NCBI GenBank assembly: GCA_022709865.1
Contig: JAKLIA010000001.1
Span: forward strand, 127,591-191,590
Length of the DNA stretch: 64,000 bases
Direction of reading: 5' to 3'
Source of the DNA: Patescibacteria group bacterium
GTDB lineage: Bacteria > Patescibacteriota > Minisyncoccia > Portnoybacterales > GWB1-42-6
The position numbers were made by a program, and so were the translations under genes. Shown piece after piece: positions 1-64,000 of this stretch (positions are counted from its first letter, which is position 1; every line of letters starts with the position of its first letter). The notes beneath the pieces are model-generated. The model did not search any database. It saw nothing but the letters and a program-made list of their open reading frames with translations, and was not told where the DNA came from.

Positions 1-90
1 ATAAATGTTAGGAGAATGGTAAAATCTTTCAGAAAAGAGTTCGTGGCCAATTATTTGGCGGCTTTGAAAAATCAGGCAGCAACCGCGTAG
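1..90 (+). CDS. C-terminal fragment of an upstream gene (partial); product unknown
   Basis: Open frame from the window start to a TAG at 88-90; only about 29 codons are visible, so this is weak. Confidence 0.2.
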   Translation: MNVRRMVKSFRKEFVANYLAALKNQAATA

Positions 91-110
91 CATTTATTAA
101 GCAAATAAAT

Positions 111-136
111 CCCCACACCTATGCATAGGTGTGGGG
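111..136. repeat. 26-bp perfect palindrome CCCCACACCTATGCATAGGTGTGGGG between convergent genes; a second copy lies at 56233-56258
   Basis: Read directly: arms CCCCACACCTA and TAGGTGTGGGG are reverse complements; flanked by A/T runs; sits at the 3' end of the minus-strand flavodoxin gene, so it could be a hairpin terminator or REP-like element. Confidence 0.6.
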
Positions 137-180
137 ATAAAAACTCCGTTAAAAAAGGCGGGGTTTTCTTTTTTTGTAGA

Positions 181-648
181 TTATTTTATCTTAGCTAAAA
201 ACTCGTTTATCTTTTCTTCGGTTTTATCAGCTACAACCTCTTTAGTTAGCAGAGTGAGCGTTGAAGCGGGGGCTTGTCCGGAAATCTTTTCCATTTCAGC
301 AAAAGCATTTTTATCGCCCGAACCGCCCATAACACAAAAAAAAGCGGTCTTTTTAAAATTGTTTTTATTTTGTTCCAAATAAGCTCGCACGGGGCTGGCC
401 ACATTAAAAGACCAAATTGGCGTGCCTATAATTACTAAGTCGTAGCCAGCGGGGTTTTTAGCGGCCGGTTCGATCTTAGCCGATATTTTTTTCATCGCTT
501 CTCGGCCGGCTTTTAAATAGCCGATAGGGCCGGAATAATTTTTTATGCCTTTAATTTCTTCCGTTTCTCCGTTTAATTTTTGAGCGAAAGTCTGGGCTAC
601 TTTTTTAGTCGTGTTGGTGCGGGAAAAGAAAACAATAAGGGTTTTCAT
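181..648 (-). CDS. flavodoxin-like FMN-binding protein
   Basis: 155 aa; N-terminal MKTLIVFFSRTNTTKK matches the flavodoxin phosphate-binding loop (S/T-x-T-x-T); size and alternating beta-alpha pattern fit. Confidence 0.6.
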   Translation of the reverse strand: MKTLIVFFSRTNTTKKVAQTFAQKLNGETEEIKGIKNYSGPIGYLKAGREAMKKISAKIEPAAKNPAGYDLVIIGTPIWSFNVASPVRAYLEQNKNNFKKTAFFCVMGGSGDKNAFAEMEKISGQAPASTLTLLTKEVVADKTEEKINEFLAKIK

Positions 649-676
649 AAAAGTTAAAGTTAAATAATGTTATCAG

Positions 677-747
677 TCGGGCCAGGGAGAATTGAACTCC
701 CGCTATACCCACCCCAAGGGTACGGACTACCACTATCCGATGGCCCG
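677..747 (-). tRNA. tRNA-Pro (anticodon GGG)
   Basis: Minus-strand sequence folds as a cloverleaf: acceptor CGGGCCA/TGGCCCG, D stem CGGA/TCCG, anticodon stem TACCC/GGGTA with loop TTGGGGT (U33, G37), T stem GGGAG/CTCCC with loop TTCAATT; CCA is not encoded. Confidence 0.65.
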
Positions 748-754
748 AAAAGAA

Positions 755-785
755 AAAATCCGTCGCCGGGGCAACGGATTTTTGT
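755..785. terminator. bidirectional intrinsic terminator hairpin (AAAAAATCCGTCGCCGGGGCAACGGATTTTT)
   Basis: GC-rich stem of about 9 bp flanked by an A-run on one side and a T-run on the other, between tRNA-Pro and rpmB. Confidence 0.55.
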
Positions 786-862
786 GGCCGTTGGGAGCGA
801 CCGGAAAAATAGAACGGAAATCCTTTGTCTCGCCGTGGCGGGACTCAGGATAACGCTACGCG

Positions 863-1048
863 TTACTTTTTGTTAAGCGCTTTAATGCATTGGGCACAGG
901 CCTTTACTCTTTTTCCCGACGGCAACTTAGCCCATTGGATATTGGGGTATTTCCTGATCTTGCAAGTCGGATTGAATTTGCCGCGCAGCTTAACAAGTTT
1001 GGTAGACATCTGCGAGCCTTTGCCGCAGATAGTGCAGGTTCTTGGCAT
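863..1048 (-). CDS. rpmB: 50S ribosomal protein L28 (Cys-rich, possibly zinc-binding variant)
   Basis: 61 aa; MPRTCTICGK start and a PNIQ-like motif resemble L28 (MSRVCQVTGK...FLPNL); extra Cys pairs suggest a zinc ribbon. Confidence 0.55.
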   Translation of the reverse strand: MPRTCTICGKGSQMSTKLVKLRGKFNPTCKIRKYPNIQWAKLPSGKRVKACAQCIKALNKK

Positions 1049-1119
1049 AATTATTTAGTCAGTTACTTTTAATCTGTCTTAAAGTATGATACATTAAAAA
1101 TAATAATTTTGCAACTTTT

Positions 1120-1719
1120 ATGAATCTCCAAGCGCTTTTATTTCTCTACATTATCATTATTTTATCTTCCATAATTCATGAATACGCCCATGCTTGGGCG
1201 GCTTTTAGGCAAGGGGACACCACTGCCAAATATGCCGGTCGCTTAACTTTAAATCCTATGGCGCATATGGATTGGTGGGGCACGGTTTTAATGCCCTTGG
1301 CTTTGCTTTATTTTTTTGGCATATTTTTTGGTTATGCCAAACCGGTGCCGATAAACCCGTATAATTTCCGCGACCAGCGGCGGGGAATGATAGAGGTGAG
1401 CTTGGCGGGCGTGGCGGCTAATTTTTTAGTAGCGATAGTTTTGGGGTTGTTTGTCCGCTTTATGCCGGGATTTTCTTTGAACCAATTTTTGCTCTTTGTG
1501 GTGGAAGTGAATATTTGGCTTGGGCTTTTCAATCTTTTGCCTTTCCCGCCGCTGGACGGTTCAAAACTATTAATTGCCTTAGCGGACATAAATATTAACC
1601 GATTTTCCAAGGTAATCAATTTTTTAAGCCAACCCCTGGGGATAGTCGTGGCAATTTTTGTGGCGATGTCTTTTTTGCCATATGTGAGCAATTGGTTGCT
1701 AAAGTTAATTGTGGGATAG
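1120..1719 (+). CDS. site-2 protease family (peptidase M50) integral membrane zinc metalloprotease
   Basis: 199 aa polytopic membrane protein with a HEYAHAW (HExxH) motif in the first TM and a later LDG motif. Confidence 0.65.
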   Translation: MNLQALLFLYIIIILSSIIHEYAHAWAAFRQGDTTAKYAGRLTLNPMAHMDWWGTVLMPLALLYFFGIFFGYAKPVPINPYNFRDQRRGMIEVSLAGVAANFLVAIVLGLFVRFMPGFSLNQFLLFVVEVNIWLGLFNLLPFPPLDGSKLLIALADININRFSKVINFLSQPLGIVVAIFVAMSFLPYVSNWLLKLIVG

Positions 1720-1736
1720 GGGCCTTTTATTTTGCC

Positions 1737-1764
1737 TTGACAAAACTTTTTGGTGTGATAATAT
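1737..1764 (+). promoter_or_regulatory. sigma70-like promoter for the str operon (TTGACA, 16-17 nt spacer, TGn-TAATAT)
   Basis: TTGACA at 1737-1742 and TAATAT at 1759-1764 preceded by TGTGA; about 160 nt upstream of rpsL; the leader carries a CCCCGG...CGGGGG hairpin. Confidence 0.5.
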
Positions 1765-1926
1765 CTAAATACACTTGTTAGAAAATCTAATTTCCCCGGG
1801 TTGCTGCGGGGGTAAAAATGGCTATAAACCGCTGTTTTTTTATTGCCTTGAGCGTTTTAATATTTTAGCATTTGAGCCTAAGATCCTTGTTTAAATGTTG
1901 TAATATTTAAATGTTTAAATGAAATT

Positions 1927-2337
1927 ATGCCAACTATTCACCAACTAATTAAGAGACCAAGAACTCAGTCAGTTCGCAAGCCTAAAGCGCCGGCGCTTTG
2001 GCGCGGTTTTAATGTTCTGAAAAATAAGCCGGCCCAATACCCGTCGCCTTTTAAGCGAGGGGTTTGCTTAAAGGTCACGACTACCACTCCTAAAAAGCCA
2101 AACTCAGCTTTGCGTAAAATCGCCAGAGTTCGCTTAACTAATGGTATGGAGGTCACCGCTTATATTCCGGGCGAGGGGCACAATTTGCAAGAGCACTCTG
2201 TAGTGGTGTTGCGCGGCGGGCGCGTGAAAGACTTGCCGGGCGTTCGCTATCATATTGTCCGTGGCGTCTTGGATACTTCCGGTGTTGAAGGCCGAAAGAA
2301 AGAGCGCAGCAAATACGGGGCTAAGCGGCCTAAATAA
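1927..2337 (+). CDS. rpsL: 30S ribosomal protein S12
   Basis: 136 aa; [11 protein letters not shown] start, KKPNSALRK and [13 protein letters not shown] motifs. Confidence 0.97.
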
Positions 2338-2355
2338 TATTATAAATAGAAGACT

Positions 2356-2820
2356 ATGCGAAGAAAACGAAATTACAAAAGAGACATTTTGCCTGATCCA
2401 AAGTTCCAGAATGTGGCGGTGGCAAAGTTCATTAATCGCTTAATGACCCGAGGCAAAAAATCAACTGCCCAGAGGGTTCTTTACGATGCTTTCGACATTA
2501 TTGCCAAACAACAGAAGGACCCGATGCAGATATTTGATGAAGCGATCAAAAATATTTCTCCGGCCTTGGAAGTTAAGTCCAAGCGCGTGGGCGGCGCCAA
2601 CTATCAGGTGCCTCGGGAAGTTCGAGGCGAGCGAAAGCTAACTTTAGCTTTTCGCTGGATAATTGAAGGTTCTCGGGCTAAGAAAGGCAAGCCGATGGCC
2701 GCTAAATTAGCTGAGGAGTTTCTAGCCGCAGCTAAGAACGAAGGCACAGCTATTAAGAAGAAACAAGATATGAATAGAATGGCCGAAGCTAACAAAGCCT
2801 TTGCCCATTTTAGCTGGTAA
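2356..2820 (+). CDS. rpsG: 30S ribosomal protein S7
   Basis: 154 aa; LPDPKF, VGGANYQVP and the KLAEE motifs typical of S7; follows rpsL. Confidence 0.95.
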   Translation: MRRKRNYKRDILPDPKFQNVAVAKFINRLMTRGKKSTAQRVLYDAFDIIAKQQKDPMQIFDEAIKNISPALEVKSKRVGGANYQVPREVRGERKLTLAFRWIIEGSRAKKGKPMAAKLAEEFLAAAKNEGTAIKKKQDMNRMAEANKAFAHFSW

Positions 2821-2865
2821 GCAATAGTTTCGTAATAAAGTTTGAATTAAAAAAATAAAACAAAA

Positions 2866-4956
2866 ATGCCAAGACAATATCCAATCGAAAAAATTCGCAA
2901 CCTCGGTATCATCGCTCATATTGATGCCGGCAAAACCACGGTTTCCGAGCGCGTGCTTTTTTATACAGGCAAAAAACATAAGGTCGGCGAGGTGCACGAA
3001 GGCGAAGCGGAAATGGATTGGATGGAACAAGAACGGGAGCGCGGCATTACAATTACTTCGGCGGCGACCACTTGTTTTTGGCGCGATTGCCAATTGAATC
3101 TAATTGATACTCCGGGCCATATTGACTTTACAGTTGAAGTGCAGCGGTCTTTGCGCGTGCTTGATGGCGCGGTAGTAGTTTTTGACGGCGTGGCAGGAGT
3201 GGAACCGCAATCTGAAACTGTGTGGCGGCAGGCAGACAAATATAATGTGCCGCGGATGTGCTTTATTAATAAAATGGACCGAACGGGCGCTGATTGGGAT
3301 AAAGACCTAAAATCTATCCATGAGCGCTTAACTCCCAGCGCCTTGCCGATAAACTTGCCGATCGGTGCGGAAGAGAACTTTTTGGGCGTGATAGACTTAT
3401 TTAAAATGAAGGCGATTAAGTTTGAAGGCGAACGGGGCGAAAAAATCGTGGAAGAGGAGATAGCCGCTGATAAATTAGAATGGGCAAAAAAATGGCGCCA
3501 AACTTTGGTGGAAAAGATCGTGGAGCAAGATGATGCGTTGATGCAAAAATATTTAGACGGCCAGGAAATCCCAGTGGCCGACTTAAAGAAGGCTTTGCGC
3601 CAAGCAACAATGGCAATTAAGATCATTCCGGTATTTTGCGGCACCGCCTTAAAAAATAAGGGCGTGCAATTGATGCTGGATGGCGTTTGCGACTTTTTGC
3701 CTTCGCCTTTGGATGTGCCTCCGACCGAGGGTTTTGATGCTAACGATGAAACAAAAAAAGTTACGCGCGAGACAAAAGACGACGCACCTTTTGCCGCCTT
3801 GGCTTTTAAAGTGGCCACCGATCCTTTCGTGGGCCAGCTGACTTTCTTTAGAATATATTCTGGCACCTTGAAAGCCGGCACTTATGTTTTGAATACAACT
3901 TCGGGGAACCAAGAGAGGATTAGCCGGATATTGCGCATGCATGCCAATCACCGCGAAGAAGTGAAAGAAATGTATGCGGGTGAAATTGCCGCGACCGTGG
4001 GCTTGAAAAGCACTGGCACCGGCGATACTCTTTGCGATGCTGACAACCCGATAATTTTGGAAAAAATGGAGTTCCCGGAGCCCGTTATTTCGGTGGCGAT
4101 CGAGCCAAAAACTAAAGCGGACCAGGAAAAAATGGGCGTGGCCTTGCATCGTTTGGCGGAAGAAGACCCAACTTTTAGAATTGAAGGCGACCAGAATACC
4201 GGCCAAACCATTATTCGAGGCATGGGTGAATTGCACTTGGAAATAATTGTGGACCGCATGATGCGGGAGTTTAAAGTTGACGCTAATGTTGGCCGCCCTC
4301 AAGTGGCTTATAAAGAAACCATCAAAGGCCAGGCGGAAGCGGAAGGGAAATATGTTAGGCAATCAGGCGGCAAAGGCCAATACGGCCATGTTTGGCTGCG
4401 GGTTGAGCCAAAAGAAAAAGGCACCGGTTTTGAGTTTGAAAACGATATTAAAGGCGGATTGATTCCTCAAGAGTTTATTCCAGCGATAGAAAAAGGCGTT
4501 AAAGAGGCGATTGATAAAGGTGTTTTAGCAGGGTATCCTTTGGTGGATGTAAAGGCGACTTTATACGATGGCTCATACCACGATGTTGACTCTTCGGAAA
4601 TTGCTTTTAAAATTGCTGGCGCTATGGCTTTGCAAGAAGCCTGCCGGCGCGCTAAATTGATCTTGCTTGAACCAATGATGAAATTGCAAACGATCACTCC
4701 GGAGCAATTCATGGGAGACGTAATTGGCGATATTAATTCCAAGCGCGGCCGGATAGACAACATGAGCGAGCGGGGTGAAGGAGTGGCGCGCGTAAAAGTG
4801 ATCGATGCCAAAGTGCCGTTGTCGGAAATGTTTGGTTATGCCACTTCCTTGCGCTCTATGACTCAGGGCCGGGCAAACTTTACCATGGAATTTGACCATT
4901 ACGAAGAAGTGCCCAACAATATTACTCAGCAAGTAGTGGAAGGAAGAAAGAAATAA
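2866..4956 (+). CDS. fusA: elongation factor G
   Basis: 696 aa; [10 protein letters not shown]1 motif, DTPGHIDF and NKMDR, full five-domain length. Confidence 0.97.
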
Positions 4957-4971
4957 AATCAGCGCATATTT

Positions 4972-5280
4972 ATGATGTGGGAAACGATAAAAAAAATATT
5001 GAAAAAAAATCACGGGACTTGTATTATTGTAGAAGATGGACAACCGGTTTTTGTGATCACGGAGTTTGATGAATACCAGAAAGATCTGGAAAAAGAGCCG
5101 GCTGATAAATTGCTCCAATCTAGATTTAAAGAATCGGCTGGAGAAACGGAATTAATAGAAAAGATCAATCAGGAAATTGTTGATTGGAAGGCCAAACAGG
5201 CGGAAAGTTCCCCGGAAGTGCCGTTAGTGGATATTCAGGATAGCGACGAAGTTAGGGTTGAGAATCTCCCTTTGGTTTAA
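4972..5280 (+). CDS. small protein with a Phd/YefM antitoxin-like N-terminal domain and acidic C-terminus; function unknown
   Basis: 102 aa; ETIKKILKKNHGTCIIVEDGQPVFVITEFDEYQK resembles the Phd/YefM fold (helix, then beta-strand with GxPVaVlxxxxeYe); inserted between fusA and tuf; no toxin partner seen. Confidence 0.4.
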   Translation: MMWETIKKILKKNHGTCIIVEDGQPVFVITEFDEYQKDLEKEPADKLLQSRFKESAGETELIEKINQEIVDWKAKQAESSPEVPLVDIQDSDEVRVENLPLV

Positions 5281-5318
5281 AGCTAAGAACAATGGGCTTG
5301 ATTGGAGGGGATTTTAGG

Positions 5319-5356
5319 TTGACGGGGTTGACTTTTCTGAATAATTACGATAAACT
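5319..5356 (+). promoter_or_regulatory. candidate promoter(s) for tuf (TTGACG/TTGACT with -10-like TAATTA/TAAACT)
   Basis: Two overlapping -35-like hexamers, each 17 nt from a plausible -10; about 120 nt upstream of tuf; the leader also holds an imperfect long inverted repeat (TAGCTAATCGCC...GCGATTAGGC). Confidence 0.35.
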
Positions 5357-5476
5357 ATAAGAGTTATATTTTTAATAAAAAATAATTTAATTCGTAGGTT
5401 TTTGCTAGCTAATCGCCAATAATTCTTAATTAAAAAGAATATTAGCGATTAGGCGGCAAATAAATTTGCGATCAAA

Positions 5477-6670
5477 ATGGCAGATAAATTTGAACGCACA
5501 AAACCACACGTTAATGTGGGAACCATCGGTCACGTTGACCATGGAAAGACGACTTTAACAGCCGCCATGTTGAATGTTTTTGGCTTGGCTGGAATGAAGG
5601 CTTCTCAGAAGGGCGTTGACCAGATCGACGCAGCTCCTGAAGAAAAAGCTCGTGGTATTACCATCGCGACTTGCCATGTGGAATACGAGAGCGAAAAGCG
5701 GCACTATGCCCATATCGATTGCCCAGGGCATGCCGACTATATTAAGAACATGATCACCGGCGCAGCTCAAATGGACGGCGCAATTTTGGTCGTGGCGGCT
5801 ACTGACGGCCCGATGCCTCAGACCAGAGAACACATCCTTTTGGCTTACCAGGTTGGCGTGCCTAAGATCGTGGTCTTTTTGAATAAAACCGACCAGGTTG
5901 ACGACCCGGAAATGATCGATCTAGTGGAACAGGAAATCCGGGAACTTTTGACCAAATATAATTATCCGGGCAATGAAACCCCGATAATTCGCGGTTCAGC
6001 TTTGAAAGCTTTGGAAGCGAAATCAAAAGATGATGAAGCGGCTAAGCCGATCTTGGAGCTTTTGAAAGCTTTGGATGAATATATTCCTGAGCCGGCTCGC
6101 GATATTTCTAAGCCTTTCTTGATGCCGATCGAAGACGTCTTCTCAATTGAAGGCCGCGGCACTGTCGTTACCGGCAGAATTGAGCGGGGCGAAGTTAATG
6201 TTAACGACGAAGTGGAAATTATCGGTATTCGGCCGACTCAAAAGACGGTGGTGACCGGTATTGAAATGTTCAATAAACCTTTGGATAAAGGTATGGCTGG
6301 CGATAATGCCGGCGTGTTGTTGCGCGGTTTAAAGAAAGAAGATGTGGAGCGCGGCCAAGTGTTGGTAAAGCCGGGCACCGTAACCCCGCATACCGAGTTT
6401 GATGCGGAAGTTTTGATATTAACCAAAGAAGAAGGCGGCCGGCATACCCCGTTTTTCAAAGGGTATAAGCCCCAATTCTATATTAAGACCACTGATATTA
6501 CCGGTGAGGTTATTTTACCAGAAGGCACAGAAATGGTTATGCCGGGCGATACAGTTAATTTGAAGATAGTTTTGATCACTCCGGTTGCTTTGGAAGAGAA
6601 ACAGAAGTTCGCTATCCGTGAAGGCGGTCATACCGTTGGCGCGGGTGTCGTGACGAAAATTACAAAATAA
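5477..6670 (+). CDS. tuf: elongation factor Tu
   Basis: 397 aa; [18 protein letters not shown] and NKTD motifs. Confidence 0.97.
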
Positions 6671-6699
6671 TAATTGTTTAATGGTTCTTTAAGATCTAT

Positions 6700-7044
6700 A
6701 TGTCAGCAGCTAAGAAAGAAAAAACTGAAAAAGAAGAAATAAAGCAGCGAATCAGGATTAAGATTCGGGCCTACGACCACAAGTTGATTGACCAATCGGC
6801 CAAACAAATAGTGGAAACGGCTCAACGGTATGGAGCGGAAGTTTCGGGTCCCGTACCTCTGCCGACAGAAACGCATAAATACACCGTTAACAGCGCTAGT
6901 TTCAAATACAAGGATGCGCGTGAACAATTTGAAATGCGAGTGCATAAGCGCCTGATCGATATTTTAAATCCGGGAACTAAGGTTATTGATTCATTATCGG
7001 ATTTGAACTTGCCGGCTGGCGTGGACATCGAAATAAAGATGTAG
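6700..7044 (+). CDS. rpsJ: 30S ribosomal protein S10
   Basis: 114 aa; [24 protein letters not shown] matches the S10 consensus. Confidence 0.95.
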
Positions 7045-7141
7045 TTTTGCAGTTTTGCATAGAATAATTAAAATTCATAAATAAAATATGGGTTTTATAA
7101 AAAACCGATAAATTATTTACTGTTAGATCATTACTTGCCCA

Positions 7142-7172
7142 CAAAACGCCGGGTCAGTACCCGGTGTTTTGT
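7142..7172 (+). promoter_or_regulatory. GC-rich hairpin followed by a U-run between rpsJ and rplC (attenuator or terminator-like)
   Basis: CAAAACGCCGGGT-CAGT-ACCCGGTGTTTTG forms a 13-bp stem with one mismatch, followed by TTTTGTT; lies 10 nt upstream of the rplC start. Confidence 0.45.
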
Positions 7173-7181
7173 TAGAAAAAT

Positions 7182-7799
7182 ATGAAGTTTATTCTGGGAA
7201 AAAAATTACAAATGACGCAATTGTTCGACGAACAGAGCCGGGTTATACCGGTAACTTTGATTCAGGCCGGACCTTGTTTTGTGACCCAGAAAAAAACTGT
7301 AGCCAAAGATGGGTATGGCGCGCTGCAGATCGGTTTTGGCGAAGCTAAAGAGAAGCGGATGAGCAAGGCAGAAAAAGGGCACTTAGCCAAGAGCGGCCAG
7401 AAGAATCTGAAGTTCTTGCGGGAAGTCAGAGTTGATAATTCCGAGCTGGAAGTTGGCGCGGAGATTAAAGCGGATATTTTCAAAGAGGGCGATTCGATCA
7501 GAGTGGTCGGAACGAGCAAGGGCAAGGGTTTTGCCGGCGTGGTCAAGCGGCATCATTTTGGCGGGGGTCCAGCGACCCACGGCCAAAAGCATAGTTTGCG
7601 CGCGCCAGGTTCTATTGGCGCAACTTTTCCGGAGCGCGTGCCAAAAGGACGGCGCATGGGTGGTCGCATGGGCGGAGAGCGCTCGACAGTAGAGGGATTA
7701 AAAATTGTAAAAATTGACGTTGCCAATAATACCATTGCGGTTTTAGGGGCAGTGCCGGGAATAAAAGGCAGTTTATTGGAAATAATCTCCCAAGAATAA
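7182..7799 (+). CDS. rplC: 50S ribosomal protein L3
   Basis: 205 aa; GKKLQMTQLFDE start, FKEGD and GTSKGKGFAG motifs. Confidence 0.95.
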   Translation: MKFILGKKLQMTQLFDEQSRVIPVTLIQAGPCFVTQKKTVAKDGYGALQIGFGEAKEKRMSKAEKGHLAKSGQKNLKFLREVRVDNSELEVGAEIKADIFKEGDSIRVVGTSKGKGFAGVVKRHHFGGGPATHGQKHSLRAPGSIGATFPERVPKGRRMGGRMGGERSTVEGLKIVKIDVANNTIAVLGAVPGIKGSLLEIISQE

Positions 7800-7807
7800 A
7801 CATCGAT

Positions 7808-8548
7808 ATGACAGCCATTAAATCTACAACTAAAGAAGCGGCGGTAAAAAAGACTGTAAAGGCTAAAGCGCCGGTTGAATCCGTAAAAAGCGGATCGGTT
7901 TTGGATTTGGCGGTTTTTGACCAAGCAGGAAAAGAAGTCTCTAAAATCAGTTTGCCAAAGGAAGTTTTTGGCTTGAAAGTTAACGCGGATCTGGTATCGC
8001 AAACCGTTACGGCCCAGATGGCTAATTCCAGGGAATCGATCGCCCATTCAAAAGATAGAAGCGAAGTGCGCGGCGGCGGCAAAAAACCTTGGAAACAAAA
8101 AGGCACAGGTCGCGCTCGTCACGCTTCGATCCGTTCTCCATTGTGGGCTGGCGGCGGAGCAACTTTTGGTCCGCGCAAAGAACGCAATTTTTCTTTGTCT
8201 ATAAACAAGAAAATGAAGCGTCAAGCCTTGAAGATGGTTTTATCCGGCAAGGCCAGCGACGGAGAAATTATAATTTTGGAAAGCTTAAAATTGGCACAGC
8301 CAAAGACCAGAGAAATGGCGGTTATTATAAATAAATTGGCCAGTGGCGCGAAAAAGGAATTAAATCGCGGCGTGATGATAATTTTGTCGCAAAAGGATGA
8401 AGCGGTTTTGCGCGCGGCCCGCAATTTGCCTAAAGTGGCAATGATTGGCGTTGGCAGTTTGAATGTGGTGGATCTGTTATCGACAAAATATTTGGTTATT
8501 TCTAGCGAAGCGGTAGAAAAAATAAAAGCAATGTATCAAGCAAAATAA
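7808..8548 (+). CDS. rplD: 50S ribosomal protein L4 (with a Lys/Ala-rich N-terminal extension)
   Basis: 246 aa; core RGGGKKPWKQKGTGRAR motif; position after rplC. Confidence 0.93.
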   Translation: MTAIKSTTKEAAVKKTVKAKAPVESVKSGSVLDLAVFDQAGKEVSKISLPKEVFGLKVNADLVSQTVTAQMANSRESIAHSKDRSEVRGGGKKPWKQKGTGRARHASIRSPLWAGGGATFGPRKERNFSLSINKKMKRQALKMVLSGKASDGEIIILESLKLAQPKTREMAVIINKLASGAKKELNRGVMIILSQKDEAVLRAARNLPKVAMIGVGSLNVVDLLSTKYLVISSEAVEKIKAMYQAK

Positions 8549-8549
8549 T

Positions 8550-8954
8550 ATGGGAATCTTCAGCACGGAAAAAACTGAACAAAAAAAGACCGCGGTTAAA
8601 AAAGAACCGAGAGTTAAGGCTGCGAAGAAAACGGCTAATTTTAGCAATAAAGCGGTTAAAAAAGAGTTTTCGGAAGCTTACAGGATTTTGCGCCGGCCGC
8701 TGGTAACGGAAAAGTCTTTTAATTTGAATGCTAATCAGAACCAATATCTTTTTGAAGTAGCGCCAGAGGCGACCAAGAAAGAAGTGGAAAAAACGATCCA
8801 GAACCTATATGGCGTGAAAGTTTTGCGGATAAATATTTTAAATACTCAGGGTAAGAAAAGGCGCCGGGGAAGATATGAGGGATTTAAAGCCGGCTTTAAA
8901 AAAGCGATAGTCTTTTTAGCGGAAGGAGAAAAAATAGAAATTATTTCAAGATAA
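8550..8954 (+). CDS. rplW: 50S ribosomal protein L23 (with an N-terminal Lys-rich extension)
   Basis: 134 aa; [11 protein letters not shown] and the YxFxV core; operon position. Confidence 0.9.
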
Positions 8955-8958
8955 GAAT

Positions 8959-9780
8959 ATGTTGAAAAAATCTAAACCAACCAGTCCCGGCGTTCGCCAG
9001 CTGATTCGAATCAAGGCGGCGTTAAGTAAAAATAGGCCAGAAAAAAAGCTGGTGGGTTTTTCGTTTAGGTCAAATGGCCGCAGTGGCGGCGAGATCACCA
9101 CACGGCATAAGGGCGGCGGGCATAAAAAGCTTTATCGCCAGATAGATTTTAAGCGGGATAAGGTTGGCATTCCGGCTAAAGTTGTTTCTATTGAATACGA
9201 TCCAAACCGCAATTGTTTTATTAGCTTATTGAACTATCAAGACGGCGAAAAGCGCTATATCATTGCGCCGGAAGGCATTAAAGTTGGCGATCAGATAATC
9301 AGCAGCGAACAAGCGGAAATCAAGATCGGCAATCGTTTGCCTTTGAGCAAGATCCCGGTTGGTACCCAGATCCATGATGTTGAATTGCGGCCGGGCAGCG
9401 GCGGGATTTTAGTCCGCTCAGCCGGCTCCAGCGCCCAAGTCTTGTCGACAGAAGGAAAATATGCTCAATTAAAGATGCCTTCGGGTGAAGTGCGCATGGT
9501 TATTATTGGAAGTTTGGCCACTATCGGGCAAGTTAGCAATTCTGAATTTGGCAATAAAGTTTTAAGCAAAGCCGGTCGTTCTCGGTGGATGGGAATCAGG
9601 CCAACGGTGCGCGGTTCAGCTATGAATCCGTGCGACCATCCTCATGGCGGCGGTGAAGGCCGGGCGCCAATTGGTTTGCGCCGCGGTCCTAAGACCCCTT
9701 GGGGCAAGCAGGCTTTGGGTGTGAAAACCAGGCTGAAAAAGAAGCCGAGCCGCCGATTTATTTTAACGAGAAGGAAATAA
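8959..9780 (+). CDS. rplB: 50S ribosomal protein L2
   Basis: 273 aa; [18 protein letters not shown] and [13 protein letters not shown] motifs. Confidence 0.97.
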
Positions 9781-9812
9781 TTTAAAAAAGATTTTTGTAA
9801 GATTATAATTTT

Positions 9813-10142
9813 ATGTCAAGAAGTTTAAAAAAAGGTCCATTTGTTGATCCTAGGTTATTGAAAAAAATAGCTAATTTAAAGCCGGGCGATAAGGCGGTTA
9901 TTAAGACTTGGTTTCGTTCTTGCGCGATCTCTCCGGAAATGGTCGGCTTTACTTTTGGCGTGCATAACGGCCGCGAACATATACCGGTTTTTATTACGGA
10001 AGAAATGGTGGGACACAAATTGGGTGAGTTTTCTTCAACCAGAAAGTTCGTTAAGCATGGTGGTCGGATGCAGCGAGAAATAGAGCAGCAAAAAGCAATG
10101 GCAGCGGCCGCTGCTCCAGCTCCGGCTCCGGAAAAGAAATAA
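9813..10142 (+). CDS. rpsS: 30S ribosomal protein S19 (with an Ala/Pro-rich C-terminal tail)
   Basis: 109 aa; [16 protein letters not shown]; the C-terminal [13 protein letters not shown] tail is not part of the S19 core. Confidence 0.95.
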
Positions 10143-10154
10143 TAAATTATTTTT

Positions 10155-10721
10155 ATGGAAGTTAAGGCAACATTAAGCGATATAAGAATGGCGCCAAGAA
10201 AAGTGAGATTGGCGGCTAACCTAATTAAAGGTATGAGTGCTACGCGCGCTCAGGCCCAGTTAGCGTTTCTGGTTAGAAAGCCGGCTACTTTCATCTTGAA
10301 GCTGGTTAGATCGGCCGTGGCTAACGCCAAGCAAAACTTTGATATTGCGGAAGATAACCTTTTTGTAAAAAGCATCGTGGTTGAAGGGGGAGCAACATTA
10401 AAACGTTGGATGCCTCGCGCTATGGGGCGGGCCAGCGCTATTCGGAAAAGGACTTGTTCAGTGAAATTAATTTTGGAAGAGATAAAGCCGGGTTCGGGCA
10501 AGAAAAAATCGTCTCCAAAAGTTGAGGTGCTAAAAGCTGACGAAGTTTTGCCGGAAAAACAAGAAAAAGGGAAGAAATTAGATGAGCAAGCTAAAGAAAG
10601 CAAGCCAAAAGGTGTGGCGCCGGAGAAACCGCATAATGCTTCCAGCGAGTCCAAACAGAAAAACTTTTCGCGGCAAACAATTGGTAATATTAAAAAAGTA
10701 TTTAGAAGGAAATCTATTTAA
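10155..10721 (+). CDS. rplV: 50S ribosomal protein L22 (with a Lys-rich C-terminal extension of about 70 aa)
   Basis: 188 aa; the N-terminal 115 aa match L22 (RMAPRKVRLAANLIKG...); the remainder is K/E-rich and low complexity. Confidence 0.93.
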   Translation: MEVKATLSDIRMAPRKVRLAANLIKGMSATRAQAQLAFLVRKPATFILKLVRSAVANAKQNFDIAEDNLFVKSIVVEGGATLKRWMPRAMGRASAIRKRTCSVKLILEEIKPGSGKKKSSPKVEVLKADEVLPEKQEKGKKLDEQAKESKPKGVAPEKPHNASSESKQKNFSRQTIGNIKKVFRRKSI

Positions 10722-10726
10722 AAAAT

Positions 10727-11404
10727 ATGGGACAAAAAGTTAATCCAGTCGCTTTCCGATTGGGAGGCACCCAAAATTGGCGATCGCGCTGGTTCACCAC
10801 AAAACGATATCAGGAGTTTTTGAAAGAGGATTATTTTATCCGGAACTTTTTGGCGACCAAGTTGATTAAAGCTGGCGTGGATAAAATTGAAATTGAACGC
10901 TCCAATAACTCTTTAGATGTTATAATCCAGGCGGCTCGGCCGGGCTTGATCATTGGCCGCGGGGGATCTGGCGTTGAGGACCTGAAAAAAGAAGTTAAAT
11001 CGCTTTTGGCCAAGAAATTAAAGAAGTCCATTAAAATGGACCTGCGTTTATCGGTTGAAGAAGTGAAAGACGCGGAAATCAGGGCAGCGGTCATTGGCCA
11101 AGGCATGGCTGAACAAATTGAAAAAAGAATGCCTTTTAGGCGCGTTTTAAAGCAAACTATTGAACGAGTATCTCAATCGCGGGATGTCCAGGGAGTTAAA
11201 ATAATGCTGGGTGGGCGGCTTGACGGCAACGAAATTGCCCGGAGAGAATGGTTGAAAAAAGGCAGCATTCCTTCCCAAACAATGAGAGCGGATATTGATT
11301 ATGCCCAGACCACGGCTTTCACCACTTACGGAACGATTGGCATTAAAGTTTGGGTTTTCAAAAAAGAAGATTTGAATAAGAAAAAAGAAGATAAAAAGAA
11401 CTAG
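10727..11404 (+). CDS. rpsC: 30S ribosomal protein S3
   Basis: 225 aa; [12 protein letters not shown] start with KH domain and IGRGG motif. Confidence 0.96.
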
Positions 11405-11406
11405 TT

Positions 11407-11811
11407 ATGAATCCGAAAAAAGTAAAACATCGAAAATGGCAAAAAGGAAACTCTAGCGGCTTGTCCAAAGCTGGCAACGAGGTATCTTTTGGCGCCTTTG
11501 GCTTAAAGGCGATGGAAACCTGTTGGATGACCGGACGACAGATAGAAGCGGCCAGGCGAGCCATGACTAGATTTATTAAGCGCGGCGGAAAAGTTTGGTT
11601 GCGCATTTTCCCTGATAAACCGGTGACCAAAAAGGGTGCTGAAACTCCGATGGGCGGCGGAAAAGGCGCGGTGGAATATTACGTGACCGTGGTTAAGCCG
11701 GGCCGGATCTTATTTGAAATGGACGGCGTGAGCGAAGCGGATGCACGGGAAGCTTTTCGGTTGGCGGCGCATAAATTGCCGATCAAAACGAAGTTTATAG
11801 TGAAAAATTAA
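11407..11811 (+). CDS. rplP: 50S ribosomal protein L16
   Basis: 134 aa; [10 protein letters not shown] start and RMGGGKG motif. Confidence 0.96.
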
Positions 11812-11824
11812 TCAGGAATATTTT

Positions 11825-12004
11825 ATGAAAGCCAAAGAATTAAAACAAAAGACCAACGGGGAGCTAGAATTGATGCTTAAAGAGAACCGGGAAAAACTCC
11901 GTTCTTTGCGCTTTGATCTGGCCAGCAAAAAATTAAAGAAAACGGATGAGCTGTCAAAGGTTAAAAGAGAAATTGCCAGGGTCTTAACGGTTTTAAAAAA
12001 ATAA
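11825..12004 (+). CDS. rpmC: 50S ribosomal protein L29
   Basis: 59-aa ORF MKAKELKQKTNGELELMLKENREKLRSLRFDLAS... It is missing from the ORF track because it is under 60 aa; its sequence and its position between rplP and rpsQ identify it. Confidence 0.9.
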   Translation: MKAKELKQKTNGELELMLKENREKLRSLRFDLASKKLKKTDELSKVKREIARVLTVLKK

Positions 12005-12019
12005 GTTTCCAGAAATTAA

Positions 12020-12262
12020 TTGAAAAATATGCCAAATAAACAATTAAAAGGAGTTGTCGTTTCCAATAAGATGCAAAAAACAGTGATCGTCGCAGTGACG
12101 CGTCTTAAAGAGCACAGCTTATATAAGAAAAAATATAAAGTCACGACTCGCTACAGCGCGCACGATGAAAAGAATGAATATCAGATAGGCGATAAAGTGA
12201 TAATTTCCGAAACCAGCCCGATTTCCAAGAATAAAAAATGGATAGTTACGCAAAAAGCATAA
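12020..12262 (+). CDS. rpsQ: 30S ribosomal protein S17 (the true start may be the internal Met at 12029)
   Basis: 80 aa; LKGVVVSNKMQKTVIVAV matches the S17 N-terminus. Confidence 0.93.
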   Translation: MKNMPNKQLKGVVVSNKMQKTVIVAVTRLKEHSLYKKKYKVTTRYSAHDEKNEYQIGDKVIISETSPISKNKKWIVTQKA

Positions 12263-12283
12263 ATTGATTTAATAAAAGAAGCT

Positions 12284-12649
12284 ATGATTCAACCACGTTC
12301 TATTTTAAAAGTAGCAGACAATAGCGGCGCTAAAATCGTTCGGTGTTTTAAGGTTTTAGGCGGAACCCGCCGGCGCTGGGCGCAGTTGGGCGATGTTGTT
12401 GTTTGTTCCGTTCAGACGGCTGAACCTCGCAAAGCGGTGAAAAAAGGGGATGTGGTCAAAGCGGTAATCATTAGGCAGCGGAATCCTTTTAGGCGGCACG
12501 ACGGTTCTTACATTAGGTTTGACGATAACGCGGTTGTTCTGGTTGATGGCTTGGAGCCAAAGGGTGGCCGGATCTTTGGGCCGGTAGCGCGCGAGTTAAG
12601 AAATAAAGGCTATACAACGATAATTTCATTAGCGCCGGAAGTAGTCTAA
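12284..12649 (+). CDS. rplN: 50S ribosomal protein L14
   Basis: 121 aa; [17 protein letters not shown] start. Confidence 0.97.
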
Positions 12650-12685
12650 ACAAGAAACTATTAAGATCCGCAAGAATACAATTTT

Positions 12686-12991
12686 ATGAAAATCAGAAAA
12701 AATGACCAAGTTTTAATAATCTCAGGCAAAGATAAGGGCAAAAAAGGAAAAGTGCTCCAGGTTTTAAAGTTGGCCGAAAAGCTGGTCGTGGAGAATATTA
12801 ATATGGCTAAAAAATCGCGCAAACCCCGCAAGCAAGGGGAGAAAGGGCAGATAATCCAGGTTCCCCGACCTTTACATGTTTCCAATGTTAAGTTAATCTG
12901 TCCAAAGTGCGGTGAAGCTTCCCGATTGGGCTATAAAGCGACTGAGGCGGGGAAGTTTCGCATTTGCAAGAAATGCCAGCAGGAAATATAA
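12686..12991 (+). CDS. rplX: 50S ribosomal protein L24 with a C-terminal C4 zinc-ribbon extension
   Basis: 101 aa; KOW region (KIRKNDQVLIISGKDKGKKGKV) followed by CPKCGE...CKKCQ. Confidence 0.9.
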   Translation: MKIRKNDQVLIISGKDKGKKGKVLQVLKLAEKLVVENINMAKKSRKPRKQGEKGQIIQVPRPLHVSNVKLICPKCGEASRLGYKATEAGKFRICKKCQQEI

Positions 12992-13011
12992 ATTGGAGTT
13001 ATTGATCAGAT

Positions 13012-13596
13012 ATGAAAACAAACCGATTAAAAGAAAAATATTTGAAAGAAGCGGTTCCCGCGTTGCGGGCTAAGTTTGGTTTTAAAAATGATATGTCTGT
13101 GCCAAAGATAGTGAAAGTGACCATAAACTCTGGCGTGGGCAAGTTCAAACAGGACCAAAAACTGATCGATGAAGTGGCCAAGGATATAACTCAGATCGCG
13201 GGCCAAAAAGCGGTTTTCACTCAAGCCAAAAAAGCGATTGCGTCTTTTAAAACTCGCCAAGGGCAGATAGTAGGAGTTAAAGTTACTTTGCGCGGCAAAC
13301 GGATGTATGATTTTTTAGACCGGTTGATCAGTTTGGCCTTGCCGCGGACACGCGATTTTCGGGGCATTTCGCTCAGCGCAGTTGATAGCAATGGCAATTT
13401 GAACCTAGGCTTAAAAGAGCAAATAATTTTTCCTGAGATCTCCCATGACCAAGTGCAAATGATCTTTGGCCTGGAAATCTGCGTTACCACCACTGCTGCC
13501 AACGCTGCCGAAGGTTTGGAATTATTTAAATTATTGGGTTTTCCGATCAGCGCGGAGAAAAAAGAAAAAGAAATAAAAAAATCAAGTAAAAAATAA
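13012..13596 (+). CDS. rplE: 50S ribosomal protein L5
   Basis: 194 aa; L5 consensus (NRLKEKY..., [12 protein letters not shown]). Confidence 0.96.
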
Positions 13597-13601
13597 TAAA
13601 T

Positions 13602-13787
13602 ATGGCTACTGAAGCTCAAATCGCAAAATCAAAAAAGAAACCGAAGTTCTCCAGCCGAAAAACCAGGCGTTGCTTTCGCTGTGGCCGCAAGCGTGGTTAT
13701 ATGAGAGCTTTTGATCTTTGCCGTATTTGCTTCAGGGAGATGGCTAACCGGGGAGAGATTCCGGGTATTAAAAAATCAAGTTGGTAA
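13602..13787 (+). CDS. rpsN: 30S ribosomal protein S14 type Z (zinc-binding)
   Basis: 61 aa with CFRCGRKRG...CRICFRE (CxxC...CxxC). Confidence 0.95.
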
Positions 13788-13796
13788 AATAAAATT

Positions 13797-14183
13797 ATGG
13801 ACCCAATAGCAGATTTGTTAATTAGAATAAAGAATGCGCAAGATGCTGGCCATGAAATGGCGGAAGCGCCTTTTTCGGGCATCAAATTATCGATAGCTAA
13901 GATCTTGGAAAAAGAAGGCTTTATTGGCGGAGCGGAGAAAAAAGGCATAAAAAACAAAGAAAAGCTGGAAATAAAATTAAAATATAACCAAGGCGTGGGC
14001 GCGATATCCGGCATTAAAAGAGTTAGTCGCCTCGGGCAAAGAGTTTATTCCCCAGCTTTAAAATTAAAACCGATCAAGCAGGGTTATGGGTTATCGATAG
14101 TTTCTACTTCCCAGGGATTAATGAGCGGCAAAGAAGCTAAAAAGAAAGGCATTGGCGGAGAAGTGCTTTGCGAACTTTGGTAA
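13797..14183 (+). CDS. rpsH: 30S ribosomal protein S8
   Basis: 128 aa; DPIADLLIRIKNA start. Confidence 0.96.
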   Translation: MDPIADLLIRIKNAQDAGHEMAEAPFSGIKLSIAKILEKEGFIGGAEKKGIKNKEKLEIKLKYNQGVGAISGIKRVSRLGQRVYSPALKLKPIKQGYGLSIVSTSQGLMSGKEAKKKGIGGEVLCELW

Positions 14184-14219
14184 AAAATAGGCTGAAAGGA
14201 AAATAAAGACAATAATTTT

Positions 14220-14765
14220 ATGAGTAAAATAGGAAAACAACCAATTGCAATACCAGAAGGCGTGACTGTCTCTATAGACGGCGATTTGGTCGTGGTTAAA
14301 GGGCCAAAAGGCGAATTGAAACGGCAATTAACTCGAGAGATAAAAGTGGAAGTAAAAGATAAAGAAGCTTTGGTTAATATTGCTAAGCAAACCAAGCGCA
14401 GCGCTGCTTTGTGGGGATTGAGCCGAATGCTGGTTTTTAATATGATTGAAGGCGTAAAAAATGGTTTTGAGAAAAAACTGGAGATCGAAGGCGTTGGTTA
14501 TAAAGTGGCCTTAAAAGGCAATGATTTAATTTTGAACCTGGGTTTTTCCCATCCGGTAGAGTTCAAAGCCGTGCCGGGCGTAGTTTTTAAAGTAGAAAAA
14601 AATATTATTTCAATTTCTGGTATCGATAAAGAGATAGTTGGGCAGACAGCGGCCAATATCAGAAAGATTAGAAAGCCAGAGCCTTATAAAGGCAAGGGTA
14701 TCCATTATTTGGGAGAAGTGATCAGAAGAAAGGCCGGAAAAAAAGCAGTTAAAAGCGGATTCTAA
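14220..14765 (+). CDS. rplF: 50S ribosomal protein L6
   Basis: 181 aa; SKIGKQPIAIPEGV start and duplicated L6 domains. Confidence 0.96.
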   Translation: MSKIGKQPIAIPEGVTVSIDGDLVVVKGPKGELKRQLTREIKVEVKDKEALVNIAKQTKRSAALWGLSRMLVFNMIEGVKNGFEKKLEIEGVGYKVALKGNDLILNLGFSHPVEFKAVPGVVFKVEKNIISISGIDKEIVGQTAANIRKIRKPEPYKGKGIHYLGEVIRRKAGKKAVKSGF

Positions 14766-14784
14766 TTTTGTTTAAATAAAAAGC

Positions 14785-15147
14785 ATGAAACAGGCAATTA
14801 AAATTAAAAGAACAAAAAAACAATTTCGGGCTAAGCGCATTCGGGCTAAGATTTCTGGCACCAGCGAGCGCCCGAGGCTTTGCGTTTTTCGCAGCAACAA
14901 ACATATCTACGGGCAGCTGATCAATGATGCCAAAAGCCAGACTCTGGCCAGCGCTAGCGATTTGGATCTGTCAAAAACCGGCAAGAAAACAAAAACAGAT
15001 CTGGCAAAAATGGTTGGCCAGGCTTTAGCTAAAAAAGCAGGAGAATTAAAGATCGAAAAAGCCATTTTTGATAAAGGGTCTTATAAATATCATGGAATCG
15101 TGAAATCTTTGGCCGATGGCGCCAGAGAAGGGGGATTAAAATTTTAA
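14785..15147 (+). CDS. rplR: 50S ribosomal protein L18
   Basis: 120 aa; [20 protein letters not shown] motif. Confidence 0.95.
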
Positions 15148-15161
15148 TTTAAATTATAAAT

Positions 15162-15644
15162 ATGCCAAAACCAATGGGTGGAAGACAAAGAGGCGGGCGA
15201 AGAAATGAGAAAGAAAAATCTGAGTTTGATCAGAAGGTTTTAGATATGGCGCGTGTGACGCGTGTGGTGGCGGGCGGCCGACGCTTCAGCTTCCGGGCGA
15301 CGGTGGGGCTGGGCAACAAAAAAGGCAAAATTGGCGTTGGCGTAGGCAAGGGATTAGATGTTTCTCAGGCTGTCGATAAGGCAGTGGCTGATGCCAAAAA
15401 GAATATGATAGTGGTAGCCTTGAAAGAAGCTTCGATCCCTCATCAGGTAGAAGCAAAATATGCCTCCGCCAGAGTTTTTTTGAAACCAGCGCCTAAAGGC
15501 AAGGGATTGGTGGCAGGCGGCGCAGTTAGAATAATTTGCGGCTTGGCTGGCATTGAAAACATTTGTGCCAAGATCATTAGCAAATCAACCAATAAATTAA
15601 ATAACGCGCGAGCTACGCTGGAAGCGCTGAAAAAATTAAAGTAA
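15162..15644 (+). CDS. rpsE: 30S ribosomal protein S5 (L30 is absent downstream)
   Basis: 160 aa; RVTRVVAGGRRFSFRATVGLGNKKGKIGVGVGK motif; the next gene is rplO with no rpmD between them. Confidence 0.96.
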   Translation: MPKPMGGRQRGGRRNEKEKSEFDQKVLDMARVTRVVAGGRRFSFRATVGLGNKKGKIGVGVGKGLDVSQAVDKAVADAKKNMIVVALKEASIPHQVEAKYASARVFLKPAPKGKGLVAGGAVRIICGLAGIENICAKIISKSTNKLNNARATLEALKKLK

Positions 15645-15660
15645 TCAGTTTTATACTTAT

Positions 15661-16092
15661 ATGCAGTTGCATCAAATTACTAAAAACAAATTTAATAAAG
15701 AGGCTAAACGTGTGGGCCGCGGCGGCAAGCGGGGCACTTTTTCCGGTCGGGGCGTGAAAGGACAAAAATCCCGATCCGGCCGAAAGCTGCGTCCGGAGTG
15801 GCGGGATGCGCTGAAAAGCTTGCCTAAGAAAAGAGGTTATAAGTTTAAGAGCATTCAAAATAAGCCCGTGATCTTGGATCTTCAAACTCTGGGCGCCGCT
15901 TTTAAGAGCGGAGAAATGGTAACAGTTGATATTTTATTGAAGAAAGGCTTGATTCCCAAGTCTAGCGGCCAGTGGCCGAAAGTAAAAATACTAGGCAAGG
16001 GCCCGGTAGCTAAAAAGCTGAACTTTAAAGGCTTCTCTTTTTCAGCTGGCGCCAAGGATGTTATTATTAAAGCGGGCGGAACAATAAAATAA
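15661..16092 (+). CDS. rplO: 50S ribosomal protein L15
   Basis: 143 aa; Gly/Arg-rich N-terminus RVGRGGKRGTFSGRG. Confidence 0.95.
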   Translation: MQLHQITKNKFNKEAKRVGRGGKRGTFSGRGVKGQKSRSGRKLRPEWRDALKSLPKKRGYKFKSIQNKPVILDLQTLGAAFKSGEMVTVDILLKKGLIPKSSGQWPKVKILGKGPVAKKLNFKGFSFSAGAKDVIIKAGGTIK

Positions 16093-16096
16093 ATAG

Positions 16097-17404
16097 TTGT
16101 TTTGCCTGTTAGCAAAAACCAATATGGGCTTTTGGCAAAAATTTCTTCAGATTTTCAAAGTAAAAGAACTCCGCAACAAAGTGTTATTTGTTCTGGCGGT
16201 TTTCGTTGTCTTCAGGCTAGTGGCTAATATTCCGGTGCCGGGAATCGATGCAGAAAGATTGAAATCTTTTTTTGACAGCAACCAGCTTTTTGGCTTGCTT
16301 AATATGTTCACCGGCGGCGCCATGAGCAATCTTTCGATCGCAATGCTAGGCATGGGGCCCTATATCACGGCGGTCATCATCATGCAGCTTTTAACCATGA
16401 TATTTCCGCGGCTAGAAGCTATCTATAAGGAAGAGGGCGAGGCTGGCCGGCAAAAGTTCAACCAATATGGCCGGCTATTAACCGTGCCGCTGGCTGCTTT
16501 GCAGGGCTACAGCATGATCATGCTGCTTCGCGCCCAGCAAGTTATTGGTGATCTAAGCGTATATCAATTAACGACAACTATTTTAGTGATTACGGCTGGC
16601 ACGATTTTTTTGATGTGGCTGGGAGAGTTGATATCGGAAAAAGGCATAGGCAATGGCGTTTCTCTCTTGATCTTTGCCGGCATTGTGGCGGCTTTTCCGA
16701 CTAGTTTGCGGCAGATGCTGCTTAATTGGGATCCGGCAAATATTCCTTCCTATGTCGCTTTCTTAGTGATTGCCCTAGTAGTCATTGTTGGTGTGGTGAT
16801 TATCACAGAGGGCCGGCGCAATATCCCGGTTTCTTATGCCAAGCGGGTGCGCGGCAATCGGGTGTATGGGGGCGTTTCAACTTATTTGCCGATGAATGTT
16901 AACCCGGCGGGCGTGATGCCGATCATCTTTGCTTTATCTTTTTTGCTGTTGCCGGGAATGATCGGGAGCTTTTTGGCTAACGTTCAAACAGCTTGGATCG
17001 CCACCGCGGCTAAGTTTATGCGCGATGTATTCCAAAGCGGCGAGCTTCTTTATACCGTGCTTTATTTTCTGTTGGTGGTGGTCTTTACCTATTTTTATAC
17101 GGCAATCACTTTTGACCCTAAGAACATTTCCACTAATTTGCAAAAAATGGGCGGGTTTATCCCTGGCATTAGGCCGGGCAAACCGACAACTGATTTTTTG
17201 AACTTTATTTTAAACCGCGTTTTGCTGGTGGGTGCAGTATTCTTGGGCATTATCGCCATTGCGCCAAGCATTGTTCAGGCGGGTACGGGCATTAGCGCTT
17301 TTCAAATTGGCGGCACTTCTATCTTGATTATGGTTTCGGTGGTGCTGGAAACTATTCGCCAAATCGAATCCCAATTAGTCATGAGGGACTACGAAGGTTT
17401 CTAG
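16097..17404 (+). CDS. secY: preprotein translocase SecY (the likely true start is the internal Met at 16124)
   Basis: 435 aa, ten TM segments; conserved NIPVPGID motif; position after rplO. Confidence 0.95.
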   Translation: MFCLLAKTNMGFWQKFLQIFKVKELRNKVLFVLAVFVVFRLVANIPVPGIDAERLKSFFDSNQLFGLLNMFTGGAMSNLSIAMLGMGPYITAVIIMQLLTMIFPRLEAIYKEEGEAGRQKFNQYGRLLTVPLAALQGYSMIMLLRAQQVIGDLSVYQLTTTILVITAGTIFLMWLGELISEKGIGNGVSLLIFAGIVAAFPTSLRQMLLNWDPANIPSYVAFLVIALVVIVGVVIITEGRRNIPVSYAKRVRGNRVYGGVSTYLPMNVNPAGVMPIIFALSFLLLPGMIGSFLANVQTAWIATAAKFMRDVFQSGELLYTVLYFLLVVVFTYFYTAITFDPKNISTNLQKMGGFIPGIRPGKPTTDFLNFILNRVLLVGAVFLGIIAIAPSIVQAGTGISAFQIGGTSILIMVSVVLETIRQIESQLVMRDYEGF

Positions 17405-17438
17405 AAATATTTTAATAGTAATATAAACTCGGAAACAT

Positions 17439-18104
17439 ATGGAACCGAAAGTTTATACACTACTCGGCCGCGCCGGATGCGGCAAAGGAACTCAGGCCAA
17501 ACTTTTAACAGATAAGTTTGGCTTAACTTATATTGGCAGCGGAGAGATATTAAGGGCGCTTAGCGGTCAGGAAAACTTTAACGGCAAAAAAATAAAAGAA
17601 GTCATTAGCCGCGGCCAGTTAGCGCCGACTTTTTTGATATTTCAGCAATGGGTGAATCGCTTGGGGGAATTGAAATTAGCTAGCAATAAAGATTTGGCCG
17701 GCATTTTATTTGATGGCAGCCCGCGAAAATTAGTTGAAGCGCAAATGATGGAAGAAGCGATTTTATGGTATGAATGGGATAAAAACTTTAAAGCGATCCT
17801 GGTTGATATCTCACGGGAGGAGGCCTTTAACCGCTTAACCAAGCGGCGGCAGTGCGTCAAATGCGGGCAATTGATTCCGTATGTTGGCGAATACAAAAAC
17901 TTAAAAGTTTGCGATAAATGCGGCGGGGAGCTGGTCACGCGCCAAGACGATACGCCCGAAGCTATCAATTTGCGGCTGGATCTTTTTGACCAAGAAGTTT
18001 TGCCGGTGATCAATTTTTTTGAAGCTAACGGCCGTTTATTAAGGATCAACGGTGAGCAGCCGATCGATAAAGTTTTTGAAGAGATTTTGAGCAAATTACA
18101 ATGA
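17439..18104 (+). CDS. adk: adenylate kinase with a zinc-binding LID (CxxC...CxxC)
   Basis: 221 aa; GRAGCGKGTQA P-loop; CVKCGQ...CDKCGG LID. Confidence 0.93.
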   Translation: MEPKVYTLLGRAGCGKGTQAKLLTDKFGLTYIGSGEILRALSGQENFNGKKIKEVISRGQLAPTFLIFQQWVNRLGELKLASNKDLAGILFDGSPRKLVEAQMMEEAILWYEWDKNFKAILVDISREEAFNRLTKRRQCVKCGQLIPYVGEYKNLKVCDKCGGELVTRQDDTPEAINLRLDLFDQEVLPVINFFEANGRLLRINGEQPIDKVFEEILSKLQ

Positions 18105-18901
18105 TAAAGATAAAAAACGAAATTGAAATAGAATTGATGCGCCAAGGTGGAAAAATCTTGGCGTCTGTTTTATTTGAGCTGTCAAAAAAAATAAAACCCG
18201 GCCTGACCACCAAAGAACTAGATGAATTAGCAGAAGAGCTTATTTATCAAAATGGCGCTTTGCCGGCCTTTAAAGGTTTTGATGGCTACCCAAACGCGCT
18301 TTGCACTTCGGTTAACAATGAAATAGTCCATGCCTTGCCTTCAAGCCGCAAGCTAAAAGAGGGCGATATTATCGGTTTGGACCTAGGCGTGCTTTGGCCG
18401 CCAGAGCATTGCGCTTCTTGCGCGATGGCTGGAGGCTGTGGCGGGCAGAAAGGCCTATACACGGATGCGGCTCTTACCGTAGCGGTGGGTAAAATTAGCC
18501 CGGAAGCAAAAAAATTAATGGAAGCAACTCGCGGTGCCTTGCAGGCGGGCCTAGACAAGATCAAGCCCGGCCGGAAACTCTTTGAGGTTTCAGCGGCAAT
18601 TGAAAAATATGCTAAGGGACAAGGCTTTGCCATTGTGCGCGAACTGATAGGGCACGGCGTAGGTTATGATCTGCACGAAGAGCCAGAAATCCCTAATTTT
18701 GTCAGCGCTTATTTTAAAGACATAACCTTAAAAGAAGGCATGACCTTGGCAGTTGAGCCGATGTTGTCGGCCGGCAGTTATAAAATAAAAAAATCAAAAG
18801 ACGGCTACGGCTACGAGACGGAAGACGGCTCTCTTTCGGCGCATTTTGAGCACACGGTAACGGTGACTAAAGGCGGGTATGAAATCTTGACGAAAAATTA
18901 A
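18101..18901 (+). CDS. map: methionine aminopeptidase type I with a Cys-rich insertion
   Basis: 266 aa; pita-bread fold motifs (GHGVG, metal-ligand D/H/E positions); extra segment LWPPEHCASCAMAGGCGGQKGLY inserted near the first metal-binding Asp loop; 4-nt overlap with adk. Confidence 0.9.
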   Translation: MIKIKNEIEIELMRQGGKILASVLFELSKKIKPGLTTKELDELAEELIYQNGALPAFKGFDGYPNALCTSVNNEIVHALPSSRKLKEGDIIGLDLGVLWPPEHCASCAMAGGCGGQKGLYTDAALTVAVGKISPEAKKLMEATRGALQAGLDKIKPGRKLFEVSAAIEKYAKGQGFAIVRELIGHGVGYDLHEEPEIPNFVSAYFKDITLKEGMTLAVEPMLSAGSYKIKKSKDGYGYETEDGSLSAHFEHTVTVTKGGYEILTKN

Positions 18902-18925
18902 AAAAGGAAAATTAAGGCTGCTTTG

Positions 18926-18950
18926 GCTCCCAAAAGAGCCTTTTTATTTT
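18926..18950 (+). terminator. weak intrinsic terminator after map (GGCTCC-CAAAA-GAGCC plus T-run)
   Basis: Short 5-bp GC stem followed by TTTTTATTTT. Confidence 0.35.
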
Positions 18951-18955
18951 GGCGC

Positions 18956-18966
18956 GGTTTTATGAT
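18956..18966 (+). promoter_or_regulatory. extended -10 element (TGATATAAT) upstream of the GT2 gene
   Basis: TGnTATAAT consensus read directly; no convincing -35. Confidence 0.35.
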
Positions 18967-19010
18967 ATAATCTAAGCACTTGGGAGGTTAATTATTTAAC
19001 GTTATTCTTT

Positions 19011-19781
19011 ATGGAAAATCAGCCGTATTTATCAGTAATTATTCCTGCTTATAATGAGGAAAAGCGTATTAGTAAAACTTTATTATCAGTTGATGCTTAT
19101 TTGTTAAAACAGTCTTTTGATTACGAAATCTTAGTGGTTTCGGACGGTTCAAGCGATAAAACCGCGGAAATTGTAAATAATTTCCAGAAAAGCATAAAAA
19201 ACTTAAAGCTGATAGATAATCAGGCAAACCATGGCAAAGGCTGGGTAACCCGCCAAGGGATGCTGACAGCCCTGGGCCAAGTCCGGCTTTTTATGGACGC
19301 GGACAACGCCACAACTCTGGACCATTTTGATAAAATGAAACAGTATTTTGATAACGGTTCCCAATTGGTTATTGGCTCTCGCGATCCAAAGGATGCTAAG
19401 GGCGCTAAACAAGCGGTATCGCAGCCGGGATTTAAACGCTTGTTAGGGAATATGGGAAATATTTTGATCCAAATATTTGCTGTTTGGGGAGTTTGGGATA
19501 CGCAGTGTGGCTTTAAGGCTTTTTCGGCTGAGGCTGCCAAAGCGGTTTTTTCTAAATCAAAAATTGACCGTTGGGGATTTGATATCGAAGCTTTGGCTTT
19601 GGCGCGGAAATTAAAATATAAAATAGATGTCGTCCCGGTTTATTGGATAAACGATCCAAACAGCAAAGTGAGTCTGAAAGGGTATCTGATGACTTTCAAG
19701 GAATTGTTTCAGGTCTGGTGGTGGCTAATTACCGATGCTTACGGGATCAGAAAAGCGAAAACTTTAAAATCTGAATTATAA
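19011..19781 (+). CDS. family 2 glycosyltransferase (dolichyl-phosphate sugar synthase-like)
   Basis: 256 aa; LSVIIPAYNEE N-terminus, VVSDGSSD (DxD-type) and GT-A fold motifs. Confidence 0.8.
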   Translation: MENQPYLSVIIPAYNEEKRISKTLLSVDAYLLKQSFDYEILVVSDGSSDKTAEIVNNFQKSIKNLKLIDNQANHGKGWVTRQGMLTALGQVRLFMDADNATTLDHFDKMKQYFDNGSQLVIGSRDPKDAKGAKQAVSQPGFKRLLGNMGNILIQIFAVWGVWDTQCGFKAFSAEAAKAVFSKSKIDRWGFDIEALALARKLKYKIDVVPVYWINDPNSKVSLKGYLMTFKELFQVWWWLITDAYGIRKAKTLKSEL

Positions 19782-19785
19782 TTTT

Positions 19786-20790
19786 ATGGAAGAGCCAGCA
19801 AAAAAATCTGCTTCGGAATTGCGATTTGATCTAGTCAGTAAAGACTGGGTGGTTATCGCGACTGGCCGCGCCAAGCGCCCTGAAACTTTTGCCAAGCAAG
19901 AGCGGCAAAAAATAGAAGTGGAAGAAAAAGATTGCCCTTTTTGCGATTTGCAGGGGCAGGAGAAGCCGGTGCTCGAATATAAAAAAGACAGCGGTGATTG
20001 GGCGGTGGCGGTTGTGCCAAATAAGTTTCCGGCTTTTTCCCGCGCCGAAAGCTTGCGTGAGCGCGCCGAGGGCCCTTATTCGGTTATGGATGGCGTAGGC
20101 TTCCATGAAGTGGTGATAACCAGAGACCACAAAAAATCGTTAGCGGAAATGACGGTGGGCGAAGTAAAAAAAGTCATTGATGCTTATCAGGAAAGATATT
20201 TGGATCTGGCCAATGAAAAATTAGTCAATTATATCGCGATTTTCCACAATCATGGCAAGGAAGCCGGAGCGTCTGTTGCCCACCCCCATTCTCAAATTAT
20301 TGCTATGCCTCTGATTGATCCGGATCTGCAGCAAAGCCTGAACGGCTCAAAAATCTTTTTTGAAACGCGGGGGGAATGCGTGCATTGCAAAATGATGGCC
20401 TGGGACAAGGAAGATAAGCGGCGAATCGTTTTTGAAAATAAAGGATTTCTGGTAGTCGCGCCATTTGCTTCGCGGGTCGCCTTTGAATTAAGGATCATAC
20501 CCAAAGAGCATCATGCGTATTTTGAAAGAATAAAAGAAGAGGATAAGGAACTTCTAGCGGAAGCGTTGCAGGTTGCTTTGAATAAACTTTTTAAGGGCAT
20601 GAACGACCCAGCTTATAATTTCTTTTTGCATACGGCGCCGGTGGATGGAAAAGATTATAATCATTATCATTGGCATTTTGAGATTTTGCCGAAAACTTCG
20701 ACTTGGGCGGGGTTTGAGCTGGGCACGGGCATAGAGATCTCTACGGTAGAGCCGGAAGCGGCAGCGGAATACTTAAGGAAAATAGAATAA
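19786..20790 (+). CDS. galT: galactose-1-phosphate uridylyltransferase (HIT superfamily)
   Basis: 334 aa; CPFCDL zinc motif, AHPHSQI (HxHxQ) active site and a second half-domain with HWHFEILPK. Confidence 0.75.
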   Translation: MEEPAKKSASELRFDLVSKDWVVIATGRAKRPETFAKQERQKIEVEEKDCPFCDLQGQEKPVLEYKKDSGDWAVAVVPNKFPAFSRAESLRERAEGPYSVMDGVGFHEVVITRDHKKSLAEMTVGEVKKVIDAYQERYLDLANEKLVNYIAIFHNHGKEAGASVAHPHSQIIAMPLIDPDLQQSLNGSKIFFETRGECVHCKMMAWDKEDKRRIVFENKGFLVVAPFASRVAFELRIIPKEHHAYFERIKEEDKELLAEALQVALNKLFKGMNDPAYNFFLHTAPVDGKDYNHYHWHFEILPKTSTWAGFELGTGIEISTVEPEAAAEYLRKIE

Positions 20791-20804
20791 TTTAATTTTT
20801 ATAA

Positions 20805-21434
20805 ATGATATCGTCCGTTCTAGCTTGGTTGTCATCAATAATTATTTCGATTATTTCAACCACAGGATACTTGGGCATTTTTGGCTTGATGGCTTTGGAA
20901 AGCGCTTGTATTCCGGTGCCGTCGGAGGTAATTATGCCTTTTTCCGGATTTTTAGTTTGGGAGGGGCGGTTTGAATTATGGCAGGTGGCGCTTTGGGGAG
21001 GATTAGGGAACCTGCTAGGGTCCATTATTGCTTATTGGGTTGGCGCTTGGGGCGGCCGCCGTTTAGTAGAAAAATACGGAAAATATTTGCTGATCTCATC
21101 CCACGACTTAACCTTAGCGGATAATTGGTTTAGCAAATACGGCCAATTAACAGTTTTTTTCAGCCGATTGCTGCCGGTGGTTAGGACTTTTATTTCTTTG
21201 CCGGCCGGTATTGCGCGGATGCCTTTTAAAAAGTTTTGCCTTTATACTCTTCTTGGCTGCTTGCCCTGGTCTTTTGTTTTGGCTTATGCGGGCTTGATCG
21301 CTGGGGAAAATTGGGAAGGGCTTAAAGTCTATTTCCATAAGTTTGACCTAGTGATTGGTGTGGTAATTTTGGTTTTGGTTATTTGGTGGGTTAGGAGGCA
21401 TTTTAATCAAAAAGCAGTAATTAGTAATAGTTAA
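20805..21434 (+). CDS. DedA/VTT-domain family membrane protein
   Basis: 209 aa; DedA signature GYLGIFGLMALESACIPVPSEVIMPFSGFL and RLLPVVRTFISLPAGIARM. Confidence 0.8.
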   Translation: MISSVLAWLSSIIISIISTTGYLGIFGLMALESACIPVPSEVIMPFSGFLVWEGRFELWQVALWGGLGNLLGSIIAYWVGAWGGRRLVEKYGKYLLISSHDLTLADNWFSKYGQLTVFFSRLLPVVRTFISLPAGIARMPFKKFCLYTLLGCLPWSFVLAYAGLIAGENWEGLKVYFHKFDLVIGVVILVLVIWWVRRHFNQKAVISNS

Positions 21435-21441
21435 TAAAAAT

Positions 21442-22176
21442 ATGAAGAAACTCATTGTTGCCAATTGGAAAATGAACCCTAAGGCCGCCAAAGAGGCATT
21501 AGCTTTGCTAGAAGAGGTAAAAAAAGAAATCCGCGGCATTAAAGAGGCGGAAATAATTATTTGTCCGCCGGCAATTTGGCTTCAAAACCTGAAGCCTAGC
21601 GCGGCAATAAAAATGGGAGCGCAAAATTGCCATTGGGAAGTGAGCGGCGCCTTTACCGGAGAAATATCTGCGGCTATGGCTGCCGGGGCGGGAGCTGAGT
21701 ACGTTATTTTAGGGCACTCGGAGCGCCGGCAATTTATGGGCGAAACCGATGAGATAGTTAATTTAAAGATCAAGGCCGCTTTAAAGGCTAAGCTGAAAAT
21801 AATTTTGTGCGTGGGAGAAAAAATAGGGGAAGAAATGAGCGCGGTGGTAGAAAGCCAAATGTCTGCGTCTTTGGCGGGCCTAAGCGTTAACCAGATGAAG
21901 GAAGTAGTGATCGCTTATGAGCCGGTTTGGGCGATTGGCACGGGCAAGGCTTGTTCGCCAGACGATGCCTTAAGCGTTGGCTTATTTATCCGCAAAACTT
22001 TAACTAAACTTTATAGCCGCTTTTTGGCTGAAAAGACGCCGGTGCTTTATGGTGGCAGCGTTAACGGCCAAAATTGCGAAGCTTATATTTCTCAATCCAG
22101 GCTAGACGGTTTGCTGGTTGGCGGAGCGAGTTTAGATGCCAAAGAGTTTGGCCAGATCGCTAAGAAGATAAGTTAA
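21442..22176 (+). CDS. tpiA: triosephosphate isomerase
   Basis: 244 aa; VANWKMN, GHSERR and AYEPVWAIGTG motifs. Confidence 0.95.
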   Translation: MKKLIVANWKMNPKAAKEALALLEEVKKEIRGIKEAEIIICPPAIWLQNLKPSAAIKMGAQNCHWEVSGAFTGEISAAMAAGAGAEYVILGHSERRQFMGETDEIVNLKIKAALKAKLKIILCVGEKIGEEMSAVVESQMSASLAGLSVNQMKEVVIAYEPVWAIGTGKACSPDDALSVGLFIRKTLTKLYSRFLAEKTPVLYGGSVNGQNCEAYISQSRLDGLLVGGASLDAKEFGQIAKKIS

Positions 22177-22187
22177 TATTTTATAAT

Positions 22188-23354
22188 ATGGAGTTTTTAA
22201 AAAACATTAATGTGGCGCAAAAACGCGTTTTGGTGCGCGTTGATTTTAATGTTGATGTGGACGAAAAAAGCGGCCAGGTGGTCGACGATTTTAAAATCAG
22301 GCGGACTTTGCCAACTTTGAAATATCTGCTGCAAAATAACGCCAGAATTATTTTGATGTCCCATTTAGGGGAGCCAAAAAATAAAGAGGAGAACCTGAGC
22401 TTAAAGTGGGTAGCCAAAAAGACGGCGGAATTGTTGGGTAAAGAGATAATCTTTATTGATGATTGCGCGGGGGAAGAAGCCAAGCAGGCGGCCAGCAAAT
22501 TAAAAGATGGCCAGATAATTTTATTGGAAAATCTGCGTTTTTATAAAGAAGAAAAAGCTAACGATGAGATCTTTGCCAAAAACTTGGCGGCGCTGGGTGA
22601 GATATATGTTAATGACGCTTTTGGTGTTTCTCACCGCTCTCACGCTTCGGTCAGCGCCATAACGAGGTTTTTGCCAAGTTATGCGGGGCTGTTAATGGAA
22701 GAAGAGATAATTAATTTAACTAAAGCGCGCGATGCTAAAGATAGTTCTCTTTGCGTGATAATTGGCGGCGCCAAGATCTCAACAAAAATAAAATTAATAA
22801 AAAGTTTTTTAGACAAAGCGCAGGATATAATTTTAGGCGGAGCTTTGGCTAACACGGTTTTGCATGCCCGGGGAATCGAAGTGGGCAAATCGTTAATTGA
22901 GGCAAAAATGATCGATGAAGTTAAAGGGTTGGTGGCTAACGCAAAGATTCATTTGCCGACAGACGCGGTTTTTTGCACCAATAACGATGGGACAGGAGTT
23001 TGCCGAACCGGCTTAATAGAAAAAACGGGAGAAAACGAGTCAATTTTTGATATCGGGCCGGAATCGGAAAAACTTTTTTGCGGCATTATCCAGCGCGCCC
23101 AAATAATTCTTTGGAACGGGCCAATGGGTTTTTTTGAAAATGAAGCTTTTGGCCACGGCACGCGCGCCATTGCCGAGGCGATTGCCGGCTCGGGTGCTTT
23201 TTCCATTACCGGCGGCGGCGAGACGGTTTCTTATTTGGATAAGCTGAAATTAACCGATAAGTTTTCTTTTGTTTCCACCGGCGGTGGCGCGATGCTGGAG
23301 TTTTTGGCGGGGGAGCCAATGCCGGGAATTGAGGCTCTAGAACAAAAATTATAA
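22188..23354 (+). CDS. pgk: phosphoglycerate kinase
   Basis: 388 aa; RVDFNVP-type N-terminus, MSHLGRP-like motif (MSHLGEP), C-terminal GGGA/GGG nucleotide-binding motifs. Confidence 0.95.
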   Translation: MEFLKNINVAQKRVLVRVDFNVDVDEKSGQVVDDFKIRRTLPTLKYLLQNNARIILMSHLGEPKNKEENLSLKWVAKKTAELLGKEIIFIDDCAGEEAKQAASKLKDGQIILLENLRFYKEEKANDEIFAKNLAALGEIYVNDAFGVSHRSHASVSAITRFLPSYAGLLMEEEIINLTKARDAKDSSLCVIIGGAKISTKIKLIKSFLDKAQDIILGGALANTVLHARGIEVGKSLIEAKMIDEVKGLVANAKIHLPTDAVFCTNNDGTGVCRTGLIEKTGENESIFDIGPESEKLFCGIIQRAQIILWNGPMGFFENEAFGHGTRAIAEAIAGSGAFSITGGGETVSYLDKLKLTDKFSFVSTGGGAMLEFLAGEPMPGIEALEQKL

Positions 23355-23377
23355 TTTGTTATTTATAATCTTATTTA

Positions 23378-25129
23378 ATGATTTGGCAATTAAAACCAAG
23401 CGCGCCAAAAGAGTTTATCGCGCAATTTCCTGAGTATAATCCTGTGGTGCTGGAACTTTTATCGCGGCGGGGAATAAACACTCAAGAAAAAATAGACGAA
23501 TTTTTTAATCCGGATTATGAAGGGGATCTGCATGATCCTTTTTTGATGTTGGGCATGGCTGAAGCGGTGAAACGCATAACCAAGGCTATAGAAAATAAAG
23601 AAAAAATAGCGATTTTTGGCGATTATGATGCCGATGGAGTTTGCGGTTCGGTTCTATTGCAAGCCACGCTGGCCGAGCTTGGCGCGGATATTTCCGGCGG
23701 TATTTATGTTCCCGACAGAGTAAAAGATGGCTATGGTTTAAACCAAGAAGCGATAAAAAAAATGAAAAAGGAGGGCGTGGGTTTGATGCTCACAGTAGAT
23801 TGCGGGATTTCTGAAAAAGCGGATATTGATTTTGCCAATTCTCTGGGATTGGAAGTTGTGGTGACAGACCATCACCAGCCGGGAAAATCTTTGCCTAAAG
23901 CCGAGGCCATTGTTAATCCTTGGCAAAAAAAAGACAAATATCCTTTTAAGGAGTTGGCTGGAGTTGGCGTGGCCTTTAAATTAGCGCAGGCATTAATCGG
24001 CTCGAGCAAAAAAACCAAGCCAGGCTGGGAAAAGTGGCTCTTGGATCTGGTGGCGCTGGGAACCGTGGCTGATTGCATGCCGCTCTTGGGCGAAAATCGG
24101 ACGCTGGTAAGATACGGCTTAATAGTTTTAGCCCAAACTCAGCGGATGGGATTGCAGGAATTAATGAAGGTGGCGCGGCTTAATCCGATATATGAAATAG
24201 AAAAATTAAAAACAAATCTGGACACTTATTCTTTAGGTTTTGTGCTGGCGCCGCGTTTGAACGCGGCCGGGAGAATTGATCACGCGGATCTGGCGGTAGA
24301 CCTTTTATTGACCCAAGACCGGGGAGAAGCAGCGGCGATGGCTAAGAAAATTAACGACCATAATGGCCGGCGCCAAAAAATAACCGAAGATATTGTTAAA
24401 GAAATTGAGCGGCGGATAGCGGGAGATTTGAATAACGAAAAAAAACCAGTTCTTTTTGCTAGTGATCCTAATTGGTCTCCAGGCGTGATCGGTTTAGTTG
24501 CCGGAAAAATTGCCGATAGGCACAACCGGCCGGCTTTTATTTTTTCTTCCGCCAGCCAGGGCCAGCCAACTCATTTGCGGGGTTCGGCCCGCAGTGTGCC
24601 GGCTTTTAATCTGATAGAGGCGATAAGCGCTTGCGCTGAATTGCTGGCAGAATATGGCGGCCATATCGGCGCAGCGGGATTGGAATTGGAAGCCAAGAAT
24701 CTAGCGGCCTTTGAAGAAAAAATTAACCAAATTGCTTGCCAAAAATTAAAAGGAATTGACCTAACGCCGGTGTTGGAAGTTGATGCGGAACTTAAGCCGG
24801 CAGATATTGATTGGAAATTATTCGATAATTTGGAAAAATTTGAGCCGTTTGGCAAAAATAACGAACGGCCGCTCTGGCTCATCAAAAATCTGGAAGTGGC
24901 CGGTGTGCGCGTGGTAGGCAACGGCTCCAAGCATTTAAAGCTGGAACTTAAAAGTGAGCAATTGCCGAAGAAGACATTTAAAGCCATTGGTTTTGGTTTG
25001 GCTGGCAATGGGAACGCGGACTTGGCTTTTGGCGATAAAATTGATATAGTGTGTGAAATAATCGTGGACGAATGGAATGGCACTCGCAATCTGCAGCTTA
25101 AGATCGTGGATTTAAAACAATTAAAATAA
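23378..25129 (+). CDS. recJ: single-stranded-DNA-specific exonuclease RecJ (DHH/DHHA1)
   Basis: 583 aa; DYDADGV, DHH (TDHHQP) and a C-terminal DHHA1/OB region. Confidence 0.85.
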   Translation: MIWQLKPSAPKEFIAQFPEYNPVVLELLSRRGINTQEKIDEFFNPDYEGDLHDPFLMLGMAEAVKRITKAIENKEKIAIFGDYDADGVCGSVLLQATLAELGADISGGIYVPDRVKDGYGLNQEAIKKMKKEGVGLMLTVDCGISEKADIDFANSLGLEVVVTDHHQPGKSLPKAEAIVNPWQKKDKYPFKELAGVGVAFKLAQALIGSSKKTKPGWEKWLLDLVALGTVADCMPLLGENRTLVRYGLIVLAQTQRMGLQELMKVARLNPIYEIEKLKTNLDTYSLGFVLAPRLNAAGRIDHADLAVDLLLTQDRGEAAAMAKKINDHNGRRQKITEDIVKEIERRIAGDLNNEKKPVLFASDPNWSPGVIGLVAGKIADRHNRPAFIFSSASQGQPTHLRGSARSVPAFNLIEAISACAELLAEYGGHIGAAGLELEAKNLAAFEEKINQIACQKLKGIDLTPVLEVDAELKPADIDWKLFDNLEKFEPFGKNNERPLWLIKNLEVAGVRVVGNGSKHLKLELKSEQLPKKTFKAIGFGLAGNGNADLAFGDKIDIVCEIIVDEWNGTRNLQLKIVDLKQLK

Positions 25130-25133
25130 GCAT

Positions 25134-25565
25134 ATGAAATATATTTTATATACTGATGGCGGCAGCCGTGGCAATCCTGGGCCGGCAGGGATTGGAGTCG
25201 TTATTTGTGGTGCCAAAGGGGAAATCCTGAAAAGATATGGCGAAACTATCGGCGAGACGACCAATAATGAAGCCGAGTATCAGGCGTTGATCTTTGGCTT
25301 AAAAAAATTAAAACAAGTTTTTGGAAAAGAAGCGATGAAGAAGGCGGAGCTGGAAGTGAGAATGGATTCAGAGCTTATTGTTAAACAAATGAGCCACAAG
25401 TATAAAATAGAAGAGCCTAATTTGCAGCAGTTGTTCTTGTTGGTGTGGAACTTAATGCTTGATTTTGGCCAGATGAAATTCGTGGCCATTCCCCGGGAGC
25501 AGAATAAGGAAGCGGATGCTTTGGTGAATCAGGCGCTGGACGAGCGGCAAGGCAACTTACTTTAA
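25134..25565 (+). CDS. rnhA: ribonuclease H (type 1)
   Basis: 143 aa; YTDGGSRGNPGPAG start, NNEAEY and a C-terminal D residue pattern of RNase HI. Confidence 0.8.
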   Translation: MKYILYTDGGSRGNPGPAGIGVVICGAKGEILKRYGETIGETTNNEAEYQALIFGLKKLKQVFGKEAMKKAELEVRMDSELIVKQMSHKYKIEEPNLQQLFLLVWNLMLDFGQMKFVAIPREQNKEADALVNQALDERQGNLL

Positions 25566-25582
25566 TAGCGTTAAATAAAAAT

Positions 25583-26248
25583 ATGCCAAAATATATAAAA
25601 ACTATTTTAATAATTTCCGCCGCCTTTTTTATCGTGCCAATGATTGCTTTATCCCATCAGCCGCGGCTAGTCGATGGCGGAGCGGTGGTGGTGGTTGAAA
25701 ACCCCGAGATCTCACAAGCTTTTTACGGTGAATTAAAGGGGCTCGACCAAAGTTTTAGCCTGGCCGTTGATAAGCCGATGGTTCTTTTTGCTAATGTTTT
25801 GGTGCCTGATCTGCCGATGGCAAAAACTAATATGTCGCTAGAAATACTTAAATTAACCCCGGCCACTACCTCGATCGCTTTTTTTAGCGGCGATAATTTT
25901 ACCTGGACGAAGTTTTATGAACCGTTTGCCGGCGACGATTATTTAAAGGGCCCCGAGTTTAAACAGGCCGTAGAAGCGGGAAGTTATTTGGTCCGCGTGT
26001 CCAGCCCCAATTATAAGGGCAAATATTCTTTGGCTATCGGCGAGAAAGAATCTTTTCCAATAAACGAGATTTGGAACACCTTTAGGGTCTTGCCAACTTT
26101 AAAAAGTGATTTTTTCAACAAATCTCCTTGGATGATGTTTTTTAATTATATCGGGCTCTTTTTGCTAGCTGCCATTCTAGTCTTGGCGGCAATTATTTTT
26201 TTGGCCTGGCGGGCGATTAAAAAGCGCAAAAACAATAAAGCCTTTTAG
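25583..26248 (+). CDS. hypothetical secreted/membrane-anchored protein (N-terminal signal anchor, C-terminal TM plus basic tail)
   Basis: 221 aa; hydrophobic N-terminus and C-terminal LFLLAAILVLAAIIFLAWRAIKKRKNNKAF; no recognisable catalytic motif. Confidence 0.5.
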   Translation: MPKYIKTILIISAAFFIVPMIALSHQPRLVDGGAVVVVENPEISQAFYGELKGLDQSFSLAVDKPMVLFANVLVPDLPMAKTNMSLEILKLTPATTSIAFFSGDNFTWTKFYEPFAGDDYLKGPEFKQAVEAGSYLVRVSSPNYKGKYSLAIGEKESFPINEIWNTFRVLPTLKSDFFNKSPWMMFFNYIGLFLLAAILVLAAIIFLAWRAIKKRKNNKAF

Positions 26249-26279
26249 TTTTTTATTTTATCCTATAATCAATAAAAAT

Positions 26280-26882
26280 ATGGATATAAAAAAAATAGGG
26301 GATTATTTATTGGGTTATAAGTGGGTTTTTGTTTTCGCCGTTTTTGTTGCCATAGCGGCGGCTGGTTTTGCTTGGCAGGGCGACAAATACAGTGCCTCGC
26401 TGGCTTTGACCATAGGGCGCTCGGGCACCCAAAACGCCGTTGATTATAAATACGATAATTATTACGCTTTAAAGGCTTCCGATGAGTTTGGCAGCACGGT
26501 AGTGGGATGGTTCAAAACTCCGGAAATGGCGCAGGCTGTTTACAGGCGGGCGCAGATCGATCTGGGGCAGGCGAGTTTAGATAGTTTAAGCCGGCAATTT
26601 TTAGCGGCGAAGATCTCACCTAATACCGTTGAAGTCCGTTTTTCAGCCGACACTCCGGAAAAGATAGCTTTTTTAGGCCCGGCCATTGCTTCTGTGGTCG
26701 CGGAAAAAGCAAATAAGATCAGCGCATCTTCAGATCAAGGAGTAGATTTTTCTGTGACAGGCGGAGAGGTCGTGGTGGTGGACAATTCTTCTAATATTTA
26801 CCGGAACTTTTGGGCAGGATTGCTTGGGGGCTTTATATTGGGTTTTTTTATAAAGTCGGCCAAGGAATATTTTAAAGAATAG
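26280..26882 (+). CDS. putative polysaccharide co-polymerase (Wzz/chain-length determinant-like), two TM
   Basis: 200 aa; TM at the N-terminus and at the extreme C-terminus (GLLGGFILGFFI) flanking a soluble domain; placed directly before two GT4 genes; assignment is by topology and context only. Confidence 0.4.
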   Translation: MDIKKIGDYLLGYKWVFVFAVFVAIAAAGFAWQGDKYSASLALTIGRSGTQNAVDYKYDNYYALKASDEFGSTVVGWFKTPEMAQAVYRRAQIDLGQASLDSLSRQFLAAKISPNTVEVRFSADTPEKIAFLGPAIASVVAEKANKISASSDQGVDFSVTGGEVVVVDNSSNIYRNFWAGLLGGFILGFFIKSAKEYFKE

Positions 26883-26888
26883 AGCTTT

Positions 26889-28031
26889 ATGATTATCGGC
26901 ATTGACCTTAGAGTTTTAGCCAAAGGAACACGGAGCGGGATAGAAGAATATACCATAAATCTTCTGTCCCGTCTTTTGTCTTTGGATAAAAATATCAAGT
27001 TTAAATTATTCTACAATGCCTTTAACCAGGTTGAATTGGATTATGACTGGCTGAAACTGCCTAATGTTGAATTAAAAAAGTTCTATATCCCCAACCGTTT
27101 TATTTTTGACCCGCTGGCTAAGTTTTTTCGTTGGCCAAAGGTCGACCAGCTCTTGGGCGGCTGCGACGTTTTTTTTGCGCCGCATTTTTTATTAAGCCCG
27201 GTGAGCAAGGATTGCAAGAAAGTCATTACTTTTCATGACTTGTCATTTGAATATTTTCCAGAGTTTTTTTCTTGGCGCAAGCGTTTCTGGCATAGCTTTC
27301 TGGCGCCGCGCCAACGGGCCCTGGAAGCCGATAAAATTATTGCTGTTTCCGGTTCCACCAAAGAAGACTTAGCGGATATCTACGGCGCGGCGCTAGAAAA
27401 AATAAAAACTATTCATTCCGGCGTCGGAGAAGAGTTTCGGCCGATGGAACAGGAAGCTTGTTTTGCCGTATCGAAAAAATATGGTTTGCCGGCGAAGTTT
27501 ATCTTGTATTTTGGAACGCTGGAGCCTAGAAAAAACTTGGTTGGCCTGATAAAATCCTATGAGATTTTGCGCGAAAAAATACCCCAAGGCTCTCCGGCGC
27601 CGGCTTTGGTGCTGGCTGGCAGCGCTGGTTGGCTGGCTGATGAAATATTTAATGCGGCTAGAAAATCTCTTTTTGCGCCGGATATTAAGCTTATTGGATT
27701 TGTTGATCCGGAAGATAAGCCGCAGCTTTTTAATTTGGCGTCAGTGTTCGTTTATCCAAGTTTTTTTGAAGGATTTGGTTTCCCGCCGCTGGAGGCCATG
27801 GCTTGCGGCGTGCCGACCATCACTTCCCATACTTCGTCTTTCCCGGAGGTAGTGGGCGATAGCGCTTTAATGGTGGATCCGTATAATTTTGAAGAAATTG
27901 CCTGGGCGGTGAAAGAAGTTTGGCAAGATGATAATTTAAAGAAAGAGTTGATTATGGAGGGGCTTGAGCGCGTTAAAGATTTTTCCTGGGATAAATGCGC
28001 GCAGGAGACGCTGGATTTTTTAATCAAATAG
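26889..28031 (+). CDS. family 4 (GT-B) glycosyltransferase
   Basis: 380 aa; EGFGFPPLEAMACGVPTITS motif typical of GT4 retaining transferases. Confidence 0.85.
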   Translation: MIIGIDLRVLAKGTRSGIEEYTINLLSRLLSLDKNIKFKLFYNAFNQVELDYDWLKLPNVELKKFYIPNRFIFDPLAKFFRWPKVDQLLGGCDVFFAPHFLLSPVSKDCKKVITFHDLSFEYFPEFFSWRKRFWHSFLAPRQRALEADKIIAVSGSTKEDLADIYGAALEKIKTIHSGVGEEFRPMEQEACFAVSKKYGLPAKFILYFGTLEPRKNLVGLIKSYEILREKIPQGSPAPALVLAGSAGWLADEIFNAARKSLFAPDIKLIGFVDPEDKPQLFNLASVFVYPSFFEGFGFPPLEAMACGVPTITSHTSSFPEVVGDSALMVDPYNFEEIAWAVKEVWQDDNLKKELIMEGLERVKDFSWDKCAQETLDFLIK

Positions 28032-28035
28032 GTTT

Positions 28036-29169
28036 ATGAAAATAGGCATTGATGCTAGGTTTTTTGGCCCTAAAGCCAAAGGCCTTGGCCGGTATACGCA
28101 AAAGTTAATAGAGGAACTTGAAAAAAATGATGATCAAAATGATTATTTGATTTTTTTGCGGCAAGAGAACTTTAATGAATACCAGCCCCAGAGTCCTCGT
28201 TTTAAAAAGATCTTGGCGCCTTGGCGTTGGTATTCTTTGGGCGAGCAAATATTTTTTCCGTGCCAGCTGTATGGCCATAAAATCGATTTGATGCACTTTA
28301 CGCACTTTAACGCGCCGGCGCTTTATGTTAGGCCCTTTGTTATCACTATTCATGACCTTATCTTGCAGCGTTTTCCGACCGCCAAAGACACTTTTTTTGG
28401 GCGAATAAAATATTGGTTCAAAAATATTGGCTATAAAATAGTGATCCGCTTGGCGGCGGCTAAGGCCAAAAAGATCATTACAGTTTCGCAGTTTGTCAAA
28501 AACGATATTATTAAATATTTTGGCGCGGCCGAAGAAAAAATAACCGTTATCTATGAAGGCTCGCCCAAGGTTGCTAATCGCCAAGAACCAAATAGCAATC
28601 GTGAAATACTAGAAAAATACAAAATAAAAAAACCTTATCTGCTTTATGTCGGCAACGCTTATCCGCATAAGAACCTACCTAATCTGGCGAAGGCTTTTCA
28701 GCTTTTGCGCGATGGCCGGTATCAAGAATTGCAATTGGTTTTAGTGGGCGGGGAGGATTATTTTTATCAAAAGCTAAAAAAAGCTAATTGCAATAGCGCC
28801 GGAGTCTGTTTTGGCGGAGGGGTGGTTTTTACCGGTTTTGTGCCAGATAACGAGCTGCAAAGCCTGTATGAAGAGGCGGAAGCGTATGTTTTCCCTTCTT
28901 TGTGCGAGGGGTTTGGTTTGCCGCCGTTGGAAGCAATGAGCTATGCTTTGCCGGTGGCCAGCTCCAGCGCCACTTGTTTGCCCGAGATTTTAGGCGAAGC
29001 AGCTTTATATTTCGATGCTTTGGACGTAAAAGATATGGCAGAGAAAATAGGCCAAATAATATCTGATAAAAAATTAAGGCAAGGCATGATCGAAGCCGGC
29101 CTTAAGCAGATAGAAAAGTATTCTTGGCAGAAAATGGCCAAGGCAACCAGGGAAATATACTCGCGGTAG
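28036..29169 (+). CDS. family 4 (GT-B) glycosyltransferase
   Basis: 377 aa; EGFGLPPLEAMSYALPVASS motif. Confidence 0.85.
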   Translation: MKIGIDARFFGPKAKGLGRYTQKLIEELEKNDDQNDYLIFLRQENFNEYQPQSPRFKKILAPWRWYSLGEQIFFPCQLYGHKIDLMHFTHFNAPALYVRPFVITIHDLILQRFPTAKDTFFGRIKYWFKNIGYKIVIRLAAAKAKKIITVSQFVKNDIIKYFGAAEEKITVIYEGSPKVANRQEPNSNREILEKYKIKKPYLLYVGNAYPHKNLPNLAKAFQLLRDGRYQELQLVLVGGEDYFYQKLKKANCNSAGVCFGGGVVFTGFVPDNELQSLYEEAEAYVFPSLCEGFGLPPLEAMSYALPVASSSATCLPEILGEAALYFDALDVKDMAEKIGQIISDKKLRQGMIEAGLKQIEKYSWQKMAKATREIYSR

Positions 29170-29249
29170 AAAGATTGATTTTTTTGTCGGTTTGGAGTAG
29201 TCTTTTATATTGAAATTAAAAATACAAAATAATTTCTTAGGAGGGAGGC

Positions 29250-29672
29250 ATGCTCATTAAAAATCTGGAAGTTTGTATAATAGAGAAACAAGCGGTTGGG
29301 GCGAAATCAGATTTTAAGATTTTTTCTCCAAAAGAGTTAGCCAAAATAAAAGAGATCGGGCAAAAAATTGCCGGCGAGGAAGAAAGAGCGGTCTATACGC
29401 ATAATTTGATCGATGAATGGCCGGAAATACTTCTTTCGTCTGGCGTCTTTTTTTCTGAAGATGGTAAAAAAAGACTAGAAACAGATAAAGCGGTAATAGT
29501 GGCTATGCGGAAAAACGGATGCGTCCAATTTTTTGGCGGTAAAAAAGGAAGTGCCGGGGAAATAATTAAAAGTGTTTCCAAAGATCGGCAAAGAACGAAC
29601 AGTCTTGATCATAAACGTCAGCAGAACGGAGGGCAAAATGAGAAAAGAATATCCAGCAGATCTTCGTGGTAA
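29250..29672 (+). CDS. hypothetical protein (strong SD GGAGGGAGG upstream); the 3' region overlaps the next ORF
   Basis: 140 aa; no family recognised; the C-terminal 30 aa are low complexity and overlap the frame of the next gene, so the true 3' end may be earlier or a frameshift may be present. Confidence 0.45.
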   Translation: MLIKNLEVCIIEKQAVGAKSDFKIFSPKELAKIKEIGQKIAGEEERAVYTHNLIDEWPEILLSSGVFFSEDGKKRLETDKAVIVAMRKNGCVQFFGGKKGSAGEIIKSVSKDRQRTNSLDHKRQQNGGQNEKRISSRSSW

Positions 29673-29979
29673 AGGCGAGAGTCTAGTTGATTGGGAAGCG
29701 GTTTTTAGAAGCGGCCAAGCTGCTTTTATGAACTTTGGCGATGATATGAGGGCAGTTCTAAAAGAAGATTTGGCGAAAGAGCTTCAAGACAAAAAAGTTC
29801 TTTCGTTATTAACATCTGGCAACCATGAAATAATCCAACCCCGAAGCAAAATCTCTTTAAATCCAATGTTCAACCACCAGACATTATATTTTACCGAAAA
29901 AGGCCAAGCCGGCGAATATATGGCGGCGCGGCTTTGGGGCTTCCCGTGCGAGGTAGAAATTATCACGCATGGCAATTGA
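29638..29979 (+). CDS. hypothetical protein (start chosen at the Met preceded by SD GGAGGG; the ORF track extends it to 29572)
   Basis: 113 aa from MRKEYPADL...; GGAGGG lies 7 nt upstream of the ATG at 29638; no family recognised. Confidence 0.45.
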   Translation: MRKEYPADLRGKGESLVDWEAVFRSGQAAFMNFGDDMRAVLKEDLAKELQDKKVLSLLTSGNHEIIQPRSKISLNPMFNHQTLYFTEKGQAGEYMAARLWGFPCEVEIITHGN

Positions 29980-29995
29980 CAGCTATCTTTATAAA

Positions 29996-30037
29996 AGGCG
30001 GCAAATGCTAAAAAATAATAGCAGCCGCCTTTTTTTA
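29996..30037 (+). terminator. intrinsic terminator (GGCGGC...GCCGCC stem plus TTTTTTT)
   Basis: GC stem read directly, followed by a 7-nt T-run after the stop at 29979. Confidence 0.5.
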
Positions 30038-30095
30038 TTTGTGGATTAAAAAAGAAGCGGCATTGTGATACAATAAGGCTACAATAAAATATTTT

Positions 30096-32882
30096 ATGGC
30101 TCATAAGGGGACCAACAGCCAGGGCGATTTTGGCGTGAAAAAAGGCCAGCATGATTTGGCTGATTTGGCGTTGTCAAAAAACAATAAAAAAGTTAATTTT
30201 TTTGGCCGGATAATTGACCTGAGCAAGATAAAGCCGGGTGTTTTTTTGGCGGACAATAAGCCGGCGGGAAAAAAGAGAGGACGAAAAAAAAGCCTGGACT
30301 TAAAGGAAAAAAATATTATCGAACAGAAAATCGAAGCGTTGCGAAAGCCTATAGAAATTGCCCAGCCTAAATGCGATGACCTGATAGCGATATTGGCAGA
30401 AATTGAAGCCATAGATGAATCTTTGAAAAATCAGATCTGGCGCCTGGAAACCAATAATTTAGATGAGCCGATTTTAATTATTGAGCGAGCCAAACAAGAA
30501 CTATTGGACGCGGAAGATCTGGTGGAGGGCGATTTGGAAGAACTCTTGTGGCTTAAGGAAAAAGAAGCTTCTTTATTGGCCGAGCGCGATGTTTTAGAAA
30601 CTTTGCTGAGCGAATTGGCGGTTGATGATTTTTATGAAGAACAAAGAGCGGAAGTTTTGCCTTTTCGAGCAGAAGAAGAGACAAAATTGGAAAACGATTT
30701 TCCGGAAGAAGCCGTTTTGGTGCCTTCTGCTGAAGAAGAAGGCTTAGAAGCTCTGGATGAAAAAATAACTTTTGAGCAATCAGAGTTTTTATCTCGATGG
30801 CGGCAAAGCGTTAGCCAACCTAAAACCGCTTCGTTAATTCCATTTAGCCGGAAAACTTTAGGAACAAAAAGACCAGAAGAAAGACACGGGTTTTGGAGCT
30901 TTTTTTGGCGCGACCACGTAAAACCGCTTACTCGGCGCAGCGCCGGTTTTTTAACTGCCGGCAGCTTGATATTCTTGGTGATTTTCGGCATGTCTTTGGC
31001 CGGCCAGGGGCTTTTGGCCAAAGAGAATATTTTAAGCTCGGCGTTGCAAGCATATAAATCCATTTTGGCAGCTAAAGATTCGGCTTCCAACCTAAACTTT
31101 TCTGCCGCCAGCGTTAATTTTGAAACAGCATATCAAAACTTTTTATCAGCCGACCAGGAATTGAATAAAATGGGGCGGGGGATAATTTATATTTTAGAAA
31201 AACTGCCCGGCGGTTCGGTGGTGGGTTCGGGCGCTGCGCTGGTTGATGCCGGCGAGAACTTTGCTAAGGCCGGCCAAAGCTTTGCGCAAATTGCCAATAT
31301 TTTCTTGGTGGAAAAGTTTGGCGAATATTTCTCTGACAGCGGCCCGTCGTTTACCCAAAAAATCGTGGAAGCGCAAAACGAGATCGGCCAGGCGCAAAAT
31401 GCCCTGGCGGCGGCTGGCAAAAGTTTAAGCGAAGTGAACGCTAGCGATTTGCCGGCGGACTTAGCGCCGCAAGTAGCCTCGCTTCAAGAAAAAATGGCGC
31501 CGCTACTTGAAGCCGCCGGACAGCTGCAAAATTGGAGCAATATCTTTTTGGAAGTGTTGGGGCATGAACGCGCAAAAAAATATTTATTAGTTTTTCAAAA
31601 TAATTCCGAAGCTCGGCCTACCGGAGGTTTTATTGGCACTTACGGTTTAGTGGACCTGGATGAGGGCCGGCTGAAGAACTTGTTTATTGATGGGATATTT
31701 AATTTGGACGGGCAGCTTTATGAAAAAATTACTCCGCCTAAGCCCATTCAAAAGATCTCCACTGCTTGGTCAACCCATGACGCCAATTGGTTCGCGGACT
31801 TCCCAACTTCGGCTAGGAAAATAATGAGTTTTTATGAAAAAGCCGGCGGGCAAACGGTTGATGGAGTCATCTCTTTAACGCCGACTGTGGTAGAGCGGCT
31901 CCTGGCCTTAACCGGCCCGATCGACTTGCCACAATACGGAGTTTCTTTAAACAAGGATAATTTTTTGGACCTGACCCAATACAAAGTTGAGGTTGATTAC
32001 GATAAAGAATTAAACCAGCCTAAAAAGATCTTGGCGGATTTTGCGCCGCTATTTTTAGATAGACTTTGGCAGGTTTGGCCGCAACAGGGGAAAGAAATTA
32101 TCGGAGTTTTGGCGGATTCTTTAGCGGAAAAACATGTTTTGTTCTATTTTAGCAGCGAATCTTTGGAAAAAACTTTTGTTGAACAAGGCTGGGCCGGAGA
32201 GATCATGGCCACAGAAAAAGATTATTTTAGCGTTATTAATACCAATATTAATGGTTTTAAAACCGACAAAGTGCTAGAGCAGAAGATTTATCACTCCGCT
32301 AATGTCCAGGCAGACGGCTCGGTGATCGATACGGTTCGCATTGTGCGCACGCATAACGGCGGGCAAAGCCAATATGATTGGTATAACAAGGTTAACTCAA
32401 ATTACCTGCGGGTTTATGTGCCGTTGGGTTCAAAATTACTTTCAGCGCAAGGGCAAACTTTGGAAGCTTATAGCGCGCCGATAGATTATCAGGCGCAAGG
32501 ATTCAAGGCCGACCCGGAAGTGGCGGCGCAAGAGCAGGGGACAACAATTGACCAGGGCTCGGGCACGCAGATCTTCCAAGAATCGGGCAAAACGGTTTTT
32601 GGCAATTGGGTTTTTGTCAGCCCGGGCGAGAGCGTGGAGATAACATATAAATATTTATTGCCATTCAAGATAGACTTTAGCCGCGATTCGGAAAGTTATA
32701 GTTTGTTGGCGCAAAAGCAATCTGGCAGCGCGGGCAGCGATTTTGAAAGCGTTTTGCATTTGCCCCAGCAAGCTAAAATTACTTGGCAATATCCGGCTAG
32801 TTTAACTAACGACGGAGGACAGATAAAGTTCAGCGATAATTTGAAAACCGATAAGTTTTACGGATTGGTATTTGGAAAATAA
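30096..32882 (+). CDS. large membrane protein: acidic coiled-coil cytoplasmic N-terminus, one TM, large extracytoplasmic domain (DUF4012-like)
   Basis: 928 aa; E/L/K-rich N-terminal 250 aa; TM FLTAGSLIFLVIFGMSLAG; the extracellular region with the ARPTGGFIGTYG motif resembles the DUF4012 family common in CPR and Actinobacteria (recalled, not searched); its stop overlaps the murJ start (TAATG). Confidence 0.6.
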   Translation: MAHKGTNSQGDFGVKKGQHDLADLALSKNNKKVNFFGRIIDLSKIKPGVFLADNKPAGKKRGRKKSLDLKEKNIIEQKIEALRKPIEIAQPKCDDLIAILAEIEAIDESLKNQIWRLETNNLDEPILIIERAKQELLDAEDLVEGDLEELLWLKEKEASLLAERDVLETLLSELAVDDFYEEQRAEVLPFRAEEETKLENDFPEEAVLVPSAEEEGLEALDEKITFEQSEFLSRWRQSVSQPKTASLIPFSRKTLGTKRPEERHGFWSFFWRDHVKPLTRRSAGFLTAGSLIFLVIFGMSLAGQGLLAKENILSSALQAYKSILAAKDSASNLNFSAASVNFETAYQNFLSADQELNKMGRGIIYILEKLPGGSVVGSGAALVDAGENFAKAGQSFAQIANIFLVEKFGEYFSDSGPSFTQKIVEAQNEIGQAQNALAAAGKSLSEVNASDLPADLAPQVASLQEKMAPLLEAAGQLQNWSNIFLEVLGHERAKKYLLVFQNNSEARPTGGFIGTYGLVDLDEGRLKNLFIDGIFNLDGQLYEKITPPKPIQKISTAWSTHDANWFADFPTSARKIMSFYEKAGGQTVDGVISLTPTVVERLLALTGPIDLPQYGVSLNKDNFLDLTQYKVEVDYDKELNQPKKILADFAPLFLDRLWQVWPQQGKEIIGVLADSLAEKHVLFYFSSESLEKTFVEQGWAGEIMATEKDYFSVINTNINGFKTDKVLEQKIYHSANVQADGSVIDTVRIVRTHNGGQSQYDWYNKVNSNYLRVYVPLGSKLLSAQGQTLEAYSAPIDYQAQGFKADPEVAAQEQGTTIDQGSGTQIFQESGKTVFGNWVFVSPGESVEITYKYLLPFKIDFSRDSESYSLLAQKQSGSAGSDFESVLHLPQQAKITWQYPASLTNDGGQIKFSDNLKTDKFYGLVFGK

Positions 32883-34507
32883 TGTGGAAAATCTTTAGCG
32901 CAAAAATCTTAAATGGGCAGTCCCAAACTATTACCAGCGCGGCTTTGGTTTTAGCCCTGGCTTCTTTGGTTAGCCGACTGCTGGGTTTAGTGCGCGATAG
33001 AATGCTAGCCGGGCAGTTTGGCGCTGGCGACACGCTGGATATATATTATGCGGCTTTTCGCGCGCCGGATATGGTTTACAATTTGTTGATCATGGGAGCT
33101 CTTTCGGCCGGATTTATTCCGGTTTTTGTGAGCCTCTGGCGCGAGTCTCAAGACAATAGCGAAGCTTGGCATTTTTTTAACAGCCTTTTGAACCTTTTAT
33201 TGATCGGGCTCTTGGTTGTTGGCGCCTTGCTTTTTATTTTCACTCCGCAATTAATGCGCTTGATAACGCCAGGTTTCTCCGGTGAAAAACTTGATTTGAC
33301 CATAGCCTTAACGCGGATAATGTTTTTAAGCCCGCTGCTTTTGGGCTTAAGTTCTCTTTGGGGCGGAGTGCTGCAGAGTTTGAAAAGATTTTTAGTTTTT
33401 TCACTGACTCCGATCTTCTATAACCTGGGAATTATTTTTGGCATTGTATTTTTAGTGCCGAGGCTTGGCATTTATGGTTTGGCTTGGGGCGTAGTGCTGG
33501 GAGCAGCGGCGCACATGGCAATTCAATTGCCAACGTTATTTTCTTTAGGCTTTAGATATCAGCCAATTTTAGATTGGCGCAATAAAGGAGTGGCCAGGTT
33601 GGCGCGCTTAATGGTGCCTCGCACTCTAACTTTAGCCGTCTCGCAGCTTAATTTTATGGCTATCACGGTGCTGGCTTCATTTTTGGCGGCAGGGAGCTTG
33701 GCAGTTTTTAATTTAGCTTATAATATTTGGACTTTCCCGCTGGGAATCTTAGCGGCTTCTTTGGCGACAGCGGCTTTTCCGGTTCTGGCAAAAAGCGCAG
33801 CGGATAAAGATGACGCCGGTTTTACGAAAACTTTTTCCGCTACTTTTCGCCAGATATTATTTTTAATGGTGCCGGCCAGCGTTTTGCTGGTGGTTTTGCG
33901 GGCGCAGATAGTGCGCGTGATATTAGGGGTGGGAAACTTTGATTGGAATGACACGATCTTAACGATTAACTCATTACAATATTTAACCGTTGGCCTTTTT
34001 GCTGAAGGGCTTATCTTGCTTCTGGTCCGCGGATTTTTTGCTTTTGAAGATACCAGGACGCCTTTCTGGCTGGGGCTGGTTAGCTCGATCTTCAGGGTCG
34101 CCGGCGCCTGGTTTTTTGCTCTCTATATGGGGGTGGCGGGGTTGGCGCTGGGATATGCAGCTGGCAGCTTAGTTAATTTGATGCTGCTGTGGATATTTTT
34201 GGAAAAAAAGACCGGAGACCTAAACTTCGGGGAAGTTTTTAAAAGCGCGGTGAAGATATTTGCCGCTTCTTTTTTAGCGGGTATTGGCGCTTATTGGGCG
34301 CTGCGCTTGCTCGATAATTGGCTAAACACGGAGGTGGCTTTAGGGCTTTTTGCCCAAGGCCTGCTGGCTGGGATTGCGGGCTTGCTCATTTATTTTTTGA
34401 TCGCTTTTATCCTTCGTTTGCCGGAGATGGAAGCTTTTTGCCGGTCGATAAAGGATCGCTTGCCGTTCAAATCAGTGGCGCCGGATAAAGAAATTATCCA
34501 AGATTAA
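32882..34507 (+). CDS. murJ: lipid II flippase MurJ (MOP superfamily)
   Basis: 541 aa, about 14 TM segments; N-terminal LVSRLLGLVRDRMLAGQFGAGDTLDIYYAAFRAPD is the MurJ/MviN signature. Confidence 0.88.
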   Translation: MWKIFSAKILNGQSQTITSAALVLALASLVSRLLGLVRDRMLAGQFGAGDTLDIYYAAFRAPDMVYNLLIMGALSAGFIPVFVSLWRESQDNSEAWHFFNSLLNLLLIGLLVVGALLFIFTPQLMRLITPGFSGEKLDLTIALTRIMFLSPLLLGLSSLWGGVLQSLKRFLVFSLTPIFYNLGIIFGIVFLVPRLGIYGLAWGVVLGAAAHMAIQLPTLFSLGFRYQPILDWRNKGVARLARLMVPRTLTLAVSQLNFMAITVLASFLAAGSLAVFNLAYNIWTFPLGILAASLATAAFPVLAKSAADKDDAGFTKTFSATFRQILFLMVPASVLLVVLRAQIVRVILGVGNFDWNDTILTINSLQYLTVGLFAEGLILLLVRGFFAFEDTRTPFWLGLVSSIFRVAGAWFFALYMGVAGLALGYAAGSLVNLMLLWIFLEKKTGDLNFGEVFKSAVKIFAASFLAGIGAYWALRLLDNWLNTEVALGLFAQGLLAGIAGLLIYFLIAFILRLPEMEAFCRSIKDRLPFKSVAPDKEIIQD

Positions 34508-34510
34508 TTT

Positions 34511-35134
34511 ATGGCTTCTCCGGTCACTCATATTGTTTTAACCGATAAAGTTTTTAATAAATATTTTCCGGGGCATGACCGGAAAAAGTTTTTTATTGGC
34601 ACGAGTTTCCCCGATATCCGCTATTACGATAATATGGACCGGGAAGAAACGCATCCGGACGGCAAAACTTTGGCGGCCATAATTAAAGAAGATTCTTTTT
34701 CGGCTGGTTTGCACTTCCATGCTTTATTGGATAAAAAATGGGGAGCTTTTTATTATCAACAGAGGAGCCAGCCGGCTTTTATTTCGTCTTGGCATGTTTT
34801 TGGCACGGCTTTAAAGTTTTTTCAGGACGAATTATTTTATGAACGTTTTGGCGGCTGGGCAAGCGTGAGTTCTTTTTTTGACGATATTTTAGAGGAAGAA
34901 AAAAGTTTTGATCCAGATTTGAGCGAAGAAGATATTCGCGGCTGGCACGGGCGTTTGCAAAAATATTTTGCCCAAAAACCTAATGAAGAGACGCGTCGTT
35001 TTAGCCTGGTCGATAATGAAGCGACCGGGGACTTTTTAAAGCAGGTTAACGTGTTCATTGAGCAAATGCGGGCCAATAAGGAAATCACTGAAAGCTTAAA
35101 TGATTTTTACGATAAGTTTGAAAGCTTGTTTTAG
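34511..35134 (+). CDS. hypothetical protein (possible zinc-dependent phospholipase C / P1-nuclease-like fold)
   Basis: 207 aa; N-terminal VTHIVLTDK and later HFHALLD histidine motifs loosely resemble Zn-dependent PLC; weak. Confidence 0.3.
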   Translation: MASPVTHIVLTDKVFNKYFPGHDRKKFFIGTSFPDIRYYDNMDREETHPDGKTLAAIIKEDSFSAGLHFHALLDKKWGAFYYQQRSQPAFISSWHVFGTALKFFQDELFYERFGGWASVSSFFDDILEEEKSFDPDLSEEDIRGWHGRLQKYFAQKPNEETRRFSLVDNEATGDFLKQVNVFIEQMRANKEITESLNDFYDKFESLF

Positions 35135-35177
35135 GCTTTTTTGGCTTCAACGGCGGGGTTGAAAAAAGAGCTGATTT

Positions 35178-37016
35178 ATGGCAGAATTAAGTCGTCTAAA
35201 AGGCGATTTTTTATTTATGGAGAATATTAGGAACTTTTGCATAGTAGCGCATATCGACCATGGCAAATCCACTTTGGCGGACCGGCTTTTAGAATTGACC
35301 GGCGCAATCGAAAAACGAAAAATGAAAGACCAGCTTTTGGATACGATGGACCTGGAGCGCGAGCGGGGCATCACTATAAAATTGCAGCCCGTGAGAATGA
35401 ATTATTGCTTGGCGGGGCAGGACTATATGTTGAATCTGATCGATACTCCCGGGCATGTGGATTTCTCTTACGAGGTTTCGCGGTCTCTAGCGGCAGTGGA
35501 AGGCGCAATCTTGTTGGTGGATGCCACCAAGGGCGTGCAAGCGCAAACTTTGGCGAATCTCTATTTGGCGCAGCAGCAAGGCTTAACGATCGTGCCGGCA
35601 ATAAATAAAATTGACCTGCCGGGCGCGCAAGTGGAAATGGTGGAGGGCGAAATTAAAGAATTGCTCGGCCAGGAAACAGAGATCTATAAGATTTCCGGCA
35701 AAGAAGGAACCGGGGTTGAGGAATTGTTGCAAGCGGTTATAACTAAGGTTCCGTCGCCAAAGATGGATAAAGCCAAGCCTTTTCGTTCTTTGGTTTTTGA
35801 TTCCAACTACGATTCTTATAAAGGTGTTCTGGCTTATGTGCGGGTTTTTGATGGGCAAATCAAACGAGGGGATAAAATAACTTTTATGGCTTCGGGCGCC
35901 CGGGTGGAAGTGATCGAAGCGGGGATTTTTACGCCAGCTTTAAAATCAACTGATAAATTATCAGCTGGAGAAATTGGCTATATTGCTACCGGCCTTAAAG
36001 AAGTGGCGCTTTGCCGGGTAGGCGATACGATAGTCCATTGGCCGGCGGCGGCGGGTTTGGCATCTTTGCCCGGATATAAAGAGCCCAAGCCCATGGTTTT
36101 TGCCAGCTTTTATCCGGCGGTGCTGGAAAAGCAGGAGGCGCAGGATTATAACTTGTTGCGCGATGCGTTGGGCAAATTAAAGTTAAGCGATGCAGCGCTG
36201 GTTTTTGAGCCGGAAAGCTCCGATGCTTTGGGCCGCGGATTTAAATGCGGGTTTTTAGGCATGTTGCACTTGGAAATAGTTTCCGAGCGGCTACGCCGGG
36301 AATATAATTTGGAATTGATCGTGACCACGCCCAGCGTTGTTTACCAGATAAGAAAAAGGAATGGCGAAGAATTAACGATCTATTCTCCCCAGCAACTGCC
36401 CGATCCCAGCCATATAGATGAAGTGCGCGAGCCTTGGGTGAAGTTGGAGGTTATTTCTCCCAGCGAATATTTGGGAGTAGTGATGAAACTGTTGCAATCA
36501 GTCGGAGGGGCTTATTTGGATACGCAGTATCTTGGCACGCAGCGCGTAGTTATATCTTATGAAGCGCCTTTGCGGGAAATTATCGTGGACTTTTACGATA
36601 AATTAAAAAGCGCGACTTCCGGCTATGCTTCAATGGGCTATGAGCTTATCGGGTGGCGGGAAGATGATCTGGTGAGGCTGGATATTTTGGTGGCGCAAGA
36701 GCCGGTGGAGGCTTTTGCTAGAATTATTCCTCGGCATAAAGCGGCAGGCGAGGGCCGGATGGTGGTGGAAAAATTAAAAGAACTTTTGCCTCCGCAGATG
36801 TTTGCGGTAGCGATCCAAGCGGCTGTTGGCGGAAAGATCGTGGCGCGGGAAGACTTGGCGGCGCGGCGCAAGGACGTGACAGCAAAATTATACGGCGGAG
36901 ACGTGACGCGCAAAAATAAGCTTCTTGATAAGCAGCGCAAAGGAAAAAAGAAAATGCGGGACCGGGGGAGCGTTAATATTCCGCAAGAGGTGTTTTTGAA
37001 GGTTTTAAAGAAGTAA
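35178..37016 (+). CDS. lepA: elongation factor 4 (LepA); the likely true start is the Met at 35217 (MENIRNF...)
   Basis: 612 aa; NFCIVAHIDHGKST, DTPGHVDF and the LepA-specific C-terminal domain. Confidence 0.93.
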   Translation: MAELSRLKGDFLFMENIRNFCIVAHIDHGKSTLADRLLELTGAIEKRKMKDQLLDTMDLERERGITIKLQPVRMNYCLAGQDYMLNLIDTPGHVDFSYEVSRSLAAVEGAILLVDATKGVQAQTLANLYLAQQQGLTIVPAINKIDLPGAQVEMVEGEIKELLGQETEIYKISGKEGTGVEELLQAVITKVPSPKMDKAKPFRSLVFDSNYDSYKGVLAYVRVFDGQIKRGDKITFMASGARVEVIEAGIFTPALKSTDKLSAGEIGYIATGLKEVALCRVGDTIVHWPAAAGLASLPGYKEPKPMVFASFYPAVLEKQEAQDYNLLRDALGKLKLSDAALVFEPESSDALGRGFKCGFLGMLHLEIVSERLRREYNLELIVTTPSVVYQIRKRNGEELTIYSPQQLPDPSHIDEVREPWVKLEVISPSEYLGVVMKLLQSVGGAYLDTQYLGTQRVVISYEAPLREIIVDFYDKLKSATSGYASMGYELIGWREDDLVRLDILVAQEPVEAFARIIPRHKAAGEGRMVVEKLKELLPPQMFAVAIQAAVGGKIVAREDLAARRKDVTAKLYGGDVTRKNKLLDKQRKGKKKMRDRGSVNIPQEVFLKVLKK

Positions 37017-37191
37017 AAAGCCGCTAAAAATAGCGGCAATTGAAAAAAAGACTGATTCTGTTATTATCAAAACATCGGAGCGAAAAGGAAGGCTAGCATG
37101 CTAAAAACCACGACTGAAGCCGTGACTATCCAAAAGATGCGCAAGGTTTTGCTTTTTCTAGTAAAATCCATATAGCTATTTTAGCAAATCG

Positions 37192-37602
37192 ATGGAAGAA
37201 AACAAGTTTAAAAAATTTTTTAGCTCCCGAGTCGTCCTTTTTTTGCTGCTCTTGGCGTTTGTTTGGTTGAGTTTGGTGCTGGCCAAGGCCTTTTATAAAA
37301 AACGCCAAATGGACCAGGAAATCTCTTCACTGAAAACGGAAATAGAAAAAATGGATAAAAAAGGGCAAGAGTTAAACCAGCTGTTAAGTTATTTTAATAG
37401 TCAGTCGTATTTGGAAAAAGAGGCCAAAGATAAATTAAATCTGAAAAAAGAAGGGGAGAGCGTAGTGATGGTGCAAGGGGTGAGCTCGGAAGAATTGGCG
37501 GCTAGTGAAAATGTTGGTAATTTATCTATTGAGGCGGCGGTTAGCGAGCAGGTCGAAGATAATAATTTAGTAAAGTGGTGGAAGTTTTTCTTTAAGCGTT
37601 AG
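37192..37602 (+). CDS. septum formation initiator family protein (FtsB/DivIC-like)
   Basis: 136 aa; single N-terminal TM followed by a heptad coiled coil (QEISSLKTEIEKMDKKGQELNQ) and a short C-terminal domain. Confidence 0.6.
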   Translation: MEENKFKKFFSSRVVLFLLLLAFVWLSLVLAKAFYKKRQMDQEISSLKTEIEKMDKKGQELNQLLSYFNSQSYLEKEAKDKLNLKKEGESVVMVQGVSSEELAASENVGNLSIEAAVSEQVEDNNLVKWWKFFFKR

Positions 37603-37669
37603 ATGATTTTATTTTAGCTTTTGCGGTTTTAGCGGGCTTGCCCGCCGAAGCTCGCAATAGCGAGCATAG

Positions 37670-37740
37670 GCGGGTATGGTTCAGTGGTAGAACGCGACCT
37701 TCCCAAGGTTGAGATGCGGGTCCGATTCCCGCTACCCGCT
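37670..37740 (+). tRNA. tRNA-Gly (anticodon CCC)
   Basis: Cloverleaf: acceptor GCGGGTA/TACCCGC, D stem GTTC/GAAC, anticodon stem CGACC/GGTTG with loop TTCCCAA, T stem GCGGG/CCCGC with loop TCCGATT; discriminator U; CCA not encoded. Confidence 0.8.
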
Positions 37741-37747
37741 CAGAGTT

Positions 37748-37871
37748 AGGGACGCAAGCCAACTGCTTGGCTTGCGTTGGGAATCGGACGCCGGAGCGTT
37801 GTTGCGCCAGCAGGCGCAACCGCGAGGCGGTGGCTAGCCCAAGGAGCGCGACGGCGCGACGAGAGGCGAAG
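37748..37871 (+). repeat. GC-rich structured repeat element, copy A (about 124 nt) between tRNA-Gly and tRNA-Thr; homologous to 40865-40997
   Basis: Shares about 80% identity over about 125 nt with copy B; contains a perfect 10-bp hairpin CGCAAGCCAA-CTGC-TTGGCTTGCG and conserved blocks CGCCGGAGCGTTG, CCAGCAGGCG, CGCGAGGCGGTGG, GGAGCGCG-CGGCGCGACGAGAG. Confidence 0.8.
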
Positions 37872-37897
37872 CCGATTCCCGCTACCCGCTCAGAGTT
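37872..37897 (+). repeat. 26-nt direct repeat duplicating the tRNA-Gly 3' end (T-loop to 7 nt past the 3' end); partner at 37722-37747
   Basis: CCGATTCCCGCTACCCGCTCAGAGTT occurs identically at 37722-37747 and 37872-37897, flanking repeat copy A like attL/attR. Confidence 0.85.
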
Positions 37898-37901
37898 TTA
37901 T

Positions 37902-37976
37902 GCCGAAGTAGCTCAGTGGTAGAGCAATCGCTTCGTAAGCGATAGGTCGTGAGTTCAATCCTCACCTTCGGCTCCA
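37902..37976 (+). tRNA. tRNA-Thr (anticodon CGU), CCA encoded
   Basis: Acceptor GCCGAAG/CTTCGGC, D stem GCTC/GAGC, anticodon stem ATCGC/GCGAT with loop TTCGTAA, T stem GTGAG/CTCAC with loop TTCAATC, then U and CCA. Confidence 0.8.
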
Positions 37977-37982
37977 TATTTT

Positions 37983-39090
37983 ATGGAAAATATTAATTTT
38001 AAAAAAGAACTAGAAGCTTTAACTGACCGGATCCAAAAGATTCAGGACCGTCTTTGACTTGGCTCGCGACGCCAAAAGGATAACAGAGATCGAAGAGCTA
38101 ATGAAAGACGGCGAGTTCTGGCAAGACCATGAACGCGCCGGAAAATTGAGCCAAGAAGTGGCGGAGCTGAAAGAAACGCGCGAGAAATGGGAAGAAATTG
38201 CGCTAGCTGTGGAAATACTAAAAACCGATTTGGCGCAATACGAAATTGGCGCAAATGAGGAGCAGGATAAAAAAATAGCTAAAGAGTTCGGCACTTTAGA
38301 AAAAACTGTGGCTGGCGAGGAACGCAAAACTTTTTTTGCTTTTCCCTACGCTAAAAACAACGCTATTCTTTCTGTCTATTCGGGCGCCGGAGGAACGGAA
38401 GCCCAGGATTGGGCACAAATGCTTCTGCGCATGTACCAGCGCTATGGAGAGCGAGCGGGCTTTGGAGTAAAAGTTTTGCATACCCATGAAGGCCAGGAAG
38501 CGGGAATAAAAAATGCTACTTTGGAAATTAGTGGCGCGTATGCCTACGGCAATTTAAAGAACGAAAGCGGCGTGCATCGCTTGGTGCGCTTGTCTCCTTT
38601 TAACGCCAATAATTTGCGCCACACTTCTTTTGCTTTGGTGGAAGTGATGCCGGAAATGGAAGAAGCCGGAGACATTAAGATAAAACCGGAAGAATTGCGG
38701 ATAGACCTGTTTCGTTCTTCGGGCCCGGGCGGGCAAAACGTCAATAAAGTGGAAACCGCTGTGCGCATCACGCATTTGCCAACAGGCATTGCTGTGGCGG
38801 CGCAAAGCGAGCGCTCCCAAAGCGCCAATCGCGAACAGGCGATGAAAATATTAGTGAGCAAGCTCTCCCAAATAGAACGGCAAAAGAAGGATAAAGAAGT
38901 GGCGGGGCTTCGGGCGGATATCCAAACAGGCGAGGGCACGGCCGAATGGGGCGGGCAGATCAGGAATTACGTCCTTCATCCTTATAAACTTGTTAAAGAC
39001 CTCAGATCTGGGGTAGAATCAAAAGAGCCGGACGAAATACTAGGCGGAAAGCTTGATGAGTTTATTGAGGCGGAAATCAGGCTGAAATAA
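37983..39090 (+). CDS. prfB: peptide chain release factor 2 with a programmed +1 frameshift at CTT TGA C (38052-38058)
   Basis: Frame 0 from the ATG at 37983 encodes MENINFKKELEALTDRIQKIQDRL and then TGA; the +1 frame continues as DLARDAKRITEIEELMKDGEFW... and carries the SPF and GGQ motifs; this is the classic CUU-UGA-C RF2 autoregulatory site. Confidence 0.9.
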
Positions 39091-39104
39091 ACCTTAAAAA
39101 TTTT

Positions 39105-39782
39105 ATGATAGTTTTTCAAAAAGTTTCTAAAATATACGATGGTTGCACAGCTTTAAATAACTTGGATCTAACCATAAAGGCGAAGGAATTCGTTTCTTTA
39201 GCCGGCCCTTCCGGCGCTGGAAAATCCACTTTGCTTAAACTGTTGATCGGCGAAGAAAAGCCCACGCGCGGCAAGCTGTTTTTGGACAAGCAGAATATCC
39301 ATTTGATAAAAGAAAAAGATATGCCCAAGCTTCGGCGGAAGATTGGCATGGTTTTTCAGGACTTCCGTTTGCTGTCCGACCGCACCGCTTATGAAAACGT
39401 GGCTTTTGCCATGGAAGTGGCGGGCGCCACGGATAAAGAAATCAAACAAGATGTGCCCCAACTTTTGGAATTAGTGGGCTTGATTGATAAGTTAAACCAA
39501 TTTCCGCACCAGCTATCTGGCGGCGAAAAACAGCGCGTAGCGATTGCCCGGGCCTTAATTCATCGGCCATCGGTTATTTTAGCGGACGAGCCGACCGGAA
39601 ACTTGGACCTGCTTAACTCTTGGGATATTGTCCGTTTACTTTTAAAGATTAACGAACTTGGCACAACCATAATCTTGGCCACGCACGATAGGGAAATCAT
39701 CAACAACTTGGGCCGGCGGGTGATAACTTTAGATAAAGGGCGGGTAATCCGCGACGAAGAAAACGGGAGATATATCTTATAA
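39105..39782 (+). CDS. ftsE: cell division ABC transporter ATP-binding protein FtsE
   Basis: 225 aa; Walker A GPSGAGKST, LSGGEKQR signature and Walker B ILADEPTG; followed by ftsX. Confidence 0.88.
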   Translation: MIVFQKVSKIYDGCTALNNLDLTIKAKEFVSLAGPSGAGKSTLLKLLIGEEKPTRGKLFLDKQNIHLIKEKDMPKLRRKIGMVFQDFRLLSDRTAYENVAFAMEVAGATDKEIKQDVPQLLELVGLIDKLNQFPHQLSGGEKQRVAIARALIHRPSVILADEPTGNLDLLNSWDIVRLLLKINELGTTIILATHDREIINNLGRRVITLDKGRVIRDEENGRYIL

Positions 39783-39793
39783 ATAAAAAAATT

Positions 39794-40705
39794 ATGTTAA
39801 AAACCGCTATTTGGCGAATATTAAAATCAGGTTGGCAAAGCTTTATCCGCAACTATTGGCTATCAACCGCTACCGTGGCGGTGATGATTTTAGCATTGTT
39901 TGTGATCGGGGGGCTGGCGCTTTTTAACGTGATGACCCAGGCAATCGTGGAAAATCTTGAGGGCCGGGTGGACGTGAGCGTGTATTTTAATAAAGACACG
40001 GAAGAGGCCAAAGTTTTGTCGGTGCGGCAGGAATTGGTAGAATTGCCGGAAGTTAAAAGCGTGGACTATATTTCGCAAGATGAAGCTTTAAAAAACTTTC
40101 AGGAGCGCCATAAAGATAACGAGGTTTTGCTGCAAAGTTTGCAGGAATTGGACCAAAATCCGCTGGAGCCAAGCTTAAACATAAAAGCCAACGAAGCTTC
40201 GCAATACGAATCAATTTCCAATTATCTGGCGCAGGACAGATTTCAAGGGATAATAGATAAAATCAACTATAAGCAAAATCAGGATATCATTAACCGCTTA
40301 ACTCGCTTAACCGGTAATATCCAAATGGGCGGGTTATTGATCTCTCTATTTTTGGGATTGCTGGCGGTGTTGGTTTCTTTTAACACGGTTCGCTTGACTA
40401 TGTATACCTGGCGCGATGAGATTTCGGTGATGCGGTTCGTGGGCGCAAGCAATTGGTTTATCCGCGGCCCGTTTATGGTGGAAGGCGCGCTTTACGGGAT
40501 AATTTCTGCTATCACCACAATTATTTTAATTTTCCCGATACTTTATTTGATTTCGCCAAAAATCACCAACTTTTTGCCCGAAGTCGACTTGCTTTATTTC
40601 TATCAGGTCAATTTCTGGCAATTCTTGATTTTAATGTTCGGGGTTGGTATCTTAATTGGAGGCGTTTCCAGTCTCATCGCGATTCGCCGATACCTAAGAG
40701 AATAA
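39794..40705 (+). CDS. ftsX: cell division permease FtsX
   Basis: 303 aa; N-terminal TM, periplasmic domain and three C-terminal TM segments; position after ftsE. Confidence 0.85.
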   Translation: MLKTAIWRILKSGWQSFIRNYWLSTATVAVMILALFVIGGLALFNVMTQAIVENLEGRVDVSVYFNKDTEEAKVLSVRQELVELPEVKSVDYISQDEALKNFQERHKDNEVLLQSLQELDQNPLEPSLNIKANEASQYESISNYLAQDRFQGIIDKINYKQNQDIINRLTRLTGNIQMGGLLISLFLGLLAVLVSFNTVRLTMYTWRDEISVMRFVGASNWFIRGPFMVEGALYGIISAITTIILIFPILYLISPKITNFLPEVDLLYFYQVNFWQFLILMFGVGILIGGVSSLIAIRRYLRE

Positions 40706-40724
40706 TTCTTTTCGTTAATTATCG

Positions 40725-40758
40725 GCGACTAGCGATTAGTCGCTAGTCGCTATTTTAT
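40725..40758 (+). terminator. intrinsic terminator (perfect 11-bp palindrome GCGACTAGCGA-TTAG-TCGCTAGTCGC plus TATTTTATT)
   Basis: Read directly after the ftsX stop; the U-rich tract abuts the tRNA-Gln 5' end. Confidence 0.6.
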
Positions 40759-40829
40759 TGGGGAGTAGCCAAGTGGTAAGGCAACGGACTCTGAATCCGT
40801 CATCGGGGGTTCGAATCCCTCCTCCCCAA
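40759..40829 (+). tRNA. tRNA-Gln (anticodon CUG)
   Basis: Acceptor TGGGGAG/CTCCCCA, D stem GCCA/TGGT-like, anticodon stem ACGGA/TCCGT with loop CTCTGAA, T loop TTCGAAT; CCA not encoded. Confidence 0.75.
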
Positions 40830-40864
40830 CAAACGACCCCGCATTTGCGGGGGAGGCAGTTGGG

Positions 40865-40997
40865 GAGAGCGAGCCAACTGCTTGGCTCGCGTGAGGGATG
40901 AGAACGCCGGAGCGTTGCCGAGCCAGCAGGCGAGGCCGCGAGGCGGTGGTTAGGCCGAGGAGCGCGGCGGCGCGACGAGAGCCGAAACCGAATCCCG
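40865..40997 (+). repeat. GC-rich structured repeat element, copy B, immediately downstream of tRNA-Gln; homologous to 37748-37871
   Basis: Same conserved blocks as copy A; the hairpin GCGAGCCAA-CTGC-TTGGCTCGC carries a compensatory A:T to G:C pair change relative to copy A; preceded by an extra hairpin CCCCGCATTTGCGGGG at 40837-40853. Confidence 0.8.
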
Positions 40998-41002
40998 ACT
41001 TT

Positions 41003-41263
41003 ATGGCTTATTATACTTATATCCTCGAATGCGCCGATAAATCTCTGTATGTCGGCTGCACTAATAATTTAGAGAAAAGAGTAAAGGAGCATAACAATTC
41101 CAAGTGCGGTGCGCATTATACAAAAATCCGCCGACCGATTATTTTAAAATATTCGGAAAAATATAAAACATTACTTAAGGCGCGCCGGCGCGAAGCGGAA
41201 ATTAAAAGTTGGAGACGGGATAAAAAAATACATCTAATTAAATTTGGTAAACTTAAAACTTAG
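41003..41263 (+). CDS. small GIY-YIG domain nuclease (YhbQ/UPF0213-like)
   Basis: 86 aa from MAYYTYILECADKSLYVGCTNNLEKRVKEHN... with the GIY-YIG pattern (YtYIL, YvGcT, R, E, N); the ORF-track N-terminal extension back to 40898 reads through the repeat and is rejected. Confidence 0.7.
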   Translation: MAYYTYILECADKSLYVGCTNNLEKRVKEHNNSKCGAHYTKIRRPIILKYSEKYKTLLKARRREAEIKSWRRDKKIHLIKFGKLKT

Positions 41264-41300
41264 CCAGAACTAGCTCCTTCTATATTTTATTTGAACTGGT

Positions 41301-41858
41301 ATGATTATTGTAATTTTAATTTTTATATTATCTTTAACCTCTGGAATAATAGGGGCATATTTTATTTTTAAAGATAAAAGTCGACTTTTGGGCATATTAC
41401 TAATTTGTATAGCGATTGCTATTGCTTTTTTGGGTTTTTTATCGGATTTTATTTCAAGGCAACAAATTAACAGAATAGAAAAATATTCTAATATAGCGAA
41501 AATGATGCCTTGTGGTTCGGATACATGTATGGGAAAAGGACTTCATTTTACTGGTGGTCTAGGTGGTGATTTGGAGGGCACTTATATAATGACCGAAGAT
41601 AAGTTTACCTATAAATGCGACAAAGAATCGATAGATAAAATGATAAAAGTTACCAAAAATTATCCGGATTTTCCTTTTAGTTATTATAGTATAGCAACAT
41701 GTAAAAAAGATCGCGGAGAGGAAGGATGGAAAGAGTATGCTGAAAGAGCTATAGATATATTTGAAGAAACCACACAAATAAAAGATCATAATTCGGCACA
41801 CGATGAAGGACTAGAAGATTTAAAAAATGACTTGGACCCATTCGGTGGTCTCTTTTAA
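41301..41858 (+). CDS. hypothetical membrane protein (two N-terminal TM, Cys-containing soluble domain) in a strongly AT-rich segment
   Basis: 185 aa; the DNA here is far more AT-rich than neighbouring genes; CGSDTC and two further Cys; no family recognised. Confidence 0.5.
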   Translation: MIIVILIFILSLTSGIIGAYFIFKDKSRLLGILLICIAIAIAFLGFLSDFISRQQINRIEKYSNIAKMMPCGSDTCMGKGLHFTGGLGGDLEGTYIMTEDKFTYKCDKESIDKMIKVTKNYPDFPFSYYSIATCKKDRGEEGWKEYAERAIDIFEETTQIKDHNSAHDEGLEDLKNDLDPFGGLF

Positions 41859-41865
41859 GCTAATT

Positions 41866-42903
41866 ATGATTAGTCGGACTAATTTTATTTGGGGCATTAG
41901 CGCCGGAGTGGCGATAATAATTTTGGCAATAATTTCAGTATTTGCGATTTGGTCATTTCTTTTAAATGGAACGACTTTTTTTGGTTGGTGGAAAAATGAG
42001 GCGGTAATAATTAACTCGTCATCTATTCCATCACCTAGCGTAAGTCCTGAGGTGCAAGATGTTAAGCTTTTATTTTTTGGAGACCTAATGTTTGACCGGA
42101 ATATTCGGCAAGTTGCCGCAAAAAATGGCAATGATTTTATTTTTGCCCAAATTGCGCCTTGGCTGGCGGAAAATGATTTAGTGGTGGCAAACTTAGAAGG
42201 CCCCATAACAGAAAATAAATCCGTGAGTTTGGGTAGTGAGCCAGGGAGCACTAATAATTTTATTTTTACTTTTGACTCAAGCTTGGCGGGAGCTTTATTT
42301 AACAATAATATTCGGCTGGTGAACTTGGGCAATAACCATATTTTAAACTTTGGGCAGGCAGGGCTGGAATCGACCAAGCAATATTTAAATAGTGCGGGTG
42401 TTGGCTATTTTGGCGAGCCGGCTGGGCCAAGTTCAATTTCGCCAAACATTAAGAGTGTTGTAAAGAATATAAAAGGCGTAAAAATCGCTTTTATAAATTA
42501 TAATCAGTTCATCGGAAACGCGTCGACTGAACAAATAACAACCATTGAAGAAATAAAAAATATTAAAGCGCAGGCAGATATAGTGATCTTGTATGCGCAT
42601 TGGGGGATTGAATATGACAGCGCGCCAAATAGCGCGATTAAAAACTTAGCGCATAGCTTTGTGGAGGCTGGCGCGGATTTAGTTATCGGCTCGCACCCCC
42701 ATGTTGTCCAGCCGTCAGAAGAATATCTGGGCAAGAAAATATATTATTCCCTTGGCAATTTTGTTTTTGACCAATATTTCAGCCAGGCGGTCAAACAGGG
42801 GCTAGGAGTTATTGTAAAAATAAACAGCGCCACCAAACGCCTTGAGTTTGAAGAAAAAAAGCTGCTTTTGCAGGCTAACGGGCAGACGAGTTTATCAGAA
42901 TAA
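41866..42903 (+). CDS. CapA/PGA_cap family metallophosphatase-like protein (poly-gamma-glutamate capsule biosynthesis CapA homolog); start uncertain (the ORF track begins at 41827)
   Basis: N-terminal signal anchor, FFGDLMFDR, HWGIEY and GSHPHVVQP motifs typical of the CapA family calcineurin-like fold. Confidence 0.65.
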   Translation: MISRTNFIWGISAGVAIIILAIISVFAIWSFLLNGTTFFGWWKNEAVIINSSSIPSPSVSPEVQDVKLLFFGDLMFDRNIRQVAAKNGNDFIFAQIAPWLAENDLVVANLEGPITENKSVSLGSEPGSTNNFIFTFDSSLAGALFNNNIRLVNLGNNHILNFGQAGLESTKQYLNSAGVGYFGEPAGPSSISPNIKSVVKNIKGVKIAFINYNQFIGNASTEQITTIEEIKNIKAQADIVILYAHWGIEYDSAPNSAIKNLAHSFVEAGADLVIGSHPHVVQPSEEYLGKKIYYSLGNFVFDQYFSQAVKQGLGVIVKINSATKRLEFEEKKLLLQANGQTSLSE

Positions 42904-42924
42904 ATAATGGTATAATAAAAACAT

Positions 42925-44145
42925 ATGGAGATAAACTTTCCTTTAGGGTTTTTATGGGGCGCGGCAACTTCTTCCCATCAGGTTGAAGGCGGCAATATCA
43001 ATGATTGGAGCCAGTGGGAAAAAAATAACGCTGAGCGCTTAGCTAGCGAAGCAAAGAATAAGTGGCAATCTTGGCAGCAGGAAAAGTTTCCGGCTATGTT
43101 TGAGTTGCAAAATTATATTTCCAGCCAGGCTTGCGACCATTATAACCGCTGGCAGGAAGATTTTGATATGGCCAAGTCCTTAGGCCATAACGCGCACCGT
43201 TTTTCTTTGGAGTGGAGCCGCATTGAACCAAAGAAGGGCGAGTTTGACCAGGCGGCAATCGACCATTACAGCCAAATGATAAGCGGCTTGGGCAAACGGG
43301 GCATGGAGCCTTTTGTCACCATCAATCATTTTTCCTTGCCCCAATGGTTTGCCAATATGGGCGGCTGGGAAAGCCAGGAAGCGGTGCTTTGTTTTGGCAA
43401 GTTTGTTGACCACTTGGCTAAAACTTTGGGCCATCAAATAACCTTTTGGCTAACCCTAAACGAGCCCTGGATATATATTGTTAATTCTTATTGGCGGGGA
43501 GTTTGGCCGCCGCAAAAAAGGAGCTGGTGGCGATGCTTGCGGGTGTATAAGAACTTATTTAACGCCCATAAAACCGCCTATAACATTATTAAGAGTTATC
43601 ATCCTGAAGCTCAGGTGGGGCTGGCCGAGAACAATGTTTATTTTGAGGGCTGGCTAAGCGGACCGGCGCATTGGCTTGTTAATCGGCAATTTTTAAGCCT
43701 GTCGGGCCAGCGGCTGGATTTTATCGGCGTTAATTATTATTTTCATAATAAGATTAAGGGCTTTAATTTTAGAAAAAATGATAACCACCAGGTTTCCGAT
43801 CTTGGCTGGGAACTTTATCCAAAAGGGCTTTTTTATGTTCTGCGCCGCCTGAAAAAATACCGAAAACCTATTTATATCACAGAAGGCGGCTTAGCCGATG
43901 CCAGAGACTTGCAAAGGGCTAATTTTATTAAGAGCCAATTATTTTATATTTCCGAAGCCTTGGCGGAGGGGGTGGATGTGCGGGGGTATTTTTATTGGTC
44001 GCTGCTGGATAATTTTGAATGGGATAAAGGTTTTTGGCCGCGATTTGGGCTAGCCGAGATTGATTATAAAACGCAAGAGCGCAAGATCAGGTCGAGCGCC
44101 TGGGAATACGCTAAGATCTGTAAAGAAAATAAATTAATTATATGA
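42925..44145 (+). CDS. glycoside hydrolase family 1 (beta-glucosidase-like); nucleophile motif reads ITEGG rather than ITENG
   Basis: 406 aa; N-terminal FPLGFLWGAATSSHQVEGG, acid/base LTLNEPW, nucleophile region YITEGGLAD. Confidence 0.75.
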   Translation: MEINFPLGFLWGAATSSHQVEGGNINDWSQWEKNNAERLASEAKNKWQSWQQEKFPAMFELQNYISSQACDHYNRWQEDFDMAKSLGHNAHRFSLEWSRIEPKKGEFDQAAIDHYSQMISGLGKRGMEPFVTINHFSLPQWFANMGGWESQEAVLCFGKFVDHLAKTLGHQITFWLTLNEPWIYIVNSYWRGVWPPQKRSWWRCLRVYKNLFNAHKTAYNIIKSYHPEAQVGLAENNVYFEGWLSGPAHWLVNRQFLSLSGQRLDFIGVNYYFHNKIKGFNFRKNDNHQVSDLGWELYPKGLFYVLRRLKKYRKPIYITEGGLADARDLQRANFIKSQLFYISEALAEGVDVRGYFYWSLLDNFEWDKGFWPRFGLAEIDYKTQERKIRSSAWEYAKICKENKLII

Positions 44146-45041
44146 GCTGGCTATATTTTGCCCTGATAGGTTATTTTTTATACGCGGCAGTTACTATCGG
44201 CAATAAGTATTTATTGCGCCAAAGGGCCACCACCCGGCCCGTGGTTTTTACTTTTTGGGTTGGCTTGATGAGCGCGTTTACTTTTGTTCTGGCGCCTTTT
44301 GGCTTGCACTGGCCGGGCTGGAGTTGGGTGGCATTTGATATTTTGACTGGTGTTATATATTTCGTGGCGTTATTAGCTTATTACCGGGCGCTGGATATCA
44401 ATGAAGCTTCGCGCGCCGCCAGTGTGGTGGGCGGGCTGACGCCGGTCTTTGTGTTGCTGTTTGCCAATTTTTTTATCGGCGAAGCTTTGGGCTGGCAGCA
44501 ACTGGCCGCTTTTGGCTTTTTGGTCGTTGGCGGATTTTTAATCTCTCTGGAAAAAAAGCAGGGTGAAGTCCGCGAGGGGATTAAAGGATTAAAATCGGTG
44601 ATTGCCACGATAATTCTGGGTGCGATATATTTTGTGATGTTGAAATATCTTTTTAACCAGCAAGATTTTATTACGGGTTTTGTTTGGTCGCGCCTGGGGT
44701 TGGTGCTGGCGGCTTTGGCGGCGCTGCTTTATCCGCTTTGGCGTCGGGAAATAAAGCTTTCTTGGAGCTCGGCGACCAAAAGCCTTGGTGCGTTGATGGT
44801 TGGTATTAAAACTTTAGCCGGCTTTGGTTCGCTGTTTGTTAGCCTGGCGGTGGCGGCCGGTTCGGCTTCTTTGGTTAATGCTTTGCAGGGCGCGCAATTT
44901 GCCTTTTTATTTTTATTCACTCTTTTGCTTTCCCGGTTTTGGCCGGGAGTTTGCCGGGAAAAAACAAACAGCGCGATATTTTTGCAAAAAAGCCTGGCGA
45001 TTATTTTAATTTGCGTGGGCTTGGTTTTTGTGGCGATATAA
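44142..45041 (+). CDS. EamA/DMT-superfamily membrane transporter
   Basis: 299 aa, about 10 TM segments in two repeated halves; 4-nt overlap with the upstream gene. Confidence 0.6.
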   Translation: MSWLYFALIGYFLYAAVTIGNKYLLRQRATTRPVVFTFWVGLMSAFTFVLAPFGLHWPGWSWVAFDILTGVIYFVALLAYYRALDINEASRAASVVGGLTPVFVLLFANFFIGEALGWQQLAAFGFLVVGGFLISLEKKQGEVREGIKGLKSVIATIILGAIYFVMLKYLFNQQDFITGFVWSRLGLVLAALAALLYPLWRREIKLSWSSATKSLGALMVGIKTLAGFGSLFVSLAVAAGSASLVNALQGAQFAFLFLFTLLLSRFWPGVCREKTNSAIFLQKSLAIILICVGLVFVAI

Positions 45042-45052
45042 AACCTTAACCG

Positions 45053-46021
45053 ATGAAAAAGCGTTATATTTTTTTGATCATAGTTTTGGCGTTGGCCTGG
45101 GGGATTTGGTTCTTGGGCCGCCAAACGGCAGACCAAGAGCGTCCAATTGTTTGGGGCGCGACTTTCGAAAAAGATTTTGCCCAAAAGCTTGGCGTGAATT
45201 GGCCGGAAGCCTACTTGGCTCTTTTTGACGAGCTGGGAATTAAAAATATCAGATTGGCGGCGCGCTGGAACGTGGTTGAACCAAAGGACAACGAATACAA
45301 TTTTAAGGATTTAGATTGGCAGATAGAACAAGCGGCTAAGCGGGAAGTAAAAATTATTTTGGCAATAGGGCAAAAATTGCCACGTTGGCCCGAATGCCAT
45401 ATTCCAAGCTGGGCCGCTGGCAATCAGGAATCGCTCTTGGAATATATTGAAACGACAGTTAACCGTTATAAGGATAATCCGGCCATCAGCGCTTGGCAGG
45501 TGGAAAACGAGCCGTTTTTAACATTTGGCGAGTGCCCGAGTTTAGATGTTAAGTTGTTGGACGCGGAAATCGCTCTGGTAAAAAAATTGGATAGCCGGCC
45601 GGTTATTATTACCGATAGCGGTGAATTAAGTCTTTGGGTGGCGGCCGCTAAGCGCGCCGATATTTTTGGCACGACGCTTTACCGCTGGGTTTGGAATGAG
45701 TATTTGGGTTCGTATAAATACCCGATCCCGCCAAGCTTTTTTAGGATAAAAGAAAACATAGTGCGCTGGTTTGTGGGGCAAGAAAAGACTTTTATCGTGA
45801 TCGAGCTTCAAGGCGAGCCTTGGACCCATAAGCAGATCTATGAAATATCTCCGGCCGAGCAGATGGCATTGCTGCCAATAGCTGATTTTTCAGACACGAT
45901 AGAATATGCCAAACAAGCCGGTTTTGATGAATACTATCTCTGGGGGGCGGAGTGGTGGTATTATTTAAAAGAGCAGGGGCAAACACAATATTGGGATAGA
46001 ATTAAAGAATTGCTCAAATAA
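45053..46021 (+). CDS. secreted glycoside hydrolase, clan GH-A (GH5-like; ENEP acid/base motif)
   Basis: 322 aa; signal anchor; AWQVENEP motif and a later IELQGEPW candidate nucleophile region. Confidence 0.5.
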   Translation: MKKRYIFLIIVLALAWGIWFLGRQTADQERPIVWGATFEKDFAQKLGVNWPEAYLALFDELGIKNIRLAARWNVVEPKDNEYNFKDLDWQIEQAAKREVKIILAIGQKLPRWPECHIPSWAAGNQESLLEYIETTVNRYKDNPAISAWQVENEPFLTFGECPSLDVKLLDAEIALVKKLDSRPVIITDSGELSLWVAAAKRADIFGTTLYRWVWNEYLGSYKYPIPPSFFRIKENIVRWFVGQEKTFIVIELQGEPWTHKQIYEISPAEQMALLPIADFSDTIEYAKQAGFDEYYLWGAEWWYYLKEQGQTQYWDRIKELLK

Positions 46022-46036
46022 TTTAAAAGTTATTTT

Positions 46037-46894
46037 ATGCATTATTTAGGTTTTGACATCGGCGCTTCCAGCATTAAAGCGGTGCTGGTAAAAGATAGGG
46101 AAGTCGTTAAAAGCCGCGTTCAGGAACTGCCGGCTAATTTAGAAAGTTTTTTATTGGCGCTGGTAAAGCTTTATGCTGAGCTTATATCGGGCATCGGCCA
46201 CGAAGAATTGGGCGGTGCTGGTTTTTCCTTGGCTGGCGTGATGGACCGGGAGCGCCAGAGGATGCTTAAAAGCCCGAATATCAGTTATTTAAATAATCAG
46301 CCGATTCGGGAATTATTGGCCAGCCGGTTTCGGGGACTGCCGATAAAGATCGAGCATGACGCGCATTGTTTTTTGCTGGCGGAAAAAAATATCGGGCTAG
46401 CCCAAAACTTTAAAGATGTTTTTTATTTGACGCTGGGTTCGGATATCGGCGGCGCTTTAATGTTGAACGGAAAATTATATTACGGCGCGCATGGCGCGGC
46501 GGCTGAGGCGACTCATATGATAGTGGACATGACCAACGATTTGGAATGGGGAGAGCTGGGCGCCAATAAGTTTATTAAAAAAGTTTTAGGTGTGAACTCT
46601 CTTGAGGCGGAGAAAAAATGGCGCCAGGGAGATAAAAAAGCCGAAGAAACTTTTAAATATCTGGGCCAAAACTTAGGTGTGGGAATTGCTAATCTTATTA
46701 ATCTTCTTGATCCGGAAGCGATAATTCTAAGCGGAGGATTAAGCCCGGTCGCTGGGCTATTATGGCCCGGAATCAAGGCTGGTGTGGCTAAGCTGGTCAT
46801 TTCTCCGGTTGCGGCTAAAGAGACGCAGATATTATTTAGCACTTTGGGAAGGTTTGGTGGCGCGTTGGGCGCAGCCATGATGTTTGAAAAGTAA
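46037..46894 (+). CDS. ROK family sugar kinase (glucokinase-like)
   Basis: 285 aa; N-terminal LGFDIGASSIKAVLV ATPase fold, GxDxGG (LGSDIGGA) motif. Confidence 0.7.
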   Translation: MHYLGFDIGASSIKAVLVKDREVVKSRVQELPANLESFLLALVKLYAELISGIGHEELGGAGFSLAGVMDRERQRMLKSPNISYLNNQPIRELLASRFRGLPIKIEHDAHCFLLAEKNIGLAQNFKDVFYLTLGSDIGGALMLNGKLYYGAHGAAAEATHMIVDMTNDLEWGELGANKFIKKVLGVNSLEAEKKWRQGDKKAEETFKYLGQNLGVGIANLINLLDPEAIILSGGLSPVAGLLWPGIKAGVAKLVISPVAAKETQILFSTLGRFGGALGAAMMFEK

Positions 46895-46905
46895 AAAAGA
46901 AAAGT

Positions 46906-47625
46906 ATGTTTATAGAAGTTTTAATTTCAGGGGCACTAGCGGGCTTAGCCACAGTGGTGGGGGCTTATTTATTTCGGTTTTTTGACGAAAAGATAAAAAC
47001 TCGCACGGTCTATGTGATTAGTTTTGCCGCCGGGCTGCTTTTGGCTAATGCCTTTTTGCATTTATTGCCGGAAAGTTTTGGGTTAAATAGCTATTGGCCG
47101 TTTTTTGTTTTGGGTGCTATCGCCGTTTTTTATTTTTTGGAACAGACGATAATTATCCATTCTTGCCAGGAAGAGCATTGCGAGGTCCACGCGATGGGCA
47201 CGATGAGCTTGCTGGGATTAGGCTTTCATTCATTGGTTGATGGCTTGGCGATTGGCGTGTCTTTTGAAGTTAATTTTGCGGTGGGTTTAATTGCCACTTC
47301 GGCTATTATTTTCCATAAGTTTGCCGAGGGCGGCTGCACTTATTCTCTTTTAGTCTGCGACAAGGCTTTGGGCAAAAAAGCTTTGTTTTATTCTTGGCTG
47401 GTGGCTTTAGCCACTCCCATAGGGGCGATATTGGCATTTATATTTTTGCGCCAAGCGCCAGATAATTTTTTGGGCGCCTTGCTGGCGATGGCGGCCGGAA
47501 CTTTTATTTATATTGCCTCCTCAGACCTTTTGCCAGCCACACATAAAAAATCCAATTGGCTGAATATCCTGCTTTTCTTTGCGGGTATGGTTTTTGTTGC
47601 CTTGCTGGGGCAATTTGGGAAATAA
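46906..47625 (+). CDS. ZIP family divalent metal transporter (ZupT-like)
   Basis: 239 aa; His-rich TM motifs HSLVDGLAIG and HKFAEG characteristic of ZIP permeases. Confidence 0.75.
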   Translation: MFIEVLISGALAGLATVVGAYLFRFFDEKIKTRTVYVISFAAGLLLANAFLHLLPESFGLNSYWPFFVLGAIAVFYFLEQTIIIHSCQEEHCEVHAMGTMSLLGLGFHSLVDGLAIGVSFEVNFAVGLIATSAIIFHKFAEGGCTYSLLVCDKALGKKALFYSWLVALATPIGAILAFIFLRQAPDNFLGALLAMAAGTFIYIASSDLLPATHKKSNWLNILLFFAGMVFVALLGQFGK

Positions 47626-47694
47626 AAGTTTGATTGATCGATTGACCGAGGGCTATTTTTGCGTTAAAATAGAGAGTGTTTTAGAGATAATTTT

Positions 47695-48924
47695 ATGAGC
47701 AAAAAAGCGTATTTTGACTATGGCGCAACTTCTCCGGTTGACCCGGCGGTTTTTGAGGCGATGAAGCCTTATTTTTGCGATAAGTTCGGCAATGCTTCTT
47801 CGCTCCATCAATTCGGCCAAGACGCGCAGCTGGGCGTGGTTTTGGCGCGCGAACAAGTAGCTAGGATCCTAGGTTGCCAGCAAAGCGAAGTGCTTTTTAA
47901 TAGCGGCGCAACAGAGGGCAATAACACCGTGATAAAGGGCTTTGGTTTCGATAAAAAATTGGCAGCGGCCGTTGGCGGCAAAGCCCATATTATTACCAGC
48001 GCCATTGAACACGAATGCGTTCTGGAATCGGTGAAGTTTTTAGACAAAGAGGGCTTTATCGAGGCGACTTTTTTGCCGGTTAACCGCGAGGGATTAGTGG
48101 AAGTGGCAGAAGTGGAAAAAGCAATTAAGCCCAATACGGTTTTAGTCTCCATTATGTATGCCAATAATGAAATCGGCACAGTCCAGCCAATCGCCCAGAT
48201 AGGGGAAATGCTTAAAAAAATAAATGCTTCTCGCGAGCAAAAAATATATTTTCATACTGATGCGGCCCAAGCCATAAATTATTTGCCTTGCGATGTTAAT
48301 GCTTTGGGCGTTGATTATCTAACCTTGTCTGCCCATAAGTTTTACGGGCCAAAAGGAATGGGCGCATTATTTGTCAGGTCTGGCGCGCTTTTTAATAAAC
48401 TTTTTCACGGTGGTGAGCAGGAGTTTAAAAAGCGGGCTGGCACTCATAATACTCCGGGCATTGTGGGGCTAGGCAAGGCAATTGAAATGGTTGGCCAAAA
48501 AACCAAAGATAATGAGCGGATCCAAAAACTGCGGGATAAATTAATAGACGGTGTGCTAAAAAATATTAAAGGCTCGGCCCTGAACGGCTCTCGGGAAAAC
48601 CGTTTGGCCAATAACGCTAATTTTCGTTTTGAAGGGGCAGAGGGAGAAGCAATTTTAATTGCTTTGGATTTGGAAGGCATTGCGGTTTCCACCGGTTCGG
48701 CTTGCGCTTCAAAGTCCCTGGAGCCCTCCCATGTTCTTTTAGCTTTGGGACTTGAACCGCTGGAAGCCCATAGCGCAATTCGCTTTTCCCTTGGCCGCTT
48801 CACCGAAGAAAAAGAAATTGATAGGGTTTTGGAAGTTTTGCCGGGCATTATCGAAAGGCTGCGCAGCATTACCGGCGGAACAGTTAATCGGAAAGATAAG
48901 TTATTAAAAGATCTGGGCTGCTAA
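47695..48924 (+). CDS. iscS: cysteine desulfurase (IscS/NifS, class V aminotransferase)
   Basis: 409 aa; PLP-lysine motif SAHKFYGPKGMGALFV and the C-terminal catalytic-Cys loop STGSACAS. Confidence 0.9.
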   Translation: MSKKAYFDYGATSPVDPAVFEAMKPYFCDKFGNASSLHQFGQDAQLGVVLAREQVARILGCQQSEVLFNSGATEGNNTVIKGFGFDKKLAAAVGGKAHIITSAIEHECVLESVKFLDKEGFIEATFLPVNREGLVEVAEVEKAIKPNTVLVSIMYANNEIGTVQPIAQIGEMLKKINASREQKIYFHTDAAQAINYLPCDVNALGVDYLTLSAHKFYGPKGMGALFVRSGALFNKLFHGGEQEFKKRAGTHNTPGIVGLGKAIEMVGQKTKDNERIQKLRDKLIDGVLKNIKGSALNGSRENRLANNANFRFEGAEGEAILIALDLEGIAVSTGSACASKSLEPSHVLLALGLEPLEAHSAIRFSLGRFTEEKEIDRVLEVLPGIIERLRSITGGTVNRKDKLLKDLGC

Positions 48925-48948
48925 GGATTTAAACTTTAAATTATCAAT

Positions 48949-49329
48949 ATGCTTTATTCAAAAGAAGTAATCAAACATTTTCAAAAGCCCGCCAATATGG
49001 GCAAAATGCCAAGCCCCGACGGCACGGGTGAAGTTGGCAACCCGGTTTGCGGCGACTTGATGAATATTTATATAAAAGTGGCTAAAGATAAAAAAGGGCA
49101 AGAAGTAATCAAAGATATCAAGTTTGAAACTTTGGGTTGTGTGGCGGCCATTGCCACTTCTTCCATGATAACCGAGATGGCTAAGGGCAAAACTTTAGAA
49201 GAAGCTTTAAAGATTAAATATGCCGACGTGGCCGAGGCTTTAGGCTCTTTGCCGCCGGTTAAAACTCACTGCGCGGACCTGGCGGTGCGGGCCTTGAAAG
49301 CGGCAATAGAAGACTATAGGAAAAAATAA
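48949..49329 (+). CDS. iscU: Fe-S cluster assembly scaffold (NifU/IscU N-terminal domain)
   Basis: 126 aa; [18 protein letters not shown] and HCADLA cysteine motifs. Confidence 0.88.
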
Positions 49330-49337
49330 AAAAATAC

Positions 49338-51947
49338 ATGCAGATAGACAAGTTTACAATCAAAGCCCAGGAAGCTTTGCGCGAAGCGCATAATTTTGCG
49401 GCTGAGCGCGGGCAGACCCAAATTGATATTTTACATTTGGCGCTGGCTTTAGTTTTGCAGGAAAGCGGGATAGTAAAAACTTTGCTGGAAAAAATGGAAG
49501 TTAATGTGCCGTTTTTGGAAACTGAGCTGGAAAAAGAGATCACGCGTTTGCCCCGGATCCTGGGCGAGGTGCCTTTTGGGCAGGTGGTATTGAGCCCGGA
49601 ACTTGGCCGCTTAATAAATAACGCCAGCCGCGAAGCGCAAAAATTGGGGGATGAGTTTGTTTCGGTTGAGCATCTGTTGCTATCGATTTTGGAAGCGCCC
49701 GGCCGCGCTAAAGAGATATTTAAGAGCTTTGGCGTGGAAAAAGGGAATATAATGACTATCTTGGATACGGTGCGCGGCGGGCAGAAAGTCACGGATATGG
49801 AACCGGAAAGTAAATACCAGGTATTGGAAAAATACGCCCGCAATTTAACGGAATTAGCGCGCAAAGAAAAATTGGATCCGGTGATCGGCCGCGACGAGGA
49901 AATCAGGCGGGTGATGCAGGTCCTATCGCGCCGAACCAAAAATAATCCGGTATTGATCGGGGAGGCGGGCGTGGGCAAAACTGCCATCGTGGAGGGTTTA
50001 GCGCAGCGAATCGTGAGCAGGGACGTGCCGGAAAGCTTAAAAAACAAAGAACTGATCGCGATGGACCTAGGCGCGCTGGTGGCAGGCACGAAGTTTCGCG
50101 GCGAGTTTGAAGACCGCATCAAGGCGGTGCTCAAAGAAGTTGACCGTTCGGCCGGCAAATATATTTTATTTATTGATGAATTGCATACTTTAGTTGGCGC
50201 TGGCGCAGCCGAAGGCGCAATCGATGCTTCTAATCTTTTAAAGCCCGCCCTGGCGCGTGGCGAGCTTCGGGCGATTGGCGCCACAACTCTCAAAGAATAT
50301 CAAAAGCACATTGAAAAAGACCCGGCGCTGGCGCGGAGATTTCAGCAGGTTTATGTGCAAGAGCCCACCATTGAAGACACGGTGGCAATTTTGCGCGGGC
50401 TAAAAGAAAAATATGAAGTGCACCATGGCGTTCGCATCACGGACGGCGCGATCGTGGCAGCCGCTAATTTGAGCTCCCGTTATATTTCCGACCGCTTTTT
50501 GCCGGATAAAGCAGTGGATTTGATAGATGAAGCGGCGGCGGCGTTGCGGCTGGAAATTGACAGCATGCCGGTTGAGCTAGACCAGCAAAAGCGGAAAATT
50601 ATACAGCTGGAAATCGAAAAGCAGGCGTTAAAAAAAGAAACCAGCAAAGACGGTCGTTTGCAACTCCGGCAAGTAGAAAAACAGCTGGCTGACCTGAAAG
50701 AAAAATCCAAAGAAGCCGAGCTGCGCTGGAAAGGGGAACATGATTTGATCGTAAAGATAAGCGAGGCCAAGAAAAAAATCGACACCTTAAAACAAGAAGC
50801 GGATATTGCTTCGCGTGAGAGTAATTTGGCTAAGGTGGCCGAAATTAGATACGGCAAAATACCGGACCAGGAAAAAGAAATGAAATCTTGCCAGAAAAAG
50901 TTGGTGGATTTCCAAAAAAACCGACCCTTGCTCAAAGAAGAGATCGGCGAGCCGGAAATTGCCAAAGTTGTGGCGCGCTGGACAGGTGTGCCGGTGCAAA
51001 AGATGCTGGAAGGGGAAATGCAAAAATTAACGCGCATGGAAGAAGAGCTGCATAAGCGCGTTATCGACCAGGAAGAAGCGATCGGCGCGATTGCCAATGC
51101 GGTGCGCCGCGCCCGGGCAGGAGTATCGGAAGAAAAGCGGCCGATCGGCTCTTTCATCTTTTTAGGGCCAACGGGCGTGGGTAAAACGGAATTAGCCAAA
51201 GCGTTGGCCGAGTTTATGTTCAACGACGAAAATGCGATCGTGCGGCTGGATATGTCCGAGTATATGGAAAAGCATGCGGCTTCCCGCATGGTGGGCTCTC
51301 CGCCAGGCTACGTGGGCTTTGAGGAGGGTGGACAACTAACCGAAGCCATTCGACGCCGGCCCTACAGCGTGGTGCTGTTTGACGAAATAGAAAAAGCGCA
51401 TCCGGAAGTTTTTAATATGATGCTGCAGATCTTGGATGATGGCCGCTTGACCGACAGCAAGGGCCGAGCGGTGAACTTCAAAAATACTATTATTATTATG
51501 ACCTCTAATGTTGGCAACGAGGTTGTTAAAAACTTCACGCTGGGTTTTGCCGATGAGGAACCAAAAAAGCAGGAACAGCAAGCGATGAAAACCAAGGTGT
51601 TGGAATCGTTGCGCCAAAACTTCAAGCCGGAGTTTTTGAACCGGGTGGATGAAATCATTGTCTTTGATAGCTTAACGCGTGAAAACTTAGCGCAGATCGT
51701 TGATTTGCAATTAACTTTGGTGCAAAAGCGCTTGGCGGCCAAGAAAATTAAGATCAAAGTTTCGGTTAAGGCGAAAAAATATTTGGCGGACAAGGGCTAT
51801 GACCCAAGCTATGGCGCCCGTCCTTTGAAGCGGCTTATTCAGCAGTCGATCCTGGACGCTATCGCCAAAAAAATATTAGCCGGAGAAGTCAAAGAAGGCA
51901 GTTCGCTGGCCATTGATGCAGACGATAAAAATATTATTATAAAATAA
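49338..51947 (+). CDS. clpB: ATP-dependent chaperone ClpB
   Basis: 869 aa; two AAA+ modules (GEAGVGKT and GPTGVGKT Walker A), long middle coiled coil, N-domain repeats. Confidence 0.95.
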
Positions 51948-51950
51948 AAT

Positions 51951-52694
51951 ATGTTCAAGAAGAAGGATTATAAAAGAATAATCGGTTTTTGGGTGATAGT
52001 CTTTTTAGTCGCTGGATTTTCCGGCGTATTTTTCAGCCGCACATTCCTGCCTTGGCTGACCAGCTTTGAGCCTTTTAATAAAGTGGAATGGCTTTGCAAT
52101 GTGAAAGATAACACCACTATCATTAATAAGACCGAAAAGCTTTATATTTCAGAAGGCACGGCGTATCAGGAAGCGATAAGCCGGGTGGGCAATACCGTGG
52201 TGGCTGTTCGTGTTGAACGGGCAGGAAGAGTATCGTTAGAGCATTCGGGCTTTATTTTGACCAATGACGGCTTGATTGCCACGGCCAATTTTTCTTTGCC
52301 TAAGGGCGCCAAGATCTTAGTGTCGCGCGATGGACAGGAATACGAAGCGCAATTAATAAAGCAAGACGCAACAGGCGATCTGGCCTTGGTAAAAATAGAA
52401 GCTAATAATTTGCCGGTGGCGGATTTTAGCGATAATAGCAATTTGAGCTTGGGCGAGCGAGTGGTGCTGGTTGGCGCGGCTAAAACCGGCGAATCTTTTG
52501 CCAAGTTTGTTGATCTGGGCATTGTCAAAACCTTATTGCCGAAATTATCATTCTCTTTCAGCGAAACATTTTTAGCTGATGGCGCGCCAATAGCCAATAT
52601 CGAAGGCAGAGTTTTGGGCTTGGCCTTAACCGAGAAAGATGGGAGCGTTAATTTGGTGGGCCAGGAAAAAATTAAAGAATTAATGAATAAATAA
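51951..52694 (+). CDS. membrane-anchored HtrA/DegP-like trypsin-fold protein lacking the catalytic His and Ser (predicted pseudoprotease)
   Basis: 247 aa; aligns by eye to the HtrA protease domain: GFILTNDGLIATANFSL (His of TNNHVV replaced), DLALVKIE (Asp retained), APIANIEGRVL (GNSGG Ser replaced); N-terminal TM. Confidence 0.55.
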   Translation: MFKKKDYKRIIGFWVIVFLVAGFSGVFFSRTFLPWLTSFEPFNKVEWLCNVKDNTTIINKTEKLYISEGTAYQEAISRVGNTVVAVRVERAGRVSLEHSGFILTNDGLIATANFSLPKGAKILVSRDGQEYEAQLIKQDATGDLALVKIEANNLPVADFSDNSNLSLGERVVLVGAAKTGESFAKFVDLGIVKTLLPKLSFSFSETFLADGAPIANIEGRVLGLALTEKDGSVNLVGQEKIKELMNK

Positions 52695-52698
52695 AAAA

Positions 52699-53151
52699 AT
52701 GATCGAAGGCGTTATAATAAAAAAACTAAAAAAGAACGAAGATAATCGCGGGTGGCTGGCAGAGATTTGGCGCGACGATGAGATCAATTTTAAATCGCAA
52801 ATGGGCTATGTTAGTTTGACCAAGCCGGGAATTATCCGCGGTCCGCACGAACATCAAAAGCAATCAGATTGTTTTATCTTTTTGGGGCCGGGTAATTTTA
52901 CTCTTCATTTATGGGATAGGCGGCCAGGTAGCGCTACGGAAGGGGAGTATTTTAAAGAATCCTTTGGCGAAGACAATCCTGCTTTAGTGATCGTGCCGCC
53001 GGGCGTGGTGCACGGTTATAAAAATGATTTTGATAAGGATGCTTGGTGCATTAATTTGCCCGATAGGCTATATAAAGGGAAGGATAAGCAAGAAGAGATA
53101 GACGAGATCCGGTGGGAAGAAAAAACTGATTCGCCTTATAAGATCGAATAA
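52699..53151 (+). CDS. rfbC: dTDP-4-dehydrorhamnose 3,5-epimerase-like cupin (RmlC family, short form)
   Basis: 150 aa; NEDNRGW, RGPHEHQ and GVVHGY motifs parallel the RmlC RGxHxQ / GxAHGF pattern. Confidence 0.6.
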   Translation: MIEGVIIKKLKKNEDNRGWLAEIWRDDEINFKSQMGYVSLTKPGIIRGPHEHQKQSDCFIFLGPGNFTLHLWDRRPGSATEGEYFKESFGEDNPALVIVPPGVVHGYKNDFDKDAWCINLPDRLYKGKDKQEEIDEIRWEEKTDSPYKIE

Positions 53152-53220
53152 TTAAAATAAAAAAGGCCCAAACAGATTGGAGCTTTTTTTATTTTTTGGC
53201 GCACGAACAGAGAGGCTCTC

Positions 53221-53249
53221 TTGACATTTTTCGTGTTTATATATATTAT
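53221..53249 (+). promoter_or_regulatory. near-consensus sigma70 promoter (TTGACA, 17 nt spacer, TATTAT)
   Basis: Read directly; preceded by the GAGAGGCTCTC palindrome; drives the gene at 53347, which has a strong SD AGGAGGGG. Confidence 0.6.
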
Positions 53250-53346
53250 ATTAATAAGTTCTTTTTAATAAAAAATTGCTTGAGCGGAGCAGTTTTTTTG
53301 TTTTTTATAATAGCAATGTGCCAAAGGGCAGAAGGAGGGGTGAAAG

Positions 53347-53799
53347 ATGAAGATCCAAGAAGAGCAGGTTAATGTTTATGTCCAGGCGGTTTGCCAGGGC
53401 GTGCCGGAAACATACGAAAGATATTTGGCTTCAAACAGCATAAGCGAAACCAACATTTTAAGATTTGTTAGTTTGGCTTATTGGTTGAGCCAAATAAAGA
53501 AAGAAGAAGACAGAAAAGAAGGTTTTGAGAAGTTCTTGTCAGCCTTGGCAAAAGACATTGAAGATGAAATTGAGCACGACGGGCCGGAGGTAATGAATCT
53601 TTGCGGTTTGGCCGGCGCTATTAAAGAAAACGAGCTTTTGATAATGGAATTATCAAAAGAGATCCCGGAAAGGCTGGAAAAAGGTAAAAAAGCCATCTCG
53701 GAAATCATAGGGCGTTTTCGGCACTATACGCCGGACATGCTTTTTGAAAAGATCGTTGGTTTTCACCCGGCAGCCGTTAATATTTTTCTTAAGCATTAA
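53347..53799 (+). CDS. hypothetical all-helical protein, flanked by its own promoter and terminator
   Basis: 150 aa; no family recognised; strong SD; consensus promoter upstream and a strong terminator downstream. Confidence 0.5.
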   Translation: MKIQEEQVNVYVQAVCQGVPETYERYLASNSISETNILRFVSLAYWLSQIKKEEDRKEGFEKFLSALAKDIEDEIEHDGPEVMNLCGLAGAIKENELLIMELSKEIPERLEKGKKAISEIIGRFRHYTPDMLFEKIVGFHPAAVNIFLKH

Positions 53800-53805
53800 T
53801 ACTTA

Positions 53806-53840
53806 CCCCGAAGAGCCGCTCTCTTCGGGGTTTTTTATTG
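53806..53840 (+). terminator. strong intrinsic terminator (CCCCGAAGAG-CCGCT-CTCTTCGGGG plus TTTTTT)
   Basis: 10-bp GC-rich stem and U-tract read directly. Confidence 0.8.
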
Positions 53841-53844
53841 TTTT

Positions 53845-53873
53845 TTGACTTCGATATTTGTTTAGGTTAATCT
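53845..53873 (+). promoter_or_regulatory. candidate promoter for rfbB (TTGACT, 17 nt spacer, TAATCT)
   Basis: Hexamers read directly, about 40 nt upstream of the ATG. Confidence 0.4.
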
Positions 53874-53909
53874 TTAAGGTAGGGAATCATTTTTATATTT
53901 TTTAATTTT

Positions 53910-54908
53910 ATGAAAATATTAATAACCGGCGGAGCTGGTTTTATGGGCTCTAATTTCATTAAATATATAATGGCCAAACACTCAGATTGGCAAGTGGTTA
54001 ATTTGGATAAATTAACTTATGCCGGGAACCTGGAAAACCTAGCGGAAGTTTCACAAAATAAAAATTACGCTTTTATAAAAGGGGATATAGCCAATAAGGA
54101 AGACGTGGCCAGAGCCATTGGCGAGGGCGTGGATAAAATTATCAATTACGCGGCTGAAACTCATGTGGACCGTTCGATTTTGGAGCCGGACGCTTTCATC
54201 AAAACCGATGTTTTTGGCACCTATACGCTGCTCGAAGCAGCGCGTAAGTATAATGTCGCACAATATATACAGATCTCAACTGACGAAGTCTTTGGCTCGA
54301 TAAAAGAAGGTTCTTTTGATGAACAAAGTCCGTTTGAGCCCAATAGCCCTTATTCGGCTTCCAAAGCCGGCGCTGACCACCTCTGCCGGGCTTATTTTAA
54401 AACTTATAATTTGCCGGTCATCATTACACATTCTTGCAATTTTTATGGGCCAAACCAATATCCGGAAAAATTAATTCCGCTTTTTGTAACTAATTTATTG
54501 GAAGGCAAAAAAGTTCCGGTCTATGGCCAAGGCCAGCAGATGCGGGAATGGATATTTACCCAGGACCACTGCAAAGCAGTGGAAGCAATAATGGAAAAAG
54601 GGCAGTTAGGGGAAGTTTATAATATTGGCACAGGCTATGAAAAAACTAATATGGAAATTACCAAGTTCATTTTGCAGGAGCTGGGCTGTGGCGAAGAGAT
54701 GATAGAATATGTAAAAGATCGGCCGGGACACGACTGGCGTTATGCTATAAACTCAAAAAAGTTGAGGGGATTGGGTTGGCAACCGGAATCTTCTTGGGAA
54801 GAAGGATTGCGTCGCACAATAAATTGGTATAAGGAAAATGAGGCTTGGTGGAAAAAAATAAAATCCGGCGAGTATCTGGAGTATTATAAAAAACAATACG
54901 GGAAATAA
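53910..54908 (+). CDS. rfbB: dTDP-glucose 4,6-dehydratase
   Basis: 332 aa; TGGAGFIGSN-like Rossmann motif (TGGAGFMGSN), YSASK catalytic motif, extended SDR. Confidence 0.88.
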   Translation: MKILITGGAGFMGSNFIKYIMAKHSDWQVVNLDKLTYAGNLENLAEVSQNKNYAFIKGDIANKEDVARAIGEGVDKIINYAAETHVDRSILEPDAFIKTDVFGTYTLLEAARKYNVAQYIQISTDEVFGSIKEGSFDEQSPFEPNSPYSASKAGADHLCRAYFKTYNLPVIITHSCNFYGPNQYPEKLIPLFVTNLLEGKKVPVYGQGQQMREWIFTQDHCKAVEAIMEKGQLGEVYNIGTGYEKTNMEITKFILQELGCGEEMIEYVKDRPGHDWRYAINSKKLRGLGWQPESSWEEGLRRTINWYKENEAWWKKIKSGEYLEYYKKQYGK

Positions 54909-54927
54909 TATTTTAAAAAATAAAAGC

Positions 54928-54952
54928 ATCTCGCCTCTTGCGAGGTGTTTTT
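54928..54952 (+). terminator. intrinsic terminator (ATCTCGC-CTCTT-GCGAGGT plus GTTTTT)
   Basis: Hairpin and U-tract read directly after the rfbB stop. Confidence 0.6.
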
Positions 54953-54969
54953 AAGTAAAAAGACAGGTT

Positions 54970-54998
54970 TTGACATTTTTATTTTTTGAAGTTAAGTT
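54970..54998 (+). promoter_or_regulatory. candidate promoter for rfbD (TTGACATTTTT, 17 nt, TAAGTT); the transcript may be near-leaderless
   Basis: The -35 box TTGACATTTTT is identical to the one at 53221; the -10 sits about 6 nt before the ATG. Confidence 0.4.
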
Positions 54999-55004
54999 TT
55001 AGGT

Positions 55005-55892
55005 ATGCAAAAAGTCTTAATTATCGGCGCTAAGGGAATGTTGGGCCAGGAATTGGTTAAGGTTTTTTCTGTGCCTTCCGCCCAAGATGAAAAAAAATAC
55101 GAAGTGGTGGCGTGGGACAAGGAAGAGATAAATATTACTGATGAAGCGCAGGTAAAAAATAAAATTAGAGAGCTGGCGCCGCAGATCATTATTAATGCGG
55201 CTGCTTATAACTCAGCCGATAAATGCGAGGAGCCGGAGTATTTTGAGGTAGCCAAAAAAATAAACGGCTTGGCTCCGGGATATTTAGCCCAGGTGGCTAA
55301 GAGTCTGGGCGCGATTTTTACGCATTATAGCACTGATTATATTTTTGACGGTAAAAATAAAGATGGATATAACGAAAGCGCATTTCCTTCCCCTATTTCC
55401 AAATACGGCGAGTCAAAATTATTAGGCGAAAAACAAGTGGCGGCTGTTGGTGGCCAATATTATATTATTCGTTTACAGCGGCTTTTTGGTTCGCCAGCCA
55501 AGTCAATTGAGGCTAAAAAAAGTTTTTTTGATGTGATGCTTAAGCTGTCGCAAGAAAAAAAAGAATTAGGGGCTGTTGATGAAGAGCTGGCTAATTTTAC
55601 TTACGCGCCGGACTTAGCTCTACAGACTAAATATTTAATAGAAAAAAAATTGCCAACTGGAATATATCATATAACCAATGAGGGTTCGCCGGCTACTTGG
55701 TTTGGCGCGGCCGAAGCTTTGTTCAAAGTGGCGGGTGTTGGCGGCGTAAAATTGATTCCGTTGGCTTCAAGCCTTTTTCCCCGGCCAGCCAAACGGCCAA
55801 AATACTCCGTTTTGTTGAACACCAAATTGCCGCCTTTGCGGCCTTGGAACGAAGCGTTGAAAGAGTTTTTGTCGGAAAATAAGCGGTCTTGA
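55005..55892 (+). CDS. rfbD: dTDP-4-dehydrorhamnose reductase
   Basis: 295 aa; N-terminal IIGAKGMLGQEL Rossmann motif, YSTDYIFDG and YGESK motifs of RmlD. Confidence 0.75.
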   Translation: MQKVLIIGAKGMLGQELVKVFSVPSAQDEKKYEVVAWDKEEINITDEAQVKNKIRELAPQIIINAAAYNSADKCEEPEYFEVAKKINGLAPGYLAQVAKSLGAIFTHYSTDYIFDGKNKDGYNESAFPSPISKYGESKLLGEKQVAAVGGQYYIIRLQRLFGSPAKSIEAKKSFFDVMLKLSQEKKELGAVDEELANFTYAPDLALQTKYLIEKKLPTGIYHITNEGSPATWFGAAEALFKVAGVGGVKLIPLASSLFPRPAKRPKYSVLLNTKLPPLRPWNEALKEFLSENKRS

Positions 55893-55958
55893 TTGACTAA
55901 TTTTTAAATAGGGCTTATTTTTAATTTAATGTTTTTTAACAATAAAAGGGGGGTAAAA

Positions 55959-56192
55959 ATGGAATTAATATCAATAACCGCTCAAGCAACCCAGATTGTT
56001 AGGCAGTCGAGAGTAGATATTATTGTTGCTTACGGCAGCAATAATGAGACCACTCGGACGCTTTCGGTTTCGCCTATGGTTGGGAGGCTAGCAGAAAATC
56101 CAGGGAATAAAATTATTGTAGAAAAGGCGTTTATCGAGTCCTTGCCAAGCGAGATTGACGGCAAGGGGAAACTCATTGACATTTGGATCTAG
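55959..56192 (+). CDS. small hypothetical protein (77 aa from MELISI...; the ORF track starts at 55929)
   Basis: SD AAAGGGGGG lies 6 nt upstream of the ATG at 55959; followed by a terminator; no family recognised. Confidence 0.4.
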   Translation: MELISITAQATQIVRQSRVDIIVAYGSNNETTRTLSVSPMVGRLAENPGNKIIVEKAFIESLPSEIDGKGKLIDIWI

Positions 56193-56197
56193 GCAAT

Positions 56198-56230
56198 GGA
56201 CCTCGTTTAAAAAAACGAGGTCTTTTTTTT
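56198..56230 (+). terminator. intrinsic terminator (GGACCTCGTTT-AAAAAAA-CGAGGTC plus TTTTTTTT)
   Basis: Read directly. Confidence 0.75.
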
Positions 56231-56232
56231 AT

Positions 56233-56258
56233 CCCTACACCTAGGCATAGGTGTAGGG
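56233..56258. repeat. 26-bp perfect palindrome CCCTACACCTAGGCATAGGTGTAGGG (second copy of the element at 111-136), abutting a TTGACC -35 box
   Basis: Arms CCCTACACCTA and TAGGTGTAGGG are reverse complements; relative to copy 1 the arm differences are compensatory; TTGACC at 56264-56269 is 18 nt from TATCAT. Confidence 0.6.
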
Positions 56259-56318
56259 ATTTGTTGACCGAAAGGTGCTAGTAGGTTTATCATTATAAGC
56301 AATAGAATAAATTGTTTT

Positions 56319-56909
56319 ATGAATAAGAGCCTTGATTTTTCACGGAGGGCTCTGAATTTAAGTTTGGCTATTTATCGGATAACAACCAAGTTCCCAAATG
56401 GCGAAGCGCTATCTGGGCAAATGCGGAAAATAGGCAATGAGGTAGCGGGCGATTTAGCAGCCAATAATTTTTCTGGCATCGAAAAAAAGATTGATCGCTT
56501 AAAAATATATTTTGCCATTGCCAAAGCGCAAAACTGGGTTAAGCCGATAAATTGGTCAATTCTGGAAAAAGAATATTGCAAATTAAAAATGGAGGTTGAT
56601 TTTGAGTTGAGAGCGGGCGAGACAGAAGAAAGCGAAGAAGCTATAATAGTGTCGCACAATATTAAGGAGGTAAAAAAACGGAATCGCCTGAAATCTGCTA
56701 TTCCGGCCCAAGAAAGGTTAAATTACCGCCAATCAAAGATCCTGACTGCCTTGGATAAGAAAAGCGGCTTAAAGATGTCCGAATTGGTTCCCCTTTTTAA
56801 TGACGAGATATCAGAACGCACTTTGCGCAATGAACTTCAAGACATGGTTCGGGGTGGTTTGATAAAAAAGAACGGGACAAAAAAATACACAGAATATTTG
56901 AAAGGGTAA
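56319..56909 (+). CDS. putative transcriptional regulator: N-terminal four-helix-bundle domain plus C-terminal winged-helix DNA-binding domain
   Basis: 196 aa; N-terminal RRALNLSLAIYRITTKFPNGEALSGQMRKIGNEVAGDLA resembles the four-helix-bundle proteins found in rRNA intervening sequences; the C-terminal SKILTALDKKSGLKMSELVPLFNDEISERTLRNELQDMVRGGLIKK looks wHTH-like. Confidence 0.45.
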   Translation: MNKSLDFSRRALNLSLAIYRITTKFPNGEALSGQMRKIGNEVAGDLAANNFSGIEKKIDRLKIYFAIAKAQNWVKPINWSILEKEYCKLKMEVDFELRAGETEESEEAIIVSHNIKEVKKRNRLKSAIPAQERLNYRQSKILTALDKKSGLKMSELVPLFNDEISERTLRNELQDMVRGGLIKKNGTKKYTEYLKG

Positions 56910-56910
56910 T

Positions 56911-56970
56911 TTCTATCGGCAATCTATCGGCAACTTGTTGCCGATAGATTGCCGATAGATTGCCGATAGA
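56911..56970. repeat. hairpin built from tandem 11-bp repeats: CTATCGGCAAT x2, a GTTG spacer, then ATTGCCGATAG x3
   Basis: Read directly; about 24 bp of perfect inverted symmetry with a repeat-copy imbalance of 2 versus 3; fills the whole intergenic gap before rfbA. Confidence 0.7.
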
Positions 56971-56973
56971 AAT

Positions 56974-57777
56974 ATGGTAAAAAAAGGCATAATTTTGGCC
57001 GGCGGAACAGCCACTCGCTTGTTTCCGCTAACTGCCACCACTTCCAAGCAGCTTCTCCCGGTTTATGACCGGCAGATGATTTTTTATCCGTTGAACACCC
57101 TCATCAAAGCGGGTATCCGCGATATTTTAGTGATCGTTTCTCCTGAGCATAGCGGTCAATTTTTGAACCTGCTAGGTTCGATCTTTAAAAGCTATGGCGT
57201 GCACCTTTATTTTGAGGTGCAAAAAGTGCCGCGGGGCCTGGCGGAAGCCTTTATTTTAGGCGAAAACTTTATTGATAATAATAGCGTGGCTTTAATATTG
57301 GGCGATAATATTTTTGAAGATGATTTTGCCAAAGCGGTTAAAAGCTTTAAGTCTGGTGGCCAGATATTTGCCAAGAAAGTGGCCGACCCGGAAAGATTAG
57401 GCGTGGTGAAGTTCGATAGCCAAAAAAGAGCAGTTCAAATAGTGGAAAAACCTAAAGAATGGATCAGTGATTATGCGGTGCCTGGCTTTTATATTTATGA
57501 TAAAAATGTGGTAGCCATTGCCAAGAAAATTAAGCCATCGGATAGAGGAGAAATAGAGATAACGGCGGTGAATAATGAGTATCTAAAAAACGGCAAATTA
57601 AAAGTTGGTTTGATAAAAGGCGAATGGCTGGATGCCGGAACTTTTGATTCTTTGCTGGAAGCCGGCTATATCGTTAAAACAAAGAAATTGTATAAAAACT
57701 TCCATCCTTTGGTTGATAAGGCGATTGCGGATTTTAACGAAGAATTGAAGGGGATTTGCAAGAAAAAATTATTTTAA
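56974..57777 (+). CDS. rfbA: glucose-1-phosphate thymidylyltransferase
   Basis: 267 aa; GIILAGGTATRLFPLT...KQLLPVYD N-terminal nucleotidyltransferase motif. Confidence 0.8.
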   Translation: MVKKGIILAGGTATRLFPLTATTSKQLLPVYDRQMIFYPLNTLIKAGIRDILVIVSPEHSGQFLNLLGSIFKSYGVHLYFEVQKVPRGLAEAFILGENFIDNNSVALILGDNIFEDDFAKAVKSFKSGGQIFAKKVADPERLGVVKFDSQKRAVQIVEKPKEWISDYAVPGFYIYDKNVVAIAKKIKPSDRGEIEITAVNNEYLKNGKLKVGLIKGEWLDAGTFDSLLEAGYIVKTKKLYKNFHPLVDKAIADFNEELKGICKKKLF

Positions 57778-57805
57778 AAAATCTTTATTTTATTAAGCTA
57801 AAAAC

Positions 57806-58672
57806 ATGACTAAACAAATCAAAAAAGCGATCGTGGCGGTAGCGGGTTCGGGCACGCGCCTTTTGCCAGCTACCAAGGCTATGCCTAAAGAGATGCTGCC
57901 TATCGTGGATAAGCCAATTATCCAGCTAATTGTTGAAGAATTGGTTGCGGCCGGGATAGAAGATATTATCTTGGTGACCAAGTGGGATAAAAAGCCGCTG
58001 GAAGACCATTTTGACCACAATTGGGCCTTGGGAAACGACCTTAAAAATGCCGGCAAGGAAGAGCTTTGGAACCAGATAAAGAATATCTCTGAAATGGCTA
58101 ATTTTATTTATGTCCGCCAGAAGGGCCCTTATGGCAATGGCACACCGGTTTTATGCGCGGCCAATCTAGTTGATGATGAACCATTCATGTTCGTTTGGGG
58201 TGATGATCTGGTTAAATCAAAAGTGCCTTTTGCCAAGCAAATGGTTGACGATTTTGCCAAGCATGGTTTGCCGATGATCGGGGTCCAGGAAGTATCCAAA
58301 GAAGATGTTTCAAAATACGGCATTGTGAAGCTTAAAGAAGGCTCTATGGAGATAGAAGATATTATAGAAAAGCCGGCAGCGGAAAAAGCGCCGTCTTGCT
58401 TTGCGGATTTTGGCCGGATGATACTGAACCAGGAAATAGTGGAAATATTAAAAGAAACCGCTTTAGGCAAGGGCAATGAATTGTGGATGGTGGATGCTAT
58501 CCGAACTTATGTGAAGAAGGGCAATAAGTTTTTGGCTAAAAAAGTTGAAGGCGGGGAATGGCTGACAACAGGCGACCCGATAAATTATTTGAAGGCTATT
58601 TTAAAATACGCTGCCGATAGGGAGGATATTAAAAAAGAGTTGGCTGAGTTCATAAAAAAGAACTTCTGCTAA
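57806..58672 (+). CDS. galU: UTP--glucose-1-phosphate uridylyltransferase
   Basis: 288 aa; [30 protein letters not shown] signature. Confidence 0.8.
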   Translation: [288 protein letters not shown]

Positions 58673-58681
58673 TGACCGTTT

Positions 58682-59191
58682 GTGGCTAAAATTACCGAAC
58701 AACAATTTTTGGAGTTTTACGATAAAAATGTCGGCAAGATCTACCGCTACATCTATTTTCGGGTTGGCGCCCAAGAACTGGCCCAAGACTTAACCAGCGA
58801 AGTTTTTCTTAAGTCTTGGCAAAGGCTGAACCAAGAAGGCGCCAAAATAGTGGATAATCCCCGCGCTTTTTTTTACCAAGTAGCGCGCAATTTAATCGTC
58901 GATTTCTATCGGCAAAAAGATAAGGCGCCTTTGTCATTGGAAGAAATTGCCGATAGAACTATTGCCGATAGAAATGACGGCCCCAGCGAGACTGCTTCAG
59001 TGGCTTTAGATATGCAATCGGTAAAAAAGGCTTTAATGCACTTGAACGAAGACTACCGCGAAATTATAATTTGGCGGTATCTAGACGAATTAGAAATCAA
59101 GGAAATCGCCGAAATCTTGAATAAGAGAGAGGGGGCGGTCAGAACCCTTCTTTCTCGCGCTTTAGCTGATTTAAAGGGGATTTTAAAGTAG
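58682..59191 (+). CDS. RNA polymerase sigma factor, ECF (sigma-70 regions 2 and 4), GTG start
   Basis: 169 aa; region 2 (IYRYIYFRV...DLTSEVFLKSW) and region 4 HTH (IIIWRYLDELEIKEIAEILNKREGAVRTLLSRA). Confidence 0.8.
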   Translation: MAKITEQQFLEFYDKNVGKIYRYIYFRVGAQELAQDLTSEVFLKSWQRLNQEGAKIVDNPRAFFYQVARNLIVDFYRQKDKAPLSLEEIADRTIADRNDGPSETASVALDMQSVKKALMHLNEDYREIIIWRYLDELEIKEIAEILNKREGAVRTLLSRALADLKGILK

Positions 59192-59249
59192 CTTTTTGTT
59201 ATTCTGGTTTTTAGTGTAATAAAAAAGTGATTTTTGCGTCATATTTAGT

Positions 59250-60314
59250 ATGGAAGATAAAGAACTCATAACTAAGATCCAAGTGCTTAAAGAAATTAAA
59301 CCCAGTGAGGACTGGGTTTTGTCTTGCCGTGGCAAGCTGGCTTTTCGCTTAGAAATGGGGCGGAAACAGGACCTTCTGAAAAAAGATACCTCAACTTTAA
59401 AGGAACTTTTCGCCTTTTTGGGCAATACCAACCGGCAGCCGTCTTTTAACTTAGCTTATAGCCTTTTTATTGCTGCTCTAGTGGTTCTGGGCGGCGGTGG
59501 GGCAACTGTTTGGGCAGCAGCGCAAAGTTTGCCTGGCAGCCCGTTGTATCCTGTAAAATTGGTGATGGAAAAAGCCCGGGTGCAAATGTCTCTATCGGCA
59601 GAAAGCCGGCTTCAACTGCAAACACAGATTGCCGATACCAGATTGCAGGAATTGGAGTTTGTGGTTAATGGGCAGGATTCCGATGCTTTGAAGGTGGAAA
59701 AGATATTCCAGGTGGCCGAAGGCATGCAAGACCAATTGACTATTGCCAATGATGAGCTTCCTAAGGTTGGCGATAAGGCTGAGCCGCAGAAATCATTAGC
59801 GGTGGCTAAAATGGTCAGCGATAAGGCTAGCCAAGCCAGCAAAGCCATAATAGCGGCTAAAGAGAGCTTATCAAGTGATATGAAGTCGGATTTGACCGCT
59901 AAGCTGTCCGATGCGGTTAAAGCAGCGGAAAAAACAGGGCTGGCAGCTTTGGAAGCGATGATAATGAGCCAAGATATTTCTAGTACCACTAAGGCTGAAA
60001 TAGCGGTTAAGCTGCAAGAGGAAATCAAAAATACCGAAGAGCAGGTTTTAGTTAAAGAGCAGAAAATTGCCCAAGCCAACTCTTTTGCCGATAAATTGCC
60101 GATAAGGGCGGTTTTGATCAATCAATTCGAACAAATACACGATTTGCTAGATAAGGCTGCAGAAAGCTTGAATAAGGGAGATTTTAGCGGAACCCTGGAA
60201 ATGCTTAAAGCGGCTAAGGCGATAGATGATGGAACAGATAAAGTGACGGAAAACGCGGTTATGCCGGAAGTTAAGGGGGCGGCCAGCTCTACTGTGGATA
60301 ATCTGGGGAAATAA
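59250..60314 (+). CDS. putative anti-sigma factor / DUF5667-like single-pass membrane protein
   Basis: 354 aa; short cytoplasmic N-terminus, TM (FNLAYSLFIAALVVLGGGGATVWAAA), long helical extracytoplasmic domain; sits immediately downstream of the ECF sigma; the role is inferred from context. Confidence 0.45.
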   Translation: MEDKELITKIQVLKEIKPSEDWVLSCRGKLAFRLEMGRKQDLLKKDTSTLKELFAFLGNTNRQPSFNLAYSLFIAALVVLGGGGATVWAAAQSLPGSPLYPVKLVMEKARVQMSLSAESRLQLQTQIADTRLQELEFVVNGQDSDALKVEKIFQVAEGMQDQLTIANDELPKVGDKAEPQKSLAVAKMVSDKASQASKAIIAAKESLSSDMKSDLTAKLSDAVKAAEKTGLAALEAMIMSQDISSTTKAEIAVKLQEEIKNTEEQVLVKEQKIAQANSFADKLPIRAVLINQFEQIHDLLDKAAESLNKGDFSGTLEMLKAAKAIDDGTDKVTENAVMPEVKGAASSTVDNLGK

Positions 60315-60353
60315 GGGTGTTTAAGGCAAAAGCCGCTATATTTTAATAATTGG

Positions 60354-60382
60354 TTGACTATCGGATAGTTATTTTATATACT
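60354..60382 (+). promoter_or_regulatory. near-consensus sigma70 promoter (TTGACT, 17 nt spacer, TATACT) about 460 nt upstream of the giant surface-protein gene
   Basis: Read directly; the -35 overlaps the palindrome CTATCGGATAG; there is no other gene between it and 60844. Confidence 0.6.
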
Positions 60383-60843
60383 TATTTTATAGAAAAAAAC
60401 CCATTTTCTGCCTTAATTAAGGGCTTTGTCCTTATCTGGGCACGGAAAGGAACTGAAGGTCGTCAAGGCATTTGAGGTTGAAATCCCTCATGTGTTTTGA
60501 GTTGTCGTTTCCGAATGGATTTTTGAAACAAAAAAATAATAAAAAAATAAAAAATCAATTCAGGGATTATTTTTACTTGGCCCCCATTGCGCATCTGTTT
60601 CTTATTGGAACACAGCGGAATGAAAAAAAGGGGGGTGGCAGATTAAACCTCGAGGACACCTCGCTAATATCTTTCGTTATTCGATAAGATAGAAAGCGTA
60701 AATCTCGTTTTAACGAGACCAGGGGGTAAAATTCTGCGGCGCAAGCCCAACAGGATTCTCGCAGGAAGAAATGAGCTTATGAATTGATATTAATTCTGAC
60801 AATTAAAGAAATTTAATTGCAGGATAAAAACAACAAATTAACA

Positions 60844-63800
60844 ATGAGTAAAACATTTAAAAAAGTCGTTTCCGTTACTACCAGCGTGACCACAATTTTG
60901 TGGTTGTCTGGCGTTGCGGCTTTGGCTCCTATGGCTGCTTTTGCTGCCACCATCAATGAAGGTGACACCATCAAGACTGCCACAAGCCCGGATGTTTATA
61001 TTGCTAAATATGTTGGCGCGAAGAAATTCAAGAGACTTATCTTGAACCCTTCCGTCTTCAATAGCTATAAGCATTTGAGCTGGAGCGCTATCAAAACCGT
61101 GACTCAAGCGGAAATGGACGCTTTTACAACTTCTGATTTAGTGAGAGCTTTGGGTGATGCACCGGTTTATAAATTGGTTCCGAACGGTGATGAAGGTACA
61201 AAACAATGGGTCAACATGACTGCCGAGGCGTTTACCGCCGCCGGTTATGATTGGGATTCCATTTATGTAATCAACAACACTGATCGCGACAACTATACGA
61301 CTGGCGCTGCTATCACTGGCGGCACTTCTGTTTCTCCTTCAACCACTGTTACCCCGGGTGTGGCCGGAACCTTAACGGTTTCTTTGGCTTCTGACACTCC
61401 GGCGGCTGGCATTGCGCCTTTGAAGGCGGCCCGAGTTCCGTTTACTAAGTTTGCTTTGACAGCTGGCGCGACTGATGTCACTATCACCGCGATCACTGCT
61501 CAGCGAACCGGTTTAGCGGCTGACACTGCTTTGTCTTCCGTTGCCTTAATTGACAACGCGACAAACTTGCAGGTTGGTTTGAACCAGACCTTGAACTCTG
61601 TTCACCAAGTCACGATTCGCGAAACTATCACCATTCCGGCTAATACCACCAAGTATTATACTTTGGCGGCTAACATGCCTTCATCCTCAGCCAGTGCTTC
61701 TGGCCAGGTTGCTTCTTTGGCTTTGACGGCTATTGAAACTACTTCAACAGTTTCCGGCTCTTTGCCGATAACTGGTAATGGCCAGACAATCAATGAAACT
61801 TTGGCTATCGGCACTTATTCCGGTGCGGCCGGTTCATTGAACGTATCAACTTCTACTAAAGAAGTTGGCGTAACCAATTTCAGTTTCTCTGGCGTCAAAT
61901 TGACTGCCGGCTCAGCTGAAGACGTGACTGTTTATTCCATCAGGTTTAACCAGTCCGGTTCAGCGGCTGCTTCCGATTTGTCCAATGTCATAGTGACTGA
62001 TGGAACAACTAACTATGCCACGACCATCTCTTCCGATGGTAAATACTACACCGCTTCTTTTGGTGCCGCTGGCTTATTGATCGCCAAGGGGCTAAACAAA
62101 GAGTTTACGGTGAAAGGTAATATCGTTAGCGGTTCAGCTCGGACTATCAAGTTCGATATTTATCGCTCAACCGATATCGTGGTAAAGGGTAATGTCTATG
62201 GTTATTATTTGACCATTGATGCCAATACCTCAAATCCGTTCAATACCACCACTAACCCAGTTTTTATGGGTAGCACAATTACTGTGAGTGCTGGCACTTT
62301 GCGGGTTGACAAGAGCGCGACTGGTGCTCCGGCTGCCAATATTACTATTGGCGCGACCAATCAAATTTTGGGCGCTTTTGATTTCGTAGCTGCTGGTGAA
62401 TCTGTTAACGTGGCGAGCATGGTTTTTACCATCACCACTACGACTGTCACCAATAACGGCAAATTGACCAACATTACTTTGTCTAAAGCTGACGGAACAA
62501 TCTTGGCTGGTCCGGTTGACCCGACCTATTCTTCAAGCGGTGTCAATTTGGCGACCTTTACCGGTACTGTTACTTTCCCGGTTGGCACAACCCAGGTTAT
62601 CGTTAAAGGTAATTTGGATAACAACTGGACTGCTAACGACACGATTATCGTGAGTTTGAGCACTCCGGCGACTAAAGTCACCAGTATTACTGGCGTTACA
62701 ACCGGCAATACTATCACTGCCACCCCATCCTCAGCGGTTTCGGCTAACACCATGACCGTGAAGGCTGGCTCTTTGGTTGTGTCAGTTTCTGGTACTCCGG
62801 TTGCCCAGACCGTTATTATGGGTGTAACTGGCTATACTTTTGCCAATTATATCTTTGACGCTTCTGCTTCCGGCGAAGATGTTAAAGTCACTACGATTGA
62901 TTTGCAAGATATCAACGTGACTTCAGCGGAAAGCGAACTTTCCTCAATGCAATTATGGGATGGTTCAACCGCTTTGAACACCGGCAGCAATGTGCCAAAC
63001 TTGACCGATGCGGCTGGCACTAATACCCAGACCTTTACTCTGGACAGCGGTTTGATAATTCCGAAAGGAACTTCAAAGACCATTGCCTTGAAGGGTAATA
63101 TTTCTGGTTCTGCCACCGCCGGCGGCAAGTTCCAGTGGGGCTTGGCAAGCGGCGCGGCTGTGACTGCGACCGGTATGTCAACCACTCTTAACGTTGCCGA
63201 GACCGTTAATGCTGCTGATGGCTCAATAATGACTATCGCGGCGTCCGGTCAATATAGCGTGGCTTTGGATTCTTCAACTCCGACCGGTAAATTGATTGCC
63301 GCGAACACCACGGGCAATACTATGACCGTGTTGAAGTTCTACGCTACCTCTGAACAGATCAACGTCACCAAGGTTCGCTTGTCCTTGAACAATGCCAGCT
63401 CTTCTGGCAATGATTTGAGCCAAGTTTACATCTATGATGGCTCGACTCTGTTGGGCCAGGGTGTCTTGGGTATCGGTAACGCGACTGGTAAGACTAACAA
63501 TGCCAGCTCAACCTTTACTTTGACCACCCCGTTGCAGATTCCGGCCAATACCGACAAGATCGTTACGATCAAAGCCGATATTGCCCCGATCTACACTGCC
63601 AATACCGTTGCGACTGCTGGCCATATGATCGCTATTGATTTCTATGGTTCAACCAGCTCCAGCGAAAACGTTGGTAATGGTGCGTCATCCGGCGTTGAAG
63701 TTCTAAACTACAGCGTAACTACTGCCCAGACTCCGGCTTATATCTTTAAGTCTGTGCCGACAGTGGCTGCTGTGGCTTTGCCTACTTCTTCCTTGACCAA

Positions 63801-64000
63801 TGGCACTAAAGTCATTAGCAAGTTCAGCGTCACGGCTGATGCCAAGGGCGATATTGATCTTTACAAGTTTACCTTTAAGATCTCTACCGACTCTCCGACC
63901 ACCGGCGGTCCGTTGGCTATGCAGAACTTGACTTTAGTTGACGTAACTAGTAGCGCTGAAGCGACTTTATATGCTTCAACTACCCCGCATTACGCCGACT
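60844..64000 (+). CDS. giant secreted repetitive cell-surface protein (S-layer/adhesin-like), 5' partial; it runs off the window end
   Basis: Open frame of more than 1050 codons from the ATG at 60844 with no stop to 64000 (frame checked at several points); Sec signal peptide MSKTFKKVVSVTTSVTTILWLSGVAALAPMAAFA; at least 6 tandem Thr/Ser/Ala/Val-rich beta-type domains of about 130 aa; absent from the ORF track because no stop codon lies in the window. Confidence 0.8.
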   Translation, partial: MSKTFKKVVSVTTSVTTILWLSGVAALAPMAAFAATINEGDTIKTATSPDVYIAKYVGAKKFKRLILNPSVFNSYKHLSWSAIKTVTQAEMDAFTTSDLVRALGDAPVYKLVPNGDEGTKQWVNMTAEAFTAAGYDWDSIYVINNTDRDNYTTGAAITGGTSVSPSTTVTPGVAGTLTVSLASDTPAAGIAPLKAARVPFTKFALTAGATDVTITAITAQRTGLAADTALSSVALIDNATNLQVGLNQTLNSVHQVTIRETITIPANTTKYYTLAANMPSSSASASGQVASLALTAIETTSTVSGSLPITGNGQTINETLAIGTYSGAAGSLNVSTSTKEVGVTNFSFSGVKLTAGSAEDVTVYSIRFNQSGSAAASDLSNVIVTDGTTNYATTISSDGKYYTASFGAAGLLIAKGLNKEFTVKGNIVSGSARTIKFDIYRSTDIVVKGNVYGYYLTIDANTSNPFNTTTNPVFMGSTITVSAGTLRVDKSATGAPAANITIGATNQILGAFDFVAAGESVNVASMVFTITTTTVTNNGKLTNITLSKADGTILAGPVDPTYSSSGVNLATFTGTVTFPVGTTQVIVKGNLDNNWTANDTIIVSLSTPATKVTSITGVTTGNTITATPSSAVSANTMTVKAGSLVVSVSGTPVAQTVIMGVTGYTFANYIFDASASGEDVKVTTIDLQDINVTSAESELSSMQLWDGSTALNTGSNVPNLTDAAGTNTQTFTLDSGLIIPKGTSKTIALKGNISGSATAGGKFQWGLASGAAVTATGMSTTLNVAETVNAADGSIMTIAASGQYSVALDSSTPTGKLIAANTTGNTMTVLKFYATSEQINVTKVRLSLNNASSSGNDLSQVYIYDGSTLLGQGVLGIGNATGKTNNASSTFTLTTPLQIPANTDKIVTIKADIAPIYTANTVATAGHMIAIDFYGSTSSSENVGNGASSGVEVLNYSVTTAQTPAYIFKSVPTVAAVALPTSSLTNGTKVISKFSVTADAKGDIDLYKFTFKISTDSPTTGGPLAMQNLTLVDVTSSAEATLYASTTPHYAD

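Follow-up and report, generated by a model that had tools for sequence, protein, structure and literature searches.

The locus and its predicted promoter

The 64,000-nucleotide window that we analyzed (contig JAKLIA010000001.1 from a Patescibacteria group bacterium) ends within a surface-protein gene (60844 to 64000, recognized by its open reading frame [ORF] and signal peptide) that runs past the window end. The initial annotation had called this gene giant, which is too strong a word for a product of 1174 aa. The signal peptide is followed by a small alpha/beta N-terminal domain (residues 36 to 157) and then by about eight Ig-like beta-sandwich domains. The protein has 558 homologues in Parcubacteria, and its AlphaFold model (mean pLDDT, 78.6) has Foldseek matches to multi-Ig surface proteins, including, at rank 24, an archaeal S-layer protein from N. 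maritimus. Its sequence had no match in Pfam, NCBIfam, or PDB, and none to the known S-layer families. The locus also contains dTDP-rhamnose genes, Wzy_C ligase-like genes, and a glycosyltransferase, and this glycan gene context, combined with a secreted multi-Ig product, is consistent with a glycosylated S-layer protein. Context and predicted fold thus suggest that the protein is S-layer-like, and among the envelope proteins of these cells it probably ranks first in abundance. The neighboring gene order of ECF sigma factor, DUF5667 protein, and surface protein is conserved down to 26 to 43% identity.

We interpret the region from 60354 to 60843 as a housekeeping-type promoter followed by a 5′ untranslated leader of ∼455 nt, with transcription predicted to begin at 60389. 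The promoter is of the sigma-70 type and is present as initially annotated, with a −35 element TTGACT (60354 to 60359), a 17-nt spacer, and a −10 element TATACT (60377 to 60382); it has 10 of 12 matches, and its position is kept in relatives. The predicted start is the A of a conserved AUAGAAAAAAA, 7 nt past the −10 element, and in the closest relatives the conserved block ATAGAAAAAAAGACCATTT starts 6 to 8 nt past the −10 element. The description of this promoter as one of the best in the window holds only as a tie, in that 25 sites across the 64 kb reach 10 or more of 12 matches and a single site reaches 11. A scan of the 58- to 64-kb region found 5 such sites, compared with 8.8 ± 2.8 in shuffled sequences, and the match by itself is explicable by chance. 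It is conservation in orthologous leaders, unlike the match score taken alone, that makes the promoter credible. The arrangement TTGACx-17/18-TAnnnT was found 300 to 830 nt 5′ of the ATG in 34 of 39 nonredundant orthologous leaders, and in most of them the first conserved RNA block begins 8 to 14 nt past the −10 element. Many loci have a perfect TTATCCACA box beside the promoter, and the spacing between TGAAA and AGTCGA differs among clades. Between 60383 and 60843 of the window, the promoter scan found no promoter-like site. Similarly, a promoter-like motif near the ATG was absent from 38 of the 39 leaders, the exception being leader L022, where one lies 27 nt before the ATG. An ECF-type promoter (GGAAC, 16 to 17 nt, CGTC) was also considered, and a reading of the leader by eye showed nothing of the kind.

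No real start codon follows the promoter until the ATG at 60844, about 460 nt downstream, as had been claimed. The only sizeable ORF within the leader (60472 to 60687; TTG start, 71 aa) has no match in Pfam, and the corresponding stretch contains one to six stop codons in all nine orthologues checked. This ORF is therefore noise, as the initial annotation had suspected; its tblastn matches switch between frames. We rejected a small protein or leader peptide, as neither this ORF nor the other small ORFs are conserved as reading frames, and a search of the nine orthologues for a conserved short ORF of the kind found in leader-peptide attenuators was negative.

The sequence from 60389 to 60846 has a minimum free energy (MFE) of −135.1 kcal/mol (z = −5.7), and none of 100 shuffled sequences folded equally well, which bears out the earlier description of the leader as structured. 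The leader is conserved at orthologous loci of Portnoybacteria-like Parcubacteria, where it always lies on the same strand and immediately 5′ of the gene for the same secreted Ig-like-repeat protein. In a comparison with the orthologous locus L004, 379 of 455 nt aligned with 83.5% identity, compared with 72.0% for the surface-protein coding sequence and 65.7% for the upstream gene. Leader blocks are better conserved than the flanking coding DNA. Conservation, covarying helices, and gene linkage together support the original proposal of a promoter and a long, structured untranslated leader belonging to the surface-protein gene. The initial annotation had taken a lack of leader conservation among relatives as grounds for refutation, and the comparison gave the reverse result.

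Structured domains of the leader

The leader has three parts, D1 (60393 to 60527), D2 (60555 to 60787), and D3 (60793 to 60825). RNAalifold modeled D1 from 16 sequences as a three-way junction. Helix P1 pairs 60395 to 60403 with 60516 to 60523; P2 (60409 to 60442, UGCC...GGCA) is a site of variable inserts; and P3 pairs 60444 to 60454 with 60500 to 60511 and 60464 to 60477 with 60486 to 60499, enclosing an internal loop, AAGGUCGU (60456 to 60463), and a terminal loop, UUGAAAUC (60478 to 60485). The model has 31 pairs, and 92.7% of cells are paired across the 16 sequences. Seventeen pairs changed on both sides, compared with 7.8 ± 1.8 in shuffles and 5 to 8 when the partner strand was slid, and D1 is thus strongly supported by covariation. 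All 16 of the aligned sequences retain P1 (97% of cells paired). Its 5′ strand starts at 60395, which would be 6 nt past the +1 position at 60389, a placement that depends on the predicted start. The U-run at the end of D1 (GGAUUUUUGA, 60518 to 60527) is the 3′ strand of P1 and pairs with the 5′ A-run. G-U pairs are common in the leader helices (for instance, 11 G-U and 5 G-C at one D1 pair), and therefore the structure belongs to the plus-strand RNA and not to the DNA. Two intrinsic terminator matches (60410 to 60424 and 60473 to 60490) were rejected because they are the tips of P2 and P3, with "tails" that are paired in covarying stems, and no conserved terminator was found in the leader.

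An nhmmer profile of D1 had one match in the window, one in each orthologous locus, and none in paralogue loci. D1 and D2 are separable: leaders L015, L010, and L018 contain D1 only, and a minimal clade has a truncated D1. In the D1-only leaders, D1 leads directly to the D3 hairpin and the AUG. In the window, D1 and D2 are joined by an A-rich linker (AACAAAAAAAUAAUAAAAAAAUAAAAAAU, 60526 to 60554) that is predicted to be unpaired, and relatives have an A-rich linker of varying length.

The MFE and alifold models of D2 give a long-range outer helix (60555 to 60580 with 60760 to 60787) that encloses two core pairings, one between a C-run (60581 to 60585) and a G-run (60722 to 60726) and the other between GGGGUG (60632 to 60637) and CACCUC (60657 to 60662). 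D2 also contains three variable hairpins (60587 to 60622, 60668 to 60697, and 60705 to 60720) and a further hairpin (60730 to 60757) with a consensus pairing of AAUUCUG (60730 to 60736) with CAGGAUU (60751 to 60757). The initial annotation had named two hairpins as examples of structure in the leader. The first, TCTCGTTTTAACGAGA (60705 to 60720), is real but belongs to the variable inserted hairpins. The second, TTCTGCG with CGCAGGAA, is not the pairing that relatives support; they favor AAUUCUG/CAGGAUU, and the CGCAGG segment contributes instead to the long-range outer helix.

Every one of the 29 leaders tested forms the outer helix, even as its sequences are unrelated between clades, and cognate strands form more stable duplexes than noncognate strands (−15.4 ± 3.7 versus −11.0 ± 3.9 kcal/mol). 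It is well supported by covariation. The minimal clade and the clade of the window each yielded the nested fold independently. The predicted core helices consist of invariant strands, which offer no covariation. The pairing scheme given above is the MFE structure in 23 of 30 leaders, and in 6 of 30 the MFE structure has the four core strands paired in an alternative way. Both schemes are possible in all 30 leaders, with a mean energy difference of 6.6 kcal/mol, and covariation at the closing pairs is divided, with some clades fitting one scheme and others fitting the other. Because insert sizes and helix registers vary too much among clades, a single D2 seed alignment was unsuitable, and we evaluated D2 in each sequence by duplex and MFE analyses in place of a covariance model. 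The outer helix is missing from the alifold output for the minimal clade because MAFFT misaligned it there, and it is visible in the other analyses.

Within D2 lies an invariant 20-mer, AACCUCGAGGACACCUCGCU (60646 to 60665), which is unique in the window. Its 5′ half, AACCUCGAGGA, contains the palindrome CCUCGAGG and is modeled as unpaired, in a junction or a loop, and its 3′ half is predicted to pair with the G-run at 60630 to 60637. All 13 D2-bearing orthologous loci in species genomes retrieved via the protein contain the 20-mer without a change, and a search of 80 loci retrieved in the same way found no variant with up to four mismatches. A metagenome search that was blind to the gene gave 39 matches, 33 of which lie 128 to 280 nt 5′ of the same gene. 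Four more are genuine leaders whose contigs stop at the gene start or shortly past it, for a total of 37; the other two (L109 and L115) are chance matches inside high-GC ORFs. A phage origin was rejected, with no matches in viral contigs. Both D1 and the 20-mer are confined to the region 5′ of the orthologous gene, where each occurs once per locus and in the orientation of the gene, which shows that the leader is exclusively linked to the surface-protein gene. The 20-mer carries an 8-bp palindrome and a 5-3-5 inverted repeat. A single-stranded AGGUCG(A) motif recurs in the leader. We also considered and rejected mimicry of the 16S rRNA 3′ end (AAGUCGUAACAAGG and GAUCACCUCC compared with AAGGUCGUCAAGG and GGACACCUCG): with a presumed 16S sequence, the local alignment score was 16, compared with a shuffled value of 15.1 ± 2.3, and a score as high was reached by 189 of 500 shuffles.

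D3 is a 14-bp hairpin, AUUCUG-a-CAAUUAAA [GAAA] UUUAAUUG-CAGGAU, that ends 18 nt ahead of the AUG. In an alignment of 22 sequences, 90.7% of D3 cells are paired, 11 of the 14 pairs changed on both sides (1 to 7 pairs in slid controls), and 51 cells have changes on both sides, compared with 15 ± 3 in shuffles. Covariation thus strongly supports D3. Between D3 and the gene lies an unpaired A/C-rich tract, AAAAACAACAAAUUAACA, which together with the AUG (60844 to 60846) occupies 60826 to 60846 and is a putative ribosome-loading site. A hairpin of at least 12 bp folded in 35 of the 39 leaders, its core mostly ending 14 to 22 nt before the AUG, and 35 of 39 retain the hairpin together with the open A-rich tract, including distant orthologues without D1 and D2. 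No Shine-Dalgarno (SD) sequence precedes the AUG at 60844. Just 3 of the window's 64 genes have an SD sequence, and starts without one are the genome norm, so its absence is not special to the surface-protein gene. Sequestration of an SD sequence by D3 or by the CCUC strands was rejected on the same count of 3 of 64 genes and because the D3 3′ strand contains no conserved SD sequence; in leader L100, for instance, this strand is CAAAAU and covaries with its partner.

Comparison with known RNA families and systems

The leader had no match in Rfam 15 at gathering thresholds, and at E values up to 10 the only matches were to eukaryotic snoRNAs and miRNAs at chance level (22 bits or less). A scan of 20 orthologous loci against Rfam gave no matches, and ARAGORN found no tRNA or tmRNA. 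These results are consistent with the initial annotation, which had noticed no RNase P, tmRNA, or SRP motif. The leader is a conserved, modular, multidomain structured RNA that most likely acts in cis, and, matching no catalogued RNA family, it is a new one.

Several known RNAs share some of these features. OLE, raiA, ROOL, and GOLLD are large orphan structured bacterial RNAs, all of them in Rfam and mostly free-standing. The leader resembles them in its length of hundreds of nucleotides, its many covarying helices, and its unexplained biochemical function, but it differs in being strictly cis-linked to one gene and in having no Rfam match. In the 5′ untranslated region (UTR) of E. coli ompA (∼130 nt), a 5′-terminal stem-loop guards the mRNA of an abundant envelope protein from 5′-end-dependent decay, and another hairpin sits close to the ribosome-binding site, which uses an SD sequence; to our knowledge, this UTR has no invariant core comparable to that of D2. 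For the S-layer mRNA of Thermus thermophilus, the slpA leader has been proposed to be bound by a protein for feedback control. The architecture and taxon of that leader are unrelated to ours, and the binding protein is here a putative one. In Lactobacillus, slpA mRNAs have half-lives of 14 to 15 min from long 5′ UTRs with stabilizing structure, and the slpA leader of L. acidophilus and L. crispatus is, like the one predicted here, a long untranslated stretch that separates a strong promoter from the coding sequence of a very abundant surface protein (PMC3666127). It also has a stable structure that involves the 5′ end, and the same role, a long mRNA half-life, has been proposed. Unlike the Lactobacillus leader, the one described here has two multihelix domains plus a putative insulating hairpin, an invariant 20-nt strand, and a repeated AGGUCG motif, in a CPR host that initiates without SD pairing; a relationship in sequence is not expected. 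It is presumably also several times longer than the Lactobacillus leaders.

Possible functions of the leader

From the arrangement of the three domains, we propose that the leader stabilizes the surface-protein mRNA and sets up its translation, with D2 probably acting as a recognition module for a putative factor, and we give this reading a probability of roughly one-half. The D1 closing helix, ∼6 nt past the predicted +1, would shield the mRNA from 5′-end-dependent decay and thereby lengthen its lifetime. D3, at the 5′ edge of the loading site, would insulate the short, A-rich, SD-less tract from upstream structure and so leave it open to ribosomes, which in this genome initiate without pairing to an SD sequence. 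The G/C-rich core of D2 and the 20-mer would present an unpaired conserved strand to a putative trans-acting factor that tunes expression, more likely a protein than a metabolite, and the AGGUCG(A) motif may be part of the same recognition system. Stabilization leaves part of the leader's function unexplained because a mere stabilizer needs neither 455 nt, nor two multihelix domains, nor a 20-nt invariant strand.

Patescibacteria (CPR) are nearly all uncultured, and their gene regulation is barely known; in the literature on this group, we found no description of a natural cis-regulatory RNA. The leader is a well-supported example of a large, lineage-specific structured RNA of the ultra-small, uncultured, epibiotic CPR/Parcubacteria cells. 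It offers a concrete model of how one gene may be expressed at a very high level in an SD-less, AT-rich genome, and the promoter and leader together could serve as a ready, strong cassette for the emerging genetic tools for Patescibacteria. D2, as a candidate sensor with a strict 20-nt invariant core, could be synthesized and probed in vitro without cultivation.

It is conceivable, though we doubt it, that D2, perhaps with D1, serves as the aptamer of a riboswitch not yet described, in which a ligand bound at the invariant junction strand selects the fold and thereby alters translation or decay. In one fold, CCCCC would pair with G-run 2 and G-run 1 with CACCUC; in the other, CCCCC would pair with G-run 1 and CACCUCGC with AGCG/G-run 2. 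A second messenger would be a plausible ligand, as would a precursor of the envelope or of glycans. The leader has what is generally expected of an aptamer fold, namely, covarying helices (in D1 and the D2 outer helix), invariant junction nucleotides (the 20-mer), variable hairpins at fixed peripheral sites, and a position in the 5′ UTR of a single gene family. In addition, both D2 schemes are available in every leader folded and are near in energy, the alternative is the MFE structure in some, and closing-pair changes match different schemes in different clades. Surface adhesins also provide a precedent, as c-di-GMP-II riboswitches precede the C. difficile genes CD2831 and CD3246 (PMC11477304). 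The c-di-GMP-I and -II riboswitches are likewise conserved structured 5′ UTR domains ahead of surface-protein genes, with an invariant core and variable peripheral helices (PMC11477304), but D2 alone (∼230 nt) exceeds their aptamers in size, and the leader matches neither these nor any other Rfam riboswitch model even at E values up to 10. Further, no expression platform was found in the leader, whether a conserved terminator or a structure occluding the ribosome-binding site: D3 leaves the start codon uncovered, and there is no SD sequence to sequester. The controlled gene is structural and hence gives no clue to a ligand, and the two-state idea is drawn entirely from invariant strands and thermodynamic prediction. 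Similarly speculative is the view of D2 as the sensor of a new CPR/Parcubacteria-specific riboswitch class or of a protein-operated RNA switch, with a bistable core of four invariant strands and AACCUCGAGGA as the ligand or partner site. If this were true, surface-layer production would be coupled to an intracellular signal. The 8-nt palindrome in that strand would equally permit loop-loop dimerization of the mRNAs.

We consider it improbable that D1, alone or with D2, is an independent small or medium-sized noncoding RNA gene adjoining a surface-protein gene that has its own promoter close to the ATG. The U-run of D1, followed by the A-rich spacer, could mark a 3′ end, but this run is a strand of P1 and does not lie downstream of a compact GC-rich hairpin. 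The occurrence of D1 and D2 apart from each other in some lineages would also fit separate RNAs, but D1 and the 20-mer are never found away from the surface-protein gene or on the opposite strand, and D1-only leaders pass directly into the D3 hairpin and the AUG. The promoter-like motif near the ATG of L022 is the only one of its kind among the 39 leaders, and the leader in the window contains no such site.

Least probable is that the conserved blocks are DNA operators, either for the ECF sigma/DUF5667 pair or for a dimeric repressor on the CCTCGAGG palindrome, with the RNA folds incidental: the palindrome and inverted repeat of the 20-mer are typical of sites for dimeric proteins, the gene order is kept across distant relatives, and the perfect box accompanies the promoter in many loci, but compensatory changes preserve RNA helices, G-U pairs, which are frequent, would turn into A-C mismatches on the opposite strand and have no meaning in duplex DNA, the conserved elements stretch over 450 nt downstream of the promoter, and no ECF-type −35 and −10 elements were seen when the leader was read.

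Promoter, predicted transcript start and linkage to the gene

The RNA upstream of the surface-protein gene is a new RNA family, comprising at least 33 non-redundant leaders with one or both of the larger structured domains described below, D1 and D2; functionally it belongs with structured 5' leaders of surface-protein mRNAs, which are already known. The initial annotation had read the region as a promoter followed by a long, structured untranslated leader, and this overall reading is supported by conservation, covariation and gene linkage. The promoter (TTGACT-17-TATACT) is present at 60354-60382, and the next genuine start codon is, as claimed, a distant one, the ATG at 60844, which opens an ORF with a signal peptide. 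The promoter is not the outstanding consensus match it had been taken for: the window contains 25 sites with 10 or more of 12 matches, and locally such sites are fewer than shuffles would predict. Its position is conserved: of 39 non-redundant orthologous leaders, 34 have a TTGACx-17/18-TAnnnT motif 300 to 830 nt 5' of the ATG, and the first conserved RNA block, AUAGAAAAAAAGACCAUUU, begins 6 to 14 nt past the -10 in orthologous leaders. Because motif and block keep their position in orthologues, transcription would start at about 60389, for a predicted leader length of 455 nt. The intervening ORF at 60472-60687 (71 codons), previously judged to be noise, has no family match and carries 1 to 6 stops in all nine orthologues checked, and we rejected a coding leader on the basis of these stops.

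A protein-anchored scan with one genome per species gave 80 loci. The leader aligned to regions 5' of true orthologues, for instance at 87% identity across 232 nt in locus L004, and gave no alignment to paralogue loci having only the N-terminal domain in common. Between the window and L004, identity is 83.5% in the alignable part of the leader (379 of 455 nt), compared with 72.0% for the surface-protein coding sequence and 65.7% for the upstream gene. The initial annotation had made its claim depend on conservation of the leader in relatives, and in L004 the alignable leader is more conserved than the flanking genes. The 20-mer AACCTCGAGGACACCTCGCT (60646-60665), inside D2, occurs once in the window; the 13 orthologous loci that were retrieved through the protein and have D2 all carry it unchanged, and no variant with up to four mismatches was found anywhere in the 80 loci. 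When metagenome contigs were searched with AACCTCGAGGACACCTCGCT alone, 39 matches were obtained; being exact by design, they are uninformative on invariance but informative on gene linkage. In 33 of them, the orthologous gene begins 128 to 280 nt downstream on the same strand, 4 are true leaders on contigs ending at or just past the gene start, and 2 are chance matches within unrelated high-GC ORFs. Viral contigs had zero matches. The leader is exclusively linked in cis to one gene.

Structure of the leader RNA

The whole leader folds at -135.1 kcal/mol (z = -5.7), far better than shuffled sequences, which, together with covarying helices in relatives, bears out the claim of a structured leader. 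In alignments made with MAFFT, and so not structure-guided, conserved blocks are separated by variable-length hairpins inserted at fixed sites. The RNA structure of the + strand is conserved and covarying, and a purely DNA-level explanation is excluded because G-U pairs are frequent in the covarying helices.

D1 (60393-60527, + strand) is a three-way junction. Its helix P1 pairs 60395-60403 with 60516-60523 (a 5'-terminal A-run and CCA with UGG and a U-run), P2 (60409-60442) is an insert site at which relatives carry up to about 120 additional nt, and P3 (60444-60511) is a long hairpin with the internal loop AAGGUCGU and the terminal loop UUGAAAUC. In the fold predicted by RNAalifold from 16 sequences, 92.7% of the cells in the 31 pairs are paired, and two-sided changes occur in 17 of these pairs, versus 7.8 ± 1.8 after column shuffling and 5 to 8 with slid partners. 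A D1 profile gave a single match in the window and a single match in each orthologous locus, with none elsewhere. Two terminator-like matches in D1 are the tips of covarying helices, and we rejected them as terminators. An A-rich linker (60526-60554), predicted to be unpaired, lies 3' of D1. The inserts in P2 are long and palindromic (CCCGTTAGAAAT...ATTTCTAACGGG) in L004, L086, L097, and L118, and a similar half-site lies 5' of the promoter in L005, L009, and L107; they may be a small mobile palindromic repeat.

D2 (60555-60787, + strand) is closed by a long-range helix pairing 60555-60580 with 60760-60787. This outer helix is found in all 29 leaders tested, and the clades differ in unrelated strand sequences (for example, UGAGGUGUA/UACACCUCA, UGAAGUGCA/UGCACUUCA, and AGAGAAAUUGUUUUUUUU/AAAAAAACAAUUCUCU), with mean duplex energies of -15.4 kcal/mol for cognate versus -11.0 kcal/mol for non-cognate strands. 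The core helices of D2 are invariant and therefore beyond the reach of covariation testing. Two schemes use the same four invariant strands. In the first, which RNAalifold gave in both the minimal clade (leaders with a reduced D1) and the clade of the window, CCCCC (60581-60585) pairs with the G-run at 60722-60726 and GGGGUG (60632-60637) pairs with CACCUC (60657-60662, part of the 20-mer), so that AACCUCGAGGA remains single-stranded in a junction or loop. In the second, the C-run pairs with GGGGUG and CACCUCGC pairs with AGCG and the G-run at 60722-60726. The first scheme is the minimum free energy (MFE) structure in 23 of 30 leaders; the second, with an energy on average 6.6 kcal/mol higher, is the MFE structure in 6 of 30. 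G-U, G-C, and U-A covariation at the pair closing the C-run helix favours the first scheme in most clades, whereas the A-U pair of the minimal clade better fits the second. This two-way pairing, with the closing pair fitting different schemes in different clades, makes it possible that D2 is a genuine conformational switch, riboswitch-like or protein-operated, but a search of the leader for an expression platform found none.

D3 (60793-60825, + strand) forms a 14-bp stem capped by a GAAA loop, with 18 nt separating its 3' end from the AUG. Hairpins of 12 bp or more fold in 35 of 39 leaders, with the core ending 14 to 22 nt before the start in most, and hairpins of this type are also found in distant orthologues without D1 and D2. 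In an alignment of 22 sequences, 90.7% of cells are paired and 11 of 14 pairs show two-sided changes (51 cells versus 15 ± 3 in shuffles; 1 to 7 pairs in slid controls). The 18-nt stretch from D3 to the AUG is unpaired and rich in A and C. We rejected the purine-rich 3' strand of D3 (CAGGAU in the window; GGGAGG or CGGGAU elsewhere) as a Shine-Dalgarno (SD) sequence, since L100 has CAAAAU in its place and the strand covaries with its partner. Only one leader has broken spacing, with about 130 extra nt between D3 and the AUG (L011, 2880-3000).

The domains are separable: D1 occurs without D2 in L015, L010, and L018, and in the minimal clade (L007, L024, L016, L019, L085, and L036) D2 is present, D1 is reduced to the P3 hairpin, and the promoter is nearer.

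Possible action of the leader

An Rfam scan, a check the initial annotation had proposed, matched no family in the leader even at E <= 10, and Rfam likewise matched none in 20 orthologous loci; a tRNA/tmRNA search of the leader found none. Resemblance to the 16S rRNA 3' end was not above chance, and mimicry was rejected. Literature searches turned up no work on S-layer leaders or natural regulatory RNAs of Patescibacteria.

P1 begins about 6 nt after the predicted transcript start, and the 5' end would thereby be tucked into a helix that could protect the mRNA. The ompA mRNA is an abundant envelope-protein message protected by a helix that engages its 5' end. With its predicted 5' end held in a helix, the leader is like the ompA and Lactobacillus slpA messages. 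The slpA mRNAs have half-lives of 14 to 15 min, owed to a long structured 5' UTR (PMC3666127).

Judging from its sequence, the genome starts translation essentially without SD pairing, because only 3 of 64 window genes have an SD-like motif 3 to 12 nt before the start codon and upstream regions are A/T-rich instead. Initiation should then rely on the open A-rich tract, and D3, at its edge, would block pairing of the tract with U-rich upstream RNA.

These roles for D1 and D3 leave the size and strictness of D2 unaccounted for, and we therefore propose that D2 may be a module recognised by a trans-acting factor. Its two-way pairing also points to such a module, as does the recurrence of the heptamer AGGUCG(A), with 38 copies in 27 of 39 leaders versus 3.3 expected, an enrichment of about 10-fold. 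Leaders carrying the heptamer have 1 to 4 copies (60456-60462 in the window), which in the examples examined are single-stranded, lying in a hairpin loop or immediately 5' of a helix. The heptamer also occurs, with the same single-stranded placement, in distant orthologues without D1 and D2 (L012, L013, L044, and L049). Among 5' leaders of surface-protein genes, this one stands out for its size, modularity, and strict conservation.

The surface protein and its neighbourhood

The 1174-aa protein encoded from 60844 has an identical NCBI entry under Candidatus Portnoybacteria (Parcubacteria / Patescibacteria) and had no match in Pfam, NCBIfam, or PDB sequences. Among the candidates scored, 558 were homologues at E <= 1e-5, and source-given names were all Parcubacteria or Patescibacteria. 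Many more distant homologues have PG_binding_1 (PF01471), and their alignments cover only the C-terminal ~85% of the query. In the AlphaFold model (mean pLDDT, 78.6), a signal peptide is followed by a small alpha/beta domain (residues 36-157) and then by about eight Ig-like beta-sandwiches, and Foldseek matches were generic multi-Ig surface proteins, including a Nitrosopumilus S-layer protein. The alpha/beta domain (60949-61314) recurs alone in many paralogous genes of the same genomes (L025-L082), and the N-terminal part of the query is unaligned in more distant full-length homologues, often with PG_binding_1; this domain probably serves as an anchor to the cell wall.

Two genes lie 5' of the leader, one for an ECF sigma factor (58682-59191) and one for a DUF5667 membrane protein (59250-60314). 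Nearly all orthologous loci, down to 26 to 43% protein identity, keep this arrangement of ECF sigma, DUF5667, an intergenic region, and the surface protein, and the conserved three-gene module suggests envelope-linked regulation. The sigma and DUF5667 genes (58682-60314) precede leader and surface-protein gene across L004-L049. The top NCBIfam match of the sigma factor is the BldN family, with a score below cutoff, and the DUF5667 protein is also found on contigs ERZ795054 NODE_198 and JGI 3300010429.

The wider locus contains dTDP-rhamnose synthesis genes, two Wzy_C ligase-like genes, and a GT4 glycosyltransferase gene, flanking the surface-protein gene in a layout resembling an S-layer glycosylation cluster. 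On the 5' side (~52699-57777) are dTDP-sugar isomerase, epimerase / RmlD-type, and two NTP-transferase genes; on the 3' side, beyond the window (L001, 15297-21065), are genes for a TPR protein, the two Wzy_C (O-antigen-ligase-like) proteins, and the GT4 glycosyltransferase. Since the protein features and modelled multi-Ig fold, taken with this glycan-synthesis neighbourhood, fit such a reading, the product may be a wall-anchored, probably glycosylated S-layer protein.

A perfect DnaA-box consensus, TTATCCACA, lies on the - strand at 60293-60301, within the end of the DUF5667 gene and 61 nt 5' of the -35 of the leader promoter, and is the sole perfect copy in the 64-kb window. In 11 orthologous loci (L007, L016, L019, L024, L036, L085, L090, L092, L103, L010, and L018), it keeps a constant position on the + strand, -18 to -21 relative to the -35. 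Copies with one mismatch are enriched in the window (27 versus 12 ± 3.4).

Follow-up and report, generated by a model that had tools for sequence, protein, structure and literature searches.

A gene at the end of the 64,000-nucleotide stretch of DNA analysed here (the window) probably encodes the main S-layer-type coat protein of the Candidatus Portnoybacteria cell. On our best reading the product is a wall-anchored, probably glycosylated S-layer protein, for which we infer assembly into a lattice. The initial annotation had proposed an S-layer protein or adhesin without choosing between them; the evidence presented below favours the former, while a role as adhesin appears unlikely. The coding sequence runs without a stop for 1,052 codons on the + strand (60844-64000) and is 100% identical along its whole length to GenBank HRY52403.1 (Ca. 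Portnoybacteria), which excludes a frameshift; thus neither an in-frame stop nor a frameshift, the two ways in which the initial annotation saw that it might fail, is present, and the peptides it quoted are found in the translation. As it had supposed, the gene was missing from the list of open reading frames because the frame continues past the window end. Retrieved from the contig, as had been advised, the full gene occupies window coordinates 60844-64368, with its stop 368 nt (122 codons) beyond the window, so that the protein comprises 1,174 aa and the term 'giant' was an overstatement.

Several properties of the protein are those of S-layer proteins, which are secreted via a signal peptide, have a mass of 40-200 kDa and an acidic pI, and contain few or no Cys residues. 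The Sec signal peptide that had been described earlier (residues 1-34; 60844-60945, +) consists of MSKTFKK, a hydrophobic core and the sequence AFA, after which cleavage before a further alanine is predicted; these residues are disordered in the structure model (pLDDT <50), and equivalent N-termini were present in 66/66 homologs inspected. The precursor would accordingly be exported via Sec with removal of the 34-residue peptide, leaving a mature protein of 116.7 kDa with a pI of 4.8 (family median 4.7), 26.5% Ser+Thr, 29 N-x-S/T sequons and 0 Cys. The 1,174-aa protein is, as previously remarked, rich in Thr (15.8%), Ala (12.1%) and Ser (10.5%) and devoid of Cys.

The signal peptide is followed by a 125-aa N-module (residues ~35-160; 60946-61323, +) made up of two tandem ~57-aa subdomains of beta-beta-beta-alpha-beta-alpha topology, which are PlyCB-like and, by hhalign on the family alignment, unrelated to the remainder of the protein. 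The nearest systems to this module are PlyCB and related endolysin wall-binding domains (PDB 4f87, 6ist and 7d55) and the EccB1 repeat (3x3m), and its resemblance to the endolysin/PlyCB domains is weak. The module alignment matched nothing in Pfam or NCBIfam, and neither it nor the full protein contains, by these two databases, an SLH, CWB2/CW_binding_2 or related S-layer anchor. It is present in 42/68 family members, the remainder having a PG_binding_1-type N-terminus, and it also occurs fused to SH3_3. This distribution marks it as an autonomous, exchangeable module and, putatively, as a wall anchor that stands in for the PG_binding_1 of other members. We propose that its two subdomains tether the protein to the cell wall, the ligand probably being a rhamnose-containing wall glycan produced by the flanking rml, glycosyltransferase and Wzy_C genes; in most other family members a coiled coil and PG_binding_1 would instead bind peptidoglycan directly.

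The body of the protein consists of six domains, D1-D6 (residues 171-320, 321-478, 479-640, 641-792, 793-962 and 963-1174), which hhalign on the family alignment identifies as mutually homologous (probability 84-99.5%, best E 4e-23). D1-D5, with a cohesin-like beta-sandwich fold, occupy 61354-63729 (+), and D6 (84-95% to D1-D5 by hhalign) begins at 63730 and is cut by the window end at 64000 (+). The six repeated domains of the initial annotation were therefore borne out in number and kinship but not in size, which is ~150-210 rather than ~130 aa. Comparison of the protein with itself by BLASTP revealed no internal repeat at E<=1, and TRF found no DNA tandem repeat inside the gene; on profile-profile comparison, which alone reveals their homology, the repeated domains are real but ancient. 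Conservation declines from D1 (51%) to D6 (35%), and indels are concentrated in D6, within which the C-terminal motif DFIWSD...W.NGY..GLP is conserved and W1134 is invariant. D6 is the most variable domain and probably faces outwards. The six cohesin-like beta-sandwich domains may make up a stiff unit that, by packing against adjacent copies, would build a surface lattice; in it, the conserved D1-D2 end would be wall-proximal and the variable D5-D6 end directed towards the environment or host.

The structure model of the monomer is confidently all-beta (pLDDT 86.6) and, with a pTM of 0.49, silent on self-assembly. Searched whole against the PDB with Foldseek, it retrieved generic multi-Ig arrays alone, at very low TM-scores, and PDB sequence searches gave no homolog. 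The likeness of the individual domains to cohesin modules of cellulosome scaffoldins and to Calx-beta is one of fold only (8-15% identity); the protein matches neither the Pfam cohesin (PF00963) nor the Calx-beta profile and, in contrast to scaffoldins, has no evident dockerin partners. Matches to MG domains raise the idea of a secreted enzyme, the 'extracellular enzyme' of Kuroda et al., or of an alpha-2-macroglobulin-like protease trap, which we regard as very improbable: each of these matches spans just one accessory beta-sandwich domain, with 8-12% identity, and Pfam and NCBIfam recognise no domain of any kind, and hence no catalytic one, in the full protein, in keeping with the earlier remark that catalytic motifs are absent. 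For alpha-2-macroglobulin the resemblance is limited to the MG-like fold, and we rejected this relationship since a protein lacking Cys cannot possess the CxEQ thioester.

Further fold matches are to domains of fibrillar adhesins (CLIPPER, Bap, Esp, pilins and the PrgB Ig domains), and these bear on the possibility that the protein is a host-attachment adhesin, in which a wall-anchored beta-sandwich stalk of ~1,000 residues would present variable C-terminal domains to the host without forming a continuous lattice. CPR bacteria are episymbionts, a lifestyle to which such a function is suited, as the variable C-terminal end would be to host-specific binding. Fibrillar adhesins, however, typically carry variable counts of near-identical repeats, and here there is neither a BLASTP self-match nor a DNA tandem repeat; the six diverged domains are of ancient origin, each with its own orthologs, and their number does not vary over thousands of clusters. 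Moreover, no adhesive tip domain was recognisable by Pfam, and there is no LPXTG/sortase signal. A sortase-anchored pilin or adhesin was rejected on the latter ground, the C-terminus reading ...SNLTAQVISQ. Adhesin and coat roles are mutually compatible.

The breadth of the family provides a further argument for a coat protein. Homologs fall into 2,937 clusters at 50% identity, with fixed length and colinear architecture, and occur in at least 368 species genomes; judged by these counts, the family spans thousands of ultra-small CPR/Patescibacteria lineages. Among the lineages sampled it is near-universal, and most genome assemblies have a single locus. This occurrence, combined with the signals of extreme expression described below, suits a structural coat better than an adhesin, and the constancy of length and colinearity over very divergent lineages suggests geometric constraints of the kind that a lattice unit would impose. 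The same constancy weighs against an abundant coat or sheath of non-crystalline type, in which a wall-associated matrix or layer of glycoprotein would shield or stiffen the envelope but lack order in two dimensions. Such a layer would equally be secreted, wall-anchored, abundant and accompanied by glycan genes, and the lattice contacts of our protein are putative; we nevertheless consider this alternative rather improbable, also in view of the C6+C3/C2 assemblies predicted for similarly sized proteins of Patescibacteria.

Those predictions belong to a body of work on what is apparently the same protein class. Johnston et al. (bioRxiv 10.1101/2024.05.28.596244, a non-peer-reviewed preprint) predicted p6 lattices for Patescibacteria proteins of 1,131-1,274 aa, including Kaiserbacteria A0A0G1WWP5 (1,173 aa) and Parcubacteria GMX59286.1 (1,185 aa). 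Cryo-EM has, in addition, shown S-layers on Parcubacteria cells. In three Paceibacteria, structurally similar PGBD proteins rank within the top five signal-peptide genes by expression, and the analogous gene of Ca. Yanofskyibacterium shows top expression (Kuroda et al., 2024; PMC10936435); these authors read the PGBD proteins as host-attachment factors rather than S-layer proteins, which lends the adhesin explanation its published support. The proteins of both studies share with ours the phylum, the length class (1,131-1,274 aa), a signal peptide, a multi-domain body of Ig-like or beta-sandwich domains and very high expression (predicted in our case), and their N-terminal peptidoglycan-binding domain has a counterpart in the PG_binding_1-type members of our family. 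The window protein differs in having an undescribed two-subdomain module in place of the PGBD and in its rhamnose/Wzy_C cluster setting. Our likening rests on taxon, length class and PGBD architecture; a search seeded with a Kaiserbacteria member, together with two look-ups of clusters and one of a contig, did not bring up the published accessions. The conserved winged-helix and membrane TPR partners and the leader described below are absent from both papers.

The neighbourhood of the gene suggests how the coat might be decorated. Upstream, on the + strand, lie dTDP-rhamnose-type sugar-nucleotide genes (52699-58672) that are conserved in the close clade and were assigned by Pfam as RmlC-like (dTDP_sugar_isom; 52699-53151), RmlB-like (Epimerase/GDP_Man_Dehyd; 53910-54908), RmlD-like (RmlD_sub_bind; 55005-55892) and two RmlA-like genes (NTP_transferase; 56974-57777 and 57806-58672). 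Downstream of the surface-protein gene are two Wzy_C proteins, one of them with TPR, and a GT4. Nucleotide-sugar, glycosyltransferase and Wzy_C-family genes thus adjoin the structural gene, as in an slg-type cluster. The S-layer protein SgsE of Geobacillus stearothermophilus has an adjacent slg cluster with rmlACBD and the Wzy_C-type oligosaccharyltransferase WsaB. One of the two oligosaccharyltransferase-like Wzy_C proteins encoded downstream of our gene probably attaches O-glycans to the Ser/Thr-rich body (26%).

The parallel with Gram-positive S-layer glycoproteins of the SgsE type extends further. Both have an N-terminal wall-polymer-binding module (putative in our protein) followed by a string of beta-sandwich domains, which in the Gram-positive proteins are crystallisation domains; both are acidic and Cys-free, have a strong promoter with a long 5' UTR, and are encoded next to genes for dTDP-rhamnose, glycosyltransferases and membrane proteins of the Wzy_C family. 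A bead-on-string architecture is also described for the S-layer proteins SbsC and Sap. Unlike the Gram-positive proteins, the window protein has no SLH, CWB2 or other anchor known to Pfam and shows no detectable sequence similarity to them; its domains are cohesin-like and ~150 aa in size, it belongs to an ultra-small CPR bacterium and its glycosylation is putative. The association with glycan genes is, furthermore, limited to one clade, so that shared ancestry of the gene order, and not a tie in function, may explain it.

Two partner genes are found across the family. A 196-aa protein with a C-terminal winged helix-turn-helix (wHTH; 56319-56909, +) gives weak HTH_DeoR matches, its Yanofskyibacterium equivalent being annotated as HTH DeoR-type, and 67/73 loci have a homolog upstream in the same orientation; it is a candidate transcriptional regulator of the surface-protein gene. 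The family-wide downstream partner is a membrane TPR protein. The former presumably acts in regulation and the latter in assembly or chaperoning.

Like the rhamnose/Wzy_C glycan genes, a second pair of upstream genes is clade-specific. The initial annotation had placed a sigma/anti-sigma pair here, and its first half is confirmed by Pfam and NCBIfam: the protein encoded at 58682-59191 (+) is an ECF-type sigma-70 factor with regions 2 and 4 only (Sigma70_r2 and r4 [r4_2]) that scores 93.6 bits against TIGR02937 (sigma70-ECF), over the cut-off of that model. The second half is a single-pass DUF5667 membrane protein (59250-60314, +; Pfam E 2.4e-7) with a ~65-aa cytoplasmic N-terminus, a TM segment at ~67-90 and a helical ectodomain, in which Pfam and NCBIfam recognise no known anti-sigma domain, whether of the zf-HC2/RskA type or another. 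It remains a putative anti-sigma factor, the DUF5667 gene being paired with the sigma gene in 10/10 loci and likewise in Ca. Yanofskyibacterium, where the same wHTH-sigma-DUF5667-surface-protein gene order is found. A full-text literature search for DUF5667 returned no papers.

Signals of very high expression surround the surface-protein gene. A near-consensus sigma-70-type promoter (TTGACT-N17-TATACT; 60354-60382, +) is present upstream, and promoters with at least 10/12 matches were found in 31/66 homologous loci, at a median of 431 nt before the ATG, as against 0/66 intragenic controls. Transcription of the gene by the ECF sigma factor is unsupported since this promoter is of the housekeeping type, and no ECF-type motif was identified. 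The non-coding gap upstream of the gene has a median length of 630 bp (68 loci). In the window it contains a structured 5' leader of ~455 nt (60385-60843, +), with an MFE of -135 kcal/mol (z = -5.7 vs shuffles) and blocks conserved among relatives, in which Rfam detected nothing at gathering or permissive thresholds. One of these blocks is a nested-hairpin RNA motif (60439-60524, +) with an invariant unpaired AAGGUCG and a UUGAAAU loop. RNAalifold assigned 22 pairs to it, 10 with compensatory double changes; 88.5% of the pairs form, vs 42-65% with slid partners, and its score was reached by 0/500 shuffles. The derived covariance model gave one match per locus, solely upstream of the surface-protein gene and solely in the close clade, outside of which the motif was undetected by the model; two further matches were marginal (E~0.03). 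A second conserved block, GGGGGGUGGCAGAU, showed no covariation. In the PGBD clade, visual inspection suggested a hairpin at the 5' end, which the consensus fold failed to confirm; a shifted register of the alignment is the probable cause. Following the gene is a strong terminator with a ~30-bp stem. The CAI of 0.736 equals the level of EF-Tu and lies 1.9 SD above that of other genes; the rise in codon bias is a modest one. Promoter, structured leader, terminator and EF-Tu-like codon adaptation together point to very high expression, which would be monocistronic, with the leader probably stabilising the mRNA.

A large part of bacterial diversity belongs to the CPR/Patescibacteria, nearly all of them uncultured and host-attached. 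Their envelope is the interface for this mode of life, and yet its main protein is still labelled 'hypothetical' or 'peptidoglycan-binding protein'. What we describe is one fixed six-domain family in thousands of lineages with all the genomic hallmarks of a surface-coat protein, to which the present locus adds a probable system for glycosylation, partner genes that are conserved and a putative wall anchor open to exchange. The locus offers testable targets, namely lattice prediction and cryo-ET fitting, the anchor-ligand pair, and the candidate regulator with its leader RNA, and the protein itself could serve as a marker antigen for labelling or enriching CPR cells. As a tentative extension, which we hold to be possible rather than probable, Paceibacteria-type CPR may share a dedicated and hitherto undescribed surface-layer 'cassette' of wHTH regulator, ~450-nt structured leader RNA with a regulatory or stabilising role, fixed six-domain lattice protein and membrane TPR assembly factor, joined in some lineages by the ECF sigma/DUF5667 pair for envelope sensing; in the Portnoybacteria clade, a new PlyCB-like module docking on a locally encoded rhamnose glycan would have taken the place of the peptidoglycan-binding anchor. 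If this is true, one tractable protein system would underlie the envelope in a large fraction of CPR diversity.

The surface protein encoded from window position 60844 onward is best read as a wall-anchored coat protein of the S-layer type, an interpretation that we regard as probable. As the initial annotation had claimed, the plus-strand frame at 60844-64000 is open, with 1,052 codons translated without interruption, and along its full length it shows 100% identity to P0001, a 1,174-aa protein deposited as GenBank HRY52403.1 ('hypothetical protein P5089_00950', Candidatus Portnoybacteria). The gene was missing from the ORF track solely because its frame runs past the window end; reading the full gene from the same contig (L001, offset +50,843) places the stop codon 368 nt beyond that end, and the protein is thus large rather than 'giant'. 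The predicted Sec signal peptide is present (MSKTFKK, a hydrophobic core and AFA/A), and the composition is as described, with 15.8% Thr, 12.1% Ala, 10.5% Ser and no Cys. The mature protein would have a mass of 116.7 kDa, a pI of 4.8 and a Ser+Thr content of 26.5%.

Self-comparison of the protein by BLASTP revealed no internal repeats, and Tandem Repeats Finder detected no DNA repeats in the gene. The presence of at least six repeated domains was borne out by splitting A1, an alignment of 68 family members, into segments and comparing these profile against profile (hhalign): six cohesin-like segments are mutually homologous (probability 84-99.5%; best E 4e-23, D4-D5), namely D1 (residues 171-320), D2 (321-478), D3 (479-640), D4 (641-792), D5 (793-962) and D6 (963-1174), while the N-terminal ~135 residues are unrelated to them. 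The AlphaFold2 model built from A1 is confident (mean pLDDT 86.6) and almost wholly beta-stranded; disorder is confined to three stretches, the signal peptide (1-34), a linker (160-173) and a short loop (1066-1069). Foldseek against the PDB matched this model to Ig-like domain arrays of a generic kind, those of PrgB, alpha-2-macroglobulin/complement, integrin legs and the archaeal S-layer proteins 7ptp and 8c8r. Sequence searches of Pfam, NCBIfam and the PDB gave no match to any part of the protein. Despite the structural resemblance, an enzyme or an alpha-2-macroglobulin-like protein is highly improbable, being contradicted by the lack of a catalytic domain (Pfam, NCBIfam) and of cysteine, both of which had been noted initially.

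A word-indexed search returned 598 relatives, nearly all full-length ones measuring 1,130-1,250 aa, and a species-level genome scan located relatives in at least 368 genomes of Portnoy-, Kaiser-, Yanofsky-, Zambryski-, Giovannoni-, Harrison- and Komeilibacteria and unnamed Paceibacterota. With clustering at 50% identity, an exhaustive profile search yielded 8,664 clusters, of which 2,937 reach E<=1e-30; the majority of the clusters are colinear from profile position ~1 to ~1,175 and 1,100-1,290 aa long. Mean pairwise identity falls steadily from 51% in D1 to 35% in D6, and indels are mostly C-terminal. That the domains are fixed in number and each orthologous across the family, and that variation gathers at the distal rather than the presumed wall-proximal end, speaks, at the level of sequence, for the geometry of a lattice or coat. 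A non-crystalline coat protein is a reading that we consider quite improbable. A host adhesin that forms no lattice is somewhat easier to envisage, if still unlikely; it would be compatible with the S-layer reading, and host attachment has been proposed for proteins bearing a peptidoglycan-binding domain (PGBD) (Kuroda et al., 2024, PMC10936435), but adhesin stalks with variable repeat number look unlike the fixed D1-D6 pattern. Separately, in some genomes the main gene and the TPR gene are separated by a second, shorter surface-protein-like ORF, and in one Komeilibacteria MAG two contigs each carry a full-length copy (loci for these observations: L059 10555-12108, L025 9180-10007, L004 and L006); paralogues or alternative coat proteins may be involved.

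The N-terminal module (~35-160), when modelled alone, is predicted with confidence (pLDDT 89.4, pTM 0.79) as a tandem pair of subdomains, each of ~57 residues in the order beta-beta-beta-alpha-beta-alpha, which weakly resemble PlyCB, a protein reportedly specific for polyrhamnose. Profile searches indicate that the module is autonomous, occurring in small signal-peptide proteins and fused to bacterial SH3 (PF08239). It is present in 42 of the 68 aligned members; the remainder share the D1-D6 body and carry another N-terminus, often a coiled coil with PG_binding_1 (PF01471). A constant body joined to swappable N-terminal heads, here putatively wall-binding, is the modular design known from classical bacterial S-layer proteins.

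Substantial ORFs in the window lie almost all on the plus strand with very short spacers, so that the 529-bp gap 5' of the gene stands out as exceptional for a compact genome. It contains a near-consensus sigma-70-type promoter, TTGACT-N17-TATACT (60354-60382), whose position implies a leader of ~455 nt (60385-60843). This leader folds well beyond shuffled controls (z = -5.7) and matched no Rfam family. At 60439-60524 it carries a nested hairpin with an unpaired AAGGUCG and a UUGAAAU loop, both invariant; across six relatives, 10 of 22 pairs show compensatory double changes, and pairs are formed in 88.5% of cases vs 42-65% with slid partners (0/500 shuffles match the score). With a covariance model, each locus yields a single copy of the hairpin, in this same position and nowhere but upstream of the surface-protein gene, within the close Portnoybacteria-like clade only. 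Some 200 nt 5' of the start codon (~60640-60665), an unvarying G-rich block, AAGGGGGGUGGCAGAU, precedes CCUCGAGGACACCUCGC; it shows no covariation and might act as a Shine-Dalgarno-like stabiliser or be bound by a protein. No obvious Shine-Dalgarno sequence lies near the true start codon. Long upstream regions occur throughout the family (median 630 bp, 68 loci), and promoters matching at least 10 of 12 positions were found in 31/66 loci, at a median of 431 nt from the ATG, vs 0/66 intragenic controls. The PGBD clade has its own conserved leader blocks and promoter, TTTGAAA-N16-TATATAAT, common to L003, L013, L017, L022, L031, L036, L051 and L072. Just past the -10 box, at the predicted transcript 5' end, each PGBD-clade sequence shows by eye an inverted repeat (for example UGUAUAUGA...UCAUAUACA vs AUGCAAGG...CCUUGCAU), possibly an operator or a hairpin that stabilises the 5' terminus.

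At its 3' end the gene has a U-tailed terminator with a ~30-bp stem (z = -6.6). With the EF and ribosomal-protein genes of the window as reference, it has a codon adaptation index of 0.736, equal to that of EF-Tu and +1.9 SD vs other genes. The window's EF-G/EF-Tu/ribosomal-protein cluster lies at ~2300-17400, and four tRNA genes are also present. Together, promoter, leader, terminator and codon usage describe a gene predicted to be monocistronic and very highly expressed, whose leader would stabilise or regulate the transcript; S-layer genes typically show this pattern.

A 196-aa winged helix-turn-helix (wHTH) protein (56319-56909; C-terminal winged HTH, weakly four-helix-bundle-like N-terminus) has homologs upstream on the same strand in 67/73 loci and is a candidate regulator, uncharacterised and CPR-wide. 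Beyond the window end (335 nt), and 3' of the very strong terminator (L001 13563-13647), lies the gene for a membrane-anchored 230-aa TM-TPR protein (L001 13703-14395); among 83 loci across the family, 75 of the 79 that are informative have this gene directly after that for the surface protein. These counts define a family-wide core of wHTH gene, long non-coding region, surface-protein gene and TM-TPR gene. In the Portnoybacteria-like clade, two rmlA genes, sigma factor and DUF5667 are inserted between the wHTH gene and the non-coding region. Here, RmlC-, RmlB-, RmlD- and two RmlA-like genes lie upstream, as does the ECF sigma factor already proposed (58682-59191), accompanied by a DUF5667 single-pass membrane protein (59250-60314); among 83 related loci this pair occurs in only 10, every one of the N-module type. 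Downstream, likewise beyond the window, are a GT4 glycosyltransferase gene and, conserved only in close relatives, adjacent genes for two large Wzy_C membrane proteins (L001 14415-18535), one of 626 aa and one of 743 aa that ends in TPRs, candidate protein O-glycosyltransferases or wall-glycan ligases of the O-antigen-ligase/oligosaccharyltransferase-like type. Elsewhere, a large, uncharacterised 928-aa protein with a DUF4012 domain (30096-32882; E 4e-30) is possibly envelope-related, and in one related metagenomic locus (L084 1045-4548) the FtsK encoded close to the surface protein contains an intein (Pfam Intein_splicing) with a LAGLIDADG endonuclease (LAGLIDADG_3).

S-layers have been imaged on Parcubacteria cells. 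In three Paceibacteria, PGBD proteins of similar predicted structure are among the five most expressed signal-peptide genes (Kuroda et al., 2024, PMC10936435), and a preprint, not peer-reviewed as of 2025, lists as S-layer proteins, with predicted C6+C3/C2 assemblies, a set from Patescibacteria measuring 1,131-1,274 aa, one of which is a Kuroda protein (Johnston et al., bioRxiv 10.1101/2024.05.28.596244). Our family resembles these in taxon, size class and PGBD architecture. What appears to be the same protein class has already been flagged computationally, and the core S-layer idea is not new. In Ca. Yanofskyibacterium the expression table gives the order HTH DeoR-type (00353), ECF sigma (00352), DUF5667 (00351) and 00350, a 692-aa signal-peptide PGBD protein expressed at 16.7 vs 7.6-12.5 normalised units for its neighbours (PMC10936435); the sigma/DUF5667 association is therefore recurrent and not accidental. 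New here are this recurrence, the conserved wHTH and TM-TPR partners, the structured leader motif, the six-fold internal homology with its conservation gradient, and the putative non-PGBD anchor module with its tie to the glycan cluster.

Of the candidates for a dedicated regulator, the wHTH protein is the most plausible; the TM-TPR protein could plausibly aid assembly or act as a chaperone. Envelope state may be linked to expression by the ECF sigma/DUF5667 pair, although the gene's own promoter is of the housekeeping type. The surface protein would be exported by Sec, held on the wall by its N-terminal module and assembled by way of its six beta-sandwich domains, D5-D6 forming the variable end that faces out. 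It is probably O-glycosylated by the adjacent Wzy_C/GT machinery with dTDP-rhamnose-derived sugars; alternatively, or in addition, this machinery may make the wall glycan to which the PlyCB-like module binds.
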